DNA of 47,192 nucleotides, counting the filler, from Jimgerdemannia flammicorona (lineage: Eukaryota), in the NCBI GenBank assembly GCA_003990765.1. It is 2 parts of 2 records of this genome, joined end to end, with 100 filler letters (N's around TTAATTAATTAA, not from the genome) between each part and the next. Parts side by side here need not be neighbours in the genome. Positions count along the whole stretch, not along the records: positions 1 to 23,550 come from RBNJ01001094.1; 1 more part is not named here. One strand, 5' to 3'. The notes beneath the pieces are model-generated. The model saw only the letters and a list, made by a program, of their open reading frames with translations, was not told the DNA's origin and made no database searches. The position numbers and the translations under genes are program-made. Numbering within the stretch: position 1 is the first letter of the stretch; every line of letters starts with the position of its first letter. Positions 1 to 47,192 of this stretch are shown here, piece after piece.

Positions 1-487
1 ACCCCCCACTCCTGCTCTCCGCACCCCGTCCTCCATCAGTTCTATCCAGTCGTACATCCCGAACCATATTGAAATCTCCTCCAAGCATATCCAACCCAGC
101 TTCAGCAAGTATCCCACTCTCCAGTAACCCTTTCACCCATTCCACACGCTCCCCCCGCACTGCAGGGCAGTAACAGGAGCCAACTGTGACCGGCTCCCAA
201 CCTGCTCGAAACCACTCATCCCAGACCAGTCTCTCCCCCCAGCTCCTCATATCCTTTATCTCCCCTCTGCCTTTCCGAACCAGAATCCCAACCTTGCTAT
301 TCCAAATCGCCATACCACCCCATTCCTTAGTCCATTTCATCCTATCAGCATCATCCTCGCACCTGATGCCCTGCAAGAGGAAGAGATCGGCCTCCAATCC
401 CTTCAACCAAAGAAAAATGTTCCTGCGTCTAGCTGCACCCCTAAGCCCATTCACGTTCAAAGAAAAAATGTTGGTTGTACTGTTCAT
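1..487 (-). CDS. LINE ORF2 N-terminus: APE-type endonuclease (partial, open to window edge)
   Basis: Manual translation MNSTTNIFSLNVNGLRG...DLFLLQGIR...GSCYCPA...LGGDFNMV shows the SLNVNG, YxP and GDFN motifs; no stop before base 1. Confidence 0.9.
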   Translation of the reverse strand, partial: MNSTTNIFSLNVNGLRGAARRRNIFLWLKGLEADLFLLQGIRCEDDADRMKWTKEWGGMAIWNSKVGILVRKGRGEIKDMRSWGERLVWDEWFRAGWEPVTVGSCYCPAVRGERVEWVKGLLESGILAEAGLDMLGGDFNMVRDVRLDRTDGGRGAESRSGG

Positions 488-517
488 AATGAAATACGGT
501 TTGTTCTCGATCAATCC

Positions 518-2548
518 CTACTGCTCCATGCCCCTCTCCTCCCGTGCCGTGTCCAGATTATGTTCAGCCATCACCTCCTCCTCTTTGGCCCTCTGAGCCT
601 CCAGTCCAGCCAACAGCTCATTCATCTCCTCATCAGCCTTCTCCTCAAACTCCTCATGGTACTCAATGCAAGCCTCCTGCCAAAGTTACAACCCATGACG
701 CCTGTTCCAACAGTATTCAGCCTTCTCCCCCACGACCACTGCCAACTCTGCCTCCCTCTCCTTATCCACCTCATACCCTTCCTACGCCAGGTACACCACG
801 AGAATTTCTGCCTTCAGCACCATCGCCACTCCTTCCCCCTGCAAAATTCTCGTCCAGTGCTCATTACCCATCCCCTGCAAGTCCACCTCCCCCAGCTCGT
901 CCGCCGCCAGGTTATTCATCATCCGGCACATCCAAAGTAGGTTCCCCACCTCCTTACCACCCGGGGTCGCCGGCCTCCCTCCATCCAGCATCGTGGTGTC
1001 CGCTCCCGCACTCGCGTCCTCATCCCACACCTCCGGGACATCTACCAGTTCCTCCTCCCCTGCTGCCCCCACTTGGTCCCCATCCAACACCTCCGGAATG
1101 CTGAATTTCACCTGCTGGGTTCCCAGCATCATCACATCCTCCCCAGGCTTGTTCCTGGAAGCCAGGCCACGCCTGATTAGAGGGGAAGGGGTGGGGGAGT
1201 TCTCCCAGCTAGCGTCCCAAATCTCCAAGGTGCCGTCAGCATATAGGTCTCTAATCTCCACCTCCTTAGCCTTTCTGGACCCTGCCCCATCGTTCCCACT
1301 CCTCTCACCAGCCCAGACACTCGCTCCGGCCCCTTCTGTACCCGGCTTCATGCTCGCAACCTTCTGATGACCACCCCCCAGCTTGGCCAGCAAATCCTTC
1401 TGCCTCTTCCGCCCTTGAGCCCTTTCCCACTGCACCTTGTCCACTCGAATCCTCTTTCCATCCACCACCTCCAGAAGCGTCGACTCCTCGAAAGTCTTCC
1501 AGACCTTAGCTCGCCATTCCACAGCCCCATCCAGCTCCTCCAGCGCTTCCAATAAATCTTCCTTCTCTTCTTCACTCCCTTTCACCCGCGTCACCTTGCA
1601 TAGAAAGGCCCCCCAGACCAACACCGAAGGCCAGTCCCTCGTCTTCCCAGTAGCCTCTTTCCCAGCTAGCCGAATCCTCACATCCACATCCCCAGTCCTG
1701 AGCGCGGTCCCTTCCCAGACCCTGAATCTGATATCCACTACCTCGCCATACTCCGCCATGACATCCTCCACTCTCTTCCTTGTCTCCATCACCGTCACCA
1801 TGGGTACTCCTTTCACCAGCAGCTGGACCACCCTCGGATCCCATTTCAAGCACCTTGCCATCAGAACATACACCTCCCCAACCACTAACCCAATCTTCAG
1901 CACCTCCTCCAGTGGTTCCACCTCCTCAAATTCCACCTCCACCCCCTCCAGTCCCTTCAGAAACTTCACTGAAGCTGCTCCTGCCACCTGCTTAGCGATA
2001 AGCCCCAACACCATTTTTGCCGTTACTGCTAAGCCCCTGAAGCACAGCGTGACTGCGAATGCCGAGATCGACTTCTTGAGTAACGGAGCCACCGCCAGTC
2101 CCATTACACCATCCGCCAGGTCCCCAGGCCTTGTGCCCTTCCCACTGCTCGGCTCACCATCAGCAGTCCCATCTAGATTTTTTTCCAGATCACCCGTCAC
2201 ACCCCCATCAGCAGTCCCCGCCCCAGCCGCTACTCCCCCAGCTCTACTCCTATGGCCCTCCAGAGAGGCACCTCTAAGCGGTTGCTGCCGGGAAGCCACC
2301 ACTGGTACCTTCCCCCCTCTCAGCCAGCTCTCCAGTCCAGCTCCCTGTCGACCCCCCTTCACCTTCTCCACAAAGCTCACCCTGCTGGACCCTTGACCTC
2401 CAGCTCTGCCCCCTCTTCCACCGCGGCCCCCCGCCAGCAGGCCCCTCATACTTCCCCCCAAGCCGGGGCCTCTCCCCACTTGCTGCCAGTCAAATGCTCC
2501 AGGGCCACCCTGCCCAGTACGCACCTCTGGATGCTCGTTGGTCGCCAT
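518..2548 (-). pseudogene. LINE ORF1 (~676 aa, RRM-like core) with two nonsense codons
   Basis: MATNEHPEV start matches the ATGs of copy 2 (8071) and copy 4 (8643). In-frame TAG 782-784 and TAA 686-688; homology continues to TAG 518-520. Core VQLLVKGVP...AEYGEVVDIRF. Confidence 0.8.
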
Positions 2549-2638
2549 GATACTAGTAGCTTTTCTCCAGAAACTGTGCGAAAGTATTGCCAAAGGGTTG
2601 TGTAACCTGAATGTTACTGGAGAAAGATGAAATAGATA

Positions 2639-5600
2639 TGAGTCATTCATTACCCACCCCTCCCACTAACCTAGTTCTCAAATCTTCCCAGTAACCTCTC
2701 TCTCCATCTGGATATCTCTTCACACTCAGCTGATCTCCTACCACTATCCAAAAGTCCCCCAGAACCTCACACTCTTCCAGCCAATGTTCTGATATCTGTA
2801 CAAATCTCTCAACTTATTCTACATTGTAGCACTCTTTACATTCTAGTAGGCCACCATCTACCAGATGCTTAGCATGGAAATTCAACATAACATTCCTCCT
2901 TAGCATCCTCTACTATACTACTCAGTACTTGGGAGGAAGCTACCTTCACACTTCAGTACTCTATACCCAGACTCCTTCTTAATCCCACTCCTCACTAATT
3001 CTCACTACTTGCCAATTGCTAGGCCAAAGATCTTGACTGAATCCCCACTAACACTCTAATCTATCACCAATATCAAACTCAATAAGTAGAGTGCCCCCCA
3101 AAAGCAGTCTGTCTTATCTCTATATAGCTGGTCTCTACAGCATCTTCCCTTTATTACTACACTAGTGCAAGTCTATGTAGTGAGCTCCATCTGCTACCCC
3201 CCACCAGAAGTCTTTATACTGTAGCCAACAGCTTCTACCCAGGCCCACCAGGGATAGCAAATCCCCCAAGGACCCTCTTGGGACAAATCTCATCTTCCAC
3301 ATCTTCTGTATCAGTGGCACCCATTTCCCTCCCCTCAGTTCCACAGCCTGCTTCAATCACCAAGCTCTCAGGCAGCACAGCCTCTTAGGAAAATCTACTA
3401 GTCCTAGCTCTCCTCAAACTACTGGTATTGAAAGGGTATTCCAACTGATCTGGGACTGCCTCTCAGTCCAAATCCAATCTCTAGTCAGCTTTATCAGTCT
3501 CTTCACCATCTAAGCTGGGAAGTCCAAGTGATAGGCAATATACTATAGCTTAGAGAATCAGTAGATATTCAGAATTAATACCCAGCCTACCAGAGAGATG
3601 TGATGACCTCTCCAACCTCTAAGTACCTCTCCCCAGATGGCCACCCTCCTCTCCCACCATGTCCATAGTAAGACAGACCCATATACTGAAAGAAAGATAT
3701 CCAGATACCTCACTGCCTCTCCTGTTAGGACAATTGTTCCAATGACATCCCCTCCCACTAGTCCATTTCCCAACACCATTGTCTCACACTTATGCTAGTT
3801 GAGTTTGGCTCCAGAGTGTACCTCATACCATTCTACTATCTCCTTAAGAGTCTCAATATCTGTCACTGATCAAAGTCCAACCACTATGTCATCTGCAAAG
3901 GCCCCCACCTTCCACATCATATTATAAATAGTGAGCTCTGCTACCTTTTGCTGAATCCTATCTATTAAAGATTCTAATGAAAGGGCATATAGAATAGAAG
4001 AGAGTGGATCCCACTGAGGAACTCCTCTCCCCAAGGAAAACACCATACTCTGGTAGTCATTATACATCAGTACCACCCTATTACCCTCCAACAGATTCAA
4101 CATAGAAGCTCAAAATAGCAGGGGAACTCCTATTCTGTCTAGTATCTTGCCCAGCCACACCTATCAAACACAGTCATTGGTCTTCTCCTGGTCCAAAAAG
4201 ATCAGTCTCCCATCTAATCCACTAGCCCATGCCCCTTCAATGATGCCATAGACCCAGGCTGTCCTATCTCAGATAAGTCTGCCTTCAACAAAGCCCTGCT
4301 GCTTCTCACCCAATACCTATTGGGCAACCTTCTGTAATATCACTACAATCACTTTAGTAACCATCTTTCTGTCCATATTCAGAAGTATGATCAGTCTCTA
4401 GTTCTTCCAATCCTTCCTCCTTCTCTTGTCCTTATACAACAGAGCCACCAGCCCTAGATCCTGCCCTCTCACCCACTGACCATTTAGAAGAACAAGGTCA
4501 CAGAGGGCTGCTATATCTCCTAACACTCCAGGGACCCTTGATATCTTCTTCCAAAAGTCCCAAGGTAGTCCATCCTCTCCTGGTGCTGTTCCAAGCTTAG
4601 TTGCTATAAGGACTCTCTGGATCTTCTCCTCTTAGACTAGTAGGATCAAATCTCCCAGGCCCTCTACTTGTGGTGACTCCCAATCCTCCAGAGTATCTCC
4701 AATTGCCTCTGCATTGACACCCCCTTCCTTCTCACTCTACAGACCCCTCCACTGCTCCTTCAGCAACTCCAAGATCTGTTGTATATCATGTACTATTTCC
4801 CCCTCTGCATCAAGGACTCCATCCTATCAATATCACACCCTTCTTGCCCAGAGGAGTCTTGACAAGTACTTAGTAGGCCTCTCTCTCTCCTCAAGCCCCT
4901 ACCACCTCAACCTAGCTGCTATTTCTTTCATACATATCTCCTCCTCCTCTCTTAAAATCTATTGCAACTCCACTACTTTGAGCTTAGCTCACACTAACCT
5001 CCAATCATCCACCTCTTCAGAATTTATCAAATCAGCCCATTCCATCTGCCCTCTAACCAACCTATTAGAAGCACACTTCACTCTTGCCCTTCTCTGCCTA
5101 CCAGCATCCCTACCAGCTCCTCCCCAGTAAATCCTCACAACCTCTTTCAACTTTATCTACTGGACATCCACTGGTAAGCCCTCATGTATCCAGCTAGTGA
5201 TCTTCACCTGAATATTCTCTGCCCAAGGTTCCCACAACACCTTCTCAGCCAGCAGAGAGGAGTTAAGGTACTAATGTCTGGGTCCATCTCCACTCTCTCC
5301 AAACTGCTCCTGCTCTAACAATCTCCAGTGATCTGACCATGGACACCACTCCACCTCCAGGATCCTCCAAACATCTATGCCCCAGCATTCAGCTGTCAGT
5401 ATCCAGTTGATCCTTGTATCTAGTCCATTCACTCAGTAAGTATAAACCATCTTTTCTCCCCACTGCATTCTGCCCATATCTCCCAAGGAGCTAAGGTTCT
5501 CCACCTCCTCCCATGCATCCAGGATACCACTCCTTCCACTAGTGCTCCTCTCTCCATCTATTCTATCCAACTGAAGATCCCATACCATATTGAAGTCACT

Positions 5601-8150
5601 CCCCAGAATATCTACCCCATCCTCCAAGAAAACACCCTCCTCTAAGAGACCCTTAATTCATACAATCCTCTCACCCCTAGCTACAGAGCAGTAGCAAGAG
5701 CTAACTCTCACTGGCTCCCACCCTGGTTGATGCCATTCCCCCCATACCAAATGGTCTCCCTAGCTCCTGATTCTACTCAACTCTCCTTTATCACTCTGTA
5801 CCAAAACCACCACTTTGCCCATCTAAGCTATAGCTCCTCCTCATTCTCTAGTCTACTTCACTTGATCTACATTATCCTCACAATGCATATCCTGCAACAG
5901 AAAGAGATCAGCCTCCAATCTCTTAAGCTAAGTAAAAATATTCTTATACTGCCCAGAGCCCCATAACTCATTCACATTTAGAGAAAAAATGTTAGTTGTA
6001 CTATTCATTGGGAATAATATTTAGAAGTACTTCACATCCTCTACAAATCTATATTCATCCCCTCTCTTGCCATGTCCAAGTTATGTTTGGCAGCTACTTC
6101 CTCCTCTACAGCCATCTTTGCCTCCAATCCAACCAGAAGTTCAGCTATCTCCCCATCCTTCTTCTCCTCAAACTCCTCCCAATACTCCAGAAATGCCTTC
6201 TACCAGAGCTGTAATCCATAATGCTCTACCCAACAGTATGCAGCCTGCTCACTAGCAATAATTGCCAGCTCTGCCTCTCTCTCCTTATTAACCTCATACT
6301 TCTCCTTTTCTAAGAAAATTACAAGTACCTCTATCTTCAGTGTCTCTACCACTCCATCACTATGTAGAATCTGTGCCCAATGCTCCTCACTCATCACTCT
6401 CAGGTCTACCTCTCCCAACTCTTTAGCTGCAAAGTTATTTATCATTCGGCTCATCCACAGTAAGTTGCCCACCTCCTTCCCTTCTGGAGAAACTGGTCTC
6501 TCTATACTTAGCATCATAGTATTTACTCCTACACTTGCAGTCTCATCCCACTCCTCCTCTGTCACATCCACTAGCTCATCCTCACCAACTGCCACCATCT
6601 GACTCACTTTTGTCATGTCTGAAACTCCAAAGTGTACTCACTGGGTGCCATGCATCAGCACATCCTCTGCTGCCCAGCTCCTCACAGCAGGACCTCACTT
6701 AATAAGAGAGAGAGTGTCATCTAAGTCCTGTTTCCAGACTTCAAACATACCATCCATATATGGGTACTTGTGCAGTGGCTTCCCAGCCTCATCCTGACCC
6801 TTCTTGACATCTCCTCCCCTCTTACTGACCCAGACACTCACTTTGGCACCCCCAGACTCCTCAATGCTACCCACATTCTTCTTCTCCCCTCCTTCCAGAC
6901 TTGCTAACAACTCTCTCTGCCTCTTGTATCCCTGAGCCCTCTCTCACTGCCTCTTGTCAGTGCAGAGAAATTTCCCATCCACAATCTCCAAGTGCATTGA
7001 CTCCTTATATATCTTCCAGGCCTTCACCCTCTGCTCGACTGCCCCACTTATCTCTTTCAGAGCCTCTAACAGATCCTCCTCCTCCTCCTCACTCCCCTTC
7101 ACCCTTGACACCTTACAGATGAAAGCCCTTCACATAAGTATCAGAGGCCAGTCACTTGCCTTCCCAGTGGCCTCTCTTTCAGCCAGTCTAATCCTGATAT
7201 GAATGTTCCCTATCCTAAAGGTAGTCCTCTCTCACATCTGGAATCTGATATCAACCATATTGCCATACTCTGCCATCACCTCCTCAACCCTCCTCCTAGT
7301 CTCAACCTTTGCCACAGTAGGTACTCCCTTCACTAGTAACTGAACCACTCTGGGGTCTCATCTCAGATAGTATACCATAGGAACCACCACTTCCCCTATA
7401 GCCACTCCTACCTTCAACACTTCTTCCAGTAGACCTGCCTTCTCAAAGCCCACCTCAACTCCCTCCAAACCCTTCTGGAACTTCACTGAGACAGCCCCAG
7501 CCACCTGCTTAGAGATAAGCCCCAGAACTACCCTTGCTATCACTGCCAAGCCCCAGAAATATAAGGTTATAGCAAACTCCAAGATTGACTTCTTGAGCAA
7601 TAGTGCCACAGTCTGCCCTGTCATACTATCAGCCAGGTCCCCCTTCCTCTTCAGTCCCAATAGCCTAGCCCTGCCATCAGCAGTCATATCTGGATTTTTT
7701 TCCAGATTCCCAGTTATGCCACCATCAGCAGTTTCCCCTCTACTCTCAGCAACTGCTTCACCAGCCCTTTCCCCCACTAGCTGAGAAGCTATACTGCCTA
7801 CTTCTTCTTCTCTCCGCTTTCTCTTTCCCTCTGCCTGCCTGCCACAAGCTCTAATAGGCCATCCTCTGACCTTTAGCATATCAGCAAAGCACCTCTCTCT
7901 CTGCCCTCCCACCTCTCCTCCAGTGTCACTACCACTGCCTGAACTGCCCTGCTCACTCAGACCACTGAAAGACTCCATCTCTAGACCATACTCACATATG
8001 ATATATTGCCAGTTGAAGGCTCCAGGTCTACCTGACCTAGTATACATATCAGCTTACTTATTAGTTGCCATGATCTTAGTATCTTTCTACAATAAATAGT
8101 TCAAAAGTATGTTTCAAAGTTTGTATTATATGAATGGTAGTAGAGAAAGA
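2639..8150 (-). mobile_element. LINE copy 2, 5'-intact, degenerate, 3' end cut by copy 1
   Basis: ORF1 ATG 8071, ORF2 ATG 6008; LGSDFN endonuclease motif (5433..5627), PQWDPLS and GAFADDIVV RT motifs (3870..4103); many nonsense codons. Confidence 0.9.
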
Positions 8151-8564
8151 TACCTATTATACTATCTACTAGATCTCTCATCTATCCAAGCCCCATCCTC
8201 TTAGTCCTGCCATCAGCAGTTATATCTGGATTTTTTCCAGATTGCCAGTTACCACCCTATTAGCAATCATACCCCCAGTTACTACTCCATCAGCCCTTCC
8301 ACCTGACACCTCCAAGAGAGCCCCTTCTGGCTCTCCAGTAGCAGCTGTCTCCTTCATCATCTCCTGGCCCTTTCTCAGCCAGCCCTCTAGTCCATTTGTC
8401 AGTCAACCCCCCTTCACTATATCAGTGAAGCTTGCTCTTCCTGTTCTCTGTCCTCTAACTCTGCTCTCTCCCCTTCTATATCCTCCCACCAGTAGACCCC
8501 TCATGCTTCCCCTCAAGCCAGGGTCCCTTTCTATATATTGCCAGTCAAATATGCTAAGGCCACC
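8151..8564 (-). mobile_element. LINE copy 3, ORF1 5' fragment between the 5' ends of copies 2 and 4
   Basis: Reverse complement aligns to the ORF1 N-terminus (FDWQ..GSMRGL..GNLEK..TADG); cut on both sides. Confidence 0.8.
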
Positions 8565-11500
8565 TTTCTCTGATAACATTCAGGTTATATAACCTTTTGG
8601 TAATACTTTCAATACAGTTTCTAGAGAAAAGCTATTAGTATTATGGCAACTGATGAGCATTCCAAGGTATGTACTAGGTAGGGTGGCCTAGATGCATTTG
8701 ACTGGTAGTATGTGGGAAGGGGCCCTGGCTTTGGGGGAAGCATGAGGGGCCTACTGGTGGGAGGATATAGTAGGAGAGGAGGTAGTGCTGGAGGTCAGGG
8801 GACAGAGAGGGTGAGCTTTACAGATAAGATGAAGGGAGGTCAGCAGAGAGCTGGGCTGGAGAGAGGAGTAAGGAGATAGTGAAGACAGCAGGACAGCAGC
8901 CTCAAGGAGGAGTCTCTCTGGGGGGCCAGAGTAGTGGGGCTAGTAGTGTAGGTGACTACTAATGAGAGCATGACAGGTGATCAGAAAAAAAATCTAGATG
9001 GGACTGCTGATGGTAGACTGAGTAGTGGGAAAGGTATAAGGCCTAGAAATCTGGTAGATGGTGTAATGGGCCTGGTGGTAGCACTGTTACTCAAGAAGTT
9101 GATTTCAGAGTTTGCAGTCACCTTGTGCTTCCAGGGCTTAGTGGTGATGGCAAAAATGATCCTGGGGCTGATTGCTAAGCAGTTGGCTGGAGTGGTGTCT
9201 ATGAGGTTCCTGAAGAGACTGGAAGGAGTGGAGGTTGGCTTTGAGGAGGCTAGATCATTGAAGGAGACTCTAAAGGTGGGGTTGACAGTTGGAGAGATGT
9301 GTGTTCCAATGACATGTTACTTGAGGTGAGACCCCAGAGTGGTGCAATTGCTGGTGAAGAGAGTGCCCATAGTGACTACTGAAGAGACAAGAGGAGAGTT
9401 GTAGAAGTTATGGCTGAGTATGGTGAGATGGTGGATGTTGGGTTCTGGGTCTGAGAGGGGACCTCTTTCAGAACTAGGGATGTTGATATTTGAATTCAGT
9501 TGGCAGAGAAGGAAGTTACTGGGAAGGCTAGGGACTGGCCTTTAGTGATAGTCTGGAGGGCTTTTTTGTACAAGATAATGAGGGTGAAGGGAAGTGAGGA
9601 GGAGGAAGAGAATCTACTAGAGGTACTGGAAGAGCTGAACAGTACTATAGAGTAGAGAGCTAAGGCTTGGAAGGTGTATATTGAGTCAATACATTTGGAA
9701 GTAGTAGATGGAAAGAGAGTTTGAGTAGATAAGGAGTGGTAGGAAAGATCTCAAGAATGTAAGAGATAGAGAGAGCTATCAGTGAAACTAAAAAGCAGGG
9801 AAAAGAAGGATACTGGTGGCATTGAAATCATAGGGGGAGCCAAGGAGAGTATCTGGGCCAGCAAGGATGGAGAGAATGCAAGGAAGGGGCCAGGAGGGGG
9901 AGAGAAGGTGAAGAGAAATGACTCTTATGCAGATGGTACCTTTGAGGTCTGGGAGCCATCCCTGACCTCTATGTCACTTATTAGATGAGGTCTAGCTTCA
10001 AGGGGTAGGGTGGTGGAGGATGTGCCCATGCAGGGAGCCCAGAGAGTATACTTTGGAGTTCTGGAGGTAGCAAAGGGGAGGCAGGTAGTAGCAGTGGGTG
10101 AGGATGAACTGGTGGATATTTAGAAGGAGGAGTCGGATGAAGCTGTGAGTACAGGAGCTAATAACTCAATACTGGATGGAGGGCAGCCAGTGACTCCCAG
10201 GGGGAAGAAGGTGGAAAATCTACTATAGATATACAAGATGATAAACAACTTTGCAGTAGAGGAATTGGGGGAGGTGGACCTGCGAGTGATGAGTGATGAG
10301 TATTGAGCATATATCCTATATAGTGAGAGAGTGGTAGAGGTACTGAAGGCAGAGATTCTTATAGTTTTCCTGGAGAAGGAAGGGTATGAGGTTGACAAGA
10401 AGAGGGAGGCTGGACTGGCAGTCACTGCTGATGAGAGGGCTGCTTTCTGTTGGGTGGAGTGGCATGGGTTATAGCTCTGGCAGAAGACCTGCCTAGAATA
10501 TCATGAGAAATTTGAGAAGAAGGAGGATGGAGAACTTACTGAACTTCTGGTTGGACTAGAGGCTAAGAGGACTAAAGAGAAGGTGAAAGCTGCAGAATAT
10601 GATCTGGACCTGGCTCAGGAGGAGATGAATATAGAGCAGTAGAGAATATGCTTACTATTATATATCATTCTATATGAACAATATAACTAACATTTTCTCT
10701 TTAAATGTGAATGAGCTCCAGGATTCATTTCATCAATAGAACATTTTTGCTTGGCTGAAAGGATTGGAGGCCAATCTCTTTCTTTTGCAGGATATCAGAT
10801 ATAAGGATGATTTGGATAAACTGAAATAGATAAAGAAATGGGGAGGGGAGGCAGTTTGGAAGGACAAGGTTGAGATTCTGGTTAGGAAGAGCAGAGAGGA
10901 GATATGGGATGTACAGAACTGGGGAGACAGACTGGTCTGGAGTAAGTAGATTTACACTGGTCAGGAACTAGTTATAATTGGATCCTGCTACTGTCTTGTA
11001 GTAAGAGATAAGCAGGTAGAGTGAGTGAAGAGTCTCCAGGAGGAAGGGACTCTAGCAGGGGCTGGAGTAAATATACTAGGCAGAGACTTTAATATAATCA
11101 GAGATGTACTGTTGGATAGAACTGATGGAGGGTGGGGGGTGGAGGGAAGGAGTGGAGGTTTGGAGGCATAGAAGGAGGTAGAGAGACTGAGTACCTTAGT
11201 GGATGCTGGCAGGGAGCTATGGGGTAATAGAAGGGTATATATATATTGGACAAGTGGCCTGAGGATGAGAATTGACTGGATTTTGACAGTGGACTGCTGG
11301 GGTCTGGATGTTTGGGGGTCTCTGGAGGCAGAATGGTGTCTGTGGTCTGATCATTAGGGACTGCTGAGATAGGGACATTTTGGAGGGAGTGGGGATGGAC
11401 CAGGACATTGGTGCCTCAACTTCTCCCTGGTGGACAACAAGGTACTATGGAATGAGTGGACTGAGGATATTCAGCAGAGAGTGGAGGGGTGGATAAGAGA

Positions 11501-14053
11501 AGATGCCTCAGTTGGCATTAGATGGATGAGGCTAAAGGAGACTGCTAGAGTCTATTGGAGGAAGGCAGGTATGGTAGCTGAGAGATAGAGAAGGAAGAAG
11601 AGAGTGAGGGCCTCTGTTAGATTGATGAGACTATTGAAAGATTAGGTAGGTTTGGTGGCCCTGGAGGGAGTGGAGGATTGGAGATTGCTATGAGTTAGAA
11701 AGGAGATTGTGGAGTTGTAACAGATATTGCAGGAGGAGGAGGAAGCACAGGTGCAGAGTATGGCTGTATGTCTCCATTGGCAAGAGCTGGAGGAAGAAGA
11801 GAGGTCCTCTAAGTTTCTCACAAGAGCCCTTTAGGTAAGGAGGATTTAGCAGAGATAGGAGGGGGTTCTTGATTCTGAGGAGACATTGGTACATAGCATA
11901 CAAGACATTCTCAGGTCACTGAAGGAACAGTGAAGTGACTTGTAGAGTGAGGAGAAGGGTGGGGCAGAAGATGTCTCTATTGGTATTGCCTTGGAGGATT
12001 GGCATCCACCACAGGCAGAAGGGCTGAGCAATTTGGTGATGCTGGTACAGGAGAAAGAAATTCACCAGATTCTTGCTGCAACTATATTGGGTATAGCACC
12101 AGGTAAGGATGGCCTGCCCTGGGCTTTCTAAAAGAAGATAGTGGATGTCCCCAGTATACTGGGAGAGCTGAGGGCACTCTGTGACTTGGTACTGCAGTTC
12201 AGGAGATGGATAAGAGAGCAGAATCTGGGGCTGGTGGTACTGCTGTATAAGAATAAGAGTAAGAAGGAGGACTGGAGAAACTGGAGGCCAATCATGCTAC
12301 TGGACATAGACAGGAAGTTGATTATGAAGGTAGTAGTAGCAAGACTGCAGAAGGTGGCCCAGCAGGTCTTGGGGGTAGAGTAGTGGGGATTTGTCAGAGG
12401 CCAACTTATTTGAGATAGTATAGCTTGAGTATACAGATTTATTGAAGAGGTATGGACCTGTAGATTGGATGGGTGCCTAGTCTTCTTAGATCAGAAGAAG
12501 GCATATGACTGTGTTTGGAGGGTCTGGTTGGCAAAGATACTAGACAGGATTGGAGTCCCTAATCAGTTCTGAGCAACAATAGTCAGTCTACTGAAAGGGA
12601 GCAGGGCTGCACTTATGTATAATAGATATTGAGGAGTGGCTTTTCCTCTGAGTAGTGGTATTCTCCAGAGGGACCTGCTGTCTCTCATTTTGTATACACT
12701 CTCCTTGGAGCTCCTAATGGATAGGATTTAGCAGAAGATAGGAGAGCTTTTGATTTATAGCATTGAGTGGAAAGTTGGTGCTTTTGCAGATAATATGGTG
12801 GTCAGTCTGAGTTTGATTACTGATATTGAAGAACTCAAGGAGACTGTAGAGTAGTATAAGACACACTTTGGGGCTAAACTCAATTAGCACAAGTGTGAAA
12901 CAATAGTGCTGAGTAATGGCCTGGTAGGGGGGGAGGTTATTGGAACAATTGTCCCTACTGGAGAGATAGTGAGATACTTGGGCATTTATCTGTCAGTGTA
13001 CAGGTCCATTCTTCCAAAACTCTGGTGAGAGTAGTAAGTAGTTATCTAGAGGGAGGCTCTGTAAAGCTGGGGAGGCCACTACTTGTCTCTTGCAGGGTGT
13101 GTTTCTATCTTGAATACTTACTGGCTGCCAAAGTTATAGTATCTGGCATATCATCTGGACTTCCCAGCCTAGGTGGTGAAGAGACTACTGAAACTGGCCA
13201 AGGGGTAGATCTGGGCAGATAGGAGGAGCCAGATTAGCTGGGAAGTTTTGTCTCTACCAGTGACTAGAGAGAGACTTGGGCTAGTTGACTTCTTGAAGAG
13301 ATTATACTACCTGAGAGCATGGTGGCTGAAGAGAGCTGTTGAGCTAGAGAGAGGCAGCTGGGTTTCTCTATTGAAGAAGATCTGAGAGATGAGGTTCTTA
13401 CTGAGAGGATCCACAGGAGATCTTCTGTCCTTGGTTGGACTTTAGAATAATGAATATATGCAGTTTAAGGGCTTCTGGTGGGGAGTTACTGATGGGGCAC
13501 ACTGTATTGACATTCATTGGCAGAGAAATGAGGGAGAAAGGCCTTGGGGCCCAGTGATGTGGAGATAGGATTGAGTATCACTAGGGGGTACCCTCATTGG
13601 TGACTTTTATATTAGTGATGGGGTTAAATACCAGAGGGAGTTGGGGCAGGATCTGTGGCCCAGCAGATGGTAGTTAGTAGGTATTGACAAAGAGTGGAAC
13701 TGGAACAGGATCTGGAACTGGAGTGCTGAGGTTTGGCAGTGACTGCCACTAAAGTATTGAGTAGTCTGGTAGTATATATTGAGGAGAAATGTTATGCTCA
13801 ACTTTCACTCTAACCATCTGGTAGAAGGGAGAATCTTTGACTGTGAGGAGTGCTATAATGTTGGACAGGAAGAGAGTTTGGTACAGATGCCTAAACATTG
13901 GCTAGAGGAGTGCAAGATGCTCAGTGACTTCTGGATAGTAGTTGGGAAGAGACTAGATATCATGCAGAGGAGGGATGGTGTAAGGAATTAGTGGGAGGAT
14001 CTGTAGGATAGACTGGTGAGAGGGGTTGGGAAGGAATAGCTTACTTTAGGGTG
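8565..14053 (+). mobile_element. LINE copy 4, left part (5' UTR, ORF1 8643-10642, ORF2 from 10674), degenerate
   Basis: Same 5' UTR as copy 1; NWRPIMLL and GAFADN RT motifs; C-terminal CEEC...HWLEEC zinc motif (13779..13991); interrupted by the Gypsy LTR at 14054. Confidence 0.9.
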
Positions 14054-14839
14054 TGTAATAGAATGAAAGAGTGTGAACAGATGGGACGTGACAAGTAATC
14101 ATAAATGATCACATGACCTGGCGATGACGTCATCATATGATAGAGCACGGCATATGAATAACGAGCGACGAACGATGCAAACGAATGACGCGAAAATGAT
14201 ATTTAGCTTATCCCTAACAACCGGCACCGCAGCAATAGTTGCCACAGCTGCTGATCATTGCCTAGTAATTGAGGTCCTGATCACAAAGATATTCTTTACC
14301 AAAAACCACCTGACAAAGGTCACAATCACAAACCTCATTATAGTTACCAAATTAGTCACTCATACTTAGTCCGAAATCACAGACCAACTTGTATAAATAC
14401 CCCCCAGTTTCCATCCGAAATAAAGCAGTTTTAGTTCAGTCCTTGATACAAGAATCAAGTTCCCCCCCACACACACATTCCCCTGAGTCTTAGTAATGAC
14501 ATCTAAGTGACTCTAGTGTTTCTGACTAAACTCCAGGAGCCTAGCTAACTTCTGCCAGAACTGAGACCAGTATATAAATCCCCAAAGACTTAAGTAAACC
14601 CATTGAACCTGAATTCCAAGGCAAATTCAGTCTGTGTATAGCAAAGAACAAGACCCTCGAAATAGAGCACAAGAGAAAGACCTTTGAAAGATAAGGCACT
14701 GCCGCTACAACTACTTAAAGTGAGCGCTTTCTCAAACTGAAGGCTATTTGATACACATTGTGTACTAAGTCCCTAAGTAATAGTCCACTTCCCTAATTAT
14801 CCAAAGGATAAGAGAGAGGTAGAAGTGAGAGTTATTACA
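14054..14839 (+). repeat. 5' LTR of G1
   Basis: Direct repeat of 22408-23194; 7-bp terminal inverted repeat; TATAAATACCCC 14392, AATAAA 14419. Confidence 0.97.
14123..14134. promoter_or_regulatory. CRE/ATF-type palindrome GATGACGTCATC in LTR U3 (also 22477-22488)
   Basis: Perfect TGACGTCA core in both LTRs, upstream of the TATA box. Confidence 0.5.
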
Positions 14840-14842
14840 ACT

Positions 14843-14854
14843 TGGTAGCAGTGG
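14843..14854 (+). promoter_or_regulatory. Primer-binding site, probably tRNA-iMet
   Basis: TGGTAGCAGTGG, 3 nt after the 5' LTR; begins with the CCA complement and resembles iMet-type PBS TGGTAGCAG. Confidence 0.75.
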
Positions 14855-15729
14855 ATTACCAGCCAAGAAGGCACCAAAGAATACACTCCTGAAGTTGGAA
14901 CAAGACCAACCTTGGACAGGAGTAACCCCCAGAAACAACTGTGGATCCCTAAACCAGAGCCAGAGAAGCCCTTGCCATTAGGACCAGGTGGTACCAGGAA
15001 ACCACAGACACAGAGACCCGCCAGCTTATAATTGACCAGGCTTACAAGGATCTATACCAGGCCTTTAGGACATACCATCCAGGACTTAGGAATATTATCA
15101 GCTGCCGTAGGTTCTACGAACTCCTCTGAGGATACATTGGAACCACTAGGACCCCTGAATCTACTGCTGTAGCCACCCAGGATTTTTTAGATTATATCAC
15201 ACCCCCTACTATAAGAGAAGTAGCTGCCGAGTAGATTGCCTCTGATAGATATCATCATACCTCAACCAAGACCTCCCTCTACTACAGGCTAGTTGTATAC
15301 TATGCCTCTGTCATAACTAGGTACGAGAATGAGCAAGCAGGCCAACCATCCCCTACTGCTGAACAAGGAGCAGGTCCATCTACCTAGCCAGAGACTGATA
15401 TCCTCTTTGAAGGACCTAGTCAGTATGAGGACGCACTATCTCATCAGGGAAGGGAGTCAGATGAAGACTCTATAGGTTATCAGTCTGACAATAGTCAACG
15501 AGGAATAGCAGGCCTAGGAATTTACCAAGGAACCACAGGTCAAGAAGATCAGACCCCAGAACCAACCCAGCCACCTATACAGAGGTTTGGTTTACCCTCT
15601 CTCACAGAACTCTTTGACTTGATATCCAGGAATCAAGTAACCTCAAGTCATACAGCACCACAACCCCATCAAGCAGAACAATCTTCAGGAGAATCTACCC
15701 CAACAGGCCCACCACCAATAGTCAACACA

Positions 15730-18700
15730 ATGGTTGATGCCAACATTACAGCACTGACCACCCAGCTAGCAGCACTAGCAGGGATAGTAGGACAGATTAC
15801 TGAACAGAACAAACCAACCAAGATCTTGCGAATTCCAACATTCAGTAGAAAAAACAGTGACATTGAAAACTTCATCAATGTAGTTGATACAGGCTACCAA
15901 GCCAATCAATGGAATGATAACCGAGTGCCTATAGGAATGCTCACAAACAACCAGAACAGTACCCTTCAACAGCTGTTTGCCACATCAGTAGCACAAGTGG
16001 AAACAGTAGCCACATTCTTCACTGGAACAGCAGCCGAATTCTGGCGAACCTTGGAACAACACCCAGTAACCTGGGAAGCCTTCCCTCAAGTCAATGGACA
16101 AGTACCTGGCAACAATAGACCAGGTTGGGATGACCATGAAGCAGGCCCAGGACTCAAGGCCTTGCTACTGACCAAATTCTGAAATGTAGTCTACATATAA
16201 GAAACTTGGAACAAACTGTCCCAGATGAAGTTCCACAAGAATGGCGAAGAAGATCTAGAGACCTTTGCCACCAGAATGGATGCCTATCTCAAAACTGTTG
16301 GACTTACTTACCAGGAGAACAATTTGGCCATCAATGGTACCAGAGCCAACCATCTCTTTGCAGCCCTACCAGACTGGCTCACCCAAAAGATCAAGGAACA
16401 AGGTCTTCCCCAAGGATGTCCCCACTACTCATAGTACTTTGCTCAAGTACAAAGAAGAGCCCGCAAAATCCTTGCTGCACAAGCTCTACGAAATCAAGAA
16501 CACAAGAAGGATAACCAAGATAGGAGGAACCCTACCAGGAGAAATGATCAAAGGAATGACCAAAGATATGATCAAAGATATGATCAAAGGAACCAGCGAA
16601 ACCCCAGAGGACCCAGACCTCCCACTGAGAATAAAAAGAGGCAGCTCCATGAAAAGGGATTGTGCTTCATCTGCAAGAAGGCAGGACACATCTCAGTCAA
16701 ATGCCCCGAGAAGAGAAACAGATCAGGTGAACCCAGTAACCAAAACATTACTATCATCAGAGAAGGTCCAGGAAAGAAGAACCCTGAGAATGTCATCAAA
16801 GTATAGAAGATATGGTACAAGGCTACCATCTCCACTAAGGCCCACCCAACCGATGCTGGTTATAACCTCTACAGCAGTCAAGACCTCACTATTCCACCAA
16901 GTACCAATGCTACAGTGCAAACAGGAATTGCAATGCAAGCTCCCAGAGGTACATACATCTGCCTTGCTGAACGAAGCAGCCTAGCCAAAGAGTTTAACAT
17001 TGGACTAGGAGGAGGAGTAGTTGATCAAGGATTTACTGGTGAAATCCATGTCATCTTGCAAAATTTTGGAGACACATCATTCAAAGTCAAAACTGGCCAA
17101 AGAATTGCCCAAGCAATCATTGAAGAAATCCATTAAGATCTTACCATTGAAGAAGTCCCCAAGCTCTTCCAGACAGACCATGGCAAGAAAGGGTTTGGAT
17201 CTACCAACAAACCTCCCAGTCAAAAGATCACTACCATGAAGGAAGATGATGAAAACTAGTACAAGAGAATTGCAGATGGTTATGCACCATGTGGACGATG
17301 CCCTCATTCTATTCAAATGTACTGCATGGAACATGTTGGTGAATGCCATGCATGCCTCTCCAAAGTTTTCAAAATTCAATCCAAGAAGCATCAAGCCCCA
17401 CAGACTGAGGAATCCAAACAAGACAACCCTCCTTGTAAAGGATGGGGAGAAACTGACTTTGAGGAGACTGACCACAATTGGGACAACAATGAGAATGAAG
17501 AGCTCAACACCATCAAGAAGGAGAACAGTTGCATCAAGTTCACAGGCCAAATCCACGGACAGAATGTCAATGTCTTGCTTGATAGTAGTGCTACTGGAAA
17601 CTACATCAACACTAAGACCACCAAGAGGATTGGAGCCCAAAGCAGACCAACTACTGAGAAAAGAAGTATTACCTTCAGTGATGGAAAGACTGTGCCATTG
17701 ACCAAGATCTGTGAAGATCTCTTGCTCAAGATTGGCAAATATCAAGAGAAGTTGGACTTCAGTATTGTAGATCTTCCAGGACAGGACATCATCCTAGGAA
17801 AAGCCTGGTTGACCCAGCACAACCCAGACATCAACTGGAGGACCAATGAGGTTAACCTGACCCACAAAGGCAGAAAGATCACTCTGATACCCCAGGAAGG
17901 TACCAACCACTAAGAAATCGAAATCATCTCTGCCATTCAAATGAAGAGACTCTCTCAAAAAAAGGGAAACACCTACTTCATCTGTACAGTACAAGAAGTC
18001 ACTGAAGCTACAAGTAGCCCAATTCCAACAAAAGCTCAAGAACTGTTTGAAGAATTCCAAGATGTATTCCAAGATCCTCAAGGACTTCCACCCAAGCACC
18101 AAATCCATCATGGAATTGATCTTATTCCAGGATCTGAACCCCCATACAAGAGTATCTACCAACTGGCACAACCTGAGCTCAAGACCCTCAAGGATGAATT
18201 GACCAAACTACTGGCCCAAGGATACATTGAACCCAGCCACTCTCCATTTGGAGCCCCCATTCTATTTGTCAAGAAGAAGGATGGCTCTCTGCGAATGTGT
18301 ATTGACTACAGAGCCCTCAACAAGATCACCATCAAGAACTGGTATGCCTTGTCTAGGATTGATGAGTTGCTACACCAAATATTCAAGGCCAAGACTTTTT
18401 CCCTACTAGACTTGCGAAATAGTTATCATCAGATTCTCATTGATGAGAAGGACATTGAAAAGACAGCTTTCTGAACATGGTTTGGACACTACCAGTTCCA
18501 AGTCATGCCTTTTGGATTGACCAATGCACCAGCAACATTCCAGTATCTGATGAATGATATCTTTGGACCACTCCTCAACATCTGTGTCCTTGTGTATATT
18601 GATGATATACTAATCTACAGTGAGACAGTAGAGTTACACTACACCCACCTCAGACAAGTACTGACCCTCCTGTGAGAATACCAGCTCTATGCCAAGATGA

Positions 18701-20922
18701 GCAAATGCAAGTTCTACCAAGATCAGATTGAATACCTGAGACACATCATCTCTGCTGAAGGTATCAATGTGGACCCCCAAAAGGTATCAGCCCTCAAAGA
18801 TATCCCTATCTCTAATACCCTCAAGTTACTCCAGCACTTTCTGGGTATTGCCAGTTATTACCGAAAGTTTATCCAAGGATACTCTGCTATTGCAGCCCCA
18901 CTGACCAGCCTGGCCCACAAAGGAGTGAACATCAAAGCTGAATGGACCCCTGAATGCACCCTGGCTATGGATCATCTCAAGAGACTCCTTACTGAGGCCC
19001 CAGTGCTGATTGCACCTGACCCTACCAGACCATTCACCCTGACCACAGATGTCTCTGATATTGCTATTGGAGCAGTACTCAGCCAAGAAGACTGCCCAGT
19101 GGCCTACCTTTCCCAGAAGCTCAAGCCAGCTGAGACCTGGTATATCACCCATGAGAAGGAACTCCTGGCTATTGTCACTGCACTCCAGGAATGGCGCCAT
19201 TTCCTCCTAGGACAGCCATTTGTGGCCTACACTGATCACCATGCACTACAGTATATTCACACACAGCCTATGCTGACCCACAGACAAGTCCACTAGATGG
19301 AAATCATTGCCAACTTTGATATGGAAATCAAGTATATCTCAGGCAAAACCAACTATATGGCTGATGGTTTCTCCAGGTATATGGAAGATGAACTTGTCTT
19401 CATAGTCGAGGTAATTAGAGACCTTACCCAAATGATCAAGAATGGCTATCAGCAAGACAGCCCCCTGATGAATTTCCTTCAATTCTGCCAAGACCCAGAG
19501 GCCAAGGTCCCAGAACCCATGAGGCAAATGGCCAAGAGATTCACCTACCATGATGGACTTATCTATAGGGACCATGACAGAGTGGTTGTACCCAACAATG
19601 ATACTCTGTGACTCAAGATCATGCAGGAACTCCATGATACTCCTGCAGCAGGACACTTTGGTTTAGAAAAGACCTACAACCTCCTCTCAAGAGAGTTCTA
19701 TTGGCCAAAGATGACCAAGGATATCAAAGACTTTGTGGCCTCATGCCAGATGTGCCAAAGGTTCAAAAGTGGTAACAAGCTACCAGCAGGACTCCTGCAA
19801 CCCTTGCCTATCCTGAGTCACAATTGGGACCAGATTGCAATGGACTTCATTGTCCAACTCCCCAAGACCAAGGCAGGATGGGATGCCATCATGGTATTCG
19901 TAGACTGCCTAAGTAAACAAGCCCATTTTGCACCCACCAAGACCACCACTACAGCACCAGAGATTGCTGAGATCTTTCTCAACCAAGTATTCAGGCTACA
20001 TGGCATGGCTAGCACTATCGTATCTGACCGAGATGCCAAGTTCACAAGCAACTTCTGGAAGGCATTCTTCTCCCTCCATGGAACTAAGCTGAAGTTCTCT
20101 ACTGCCTACCACCCTCAGACTGACAGTCAAACTGAGCGAACCAACAGGACTCTCAAACAGATGCTTAGCATCTTTTGCTGTTACAAGCAAAATGATTGCA
20201 ACAAGTACCTAGCCCATGCTGAGTTTGCCTACAACAACAGTCAGCAAACCTCCACAAAGAAGACTTCATTCTTCCTGAACCATGGTCAACACCCAAGAAC
20301 CCCAAGTACTATTGCGAAATCAGCAGTCCCAGTAGCCCAAGATCTGGCCAAGACCATTTCTGACCTTACCTGAATGACAAGAGATGCTCTCATAGAAGCA
20401 CAAGACTACCAGACCAAGTATGTGAACTTGAAGCAAAGAGAAGCCTTCTACAATATTGGTGACATAGTCATGCTTAGAACAGACCACCTCCACCCTGACA
20501 CCCCGGCACAACAACCAGCCAAGAAACTCCATGCTAGAAAAATTGGACCATACAAGATTGTGGAAAAAATCAGCAAAGTCAACTATAAATTGCAACTTCC
20601 TCACAATATCCAAGTACACCCAGTATTCCATATCAGCCAATTGGTGGACTACTATGAGAACCCATTCCCTGAGTGTACAGTTCCACCACCACCCCCAATT
20701 AGGATCAATGATCATGAGGAATTCGAAATTGAGGAAGTACTTGACCACAAGGTCCACAAATATCCCAAAACAGCCAAGCAGTTTTTCCTGATCAAGTGGA
20801 AGGGTTACCCCACCCACGATGCCATCTGGGAAAAAGAAGAAGCCCTGAAGAATGTACGCGAAGCCCTTCAGGACTACATGGAAACACTTACTCCCCAGCA
20901 AAGGAAGGAACTACAGCTCTAA
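15730..20922 (+). pseudogene. G1 single-frame gag-pol polyprotein broken only by nonsense codons
   Basis: All fragments are in one frame. CCHC knuckle CFICKKAGHISVKC 16663-16704; protease LLDSSAT ~17575; RT YIDD 18595-18606; RNase H TTDVSDIAIGAVLSQ; integrase HHCC and core 19621-20373; chromodomain ~20716-20880. Confidence 0.95.
16792..17208 (+). pseudogene. dut: dUTPase domain of G1, between Gag zinc knuckle and protease
   Basis: All five trimeric dUTPase motifs: DAGYNL, ERSSLA, GGVVDQGFTGEI, GQRIAQ, GKKGFGST. Confidence 0.93.
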
Positions 20923-21565
20923 GTATTGGAGCGCATAGTGAGCAGAAGGATACTATATATTTTATCCAGAAACATATAATACCAAATATTGTGAAAAAAG
21001 GAATACTATGGATAACCAACAAGAAGATACCCGAGCAAAAGAACAATCTAGTACAGTACAGCAAAATATATTTGAACAACTCTATTTCATGCCATCTGTG
21101 TCATCTCTGCTGGATGATGACAGACACTTCATGTGAAACTTAGAAAAGCCGACAATGTTGAAACCAGTCTAAGTCCATCTACGTGACAGATATTATTACT
21201 AGGAATTGTCTCGGATTATAAGAAAAGTCTATTTCCGAGAGGTTCAAACCCCCAGCTGTGACTATGGGAGCCCTCACCCTAGACAAGGATGGCCAGTCCT
21301 CGCAAATGTGCCAACCAGACAAAAAAAAAGTGGACCAAGACCTGTTAACCCTGTGTAACCACAACTATGAGTGACAAGATCTTTGAAATCAGAATTTTCT
21401 CATGTGACCAGCACATGCTCCGCTTACAGCACAGGTCATACATTTTGCCAGAAAGTGTGACCAAAGGAAGGTCACATCAGATGGGGGAATAAGTATAAAT
21501 ACCCAAGGCCAGAATACCCTGCAACTCTCATCCCTCTCTCCTTACAAAGAAAAGACAAGACAAGA

Positions 21566-22396
21566 ATGCCTGCCACCTGCCGCCAAACTGCCCGCCATAG
21601 CCAGCCCCTCCCAAGCCAGGTTGACTGCCTCTTTGGACACATCCAGGTTGCCATCCAAGGAAGGAACCGCTGCTCAGAGGCCCTTAACCTCTCCAGCCCA
21701 GACCTAGGACAGTATGTCCTTGACTGCCATGAACTTATCGAAAGGACCTACCTTGCTACCAGCTGCCTAGAAATCTGGCATAAATATGAAATCGGTCACC
21801 AGCTTCTCCAACATACAAATGGCCTACCCACAGACCAGGTCTCTGACTGGACCCACCTAGACAGGCATGAGCAAAGACTTGTCAAGAAGGTCCATCAAAT
21901 CATGTACCATGCACCCTTTGTGATCCCCAACCTCAACTACATACAACTGAAGGACTTCCAGAACCTCTCTTTCCCTGAGGTCGATACCCTAGAAGTCAAG
22001 GTCGCCCAAGAAACCAACTCCTGGATTGCCCTCAAGTCTACTGACATCAAGCCTCACTGGAGCCCCCTCCTGAATGACAACTCTGACCAATGGCTCCAAG
22101 GCCTCTCTGACCTCTTTGAAGGACCACCTACCTGAATGGATATTCCCAGACATGAAGATCAAGAACCCTACTTGGATGGCTCCAACTGCATCAGATGGAG
22201 AACCCCTACACCAGCACCTATTCTAATGCAAGAACCATTTGCAGACCTCATTGACTTCTCCATCTTGGACAGCAAGCCATCAGCAACCACCACCCCCCCT
22301 GCTACTGAAGAAGATGCCAACAATCCTGAGCAGGATTCCTCACCTTTCTCTCCCCTAGTTCTCAATTTCTCAATCAATGAGGACATTGATTTCTAA
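21566..22396 (+). pseudogene. G1 extra 3' ORF of unknown function (~276 aa, one internal TGA)
   Basis: ORFs 21566..22135 and 22136..22396 are in frame; final TAA abuts the PPT; homologue in G2 at 42670-43468. Confidence 0.8.
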
Positions 22397-22407
22397 GGGG
22401 GGAAGGA
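22395..22407 (+). promoter_or_regulatory. Polypurine tract of G1
   Basis: AAGGGGGGAAGGA directly before the TGT of the 3' LTR. Confidence 0.92.
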
Positions 22408-23194
22408 TGTAATAGAATGAAAGAGCGCAAACAGATGGGATGCAACGAGCAATCACAAATGATCACATGACCCGATGATGACGTCATCATATGATCGAGC
22501 ATGGCATATGAATAACGAGTGATGAACGATGCAAACAAATAATGCGGAAAACAATATTTAGATTATCCCTGACAATCAGTGCCGCAGCAACAGTTATCAC
22601 AGCTGCTGATCATTGCCTAGTAATTGAGGTCCTGATCACAAAGATATTCTTTACCAAAAACCACCTGACAAAGGTCATGATCACAAACCTCATTATAGTT
22701 ACCAAATTAGTCACTCATACTTAGTCAGAAATCACAGACCAACTTGTATAAATACCCCCCAGTTTCCATCTGAAATAAAGCAGTTTTAGTTCAGTCCTTA
22801 ATACAAGAACCAAGTCCCCCCCCACACACACATTTCCCTGAGTCTTAGTAATGACATCTAAGTGACTCTAGTGTTTCTGACTAAACTCCAGAAGCCTAGC
22901 TAACTTCTGCCAGAACTGAGACCGGTATATAAATCCCCAAAGACTTAAGTAAACCCATTAAACCTGAATTCCAAGGCAAATTCAGTCTGTGCACAGTAAA
23001 GAACAAGACCCTCGAAATAGGGCACAAGAGAAAGACCTTTGAAAGATAAGGCACTGCCGCTACAACTACTTAAAGCAAGCACTTCCTCAAACTGAAGGCT
23101 TCTTGGTATACATTGTGTACTAAGTCCCTAAGTAATAGTCCACTTCCCTAATTATCCAAAGGATAAGAGAGGGGTAGAAGTGAGAGTTATTACA
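22408..23194 (+). repeat. 3' LTR of G1
   Basis: Direct repeat of 14054-14839; TG...CA ends; followed by TSD GAGTG. Confidence 0.97.
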
Positions 23195-23550
23195 GAGTGG
23201 TTGCTGGCTGTATAAATAGGATTAGCAGGATACTGGTTTTATGTATTTGAGGATAAGAGACATCTGGGCTTAGAGATATGTCTGTTGTAGTGGGAAAGAC
23301 TGATGGAGGATACTCTGATGGGTTGGTGGTATGGGTGGGGACTGCAGGGTGGTCAGTGGCATCATTTGGTAGAGAAGATATGCAGACAGAGTGGGAAGAG
23401 AGTTGGGGTTATGAAAGATAGGGTGATTTTCAAGCATAAAGGAGTAAGGGGAGGAGGGAGTTCCCCTATAGAGATTGAGTAGTGAGAGGAGATAATGTAA
23501 ATATATATAGACTGATATTAAATGTCAAAGTCTGAGTAACTATAAAAAAG
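23195..23550 (+). mobile_element. LINE copy 4, right part (ORF2 end, 3' UTR, start of A-tail)
   Basis: Resumes homology with the 3' regions of copies 5 and 6; ends AGTCTGAGTAACTATAAAAAA at the gap. Confidence 0.85.
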
Positions 23551-23650
23551 NNNNNNNNNNNNNNNNNNNNNNNNNNNNNNNNNNNNNNNNNNNNTTAATT
23601 AATTAANNNNNNNNNNNNNNNNNNNNNNNNNNNNNNNNNNNNNNNNNNNN
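23551..23650. other. Artificial assembly linker
   Basis: 44 N + TTAATTAATTAA (stops in all six frames) + 44 N = exactly 100 bp. Confidence 0.95.
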
Positions 23651-23651
23651 G

Positions 23652-24225
23652 GATCTTTTGAAGCCACTGTCAGAGGGCATGTCACCAAGATTCATTTATT
23701 GAGCACCAGAGTATGCACTTGATGATAATGGAGAGATTCAGCATGATGAAGATGGCAAAAAAAAAATGATTCAACCTCCTCATGATCCATACCACTCTGA
23801 ATATATTATAAATGTTTTCAAGTATCTCTGGTATGATCCACATCAAGCACGGTAGAAGAATGTGTCTGTTTAGGAGATAACGATTCCACAGCTTGCATTT
23901 GTTCTAACTTTGGTAAATATGTCTCAAACTTTGATCTGTAAAATGACATCTCTCTAAATATTCAAGCTCATCAGATCTTTGTCTCTTCTTTTGTCAGTTG
24001 GAACATCTCACATTGCAGATTGACTCAAAGTTGAATGAAAAGACAGATGGAAAGAATTACAGAACGTGGATTAAAAGGTTGGAAAAACGTGGTCAGGTTA
24101 AATTGGAACTAAATCGACTTCAAAAGGAAGTATATGCTGTATGTACCACTGGAGATATGGATGGTGAGGGATCTGGTTCTGGATCAGTGAGTGACGTTGA
24201 AGATACACTAAATGCTTGGATGTGA
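23652..24225 (+). pseudogene. 3' part of a spliced decayed gene, tentatively DUF6532-like
   Basis: Exon 23652-23912 (RFIY..DPYHSEYIINVFKYLWY..ITIPQLAFVLTL, three stops), phase-0 intron 23913-23997 (GTAAAT...CAG), exon 23998-24225. Family call is by motif resemblance only. Confidence 0.4.
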
Positions 24226-24354
24226 AAAAGGTATGTAACTTTTGTGTTTTTCAGTCAAAACATTAGCAGCTTCTTTAATTTAATATCAGTATACTACTTC
24301 TTCTTTTATTATCATGCAGCTTTGGCTTCAATTCAATATATGGCTTTGCTTTCA

Positions 24355-24470
24355 ATTAAGTATGCAGATTGCGGTATGAATTGTAGTATGTGGATTGCGG
24401 GAAATAGATTGTGAGATGTGGATTGCAGTATGCAGATGGATTGCAAGATGTGGATTACAGTATGCAGATT
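24355..24470. repeat. Degenerate ~14-bp tandem repeat (GATTGCRGTATGYR-like)
   Basis: Recurrent gattgcggtatg / gattgcagtatgca / gattacagtatgca units. Confidence 0.7.
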
Positions 24471-24794
24471 TTTCTCTTTGAATGTAGCATGGCATTAATT
24501 TCATAGTATGAATATGTATTTTGGTTCAAATTTGTATATATGTCACTTATGCTAAATGATAACATGGATGACATTTTCAAATAGCCGTCCTGGGTGAAGT
24601 CACCATCGCTGAGCCTGCCCAAGCCCCCCGAAGGTAATGACAAACTCAAGCAATCTTCCCCTACCCCCCCCTCTACACTGCACTCTATTGCAACTTTGCA
24701 ATAATAAACTGCTGGAATTTTGGTTAGTGTCTTTGCATCTTGGGAAATATTTTTGTGGTGGCTAGATGCCACTTATATCATTGCCATTCTGTAC

Positions 24795-25927
24795 TTAGTT
24801 GTCATCATCAGACTCAATTCTCAATGACATAACTATGCTTCCCTGGTAGGCGCCATCAATGGGGATCTGCTATATGACAAGCTGTGGACGATCGAAGGTC
24901 AGGTTTTGCTGCTCCTGAACACTTGCTACATCAGCAGTGTCCTGTGAAAACTCCCTGGCGATGGTGAAGCAACTCTAGGTCCTGGCCAGAATATCACACT
25001 GCTTGGTAAAGAATATGAAAAAGATGTACAGTGCCTTCACAATTGCGAAAGGTGGTGTCGAATTCGATACTGTTGTCGCTGTTGTACACGATGACGAAAT
25101 TAATATCACTCCCATTCCTCTGAAAACTTGTAGAAGTAATTTGGTGGACTTTGATGCCGAGATCGCATTTTATCTGCTGATACTTAAAGGAGAATATTGT
25201 CACGATCCAGAGCAGTCAGTAGGTGGAGTCTTTTTTTCTTTTTTGAGAAAGGGGGGTAGAGCACCAGTATAGAATGGGATGAAAAGATAGAGGAAAGGGA
25301 CTGAGCGGACAGAATTAAATGGAGTTGTTGGACATCTTCTATCACTATGCTACTCTTATGCTCTTGCCCCCACATATGCTCATGTATTCACATATACTCT
25401 ATCTCCCTCCCACCCTCCCTCCCTCCCTCCCTACTCATCTTATATGCATTCTCCCCCCAAATCCACATTAACAAGCCCCCGTCTATGCCGCTGACCAAGC
25501 TTTCGACATAACTGTCTTTAGTCAGCATTTTGGTATTGGAGGTGATATATTGGAGCAGTACACCTCACCATTGCTGCTCTCCTTACCCTACCAGAGAACC
25601 TGGGTAGCCAGTGGATCATCAGCCCTGCAATTGGAAGGGATCAGGTAGGTCTTGGAACTGTGGCATATTCCGTGCCCTGAAAAAACACCACAACACTGCA
25701 CTACTTGTCAGAGTTGAAGACCTGAGTCTTGAGAGCATCCAGCTCCTCGACGATATGTTCACGTCTCTGCCTATAAAGACCTTGACCTGATGCTCTGGGT
25801 AGGCATGCAAAGATGGCTGTTTGAGGACCGTGGCAAGCCAGTTAGTGTCATTGATTATGCTTTTGTAATCCTTGGTAGGTTGACTGTTGATATCTGTCCC
25901 ACATTATGAAACAAGTATCGCATACAT
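24795..25927 (-). pseudogene. Caspase-like (peptidase C14) gene remnant
   Basis: With two frameshifts reads MYAILVS..SIINDTNWLATVLKQP..YPEHQVKVFIG / REHIVEELDALK..SVVVFF / SGHG..KTYLIPSN (His at 25672-25674). Downstream NFVIVYNS..FFTKQ.CDIL resembles a p10 region. Catalytic Cys segment not found. Confidence 0.5.
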
Positions 25928-26020
25928 TGAGATCGTATGTACCCATTCATTGCCACATTATCTACAGCAACCAGGCAGAAGATGGATACGCTCAGAAACC
26001 AAGTAAGAATATTTCTATTT

Positions 26021-26552
26021 AAATGTCTCTGTGACCGAAGCCTTATTTATTTCATTTATTATCTGGTCAGCAATACAGAAGCCTTATGACCATTCTATTT
26101 ATTTACTATCTGGTCGGTGAATGTCTCTGTAACTGAAGCCTTATGACCATTCTATTTATTTTATTTTATTATATTATCTGGTCAGCGAATGTCTCTGTGA
26201 CTGAAGCCTTATGACCATTCTACATATTTATTTTATTTTATTTCATTATCTGGTCAGTGAATGTCTCTGTGACTGAAGCCTTATGACTACTCTACATATT
26301 TATTTTATTTTATTTTATTATCTGGTCGGCGAATGTCTCTCTGACTGAAGCCTTATGACCATTCTACATATTTATTTTATTTTATTTTATTATCTGGTTG
26401 GTGAATGTCTCTGTGACTGAAGCCTTATGACCATTCTACATATTTATTTTATTTTATTTCATTATCTGGTTGGCGAATGTCTCTGTGACTGAAGCCTTAT
26501 GACCATTCTATTTATTTATTTTATTATCTGATCGGCGAATGTCTCTGTGACT
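26021..26552. repeat. 72-bp-unit minisatellite (~7-8 units)
   Basis: GAATGTCTCT starts at 26119, 26187, 26259, 26331, 26403, 26475, 26537; units differ in an internal (TATTT)n tract. Confidence 0.95.
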
Positions 26553-26619
26553 CACTGAACAATGCTGTCTCCCTCTCTGACACTGCCATTATACCCTATA
26601 TTAATAGGCCCCTGCACCA

Positions 26620-27130
26620 CTGACCAAAGACCCACCATTTTCTGACAACCTACTATATTCTGAAGACCTACCGTATTCTGAAGACCTACCATATTCCGAC
26701 GATCCACTGTATCCACCATATTCTGGCTTCCCAACAACCACCATATTCCAGCTACCTAACAAACTCTGACGACCCACCATATTCCAACTTTGTGACTCAT
26801 CGTATTCCCATCCCACTGTATTCCGATGATCCACCATATTCCGATGACCCACCATATTCCGATGATCCACCATATTCTAATGACCCACTATATTCCAATG
26901 ACCCACTATATTCCAATGACCCACTGTATTCCAGCTTCCCATCTTCTGATGATCCACCATATTCCGACTTCCCCTTTCAATGACTCACTATATTCCAGCT
27001 TCCCATCTTTCAACGACCCACTGTATTCTGACAACTCACTGTATTCTGACGACCCACCATATTCCGGCATCCTGTCCTCTGACAACCTATGGTATTTTGA
27101 CTTCTCATCTTTGGACTGCTCACTGTATTC
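26620..27130. repeat. 18-bp-unit tandem repeat (GACCCACCATATTCCGAT)
   Basis: Many degenerate units, giving DDPPYS / SEYGGS periodic translations. Confidence 0.9.
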
Positions 27131-27189
27131 GAGCTTCCTGTTGCGACCCAGCATCTAATATGGTACATATTGGTTTCATGCCACCTGGT

Positions 27190-27430
27190 CGCCCTTCCGT
27201 CATCTCGCCATCCGTCATCTCGCTATCCGTCATCTTGCCGCCCATCATCTCGCTGTCCATCATCTCGCCATCCATCATCTCACCGTCCATCATCTCGCTG
27301 TCCGCCATCTCGCCGTCCATCATCTCGTCATCTGTCATCTCGCTGTCCATCATCTCGCCATCCCTCATCTCGCCATCCATCATCTCACCATCCATCATCT
27401 CGCTGTCTGTTATCTTGCACTCCATCATCT
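27190..27430. repeat. 15-bp-unit tandem repeat (CCATCATCTCGCCRT)
   Basis: Visible periodicity; IISPS / EMMDG repeats in the ORF track. Confidence 0.9.
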
Positions 27431-27734
27431 TGTGATATCTTTGTCTTACAGTCTATTATCATTTTTAAGTCCATTATCATCATTTTGCAGTCTATTATTG
27501 TCTTGCAGGTGAAGTCATCATCATCATAACCTTATATCCTGTGGTCTATTATCTGCTGCATTCTTATTTCATACAATTGTAATATAAATATATATATATG
27601 AAGCATCTGGATAGGATTGTTCAGAAACTAGAGGCATATCTGGGTATAATTTTGAGAGTTCTAGGACAGTTCGAAAACCAAAGCAAAATATTTTTGCACA
27701 GATCCAGATATTGACTAGAATGCATCAAAACATT

Positions 27735-28006
27735 TCCAGATATTTTAGCAATGAGTGGGTAATTTTCATCTATTCCGGAACAATGTCCCCTAGTAACTAG
27801 AATAGTATATCTATACTGCTAAATTTGTTCTGGAACACCTCAGAACTGTGATTCTAGTTTCGTGATGTGCATATCCAGATATTTTAGCAATGATTTGGAT
27901 AATTTTCATCTATTGCAGAACAATGTCCTCTAGTAACTAGAATGGTATATCTATACTGCTAAATTTGTTCTGGAACACCTCAGAATTGTGATTCTAGTTT
28001 CATGAT
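27735..28006. repeat. ~140-bp tandem duplication ending at LINE copy 5
   Basis: 27735-27866 and 27874-28006 nearly identical (TCCAGATATTTTAGCAATGA...GATTCTAGTTTCRTGAT). Confidence 0.9.
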
Positions 28007-31000
28007 AGGAGGATCTGTTGGAGGCTTTGGAGGATCTGGAAGGGGCAGTTACTAGGAGGAGATTGGCCTGGAAGGAGTTTGAGGACAGGACAGTGGTGGG
28101 GGAGGTAGATGGGAAGAGGGTCCAGATGGAGAAGGGGGCTTGGGAGAGAATACAGAGGAGGAAAATCCAGAAGGAGCTGCTGCCAAGGTTGGGTGGGGGT
28201 AGGGCCAGTGGAAGCCCAGGGAAAGGAGTTGCAGGGTTGCAGGAAAGCACCTGGGCTGAGGGGGGAGAATTGGCCCAGGGTGGGGCTCAGACTGGAGTGG
28301 GAGAGGAGAGGGAAGGCAGTTTGGAGGTAGATGCTGCAATGGGTGAGGGTGTGTGCTCTCAGTATAGGGTCCTGGGTGGAGCTGAGGGGGAGGAGGAGTT
28401 GCTGGATGTGCCAGATGAGGAGTGAGATGAGTCAGTGAGGAGGAGTGCACTTATGGACCCCGAGGTGGATGGGGGACAAATCACTCAGAGTGTGGCGGAG
28501 GCAGTGGATGAGGAGAAGTGGATGTGGAAGACTCTGGAAGGGGTAGCGGCTGAAGAGCTGGGGGGTGAGGATTTCATGGTGATGGAGGAGAGGTATTGGG
28601 AGGAGATCCTATGGGTGGAGGAGGTGCTGAGGAAGATGAGGAATGAGATCCTAGCCATCCTCCTGGAGTCAGTGGAATACCAAGTTGATGATCAGCAAGA
28701 GGAGAACCTTCAGAAGATTGTGAGTAACAGGGCTCTTTTCTTGTGGAACTCAAGGAAGGGACTGGAAAAGTGGCATGCAGTCTGCTTGGACTACCGGTCC
28801 GATATGGAGGTAGTGGACAGGGTGGAATGTCGGAAATCTTGGAGGCACTGGATGCTCAGACTAATGTGGAGGGTGACTTAGAAGTGGAATGGTGCTTGGA
28901 TCTGGCTGGGGATGAGATGAGCATGGATTACTAGGCTGGGGTCGCTATTATAACATTCTTTCAATATGAATAGTACAACTAGGATATTCTCATTGAATAT
29001 TAATGGGTTATGGGGGGTGACTAGGAGGAGGTATATATTTGGATAGCTTAAGGGACTGGATGCGGACCTATTCTTATTACAGGATGTTCATTATGAGGTG
29101 GATGTGGACTTACAGAATTGGACTAGGGAATGGGGGGGTGTGGCAGTATGGAGGGGGGAAAGTGTGTATTCTTGTTTGGAAAGGGATGAGGGACATTGAG
29201 GACATTGGACATTGGGGGTCTCGAGTGGTGTGGGAAATGTGGAAGAGGCCTGGATGGGGCTTGTTGATAGTTGGGTCTTGCTACTGCCCAGCTGAGAGAG
29301 GGGAGAGGGTGGATTGGATTCACGGATTGAAAGAGGCTGGCGTATTGGGAGAAGTTGGGCTGGACTGTAAGGAGGGTGACTTCAAAATATTATGGGATAA
29401 GGAGATGGATAGAACAGATGGTGGGAGAGGCATGCAGGGCGAAAGTGATGGGTTGGGTGACTAGTTGGATACAGAGAGGTTGTGTTCTTTGGTAGACTCA
29501 GGAAGATTATTTTGGGCTGATTGGCAGGTGTACACACAATGGGCAGCAGGGCTGGGCTTCAGGATTGACTGGGTTCTGATGGCAGAGTATTGGGGAGCAG
29601 ATATCTGGTCAGTGCTGGAAGTAGTATGGTGTCCATAGTCTGATCACTGGGGGCTGCTTGGAAAGGGGAGGTTTGGGGGAAATGAGGATGGGCCTGAACA
29701 TTGGCAGCTAAATTCTTCCTTGTTGGAGGATAAGGTATTGTGGGAAGGTTGGGAAACAGAGGTGGTTGGAAATATTGGTAGGTGGCAAGAACAAGGCCTG
29801 GGAATTGGGGACCGCTGGAGAAGACTGAAGGCAACTACTCAGGGATATTAGAGGGAAGCAGGGAAAGAGAAGTGTACCCAGCAAAGGCGGAGGGTGCTGT
29901 GGGCCTCACAGCATCTGGCAGCACTTATGGAGAGATGGGCAGGTATGCTGGAGGATGGGGATGTGACTGATTGGCATATTGTGTAAATCCAGTGGGAGGT
30001 AGATGAGCTTAAAGGAGTGTTACAAAGGGAGGAGGTGGTGAAGTTGTAGGGAATGGTGGCCCACCTGTGGTGGCAGGGGCTTGAGGAGGGAGAGAGGCCT
30101 ACTAGGTTTTTGTCACAGTTGTTACAAGCATGATGAATGAAGCAATGGTGGGAGGGGGTTCTGGATGTGAATAGCATGTTGGTGGTGGGGTCTCTGACGA
30201 TTCTAGACCTATTGAGAACCCAGTGAGAGAATCTATGGAGTGAGGAGAATGGAGGAATAGATGCTCTGGACGTTGAGAGACAGCTGGGAGATTGGCACCC
30301 AGACCCTGCGATGGGCCTTGGGGCATTGGGGGACCCAGTGAGTGGTGAGGAAATTTGCAGGGTGGTGGCCTCGACGAGTAAGGGGACAGCTCTGAGAGAG
30401 GATGGACTCCCCTGGGATTTTTGGCAGAAGATGGCTGGGGTGGGCGAGGTGCTAGAGGAAATGACTGCTATGTGTGATGAAGTTCTACGGTCTGGTGCCT
30501 GAATTGGGGGACAGTACTTAGGGTTAGTCTCCTTGCTCTACAAGAATAAGGGGAGGAGAGAGGACTGGAAGAACTGGCGGCTGATTATACTTCTTGACAT
30601 GGACTGCAAACTGGTGACAAAGATCTTGGTGATGAGGCTGCAGGGAATCACTCAGCAAGTGCTTGATGTGGAGTAGCATGGGTTTGTTGGTGGTCAGTTG
30701 ATTTGAGATGGGACAGCTTGGGTTCATGGAGTGATTGAAGGTACCCGGGCGACAGGGGTGGATGGCAGATTGGTGTTTCTGAACCAGGAGCAGACTTATG
30801 ATAGAGTGTAGAGGATATGGCTGGAGGGAGTGCTGAAATGGATTGGAATCCCCCCAGGGTTCGAGGATCATTGATCAGCCTCTTGGAGGACAGTCAGCCA
30901 GCATTGGTCATTAATGGCCACAGGGGGGTGACCTTTCTCCTGGGATGTGGGGTGCCACAAGGGGACCCCTTGTCACCCATATTGTATGCCCTTTCCCTGG

Positions 31001-32717
31001 AGCCTCTCCTGGACAGAATTCAGCATCAAATTGGGGGTTTGGACATTTTAGGGATTAATTGGAAGGTGGGGGCCTATGCAGATAATATGGTGGTCAGGCT
31101 GGGCTCCTTGGCAGATGTGGGGGAGTTGTAGAGGTCTGTGGAATGGTATGAGAGGGGTTCTGGTGCTAAGCTGAACTGGCACAAGTGCGAGACTCTGGTG
31201 CTGAGCACTGGTATTATTGATGGTGATGTCATTGAGATGGTGGTACCAGCTGGTAAACCAGTGCGTTATTTGGGGATCTACTTCTTGGTGTTTGGATCTC
31301 TACTTCCCTGGGCATGGTGAGACCATAAACTTCTGGAGTGGGGAAATGTCCTGCTGCGATGGAGAGACTGGCATATGTCTCTAGCCAGGAGGGTGATAGT
31401 GCTGAATGTGTACTGGATGCCATTGCTGTGATATGTGGGGTATCATTTGGACTTTCCAACCTGAGTGGTCAAGGGGTTGTTGAAGATGGCGAGGTCATGG
31501 ATCTGAGGCAGGTGGCAAAGCCAGGTTGGTTGGGAGGTGCTCACACTGCCCTTGGAAAGAGGTGGGCTGGGCTTAGTGGATTTTACTAAGTGGCTTCTAT
31601 GTCTGAGAGCTTAGTAGTTGCGAAGGGCGAGCGAGCTTTAGGGTCATAAGTGGGTGCCACTCATGTAGAGGTTGTGGGAGGTTCGGTACTCCCTGCATGG
31701 TGACTCAGGTGACCTGCTCGCAATGGTGGCCATGGAAGAGAGTAGAAGGATGCGGTTCACTGACTTCTGGTGGGGAGTGGTGGATGGTACTAAGAAGATT
31801 ATACTTAGGTGGTGAGGTAATGAAGCTGAGGAGGATTGGGAACCATGGATATGGCCATGGGACAGGCTACTTCTGGGTGGTGTTCCAGTGGAAAACTTTC
31901 AGCTTCGCAAGGGTTTGGAGTATCTGTGAGGCCTGGGTGGAGACCTGTGGCCTGAAGCCTGGCAGAGGGTTGGAATTGGTGAGGAGTGGGATTGGAATGA
32001 ACTCTGGCTTTGAAGCAAATGGGTGAGACAGTGGCTGCCCCCCAAGTTCTGGTTTGTATGGTGGTGTGTTCTACAGTGGAATGTGATGTTGAACTATCAG
32101 TCTGGGCACTTGGTGGCCAGTGGAGAATTCGAGTGCAAGGATTGTTTCAATGTTGGTCAGGAGGGAGGAGTAGTACAAATGCCTGAACATTGGCTTGGTG
32201 AATGTGAGATTTTGGAGGAGTTTTGGAGATGTATTATGAACTGGGTAGGGCTGCATGTCTTGGAGGGTGAGGTAGGGGGGAGGTGGGGAGAGCTCTGCTG
32301 GTAACTGGTGGGTGGAGTTGGGGATGAATGGCTGACCCTTGTTTGGGCTTTGGCTATGTGGGTTGGGTTGGCTGGGCATTGGGTTCATGTCTTTGAGAAA
32401 GGTCGTCAGGTTGGGGTTATGGACAAGGTGGCATGGTGGGAATGGTTGCTTTTGGATATTTTGAATAGCTGGTGGTGAGGTTGGGGGCTGGGTGGGGGGA
32501 ACTGAAGGGGTTTGGTGTGGTGTATCTTCTGGAAGAGTGGTGGGAGGGTTCAGGTAGTGGGTAATTGGGTGGTGCTAGGGCAGGGGGAAGTCGAGGGGGG
32601 ATCGAACCCATGAGACATTGGTTGAGAGTGGGAGTGGCATTGTATTGTTAGAACTATAGACTTCAGTAATAAAGGGCAGTCCAAGAGACTATAAAAAAAA
32701 AAAAAAAAAAAAAAAAA
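28007..32717 (+). mobile_element. LINE copy 5 (divergent subfamily), 5'-truncated in ORF1, A25 tail
   Basis: ORF2 ATG 28966; GSCYCPA and GDF motifs; GVPQGDPLSP and GAYADN (30817..31131); CKDC..HWLGEC; poly(A) 32693-32717. Confidence 0.92.
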
Positions 32718-35180
32718 GCAATGTGCTAAGCTTACCGAGAGGCAGGTGGGCTTCCATAGCCATTGTATCCAATTCAATGCCCAGAAAGACAAGTGACATT
32801 GTTGGGCCTTCGACCTTATACTCTTGAATTGACCAGCCAAGATGACAACAGATGGCAAGAAGTAAACGTAGATTGGAGAGGGCAAATGGCCGGAATGGCA
32901 GCGAAACAAGGAGAAAATTGTCGATGTAGTGGATGAGTGCACATATGTCATGATGGTGGGCAATCCATGTGAGCAGTTCCACGAAAAGGTTGAAAAGAAT
33001 TGGTGATGAGGATGCACCAAAAGGAGCAAACTGATCGAAATACATAAAACTGCCCTGACCACTCGAAACCCAGCAACTCCCAATCCATAGGATAGATGAG
33101 AATATGATGATATACATCAGCAAGGTTGACCTTAGATAGAAGACATCCCTGGCCAAAATGACAAACTAAGTCCAAAGGCTCATTGAACTTAATTTAAGAG
33201 AGCCGGAAGGTGTCAGTATCTATGCTGGCATTCACTGAATCGCTGTGACAGAGCCAAGAAAGGTCATGAATATGACACCATATGCTATTAGAATTCTTCT
33301 TTGCGATGGCACCAAGAGGAGATGAGCGAAAGTATTCAAATGAAGGGGATGAGAATGGGCCACAAATTCTACCAGTGGTGACTTCCCGCTCGATGTCAGA
33401 TGTGATCACTTCCAGGTGGTCGAGAGCGGAGTGATGATTGTAGGACAGCAGGAACCGATAAGGCCCATCAAAGCTGAGAAGAGTGCCTTGAGTAATAGCG
33501 GTGATGGCAGCCTGAGCTACCTGTGGGTCAGGATACAACTGGAGCTCATGCACCCATGCGACAGGGTGAAGAGTGGAAGAAGAAAGAGAAAAATGACATA
33601 GAATGTCTTGAGCAGCTTCGTTAAGAGGGGTGGTAAATGGGCGATAGAGTAGGATATTTGGATCAGCCAGGGGTATGTGTAAAGAATAAACAAGCGTGAG
33701 TTCCTTGGAGCAAGATAATGGATTGTGGGAGCATCGATACCACAAATGATCACCATTGTAGTGAGAACAGAAATGCACATAAGGGCATCCTTTTCTGTTG
33801 CACCCAGGATCCTTCATAGGTGATCTATTGAATAGAATGCCATTGTATGCCTGACAAGTAGACTGTTGAGAGGTGTTCTCGGTAGATGGAGCGGAGGAGC
33901 CATCAGTAAGATGTAGCCCCCATTGTACATTGCGAGACTCGAAGGGCTTAAGTGGATTAGATGTAAAGGTCAGAGTTCATGGACATTGATGTAGACTAAG
34001 GATCATAAAGAGTTCGGGGTTGTGCCAGGCCCAGTGCTCACACTATATCAAAGAAACACCATCATTCACGATCTCTGCCAGTCATTTTGTGTCAAAGGAG
34101 ATATGATAATTGAGAAGTATGGACCAATATGATGACGTTGATAGTAAAATAAAATCCACAGCACATGAAAAGAATGGAGTAGGATCGGTGAGGTCTGGGT
34201 ATGCATTATGAAGAATGCTGAAATACATAAGCAGGGCGGCGAGGAAAGCAGAGATGTCCTGAAGATCTTTGATAAGAGATGGCGGCTTTCGAAGAATGAT
34301 CTGAGTACCTGATTAGTCAAACATTTCGATGAATTGAGTGTCAGGAAGACCACCAATAGAAACGACATTTTGCTCCAAGAAATGGCCAAGTGACATGGTG
34401 GTGAACGAATTGTTGACAACTGCAGCCAACAGCCATTGATTAATATGGGCATATTTTAAAGAGAGATTGATGCCTCAGACAATAGTATGGGCAGAGACAA
34501 CAGAAGGAGGTATAGGGATAGACTCACTCTGGGGATTACCAGCAGGGCCATGAATACCCATGGACCGAACCGAAGGGATAGTCGGTAAGGGCTAGGATGA
34601 GGATGGGGATGTGAGAACCACCGAAAGAGAGGCAGTAGCACAATTGATAAAGGCTTGATCAATGATGGAAGACATGTCCTGATCAGAAATGGCAGAAACC
34701 GCACTAGCAGGTGTCACCGAAGATATGATGTCAGGGTGAGAGTGTAAAAGCTGAAAAAGTTTGTTGAACTGATGGTCTTATACAGATGCATACTCTTGGA
34801 GCTGAGCAATGCTGGCTTTGATGGAAACATCAGAGGCCAGTGTGCTGAAAAAAGCTAGTCCGGCCGCCATAGCACTAGTGGGAGCCTTGGATGTGGCACG
34901 CACTAATAGATGCGTGATTCAGCAGAGTGTGGAAGTAGAGTGATCAGGGAGGGTGGTGAGATAATCCACAAGGATAGTAACATCAGGGTTCTTGCTATCA
35001 GATTCCGGGTTGTCTTGCAGAAAGTGGAGTACACACTCAATGAAATTAATGTCTGAGCAGAAAGAGCAGGTGGCAGAGCCCAGGTTGTATTGGCCCTTTG
35101 ATATATAAGAAGGGTCATATCGAAACAAAAGGCAGGAATTTGCAGAGAGGACCATGGTAATGTAATGAAATGCATACAAA
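32718..35180 (-). mobile_element. Ngaro/DIRS-like retroelement fragment (gag + RT), truncated at LINE copy 5
   Basis: Gag Cys/His finger PGCNRKGCPYVHFCSHYNGDHLWYRC; RT motifs SSPLGAIAKK..IHDLSW..SVNASI, LSKVNLADVYHHI..DWELLGFEW, PFGASSSPILF, HYIDNF, VEGPT..LVFLGIELDT. No RNase H or tyrosine recombinase seen. Confidence 0.85.
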
Positions 35181-36024
35181 TGTACAGTAGCGTAAAAGCG
35201 TAAGTATAAAGTGCATATGAAGTAATGTTGGGTAAATGGTAGAATTACATATAGAAGTAATGTGCATACTGCACTACTATCAAAAAAGAAAAGACTATGC
35301 CTGATTTAGAAATGCCTCAGACAAACAATGGTGTTGAAATATTTTGGGTGCTATACACCCAAGACCTTCCTGCATTCATTGACCTGTGGTCTTGAGCGAG
35401 CCCCCTCATTATATTAGATACAATATTTCTCTACCCATATATATAGATAATAATATCACTCTAGTAATGTTTTATATTCTAAAAAGAAAGAGTCTAACTT
35501 TGAAGAATAGTAATGGTATCTAATATAACTTTACCTATAGTTTTGGGGTCTCATTTGTGATCAATATAACTATACTATTTCAACTACATAACATCTATAG
35601 TACCATCCTCTTTGAGGAGAACTCTGATACTATAGTTATTGCACTTATAATAGATAATAGACTTATTAAGACCTAGGACCAGTGGGTGGAGCAGTTTTGT
35701 AAAAGTTAGCCTAGATGGTCTTTTGTAAAGATTAGGTAGTCTTTTGTAAGAGTTAGGTAGCCAGATATCTCTTATTGTATAGTATTAGTTTTTAGCTTTT
35801 TGTTGGACTCACTGGACCCTTGGGTCTACTTTGTAGTACCATTAGTGTGGTACTATAGTGTAGGGCCAGAGTATATATAGGCCAAAATCTATAGTAGTAT
35901 CTGATCTATACTAGAGTCTAACTGCTTAAAGTTGCTTCTCATATTAGATCATTAGGCTATACATTCTGCATACTCTTTCCAATCCAGACTCCTATATCAG
36001 ATTATAGCTTAGAGCTGCCTCTTA

Positions 36025-38427
36025 CTGCTGTTGGAGAATTGATATCTGAACCTAGCTTAGGGCCTGGGGACACTGGGAGATCTAGTGGGGGAGGAGGAAG
36101 TATATAAGGTCTTGGCTTCAATAAGTAAGGATATAGCTTCAGGAGAGAATGGACTTCCCTGGGATTTTTGGAAGAAGATGGTAGGAGTGAAGGAGATAAT
36201 GGCAATGAGTGATAAGGTTCTTCAATCTGGATCTTGAATTGGGGGCCAGCACCTAGGGCTGGTTTCATTGCTCTATAAGGATGAGGGGAGAAGAGAAGAT
36301 TGAAAGAACTGGCAACCAATCATACTCCTTGATATAGACTGCAAGCTGGTAACAAAGATCTTGGTAACTAGACTATAGGAGATTACTCAGCAAGTACTAG
36401 GAGTGGAGCAGAGGGGATTTGTTGGTGGTCAGTTAATCTGAGATAGAATGGCCTAGGTCTATGGGGTAATTGAAAGGGCTCAGGTAAATAGGGTTAATGG
36501 TCAGTTAGTATTTCTGGATCAGGAGAAGATATATGACAGGATGAGGAGAGTCTGGCTGGAGGGAGTATTGAAATAGATGAGAGTTTCCCCAGAGTTCAGG
36601 AGGTCATTAATTAGTCTATTGGAAAACAGTCAAGTAGTATGAGTAGTGAATAGACACAGAGGTGTGACTTTCCCACTTAGTCATAGGGTGCCACAAGGAG
36701 ATCCTTTGTTACCTATCTTATATACTCTTTTCTTAGAGCCCCTATTAGATAGGATCAAATATCAAATTGGGGGTTTGGATATTTGGGGAATTAATTGGAA
36801 AGTGGGGGCTTTTGCAGATAATATAGTAGTTGGACTAGGTTTATTTGAGGATATGGAGAAATTAAAGAGGACTGTCAAATGGTATGAGAGGGGCTTAGGT
36901 GCTAAACTCAACTAGCACAAATATGAGACTCTGGTGCTAAGTAACAGAATAGTTAGTGGTGATGTGATTGAAATGGTGTTGTCAGCAGAAGAACCAGTTC
37001 ATTACTTAGAGATCTACTTTTTGGTATATGGGTCTCTCCTGCCCCATGCATAGTGAGAACAGCAGCTCCTAGTATGGGAAAATGTGTTCTTAAGATGGGG
37101 TGGTGAGCATATATCCTTGGCAAGAAGGGTGATAGTACTGAATGTATATTGGCTGCTAAAGCTATGGTATGTGGGATATCATTTAAACTTCCTGGTATGG
37201 GTGGTTAGGTAACTTCTGAAAGTGATAAGATCATAGATCTGGGCTGGAAGATAAAGTCAGATAGGATGGGAGGTTCTGATCCTATCTGTTGATATAGGTG
37301 GGCTAGGCTTGGTAGACTTTACCAAATGCCTTCATTGTCTGAGAGTATGGTGGCTGAAGAGGATAAGTAAGTTGAGAGACCAAGAGTGGGTATCACTCAT
37401 ACAGAGAGTGTGGGAAGTCTGATATTTCCCTTGTAGAGTAACTGGTGATCTGCTTACAATAGTGGCCCTGAATAGAAGCAGGAGAATGTAATATAAAGGC
37501 TTTTGGTAGGGAGTGATGGATGGTGTAAGAAGAATTAGACTTTGGTGACAGAGTGATGAGGGAGAGGAGGACTGGGGACTGCAAATGTAGAGATAGGACA
37601 GGCTACTGTTAGGTAGTATATTGGTGGAGAATTTCCAGCTTGGCAATAGTATAGATTATATGTAGAGCCTAGGGGGCAACCTGTGGCCTGAAGCATGGCA
37701 GAGAGTGGGGATTGGCAAGGAGTGGGACTGGAATAGTCTTTGGCCTTAGAGCAAATAGGTGATGCAATGGCTTCTCACTAAGTTCTGAATGGTATGGTGA
37801 AGGTTTTTAAGGAAGAATGTGATACTGAACTATTAGTCTGGGCACTTGATGGCAGATAGCACATTTGAGTATAAGAAATATATAGATATTTGCCAGGAGG
37901 GAGGAGTGGTACAAATGCCTGAATATTGGCTTGGCGAGTATGAAGTCCTAGAGAAGTTTTGGTACTATATTGCTAACCAGTTAGGACTATGGACCCTGGT
38001 GGAGAGGGAAGGGTGGAGATGGGGGGACCTCTGCTGAAGACTAGTGGATAGAGTTGGAGATAAATGGTTGACCTTGGGATGAGTTCTGGCAATTTGAGTT
38101 GGGCTGACCAGGCTTTTGCTATATATATTTAAGAGAGACCAGTAGGTTGAGATTGGGGTTCAGGTGATATAATGGGAATGATTAATACTTGACATTTTGA
38201 ATAGCTGGTAGAGAGGGTGGGGACCTGATAGGAGGGACTGATGGAGTTTAGTGAATTATATCTACTGGAAAAGTAGAGAGGGAGTTCAGGTGATGGGTGG
38301 CTGGGTTATCCTCTAACTGAGAGAGATGGAGAGTAGAGAAGGGGATCTGAGGGGTATTGGTTGAGGAGTTGGAGGTGAAATTGTATTATTATTTATAAAT
38401 TGAGATAATAATGAGAAGTCTGAGTGA

Positions 38428-38473
<46 letters not shown>
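36025..38473 (+). mobile_element. LINE copy 6, 5'-truncated (RT to 3' end), A42 tail
   Basis: Collinear with copy 5 from ~30280; VPQGDPL and GAFADN (36646..36915); poly(A) 38432-38473. Confidence 0.92.
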
Positions 38474-38474
<1 letters not shown>

Positions 38475-38939
38475 ATAATATTCTCATTAGCAACCAATGG
38501 CTTCACAAGGCCAAGGCCATCATTAATCTTAATGTCCAGAAGATGCAGACCAACTATAGAGGAAGAAAGGTATGAGTCTCTATCAATATCTATAAAGGAG
38601 TTCTACTAGACATAGAGGAAAGAGATAAAGAGGACACAGAAGTCTTTATGTACTTGGTAAATAAGAATAAGAACAAGACACCCAAGCTCACAGATGAGTA
38701 GTGGTATAACAAGATTATCAATGACTATGTCCCTCAAGATGCTCTATAGTACTAGGATGTACTGCTCTAAATACCTGAATGACTATTAGTCCTATATCAG
38801 TGAAGTCTGGAAAATCTACCAACAGAAGTATGAGTAAGAAGCTGTTGAAGCAAAAAGAAAAGCCAAAGAAGATGACCAGCCCCCAGAGCTACAAGCTGAC
38901 AGTGATGATAAAGAGAAATAAGAACCAGACATTACTCTT

Positions 38940-39343
38940 AAGATTAAGAAGTTTTACCCTGAAGCCAAGATCCCTGAATATAAGACTGAAGAAACTATAG
39001 AAATAGACCTTACCAGCATTTAAGATATACTCTTGAACCACAGACCACCACTCTACTTGGCATTGGAATTGGAGTCAAGTTGCCAGAAAACTATACTGGA
39101 ATTATCAAGACTAGGAGCAGTCTGGCCAAAAGTGAAATCTCAGTTAAAGGAGGAGTAATTGACCTTGATTATACTGATAAGATCTTTCTCATAGTTAGAA
39201 ATTACAACTCTAGTACTCTATTCAATGTCAAGAAGTATAATAGGATTGGCTAGATACTGATCTACAAAATCAAGAAGCCCAAGATCACCAAAGCCATTGA
39301 ACTCATCAAGACCAAGAGAGAAGAACAAGGCTTTGGATCTACT
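38940..39343 (+). pseudogene. dut: dUTPase domain of G2, between protease and RT
   Basis: KIKKFYPEAKIPEYKT, KTRSSLAK, GGVIDLDYTDKI, NRIG*, TKREEQGFGST; one frameshift. Confidence 0.88.
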
Positions 39344-42300
39344 AGAAGAGGAGCCTATACTGCAACCAAGATTACTGAACTTGAGCACAGAAAAGATAAG
39401 AACTGAAACAAGCACACATATACTATTGGAGAAAACTTTTCTCTGGAAGAACAACTTCTCAAGATTCTGCACTAGAATAAAGATATACTTACTATAGACT
39501 TCAGAGATATCCATAATCAAGAACCCAAGTACTACTATAAAGTTAATACCAGTGATACCAAACCCATCTATCAGAAAGCCAGACCTATACCACCTGACTA
39601 TAAAGAATAGCTGCAAGCAGAACTCAAGGAAATGAAAGAAGCCAGAATCATTAAGCAAGCTATTAATCTATGGGCTTCACTCATTATCCTTGCCCCAAAG
39701 AAAGGAAGCAAGCCTGGAGAGTTTGCTCCAAGACTCTATATTGACTACAGGAAGCTCAATACAATCATTAAGAAGAATAGGCAGCTCTTGCCAAATATTT
39801 AAGAAATCCTTACCATTCTTGGAAGCAATACCAAATACTATACTACTTTGGATATGTTCTCAGACTTCTATCAAATTGGTCTCACTTAAGATGCCAGTGA
39901 GAAATCAGTCTTTATCACATCTGATGCCACCTATATCTACCTACAAATACCATTTGGAATATGCAATACTCTAGTAAGTTTTTAGTGAATGATAAACAGA
40001 GTCTTCAGTAATGAAATTGGAAAATAACTCTTAATCTATATTGATGATGTGATTATCTTCAACAATACTGTACAGTAATATATCAACTATATATAGCTAG
40101 CTCTTAAGAAGCTCAAGGAGCATGGACTCCACATTAAGCCCCAGAAGTATAAGTTTGCAGCTCAGAAAATCATCTACCTAGGATACCTCATCAACCAGAC
40201 CAGAATCCACACAGACTATATAAAGATTGAGGCTGTTGCAGTCTACTCAAGACCCAGAACAACTACAGAGATCTATGTCTTCCTTGGACTGGCCTCCTAT
40301 TATAGAAGATTCATCAAAGGATACTTCAATATTGCAATACCTATCTATGAGCTACTGAAGAAGGAGACCAAATTCAAATGGACTAAGAAATACCAAGAAA
40401 CCTTCTATGAACTCAAGACCAGATTGACCCAAGCACATATTCTTAGAAAACCAGATTGGAATTTAGAGTTCATCCTGCAGACAGATGCAAGTGCTATAGA
40501 ACTTGGAGCAGTCCTAGCTTAGAAGAAAGATGGATATGAATATATCTATATAAGCCAAGGTATCTGTAGAGCAGAATAAAACTATGAGTCATTCAAGCTT
40601 AAATGCTTAGTAGTAGTTTAGACAGTAGATAAGTTCCACTACTACCTAGCTCAGAAATACTTCACTATTCAAACAGACCATTCTGCTCTCACCTGGCAAT
40701 TCTATACTCTGAACCACAAAGAAATATATATTAGATAGATCTATAGGCTGCAAGAGTATAATTATACTATCAAGTACTGCCTAGGAAGAACTAATGTCAA
40801 TACTGATGCACTCTCAAGAATACCCCAAAATACCTCCATCAAGACAATTCAATATGAATAAGGAGTTATACTATGGATTAATTAGCTATCTTAAGTAGCA
40901 GAAGATGCCCAACTACCTTGAACCCTGGATAATTACTATTATCAACTAAACTTGGAAATAGTTTGAACTAGACAACACTATACTCAGAAAAAGAGGAAAG
41001 CTTATAATATCTGAATATAAGAAGTATCAAAAATAAAGAAAGTATATAAACAAGGATACCTAGGAGGAATCAATATATATCATAAAATAAAAAGAACTAT
41101 ATAGTGGTCTAAGATAAAAGAAGACCTGCATCAATTTGTCAAAGAGTGTGACAAGTACTAAAAACAGAAACAAGATCAATAAGACCAGATACCCAGGTTA
41201 TCAAGAATTGAGCCATTCTCTTTTCACTACATTATAATAGATATCATTGGACCACTACCAGTAACACTATTAGAAAACTACTATATTATAGTTATTATAG
41301 ACCTCTTTACCAAATGGATATGTAGAAGCAGGAGCATTATAAGAAGCCAATGCCCTCTCTATAGCTGACTTCTTGTACTGAGAAATTATCTACCACTACA
41401 AGATACCAAAGCAAATCACTACAGACCATGATACAGAATTTGTCAATAGATTCTATAAGATAATATATCAGAAATACAAGATTCAGTACATTAAGACCAC
41501 TATATATCACTCTCAAGAAAATGGACAGATAGAGAGAACTAACAAGACTCTCAAGAACATCTTAGTGAAGATCTCAGTCATATATGAGAATTGGGATAAC
41601 TACCTCCCAACTGTCCTCTCTGTCTTATGAGATATATAGTTATAAAGTATACACTTTACCTCAAGAGAACTGCTCTTTAGAGAGGAAGATTCTGATAGAA
41701 CCTTAGCTACAAATCTAGACCTAACTTAGAGATGAGTTGACTCAGAAATCTGGAGACTATACCAAATCAGGAAGAAGGCTGAAGATTATATCATCAAGTT
41801 ATAAGCACTGATGAGGAAAAATGCAGAAAAGAATTACAAGACCCTAGAATCTATCCAAATTAGAGAAAAGATCCTATTGTATTAAAATATAGTAAAAGTC
41901 TCATAGTTGCAAAAACTGGAACTTAAATAGGAAGAACTCTTCTATGAATAAGATATCAAGAGAACTATCTTCTAGCTTAGAAAACTCTCAGAGATCACTA
42001 TCTACTATGGTATATAGGAACAGACTCAAGAAGTACCATGAACCTATATAAGAGAAGCAAAATGTGATGACCATCTGTGAGGTTCTAGTTTGTAAATCAT
42101 AATAGCATATTCCATGACTAGCAAATAATCTGTCTGGACCATTCTTTAAGAGATATAGTACTAACAACTACTTCATGAGACTTTCAAAGCCAGAGGAGTT
42201 CAAACCATCAACTGATTAATCAAGATCAGAATCAGACCCTTGTTCTATAAGAAGGAAGTGACTCTTTACTATTATACCAAAATATATAGGGAAGATATCA

Positions 42301-42669
42301 GCCTATAAACACTACTTTTTGACCCCTTGCCAGAGGTTATAGGATCAGTAAATTTTTTAGGACTGGACTAATGAATAAGGATGTTCAAGAAGATCCTTAT
42401 TCAGGAGGCAGATATAACAGTAATCTCAGAATGATGACATCAGTACAAGAGATAGCAATTCCTTATAAGCTACCAGATTGGAGCACAAAAAGATTATATA
42501 GCATGACTCATCCAGACTATATATAAGATGAGCAATGATATCTAACTGTGAGTCATTGTGACTATGAGACAGATATCTTGAGGAATATAAAAGAAGAATC
42601 AAGAAACCACAGTAGCAGTAATTCAAACAAAGCCTACAGAAATATTTCAAAAGACTTACTATAAACAAA

Positions 42670-43468
42670 ATGTCTACTGCTTATCAAATCTCAAGATCAA
42701 GGAACTACTAAGACCCCTTAGTCTAGGAAAGAATGTTCTAAGATATCTGAAAAGCCAAAAGGACTCATATTATAAGAACTCTTAGTATCAATCTGGGTAC
42801 TAGTGACCTTTATCATTATATTCTCTACTACTGTAAAATGGAAACAAAAATCACTATTACTACTAAATATCTCTAGATATGATAAGAATATGAAATTGGA
42901 AACCTCTTCTGCAGAGAATTCTCTCAAGCCAGCCCTCAAGAGCTACAAGATACTACTCTCATAGATATATGTAAAATAAGGACAGCCAAGAAGATTTAGA
43001 CATGTACCATAGTCGATCTCCAACTTAGAGTATACTAGAGTCTCAGACTTCAGAGATCTGTTAGCCTGTCATATCAATATACTAGAAGCTATGGTAGCTA
43101 CAGAAGCCCAGTCCACTATCACTCTTAATAGTAATAAAGTAGAAGACTTCTGGCATTCCATCCTCTAGAACAACCTAGATCAATTCCTACAAGGATTGAT
43201 CTCTATATTCTAAGGCCCCAGCATCTAGATCAGACCTCTCTAAGACCTTATATTTGTTCCCTATTTTGTAGAAGAGAACTTCATAGATTGGAGAGCCCCT
43301 GCTGAATGTGATGATATCATTAGTGATGATGTCATCTTGTATGACATGTATGATAAGACAGATGAAATATTCACAGACCTTATCTTTTTTGAGAACAGTA
43401 ATGAGGATGAAGCTCTTATGGTCCTGAACTTTCTACTTGAAGTTCTTAGTGATACTGAATTCTGCTAG
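42670..43468 (+). pseudogene. G2 extra 3' ORF, homologue of G1 21566-22396
   Basis: Manual translation through stops and a frameshift: INLGTSDLYHYIL..EYEIGN..RTAKKI..SDFRDL..ILEAMVATE..NNLDQFLQGLISIF*GP..PYFVEENFIDWRAP, acidic tail. Confidence 0.75.
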
Positions 43469-43521
43469 CATCCTTTTCCTATATAACTTGTCCATATAAG
43501 GCTATCCACTCAGGAAGATAG

Positions 43522-44071
43522 TGTTATCCTTATATAGGGGTCATACTAATCTTCTCTATATTGTTTCAATTTTTTCAAGTATCAGTGGTCCTGAAGAACT
43601 TGACCCTTTTCCTATATAACAGTTAATCGTTCTACTAGTATTCTAACCTTATATAACTTAGAATTATTCTAGCATTCTTTTTTTATATTACTGAAATTAT
43701 ACCAGCATCCTAAACTTATACAATCATCTGTACTGATACTGAAACTTGGCAGTTTTCTATATTCCAGTATTTTATTTTATTTTTGGAATTTATATTTAGC
43801 TTTATATCTTAGCAACCATTGAATTATATTTTTTATAAATACCCCTCTTATTTCCTTTGAAATAAAGTCAGTTAAGTTTACTTATATATAATTCCTTGTA
43901 AGCAATCTAAGAGATAACAAAACAGTTTAAAGATAAGAAGTTTGAGGACTATAAGATCTCAGAAAGGCACTCCAATAAGATCTTACTTATAACAAACTTG
44001 TAGTTAGTCTAAGAGATACACCTTGAAGAGAATCTGATGTATTTGAAGAACTCAGCAACCACTAAGTAACA
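43522..44071 (+). repeat. Putative 3' LTR of G2
   Basis: Purine-rich AGGAAGATAG then TGTTATC; TATAAATACCCC 43834 and AATAAA 43861; candidate ends GATAACA 43919 or TAACA 44071. No second copy in the window. Confidence 0.45.
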
Positions 44072-44332
44072 ATAACTATTAAATCTTTAAAAGAATATAT
44101 TAATTAGTTATTAAATATTTATTTATAATATTTGAAATATTATTAGAAATCTTTAGAAATTTTAAATTTATAAACCTCTATATTAATAACTAAATAAAAA
44201 GTATCAAAGTATAAAATACATAACGAAATTAGTAATACGTCATCGATTTGTAATGTTTCACTGAAGTCCAAATTGGTCTGGCTTCTACTGTATTTGGTCC
44301 GATATACGCCGCTGCCTAAACCAACACTACGA

Positions 44333-47181
44333 ATGCCCAAAACTCACAAGGTCCGACCTACTACCTTAAATAGAAAGCCACCAAAGAACAAAGACAAAGG
44401 CCAAGAGATTCAAATGGATTTGGGGAGCCAAAAGAAACGTAAACTCTCAGATAGTGAGGGGGCCGGTGAAGGTAAATAGTTACCTTGAAACTGACTTACT
44501 TGTTCTTTGCAAGTCTCCCGTGTGATAATGTATGCTATATGCACCAACTCAAACTTACTGTTTCCACAGTCGCCAACCGGCAATCACCTACGCCAGGTGC
44601 GTATCACTTATACTAACAACTATATTGGTATAGGCTGAGTGTTTGGTGTACTCTGGGAAACGATTGTGACCTGTTTCTCCTAGTTGTCGTGATTTGACTT
44701 TGCCTTTGAAGGAGTCGAAAAGCTCTCCGCAACTTGCCGTCTTTTATTCACAGCCCCTCCTAACTCTCTTCTCTACGCACAGGACTGGAGGACGAGGCCG
44801 GCGATGACCCTGTTGTAAAAACGGCCAGAAAGTCCAAAATAAGAGGTAAGCGAGCATCATTCGAATGGTTAGAGTATCAATTTCTATTCGGTAGTGCGTT
44901 TTCAGCAATGGGAGAAAGGGGCTAGGAGCCATAGTTACGTAGAGCTCCATATTCTTGAATGTCCAGTTAAGAGAACATATCTGATCATTCGCGCTGGTTT
45001 CTTCACTTCACGGCATCATCAATCTCAGGAAAGGCGATCTCAGGAAAGGCGTCGAGGAATGAGCATGGTAGTGGCAAGGTTAGAGCCAAGAGATATCGGC
45101 CTAAGGTGTAAAACCTTCATCTCGTTCTATTTGCCGGTTGCACTCCTAACATTCTCTGTCATGGCCACATAGAAGCCCAAAACTGTCCTCGTCCCACCCA
45201 AGAAAACTCCCTCCGACGTGGACGATGACCAGATGACGGAAAGCAGTAATATTGCTGCAGAGGTAAAGTAACTGAATCTCTCCTCCGTCCTAAGCCTTAC
45301 AGATCTCTTTTCGCTTGCTATTCTAACATTATCACAAATACCGTTCGTTGCATTATGTGATGGCTTTGTAGGCTTCCGGAACCCTGGTCACTAAGGCAAG
45401 CGCCACGGAAACTGGCCAGTCATCAAAGAGACCAAGACCTGCAGCCACTGGAGAGATCGAGGTGTATTACTGCGTTATATGTATTATACGATATACTTGT
45501 TTCAATGTGTTATGAGTTAGTAACGCTAATGACCTTTGCAAATGTAACGTTCTGTCCTGGCCTGGTAGACTTCCGGAAATGCCTCATCCTCAGCTGCCGA
45601 AACGTCCTCCGCCTCTTCTACTCTCGTCATCCCCGATTTTCTCCAACTTAAAAACGTCGAGGATTGGAACATGAATGACGTTTTCCAATTCCTGGATAAA
45701 AACAAAAACGAACAGTTCGGAGGCTCACACGTTAAAGCCATTTATGACCAAGAAGCTGCCGGCAGCGTTTTACTCGAGCTGACCTACACAAAACTTATTA
45801 TGCCGCCTTACAACCTGAAAGGAGGACCTGCAGATAGCATCGTCTCATTAGTTAGAAAGTTAAAGGTTGCCAAGGGGCTCGCCAGCGACTCTGGTAAGTG
45901 TCGTGTAATATATATCTCTACTTTTGATTGGTTAGCGGACAGCCTACTGCTTACTTTTTTCATTCATACAAGTGGTGGTATAAAAAAAACATATCTTAAC
46001 CCGTTTTCAAACCACTCTCTTACAATTTTTTTTCGGTCTCGTATCTCGCTCACACCCCGTTCTCCATCACCGTCTGCAGCTCCCCAAGGTATACATTTTT
46101 GCCCTTTCATTTCGTTATCTGCATCGAATGTTGGGCGAGCAGCGTTTGTCTGCTATCAAGCGTGGCTTGCGTTTCCACAATGCTTCGATTTGCTATTCTT
46201 CTCGATTTTTCATTTCTGGCTTTGACATTACCGGACACATTGTATTTTCGCGTTAAAGAACGTATTGTAACTCTTTCCAAATGCTATTAATTTCAATGCT
46301 TACCTACCTACCTTTTGCTTGTACCTCATTCTCCTCAATAGAGCCTCTTCCCAAAAAGGCACGCTTGCACGATGGACTCATTGCCAACCAAGGTACGTAT
46401 TTGAATGTTTGATGCACTTCATTTTACTTCACCTTATTTCGTCAAATATGTAAATCTGCATTTCTTTCCTCATTTACTTAACGGTCCACTCTTTCTACTT
46501 CATGTATGATTTGTGTTTCGCGCGTCTGTCCGTCCACCCTCTCCAACTATTCCAGGTAATATATTGCCCTTTGCTTAAATTGTTATATTTATTTCGAGAA
46601 AAACCTACTTTCTGACCTGTCAGCGGACAGCCTTTTTTTCATTTATACAAGCATTGGTATAAAAAAACATATCATAACTCGTTTCCAAACCACTCTCTTA
46701 CACTTTCTTTTTTGTCACATCACCGTCTACAGCTCCCCAAAGTATACATCGTTTTGCCCTTTCATTTCGTTATCTGCGTCGAAGGTGGGCGAGCGGCGTT
46801 TGTCTGCGGTCAAACTTCGCTTGCGTTTTTACATTGCTTCAATTTGCTATTTACATTGATTTTTCAATGCTGACTTTGACATCCACGTTACTCAAGGTAT
46901 ATTAGCATTCAATTTTTTTGGTTACTGTAAAAAATCAAAGGTATTGTCAGTACGCTAGGAATGCTCTTATCTCGGAGACCTTGTCGATTCATCGCATTAT
47001 TGTAAGACGACTTGATAACCTCATTCCTGGATTCGTACGTCCATCGGTCCACATTTTGATCCTTTCTGACATTCCCTTTCTCCATAAATCTCATGTCCCG
47101 ATTCCCCTATGCATCCATCCATGGACTCGTTCATATTAACGACTATTTTTCACTTAATGGCAGAGGAAGAGAGCGATACTC
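44333..47181 (+). CDS. Multi-exon host gene (partial): low-complexity N-terminus plus SAM domain; continues past window
   Basis: Phase-consistent GT-AG model: 44333-44471, 44570-44596, 44783-44845, 45029-45105, 45173-45262, 45372-45461, 45569-45893, 46342-46392, 47164-47181. SAM-like exon VEDWNMNDVFQFL..DQEAAGSVLLELT..PYNLKGGPA..LVRKLK. Confidence 0.7.
45934..46885 (+). repeat. Diverged intragenic duplication (~45934-46230 vs ~46622-46885)
   Basis: Shared blocks AGCGGACAGCCT, AAACCACTCTCTTACA, CATCACCGTCTRCAGCTCCCCAARGTATACAT, GCCCTTTCATTTCGTTATCTGC. Confidence 0.85.
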
Positions 47182-47192
47182 GTAAGTTTTTC

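Follow-up and report, generated by a model that had tools for sequence, protein, structure and literature searches.

dUTPase placement in described retroelements

Retroviruses carry dUTPase at several positions, with the proposed role of limiting uracil in cDNA, and the variability seen in Gypsy retrotransposons parallels that. In the Gypsy families of Postia placenta, the domain lies before the protease, between the protease and the reverse transcriptase (RT), or after the integrase, and the passages that deal with these families suggest that the domain was acquired independently, from different sources (Novikova, Smyshlyaev and Blinov 2010, PMC2864245). Among PosPlaTy3-3, -4 and -5, chromodomain Gypsy elements of that one genome, dUTPase occurs at the amino-terminus of Pol, as in the first of the two elements considered here (G1), between protease and RT, as in the second (G2), and at the carboxyl-terminus, as in the database relative P0060; these elements belong to another host and to other families, and the likeness drawn is one of described layout (PMC2864245). 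For fungal Gypsy elements, diversity of dUTPase position within one genome is already in print, and a Cys/His motif beside the enzyme goes unmentioned in the relevant main text passages (PMC2864245). Other dUTPase-bearing fungal Gypsy elements are those of Phanerochaete chrysosporium and Tmt1 of Tuber melanosporum (cited in PMC2864245), in which, according to a secondary statement, the domain is located between protease and RT (PMC5408684).

The latter position, that of the G2 lineage, is also described for Juno, Vesta and TelKA of bdelloid rotifers (Rodriguez et al. 2017, PMC5408684), which have animal hosts and no chromodomain and are likened to G2 by layout only; in the passage on Juno, an extra zinc knuckle lies 3' of dUTPase, whereas the Cys/His motif of G2, hereafter ZnX, precedes the enzyme. 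The betaretroviral NC-dUTPase (MMTV p30, M-PMV), as outlined by Hizi and Herzig (2015, PMC4531489), shares with G1 a nucleocapsid zinc knuckle followed by dUTPase and then protease, the enzyme thus being made with or beside a nucleic-acid-binding part. However, the betaretroviral protein spans gag and pro as a trans-frame product generated by frameshifting (PMC4531489), whereas G1 runs from Gag to Pol in one continuous frame, contains ZnX between dUTPase and protease and, unlike betaretroviruses, is a chromovirus by its RT, integrase and chromodomain. The betaretrovirus-like layout proposed in an earlier, sequence-only reading of this DNA therefore stands as a resemblance of layout and goes no further, and membership of G1 in the Retroviridae is very unlikely, judging from the chromodomain and the Gypsy-type relatives. 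The same reading overstated the rarity of dUTPase in Ty3/Gypsy elements: variable positions are in print, in the passages cited above (PMC2864245), and 12 of 240 database relatives, among the matches listed, carry the domain.

Two dead Gypsy elements and their domain orders

The window (the whole stretch of Jimgerdemannia flammicorona DNA that was analyzed, 47,192 nucleotides, filler included) likely contains two Ty3/Gypsy LTR retrotransposons, both dead and not of the same lineage, each with a polyprotein-borne, trimeric-type dUTPase at a different, family-typical place. The two positions would each have arisen in its own lineage, through separate events of acquisition or module exchange, and not through a recent rearrangement here. 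The difference in placement itself, before the protease in G1 and after it in G2, is confirmed. Domain orders were established by Pfam searches of read-through translations and by tblastn with intact relatives.

G1 (14054-23194), complete though dead, has a single reading frame (translated from 15388 to 20922) that contains 12 internal stops. In Pfam matches and translation, the order is Gag - CCHC knuckle - dUTPase - ZnX - protease - RT - RNase H - integrase - chromodomain. The element has the chromovirus hallmarks of an LTR pair with TG...CA ends (TGTAAT...ATTACA, read from the sequence), a primer-binding site and a polypurine tract, and its Pol yields RVP_2, RVT_1, RT_RNaseH, Integrase_H2C2, rve, SH3_Tf2-1 and Chromo in this order. 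The flanks, GGGTG and GAGTG, are a possible 5-bp target duplication. The features of G1 are:

14054..14839, +: 5' LTR (TG...CA), 93.0% identical to 22408-23194 over 787 columns
14843..14854, +: putative primer-binding site TGGTAGCAGTGG, 3 nt past the LTR, with a TGG start (read from the sequence)
15388..16662, +: Gag, capsid part, in the pol frame (translation; collinear with P0140 aa 45-1961 and with P0244)
16663..16716, +: CCHC zinc knuckle CFICKKAGHISVKC (translation; P0244, 93% identical, gives zf-CCHC at E 0.0043, under the Pfam cut-off)
16822..17205, +: dUTPase (aa 479-606), in-frame stop at 17134 (Pfam PF00692, E 2.6e-29; PDB dUTPases, E 2e-28)
17290..17355, +: ZnX Cys/His motif CGRCPHSIQMYCMEHVGECHAC in the dUTPase-protease interval, conserved in P0244 and P0140
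17506..17868, +: aspartic protease (LLDSSATG ... DIILGKAWL; aa 707-827) (Pfam RVP_2 / gag-asp_proteas, E 2e-7 to 7e-7)
18268..19317, +: RT and RNase H (Pfam RVT_1, E 1.5e-34; RT_RNaseH, E 2.3e-30)
19600..20883, +: integrase (H2C2, rve, SH3) and chromodomain (Pfam; Chromo, E 4.8e-10)
22395..22407, +: polypurine tract AAGGGGGGAAGGA, abutting the 3' LTR (read from the sequence)
22408..23194, +: 3' LTR, 93.0% identical to the 5' LTR

The knuckle-dUTPase-protease order had been read from the sequence before, with coordinates that agree with ours within ~30 nt, and it holds. P0244, an intact 485-aa ORF fragment 93% identical to G1 (450/484), retains Gag-CCHC-dUTPase-ZnX, and all six of the G1 stops within the stretch aligned to it correspond to codons for R, Q or W. 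In tblastn, P0140 follows G1 collinearly across 1984 columns, with 40% identity; both relatives are continuous ORFs. Within the G1 clade, P0140, P0146, P0159 and P0182 have the dUTPase-protease order, and P0189, P0200, P0202 and P0230 have the protease-dUTPase order.

G2 begins at 38473, where a LINE poly(A) end cuts off its 5' side; the front of the element would have been lost to the insertion of this LINE. What remains is ordered protease tail - decayed ZnX - dUTPase - RT - RNase H, followed by the integrase, with its zinc finger:

36024..38472, +: 5'-truncated LINE with a 41-nt poly(A) (38432-38472), cutting G2; 70.8% identical to the LINE copy at 30313-32717
38474..38656, +: G2 protease C-terminal tail (YNILISNQWLHKAKAIINLN...) and linker start (tblastn with P0001 aa 540-602 over 38471-38656, 41% identity, E 3e-11)
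38745..38861, +: decayed ZnX remnant (YSTRMYCSKYLNDY*SYISEVWKI) in a shifted frame (tblastn with G1 ZnX, 26.2 bits, E 4e-6)
38931..39344, +: G2 dUTPase, frameshift near 39032, in-frame stop at 39254 (Pfam PF00692, E 6.2e-17; tblastn with P0001 852-886 and 886-1490)
39698..40759, +: G2 RT and RNase H (Pfam RVT_1, E 3.3e-17; RT_RNaseH_2, E 6.2e-22; 40% identity to P0001 over 605 aa)
40854..40861, +: ATGAATAA, the stop of the Gag-PR-dUTPase-RT-RH frame with an overlapping ATG (read from the sequence; the homologous place is also the end of P0001 and P0003)
41039..41606, +: integrase remnants (zinc finger, core) in shifted frames (Pfam Integrase_H2C2, E 2.9e-4; tblastn with P0140 1647-1734)

The Pfam match to the G2 dUTPase covers ~39023-39344, with the N-terminus (38931-39035) in another frame; in this lineage, the integrase would be a separate reading frame. 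No chromodomain was detected in G2, and no LTR pair was found within the window because the 5' half is missing. Searches of the window with P0001, P0003, P0140 and P0146 (tblastn) recovered no G2 Gag or protease N-terminus, P0001 aa 1-540 being unmatched, nor did Pfam scans upstream of the LINE (33900-36103 on the plus strand, 32000-36102 on the minus strand) reveal either. The minus-strand scan also gave a weak RVT_1 match (E 2.7e-5) that belongs to another element.

Pfam found no protease in the read-through translation of G2. Judging from the alignment, 38474-38550 is nevertheless a real protease C-terminus, with ~27 codons of the domain left, because P0001 aa 540-602 aligns there and the Pfam protease of P0001 spans 450-566; the earlier assignment of 38475-38590 to protease is confirmed for this C-terminal tail. 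The closest intact relatives, P0001 and P0003 (40% identity), have Gag-CCHC-PR-ZnX-dUTPase-RT-RH and thus keep the G2 order, which, as previously read (protease end-ZnX-dUTPase-RT), is upheld by Pfam, by tblastn with P0001 and by the match to the ZnX remnant. A metagenome scan for closer relatives turned up no nearer intact copy of G2, only an uninformative locus of 1335 bp (L001; 49% identity over 95 aa). Both domain orders are family-typical rather than local accidents, that of G2 being read from a protease tail of ~27 codons and relatives at only 40% identity.

Relationships of the reverse transcriptases, the dUTPases and ZnX

By RT, G1 and G2 belong to well-separated Gypsy lineages: in a quick RT-RH tree of 61 rows, G2, P0001 and P0003 form one clade (SH-aLRT 100), and G1 falls inside a separate chromovirus clade of 33 rows (SH-aLRT 100). 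Both dUTPases score well above the curated PF00692 cut-off of 22 bits (G1, 102; G2, 62; P0244, 114). In translation, G1 contains AGYNL (AGYDL in P0244), RSS, GVVDQGFTGE, GQRIAQ and GFGST, which we take to be the five conserved motifs of trimeric dUTPases; in the third, Phe and Thr stand in place of the Tyr and Arg of many enzymes. The G2 enzyme keeps RSSLA, GGVIDLDYT and GFGST and is otherwise decayed.

The two enzymes are 33% identical. The G1-family dUTPase shares 50-53% identity with the best stand-alone dUTPases and at most 41% with any other element-borne one, and among solved structures the enzyme of G1 itself is nearest to cellular-type enzymes (E ~2e-28; a 'POL POLYPROTEIN' chain, 2.9e-14). 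The dUTPase tree, also a quick one, was built from 127 alignment columns only and 49 rows (all 14 element-borne sequences, 9 chosen stand-alone ones and 26 random ones, after removal of 8 redundant or long-branch rows); the stand-alone rows come only from the top 150 matches to G1 and may include element fragments. In this tree, G1 and P0244 join four stand-alone enzymes in a 6-row set (SH-aLRT 96), and G2 joins other PR-dUTPase-RT elements in an 8-row set (SH-aLRT 97) that takes in the dUTPases of the B-type chromoviruses P0189, P0200, P0202 and P0230 (44-50% identity to those of the G2 lineage). Stand-alone relatives of the G1 enzyme, sought by word index, came to 3 proteins from 19 candidates. 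Of 10 proteins looked up, the one listed with an organism name is a herpesvirus dUTPase.

Among the sampled polyproteins, ZnX was found in dUTPase-bearing elements only, the best match among 228 dUTPase-less ones having E 1.7. It occurs in three orders: ZnX-dUTPase-PR (P0146), dUTPase-ZnX-PR (G1) and PR-ZnX-dUTPase (G2 type). The G2 remnant matches G1 ZnX at 26.2 bits, a score not reached when the G2 linker was shuffled 300 times (maximum, 20.8), and this common possession argues for some shared history of the accessory region. The remnant is closer to G1 ZnX than to ZnX of its own relative P0001. Searched with the latter, the G2 linker gave no match: the highest score, 14.6 bits, lay elsewhere, and 108 of 200 shuffled sequences equaled or exceeded the score observed. 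That the G1-family ZnX is homologous to the Cys motif of P0001 and P0003 is not supported by hhalign, which aligns the two but with E 0.11 and a probability of 0.5%. No Pfam family was found for ZnX (the best, DUF1451, at E 0.061, is below the cut-off), and the Atlas gave no usable match.

Possible acquisition, exchange and relocation of the dUTPase

The two dUTPase positions would derive from separate acquisition or module-exchange events in separate lineages. Separate acquisitions are favored because the free dUTPase tree and the table of identities place the two enzymes apart; as regards the earlier proposal of shuffling or independent captures, that tree separates them, but the AU test does not reject a common origin. 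In either element, the protease would free the dUTPase, and the enzyme, by hydrolyzing dUTP in the vicinity of the reverse-transcription complex, would lower the entry of uracil into the cDNA.

Exchange proper, in which dUTPase, with or without ZnX, is passed from one Gypsy lineage to another, unrelated one through recombination in the course of reverse transcription, landing at different junctions, is a possibility that we rate as somewhat unlikely. It would account for the grouping of B-type chromovirus dUTPases with those of the distant G2 lineage (C), given that a single clade of B and C is rejected on RT-RH (AU p 0.007, log-likelihood difference 106.5), and for the better fit of the G2 ZnX remnant to ZnX of G1 than to that of P0001. 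However, groups B and C were named only after the trees had been inspected, the short dUTPase tree has weak resolution, G2 has a long branch and an odd composition in both trees, and ancient presence with repeated loss would give the same tree conflict.

Such an ancient presence, in which a Gypsy ancestor captured dUTPase (with ZnX) once and its descendants moved the enzyme within the polyprotein by domain shuffling and lost it many times, is a less probable scenario, and one that we doubt. It owes its place to the AU test, in which a single clade of G1-family, G2-type and B-type (PR-dUTPase-RT) enzymes is unrejected (p 0.323, log-likelihood difference 16.2), as well as to the presence in both G1 and G2 of a ZnX matching beyond chance and confined to dUTPase-bearing polyproteins. 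A single capture is, however, at odds with the parting of the enzymes in the free tree (SH-aLRT 96 and 97) and with the greater proximity of the G1-family enzyme to stand-alone dUTPases than to other element-borne ones; moreover, the mirrored orders, together with ZnX-dUTPase-PR in P0146, require several moves, and the domain is absent from 228 of 265 Gypsy relatives (proteins of 400 aa or more).

We also regard as improbable, if worth stating, that ZnX and dUTPase make up a two-part Gypsy cassette, in which ZnX would tether the enzyme to nucleic acid, like the nucleocapsid part of betaretroviral NC-dUTPase, and which would be exchanged by recombination between unrelated lineages and placed either before or after the protease; this would explain the three orders of ZnX, dUTPase and protease. 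Finally, that the G2 order is an artefact, with the protease-like tail (38474-38656) due to chance or to another fragment juxtaposed by the LINE insertion, might be suggested by the lack of a Pfam protease in G2, the weak direct alignment of the G1 and G2 tails (8/34 identical, E 0.14) and the start of the tail exactly at the LINE poly(A) end, but it is very improbable, being contradicted by the match to P0001, which continues collinearly through the G2 dUTPase and RT, and by the identical order in the intact ORFs P0001 and P0003.

Taken together, these observations are largely ordinary because the pattern was described in 2010 for fungal Gypsy elements, to which they add two further families in which dUTPase behaves as a movable accessory module of Gypsy retrotransposons. 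The Cys/His motif that accompanies dUTPase in variable order appears to be the sole point seen beyond the literature; the association, found in few lineages, hints at a nucleic-acid-tethering partner of the enzyme. For annotation, dUTPase matches in such genomes are to be taken as mostly transposon-borne, and elements of this kind provide a natural data set on how retroelements gain and move enzymatic modules.

Domain order in the two elements

The window is made up of decayed, nested retroelements, among which self-comparison delimits the following repeats.

3-7732, 8561-13945, ~28000-32717 and 36024-38472: copies of one LINE family
32693-32717 and 38432-38472: poly(A) runs of two of these copies (25 and 41 nt)
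14054-14839 and 22408-23194: LTR pair of the Ty3/Gypsy chromovirus G1, 93.0% identical, the sole LTR pair shown
26022-26597 and 27163-27460: tandem repeats with periods of 72 and 15 nt, in the interval separating G1 from the following LINE copy

As read from the sequence, G1 comprises 9.1 kb between LTRs, with termini TGTAAT...ATTACA, a putative primer-binding site starting with TGG 3 nt downstream of the 5' LTR, and a polypurine tract directly adjoining the 3' LTR; a target duplication is possibly preserved in the flanking GGGTG/GAGTG. The copy is dead, its entire Gag-Pol lying in a single frame (15388-20922) with 12 internal stops in addition to the terminal one. Pfam places these domains on the read-through.

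aa 479-606: dUTPase (E 2.6e-29)
aa 707-827: protease (PR)
aa 961-1118: reverse transcriptase (RT)
aa 1186-1310: RNase H (RH)
aa 1405-1576: integrase (IN), followed by an SH3 domain
aa 1779-1832: chromodomain

A CCHC knuckle, CFICKKAGHISVKC, immediately precedes the dUTPase, and ZnX, a Cys/His motif (CGRCPHSIQMYCMEHVGECHAC), is flanked by the dUTPase on one side and the protease on the other. Together with the Pfam positions, these motifs give the order Gag-CCHC-dUTPase-ZnX-PR-RT-RH-IN-chromo. The layout proposed from sequence alone is thus borne out by Pfam, by the single-frame read, and by two database relatives: P0244, an intact 485-aa ORF 93% identical to G1 (450/484) that keeps Gag-CCHC-dUTPase-ZnX, and P0140, which is collinear with G1 across 1984 columns, ZnX included, at 40% identity. 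All six G1 stops within the stretch aligned to P0244 correspond to R, Q or W codons there, and the first dUTPase motif is AGYDL in P0244 versus AGYNL in G1.

G2, a Gypsy element of another lineage, is preserved less completely. In a single-frame read from 38300, Pfam recognizes the dUTPase (E 6.2e-17), the RT and RNase H domains and the zinc finger of the integrase, but gives no protease match; directly compared with G1, the putative protease tail matches weakly (8/34 identical, E 0.14). The decisive evidence for the G2 order comes from P0001 and P0003, the best two PF00692-bearing relatives among the matches listed (40% identity, 75% query coverage), which are arranged as CCHC, PR, a ~300-aa linker containing a Cys motif (CPICGIRVYCAEMLCTC / CSLCEARVYCAEMMCTC), dUTPase, RT and RH. 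In tblastn searches, P0001 aa 540-602 align to 38471-38656 (41% identity, E 3e-11), aa 852-886 to 38931-39035, and aa 886-1490 to 39032-40831. Accordingly, as the P0001 protease domain spans aa 450-566, the window retains only the last ~27 codons of the G2 protease. This remnant begins exactly where the LINE poly(A) ends, P0001 aa 1-540 match nothing in the window by tblastn, and no Gag or protease signal appears in the 2.2 kb preceding the LINE; G2 is therefore a 5'-truncated copy. Its order is PR-(ZnX)-dUTPase-RT-RH, which agrees with the sequence-only reading as far as RT and is corroborated by the P0001 alignments. The G2 Gag-PR-dUTPase-RT-RH frame terminates in CAATATGAATAA (40850-40861), where an ATG overlaps the stop, and the intact frames of P0001 and P0003 end homologously, just after RNase H; this ATGAATAA junction matches a Gypsy lineage with separately encoded integrase. 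The linker between protease and dUTPase (P0001 aa 567-862, P0003 aa 629-872, ~300 residues) matches no Pfam family and, besides the Cys motif, carries conserved patches NPHPF, W..V...G..H and C.W..V.PND; G2 itself has only ~90 codons there.

Transitions account for 50 of the 55 LTR-LTR differences in G1, and decay is mostly transitional in both 14054-23194 and 38473-42300. At 65% A+T and with 36 in-frame stops across 38474-40861, G2 is much more decayed than G1, reflecting either much greater age or a C-to-T mutation process that acted harder on G2. The LINE copies (1-14000, 28000-33000, 36000-38500) show strong strand asymmetry, with sense-strand GC skew of about +0.4 to +0.55 and C at only 12-13% versus G at 31-38%, attributable either to the family's own composition or to one-strand C-to-T decay. 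The poly(A) at 32717 abuts the inside of a minus-strand RT-bearing element and that at 38472 the inside of G2; the matching target half was not observed on the 5' side of either copy.

Positions and origins of the dUTPases

Among the eight listed G1 relatives with PF00692, the dUTPase precedes the protease in P0140, P0146, P0159 and P0182, and lies between protease and RT in P0189, P0200, P0202 and P0230 (the B-type chromovirus ORFs; the P0230 protease remnant was detected solely with a custom profile); in P0060, it follows the integrase. In text passages of Novikova et al. 2010 (PMC2864245), Postia placenta elements carry the dUTPase at the amino-terminus of Pol (PosPlaTy3-3), at the carboxyl-terminus (PosPlaTy3-4), or between PR and RT (PosPlaTy3-5). 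All three literature positions are therefore present among the database relatives. The supposed rarity of dUTPase in Gypsy elements was overstated, given these Postia positions and the presence of PF00692 in 8 of 120 listed relatives of G1 and 4 of 120 listed matches to G2.

The two elements share 28% identity across 606 Pol residues and 33% in the dUTPase. In a quick-search RT-RH tree of 61 rows, G2, P0001 and P0003 form a clade (SH-aLRT 100), and G1 falls inside a 33-row chromovirus clade (SH-aLRT 100) with dUTPase-PR and short-linker PR-dUTPase relatives. The G1-family dUTPase shares 50-53% identity with the best-matching stand-alone dUTPases in a representative library and no more than 41% with any other element-borne enzyme; nearest to the G2-lineage dUTPases are the B-type enzymes (44-50%). 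In a quick 49-row dUTPase tree (127 columns; the G2 row long and compositionally odd; stand-alone rows unnamed and sampled from G1 matches alone), G1 and P0244 join four stand-alone enzymes in a 6-row set (SH-aLRT 96), with G2, P0001, P0003, the four B-type enzymes and one stand-alone protein across a branch with SH-aLRT 97; this shape recurs, less strongly supported, in a 140-row tree. Among the top library matches to the G1 dUTPase (P0245-P0263) are many proteins of 270-770 aa with 2-3 tandem dUTPase-like stretches, and the trees were built without these tandem proteins.

Because both the identities and the two trees part G1 from G2, separate dUTPase origins are favoured. In AU tests, with groups named after the trees were seen, holding G1 and P0244 together with the B-type and G2-type dUTPases was not rejected (p 0.323). 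The interpretation offered from sequence alone is partly supported: the layouts are right, and independent captures are favoured over shuffling only tentatively. On RT-RH data, B-type and G2-type elements as one clade were rejected (p 0.007); the PR-dUTPase-RT enzymes therefore conflict with the RT tree, which fits either between-lineage exchange or ancient presence followed by many losses.

The ZnX motif

Within the G2 linker, the G1 ZnX segment matches a degenerate copy of the motif at 38745-38861, HSIQMYCMEHVGECHACLSKVFKI versus YSTRMYCSKYLNDY*SYISEVWKI (26.2 bits, E 4e-6), a score reached by none of 300 linker shuffles (maximum 20.8); tyrosines in G2 at Cys/His positions of G1 fit the transition decay found in other parts of the window. 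By hhalign, homology between the G1-family ZnX and the P0001/P0003 motif is unsupported (E 0.11). ZnX has no Pfam family, and a profile built from six motif segments, the positives themselves, found nothing better than E 1.7 beyond its seeds in stored proteins that included 228 dUTPase-less polyproteins of at least 400 aa. The motif occurs in three orders: ZnX-dUTPase-PR (P0146), dUTPase-ZnX-PR (G1, P0244, P0140), and PR-ZnX-dUTPase (G2, P0001, P0003). P0159, P0182, the four B-type ORFs and P0060 lack the motif; several of these sequences are truncated at the N-terminus. With about four lineages and a profile made from the positives, the putative ZnX-dUTPase association is a modest lead.

Known arrangements and possible function

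Passages of PMC4531489 describe the betaretroviral NC-dUTPase beside PR as a trans-frame product, whereas G1 is a single frame. Rotifer elements combine PR-dUTPase-RT with an extra zinc knuckle (Rodriguez et al. 2017, in part of PMC5408684). The observation of two dUTPase positions is confirmed, and the pattern was already known for fungal Gypsy elements: the same passages of PMC2864245 note such domains as described in Phanerochaete and Tuber and state that independent acquisition seems to be the case. The solved structures nearest to the G1 dUTPase are chains titled cellular dUTPases (E ~2e-28); one titled 'POL POLYPROTEIN' matches at E 2.9e-14. By extension from retroviral work, in passages of PMC4531489 and PMC2864245, the element dUTPase would hydrolyze dUTP near the reverse-transcription complex and so lessen uracil in cDNA.

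Follow-up and report, generated by a model that had tools for sequence, protein, structure and literature searches.

A selected sense-strand accessory gene between pol and the polypurine tract in a clade of dUTPase-bearing Ty3/Gypsy retrotransposons

The reading frame between pol and the polypurine tract (PPT) of a Ty3/Gypsy element, G1, is a real protein-coding gene of the retrotransposon itself, an additional ORF in sense orientation. It was found in the window, i.e. the whole 47,192-nt stretch of Jimgerdemannia flammicorona DNA that was analysed. Codon-level comparison shows the gene to be under purifying selection, and our sequence searches detected no relative outside retroelement-type contexts. 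Overall, the sequence evidence tips us towards a selected accessory gene that is probably expressed separately and acts as a trans-acting regulator of its element. The features of G1 are as follows.

14049..14053, + strand: left copy of the target-site duplication, GGGTG, adjoining the 5' LTR
14054..14839, + strand: 5' LTR, TG...CA, 786 nt, 93.1% identical to the 3' LTR
14843..14855, + strand: candidate primer-binding site TGGTAGCAGTGG..., beginning 3 nt past the 5' LTR end
15730..20922, + strand: gag-dUTPase-PR-RT-RNaseH-IN-SH3-chromodomain in a single frame with 12 premature stops (Pfam)
20923..21565, + strand: non-coding spacer from pol to the accessory gene, with stops in the frames
21494..21501, + strand: TATA-like box TATAAATA, 72 nt upstream of the ATG (sequence match; putative promoter)
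21566..22396, + strand: accessory gene between pol and the PPT, 189 codons, TGA, 86 codons, TAA
22133..22135, + strand: premature stop TGA in the accessory gene (homologue alignment)
22397..22407, + strand: polypurine tract GGGGGGAAGGA, immediately 3' of the accessory stop codon
22408..23194, + strand: 3' LTR, 787 nt (LTR pair comparison)
23195..23199, + strand: right copy of the target-site duplication, GAGTG, adjoining the 3' LTR

The two LTRs of G1 share 732 matching positions and differ by 54 mismatches, 50 of which are transitions. The target-site duplications are identical at 4/5 positions, and their sole mismatch is also a transition. The candidate primer-binding site may correspond to the 3' end of initiator tRNA-Met. 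Over its 1731 codons the gag-pol frame is interrupted by 12 premature in-frame stops and by no frame shift, and it closes with the TAA at 20920-20922; the start of gag is not fixed because the same frame runs on upstream of 15730. Pfam matches to dUTPase (3e-29), RVT_1 (1.7e-34), Integrase_H2C2 (1e-22) and Chromo (5e-10) all lie in this frame. The dUTPase is placed between the gag zinc knuckle and the protease, i.e. upstream of RT. A chromodomain (PF00385, E 9.6e-12) occupies residues 117-170 of 20374-20919 at the integrase C-terminus, which identifies G1 as a chromovirus. The clade that carries the accessory gene is Ty3/Gypsy with a dUTPase upstream of RT, and in G1 an integrase chromodomain as well.

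A preliminary description of this DNA had reported an ORF of about 276 amino acids at 21566-22396. Its frame, which differs from that of pol, and its place between pol and the PPT hold, but the frame is not open, being divided by an in-frame TGA at 22133-22135 into stretches of 189 and 86 codons. In 11/11 aligned homologues this column holds a sense residue (R in four, K in one, Q in three and T in three), and the TGA probably arose by change of an R codon at a CpG. The ATG at 21566 is supported by the N-terminal motif MP..R..QT..S.PLPS, which is common to 5/5 sequences extending that far.

A decayed ORF had also been claimed at the equivalent place of a second element, G2. We recovered it with tblastn downstream of integrase remnants, and the parts of G2 that could be located are listed here.

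39023..41564, + strand: pol remnants (Pfam on read-through frames; tblastn with G1 pieces)
39023-39343, + strand: dUTPase
39698-40186, + strand: RT
40379-40759, + strand: RNase H
41039-41173, + strand: integrase zinc finger
41352-41564, + strand: integrase core
42586..42593, + strand: TATA-like box TATAAAAG, 84 nt upstream of the ATG (sequence match)
42670..43468, + strand: decayed accessory gene, ATG at 42670, homology over 42733-43438 (tblastn and comparison with P0003)
43831..43873, + strand: LTR-like block with TATA plus AATAAA, resembling G1 LTR 22744-22785

The G2 copy is 64% identical (102/159 and 56/88) to an intact metagenome protein, P0003, compared with which it has acquired about ten in-frame stops as well as a single frame shift near 42996-43001. 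Both accessory copies in the window are dead, that of G1 by a single nonsense codon. Pfam on the read-through frames of G2, a heavily decayed region, detected neither a chromodomain nor SH3, and no LTR borders, PPT or 5' LTR of G2 were found. Its LTR-like block is 79% identical to the G1 LTR over 43 nt (blastn, E 0.007), and its GC content is 0.35.

The relationship between the two copies is visible in protein. The G1 product, searched against the whole window with tblastn, matched 43001-43432 (49/154 identical, 64.3 bits) and 42784-42996 (19/71, 27.7 bits) with a joint E of 7e-16, and all other matches were at or below 20 bits (E >= 3.7). When the residues of the G1 protein were shuffled 200 times, the best HSPs against 42001-44000 reached 15.9 bits on average (sd 2.5) and 22.7 bits at most, compared with the 64.3 bits observed, and the motif pairs previously aligned by eye reappeared in the BLAST alignments. 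At the DNA level, blastn aligned G1 and G2 only in the single 43-nt LTR block. Protein identity between them is 34% for RT-RNase H, 31% for integrase and 27-32% for the accessory gene, and the dUTPase upstream of RT is common to both. The earlier wording of two different Gypsy lineages therefore overstated their independence. The shared dUTPase and the pol-like divergence of the accessory gene fit vertical descent in one clade, and the gene was probably, judging by these alignments, ancestral to a single Ty3/Gypsy clade.

We found further members of the family in metagenomes. A representative search of 1,835,955,588 proteins gave five matches at E <= 0.001 (range 6.6e-78 to 6.2e-6), and a profile search gave six among 4596 candidates, four of them new. 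The homologues are unnamed or "hypothetical" ORFs on ENA or JGI metagenome contigs and form at least three sub-lineages: G1-like, G2-like and P0009-like. The DNA context of the gene was seen at three loci, namely G1, G2 and a metagenome contig, L001, which carries an intact copy of 291 codons. In L001, as in G1, the accessory stop directly abuts a purine tract that is followed by the LTR start TGTAATA, and the spacer block 21277-21318 of G1 is conserved with positions 19-61 of L001. As regards the proposed location between integrase and 3' LTR, the gene lies directly before PPT and LTR in G1 and L001 and after the integrase remnants in G2. A metagenome scan yielded one relative among 277 pattern matches. 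The L001 protein as query found no relative among 50 pattern matches in genome contigs or 12 in viral contigs. None of the 190 candidates of near length survived a word-index search, and none of 8000 candidates for longer forms scored in a profile search, which is weak evidence against such forms.

Comparison of G1 with L001 gave a dN of 0.31, a dS of 1.48 and a dN/dS of 0.21 for the accessory gene (0.15 in the core, 0.37 in the tail), with 88, 61 and 127 differences at codon positions one, two and three of 270 codons. Together with the existence of intact metagenome homologues, this bears out the earlier proposal of selection on the protein over diverged DNA. Near-identical DNA adjoining the PPT on its 5' side overlaps the last accessory codons (DIDF), and conservation of the C-terminus may be partly cis-acting rather than protein-level.

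No match to a described transposable-element ORF or host family, which the preliminary description had named as a possible objection, emerged from Pfam, PDB sequences or fold libraries. Specifically, no named or longer cellular homologue was found in protein searches, Pfam or PDB sequences (E <= 10), Pfam on 12 members returned no credited family, a sequence profile against the PDB gave no match at E <= 10, and the ESM Atlas offered unrelated clusters alone, with low shared-feature counts. ATG5_HBR, a Pfam hit in 3/12 members with a best E of 0.028, was not credited. We also rejected the gene as a duplicated or diverged gag: when the family profile was aligned by hhalign to G1 gag (15388-17331, read through as X), the probability was 0.2%, over an 8-residue match. 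An LFEGP motif recurs at about 15406, in the frame of the gag leader, and was treated as chance (E 0.29).

The accessory protein has the motifs F.GP, which is invariant, and PY...I.W, and its core is not basic (pI 4.1-6.5). The two motifs conserved in the tail, F.DLI.F and VLNF, are hydrophobic-acidic; in the P0009 sub-lineage a plain E-rich run takes their place. A charge count agreed with the acidic tails noted before, the net charge being negative in 11/11 tail-bearing sequences (-8 to -25). AF2 with 12 sequences reached a mean pLDDT of 56.9 and a pTM of 0.49, with block means of about 59-91 over residues 11-160 and below 30 in the tail; an earlier model from 8 sequences was poor (pLDDT 40.5). 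The prediction shows, at middling confidence, a helical core, about 140 residues long, followed by a disordered acidic tail. Searches with this middling-confidence model gave a best E of 0.47 with Foldseek against the PDB, and a wide VIA-align comparison found none of 48,161 chains at Z >= 5, the best Z of 4.1 being noise level for helical proteins. Against BFVD the best E was 0.037, with none at or below 0.001. Among the VIA-align rows at Z 3-4 were several ParB/SopB/KorB DNA-binding (helix-turn-helix) domains, all of one family, which we record as a lead only.

As regards expression, the accessory gene does not seem to be translated together with gag-pol, since it lies in a different frame behind a spacer of about 640 nt with stops. 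Read-through from pol was rejected on these grounds. TATA-like boxes precede the accessory ATG at 3/3 loci, at -72 (G1), -80 (L001) and -84 (G2). This arrangement suggests that the gene is probably carried on its own mRNA, most likely by way of an internal TATA-type promoter 72-84 nt upstream; a spliced mRNA would be the alternative route. The boxes are short AT-rich words, and that of G2 is possibly a by-product of C-to-T decay, a chance match being likelier in an AT-rich element. A cis element shared between the accessory upstream region and the LTR was not significant in G1, where 152 and 148 of 200 shuffles reached the score. In L001, a 33-nt block was reached by 4/200 shuffles, which is suggestive for this one element only. 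A 946-nt contig (run X15) starts at 21544, 50 nt past the TATA-like box, and was not counted as a transcript start; the run has no cover over 21340-21527, and its status as RNA is a guess.

A separately expressed accessory protein would act in trans to regulate the element, with its structured core docking to a partner and its acidic tail recruiting host machinery. The proposal of a transactivator or an anti-silencing factor would be compatible with the TATA-like box upstream and with an acidic tail that bears hydrophobic motifs. By analogy with VP16 or foamy-virus Tas, we tentatively put forward activation of the element's own promoters by the acidic, activation-domain-like tail as the likeliest single mechanism, a possible but by no means assured one. 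Only an adaptor-type activator could be meant, as a DNA-binding one finds no support in a core that is not basic and in which the fold searches did not recognise a DNA-binding domain. Motifs of the acidic-hydrophobic type are just as typical of tails that interact with SUMO or Atg8 or that bind histones or basic proteins. A wider conjecture, to which we give rather little weight, is that this clade of fungal-type chromoviruses consists of "complex" retroelements, in which an internal promoter would supply a trans factor recruiting transcription, SUMO or autophagy machinery to activate or protect the element in the silent chromatin that its chromodomain integrase would target. Such a factor would be the functional counterpart, in a fungal retrotransposon, of the regulatory genes of retroviruses, with a fold that has no known relative.

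Unlikely, but the best placed of the other explanations, is a counter-silencing factor or host-pathway adaptor. Here the tail would serve as a SUMO- or Atg8-interacting motif or as a binder of histones or basic proteins and would protect the element or its particles against autophagy or against silencing that depends on heterochromatin or SUMO, instead of activating transcription. The tail motifs are hydrophobic quartets flanked by acidic or serine runs, as in LISF followed by SDDDDE in P0003 or D-E before F-A-D-L, and such motifs resemble phospho-SIM and LIR patterns. The acidity of the whole protein and the chromodomain of the G1 integrase point the same way, chromodomain integrases being generally held to target insertion into silent chromatin. 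However, the tail motifs are short and degenerate, and the P0009 sub-lineage does without them.

Less likely again is a factor for RNA handling or copy-number control, either a Rev/CERV-like protein that would export or stabilise genomic RNA or an inhibitor that starts internally and would limit the element itself, which is the logic of Ty1 p22. The leucine/isoleucine pattern of the L001 tail can be read as a class-1b export signal, but it is not conserved from one sub-lineage to another, an RNA-binding motif and a basic patch are absent from the protein, and the lack of gag similarity described above also argues against this idea. That LTR elements can carry such regulators follows from C. 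elegans Cer1, which encodes CERV, an orphan protein needed for genomic-RNA export (PMC10309623).

Capture of a host gene fragment, once and as a passenger without a role in the element life cycle, has a real precedent in the documented gene transduction by LTR retrotransposons (PMC7264820), but we consider it very improbable here. Transduced genes are reported in one or few copies (PMC7264820), whereas three diverged sub-lineages carry the accessory gene under the constraint seen above. Moreover, there is no host-type homologue, the matches are all short metagenome ORFs of the same architecture, and no longer or fused forms turned up among the 8000 candidates. An env-like protein for membrane fusion or cell-to-cell spread can practically be set aside: env and the env-like additional ORFs of plants do occupy the sense position from pol to the 3' LTR (PMC7264820), but the maximum Kyte-Doolittle 19-mer of <= 1.07 in 11/12 sequences (a borderline 1.78 in one fragment) is too low for a transmembrane helix, so that the protein is soluble as judged by hydropathy, its N-terminus is polar, basic and not signal-like, it is acidic and partly disordered, and no Pfam env or fusion family and no clear fold match (middling-confidence model) was found, all in line with the earlier statement that this is no classical env.

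The family is compact, selected and orphan; intact copies of it occur in environmental data, and its features are simple and open to testing. Should the protein prove to control transcription or to oppose silencing, simple retrotransposons outside animals would have evolved retrovirus-like regulatory genes, and the family would help to explain how such elements evade their hosts. Even as one more uncharacterised additional ORF it is worth annotating, and it should be kept apart from env and from host genes.

Additional ORFs are widespread in LTR retrotransposons, and to our knowledge almost none of them has a known function; the best-studied ones are from plants and nematodes. Foamy-virus Tas and herpesvirus VP16 illustrate an accessory gene at the 3' end that has a promoter to itself, and a protein whose structured core leads into an acidic activation tail. 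Their likeness to the accessory protein is one of working logic alone, as no sequence or fold similarity was found. Homology to Tas gave no Pfam match at E <= 1 and none in BFVD at E <= 0.001, an outcome that depends on these libraries holding Tas.

The closest described class is that of the plant aORF-3S (Vicient & Casacuberta 2020, PMC7264820), which has the same place and orientation. The accessory gene agrees with it in lying on the sense strand between pol and the 3' LTR, in occurring in three sub-lineages and in having solely short metagenome ORFs as homologues. Both are found in diverged copies or lineages, are conserved like other element proteins and have no relatives outside transposable elements (PMC7264820). 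Most plant aORF-3S resemble env, having transmembrane segments and mRNAs that are spliced (PMC7264820). In contrast, the accessory protein is acidic, lacks a transmembrane segment and has its own TATA-like box, and its element is a fungal-type chromovirus with a dUTPase, not Athila or Tat. Maize Grande gene23 is likewise an orphan accessory gene in a long 3' internal region, with its own promoter and a nuclear protein (PMC7264820), but it is antisense to gag-pol and belongs to a non-chromovirus plant element; the likeness is by description. CERV is an orphan, lineage-restricted Ty3/Gypsy regulator that acts in trans in the nucleus (PMC10309623). It differs, again by description, in its 517 aa, its five-exon spliced mRNA overlapping gag and its G-protein-like and ring-forming domains.

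Among fungi, Novikova et al. 2010 drew an "add. ORF" without a known function for some chromodomain-bearing Gypsy elements and described dUTPase-bearing chromoviruses in Postia, Phanerochaete and Tuber (PMC2864245). This "add. ORF" may or may not be the same family, the comparison being by description only. Literature searches turned up no such fungal family by name, and the PMC2864245 supplement on the "add. ORF" could bear on novelty. In our reading of the sequences, the accessory gene is best classed among the sense additional ORFs, as one that belongs to a clade of fungal-type chromoviruses.

G1 (14054-23194), one of two decayed Gypsy retrotransposons in the window, is a complete but dead LTR element that carries the extra gene between pol and the polypurine tract. 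Its parts, together with the dUTPase of the second element, G2 (remnants at about 39023-43468), are as follows.

Parts of G1 and the dUTPases of both elements
Target-site copies: GGGTG and GAGTG
LTRs: 786 and 787 nt, TG...CA, 93.1% identical
Primer-binding candidate: 3 nt past the 5' LTR, begins TGG
15730-20922: gag-pol in a single frame; in order CCHC knuckle, dUTPase, protease, RT (1.7e-34), RNase H, integrase zinc finger and core, Tf2-type SH3, chromodomain
16822-17205 (G1) and 39023-39343 (G2): dUTPase (PF00692), upstream of RT; 3e-29 and 6e-17
Spacer from pol stop to extra gene: about 640 nt, contains stops; extra gene in another frame than pol
21566-22396: extra gene
3' junction: extra-gene TAA, then directly the purine tract GGGGGGAAGGA, then the 3' LTR

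The primer-site candidate is of the TGGTAGC type, and the chromodomain has aromatic residues typical of fungal-type elements. Along with the strong CpG depletion and the dUTPase-chromovirus architecture, which is reported for basidiomycetes and Tuber (PMC2864245), these traits would suit a host that is a soil fungus with CpG methylation, for instance an agaricomycete. The dUTPase of G1 is placed between the gag zinc knuckle and the protease.

Within its 1731 codons the gag-pol frame has 12 premature stops; frame shifts are absent. The CpG observed/expected ratio in G1 (14840-22407) is 0.13, with a TpG excess of 1.5, and 50 of the 54 mismatches between the LTRs are transitions, which indicates decay of this copy by C-to-T type changes. 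CpG depletion and LTR transitions point to methylation-linked CpG decay rather than CpA-directed RIP. G2 is by far more decayed (GC 0.35; CpG observed/expected 0.01 in 38700-43470), and the CpG depletion is extreme in both elements. Parts of the window recur at 85-99% identity in contigs of all four sequencing runs compared, two of them from soil metagenomes and the other two each labelled with a different organism, the differences being overwhelmingly transitions. The extra gene in G1 is decayed as much as the remainder of the element: with stops as frequent as in gag-pol, its 277 codons should hold about two, and one is seen. Translation yields 189 codons, a TGA at 22133-22135, 86 further codons and the TAA. 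The frame thus exists where the preliminary description had placed it but is not intact, the in-frame TGA having been overlooked. Because the corresponding column holds R, K, Q or T in 11 of 11 homologues in a 12-sequence alignment, the TGA is a lesion of that one copy.

These homologues were not reached by a word-index search at similar length. HMMER against 1,835,955,588 representative proteins retrieved five (E of 6.6e-78, 9.2e-60, 1.7e-40, 4.9e-10 and 6.2e-6), and a profile search retrieved six, four of them new. All are unnamed or "hypothetical" ORFs on ENA/JGI metagenome contigs of 567-4848 nt; a search for longer, fused forms of the gene found none. The 12 aligned sequences, in which P numbers denote metagenome proteins and L001 a metagenome contig, form three sub-lineages.

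Sub-lineages of the extra-gene family
G1-like: G1, L001, P0001, P0002
G2-like: P0003, P0007, P0010, P0004, P0011
Third: P0009, P0005, P0012

The L001 contig (1535 nt) contains 375 nt of non-coding upstream sequence and an intact extra gene of 291 codons; after the stop of this gene come AGGAGGGAGGA and TGTAATA, a junction as in G1. Comparison of G1 with L001 over 270 aligned codons (Nei-Gojobori) gave a dN of 0.31, a dS of 1.48 and a ratio of 0.21, which is only rough because dS is near saturation; the core alone gave 0.15 and the tail 0.37. Codon positions 1, 2 and 3 showed 88, 61 and 127 differences, and the pattern is that of a translated, constrained gene. The interpretation as a retrotransposon accessory protein under selection is supported by the family, dN/dS and the position before the polypurine tract and LTR. 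The last codons overlap about 20 nt of nearly identical DNA immediately before the polypurine tract, and this near-identity may reflect a cis-acting constraint.

A tblastn search of the whole window with the G1 product (stop written as X) matched, besides the gene itself, solely the G2 regions 43001-43432 (49/154 identical, 64.3 bits) and 42784-42996 (19/71 identical, 27.7 bits), with a joint E of 7e-16; the remaining matches in the window had at most 20 bits and E of at least 3.7. The best HSP of 200 shuffles of the G1 protein against 42001-44000 averaged 15.9 bits (sd 2.5, maximum 22.7), compared to the observed 64.3, and blastn aligned G1 with G2 only in the LTRs, over a TATA/AATAAA block of 43 nt. 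The non-significant alignment that would have refuted the resemblance of the two genes, previously seen by eye, thus did not come about, and the resemblance is a genuine one between the proteins. In G2, the gene runs from an ATG at 42670 to about 43441-43468, interrupted by about ten stops and shifted in frame once, near 42996-43001; its stretch 42733-43438 is 64% identical to the intact P0003 (102/159 and 56/88).

When one frame of G2 is read through with X, the dUTPase, RT, RNase H and integrase zinc finger are still recognisable; no chromodomain was detected in this frame, and neither a 5' LTR nor a clear polypurine tract was found. Identity between G1 and G2 is 34% in RT-RNase H, 31% in integrase and 27-32% in the extra gene. 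The common, unusual dUTPase and the pol-like divergence of the extra gene suggest that the gene was already present in the ancestor of one clade. This is the simplest reading, separate gain by two lineages being improbable, and it weakens the independence implied by the earlier wording of "two different Gypsy lineages".

A U6 snRNA match at 43492-43595 (-) (RF00026, full length 1-105; 57.9 bits, gathering score 44) lies 24 nt past the G2 accessory frame, where the G2 LTR is expected to start. By eye it shows many transition changes, as elsewhere in G2, and could belong to the element or be a U6 retro-pseudogene inserted there. Immediately before the G2 gag region, at 38424-38470, there is a long run of A/T homopolymer (translated as a lysine run); a LINE inserted next to G2, and responsible for the loss of the G2 5' end, may have left it as its tail. 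Kilobase blocks of extreme GC skew in 1-8000, 9000-14000 and 28000-33000 (-0.34 to -0.50, then +0.34 to +0.55) coincide with LINE-like remnants.

Other features of the window
2-517 (-): Exo_endo_phos remnant, LINE-like
785-2665 (-): G/A/R-rich open frame of 627 codons, adjoining the endonuclease remnant; no Pfam match; possibly a LINE ORF1-type protein
26081-26597: tandem array, 6 copies, 72-nt period
27163-27460: tandem array, about 13 overlapping copies, 15-nt period
30805-31128 (+), 32692-33165 (-), 36643-36912 (+): RVT_1 remnants, LINE-like

The extra gene encodes a selected, element-borne, soluble protein in which a structured core, predicted to be helical, precedes a disordered tail that is acidic and carries motifs. 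No 19-residue window hydrophobic enough for a membrane helix occurs in 11 of the 12 sequences, and one fragment reaches 1.78. The protein matched no Pfam family, no PDB sequence at E ≤ 10 and nothing useful in the ESM Atlas, and it does not resemble the gag of its element. AlphaFold2 with 12 sequences (mean pLDDT 56.9, pTM 0.49; an earlier 8-sequence model was poor) predicted a helical core (residues 11-160, block means about 59-91), then a stretch of low confidence, a pair of short strands and a tail scoring under 30. Structural searches gave a best E of 0.47 with Foldseek against the PDB and 0.037 in BFVD, and VIA-align found no chain with Z ≥ 5 among 48,161; several ParB/KorB-type DNA-binding domains among its weak rows are a lead only, since their Z of 3-4 falls within the noise that this tool gives when the model is helical. 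The N-terminus MP..R..QT..S.PLPS is common to all five sequences reaching that far, and the matching ATG is retained in G2 DNA. After a conserved W-R-x-P, the tail has a net charge of -8 to -25 in 11 of 11 sequences that continue. The tail motifs F-x-[DN]-L-I-x-F and [VI]-L-N-[FI] recur in the G1-like and G2-like groups, and an E-rich run replaces both in the third sub-lineage. LFEGP, the family's most invariant motif, is found once at about 15406 in the frame upstream of G1 gag, probably by chance given an hhalign E of 0.29.

Expression as part of the gag-pol polyprotein is ruled out by the frame change and the intervening stops. From the sequence, an internal promoter appears preferable: TATA-like boxes lie 72 nt (G1), 80 nt (L001) and 84 nt (G2) before the ATG. 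A non-coding block of about 42 nt (G1 21277-21318, L001 19-61), possibly a cis element, is conserved in a spacer that is otherwise not alignable. A test for sequence common to the LTR was negative for the region upstream of the G1 gene and weakly positive for that of L001 (a 33-nt block, equalled in 4 of 200 shuffles). A spliced subgenomic mRNA, as in env-like ORFs, is the alternative to the internal promoter.

The protein would influence, in trans, the cycle of the element that encodes it. Transcriptional activation, with the protein serving as an adaptor much like VP16 or foamy-virus Tas, is ranked first, if tentatively, because the tail resembles acidic activation domains: it is acidic with bulky hydrophobics in a Phi-x-x-Phi-Phi pattern, e.g. 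F-A-D-L-I. A counter-silencing adaptor that contacts SUMO, Atg8 or basic proteins would fit these features as well. The protein may instead serve RNA export or copy-number control. The non-basic core (pI 4.1-6.5) speaks against direct contact with DNA or RNA.

Additional ORFs placed between pol and the 3' LTR form an established class, and most of them lack an assigned function; for the antisense ones, a task resembling that of retroviral accessory proteins has been suggested (PMC7264820). In maize, Grande gene23 is driven by a promoter of its own and encodes a nuclear product, yet it is antisense (PMC7264820), whereas the extra gene is sense. Cer1 CERV is an orphan export factor (PMC10309623), and rotifer elements combine diverse ORF3s with a dUTPase (PMC5408684). 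Novikova et al. 2010 (PMC2864245) describe dUTPase-bearing chromoviruses in fungi, a less common layout that is reported from certain basidiomycete and Tuber elements; the legend of their Figure 3 lists an "add. ORF" "with unknown function". The literature searched yielded no named description of such a protein. The extra gene is a new, orphan example of the recognised additional-ORF class, with a possible overlap with the "add. ORF" of Novikova et al. 2010.
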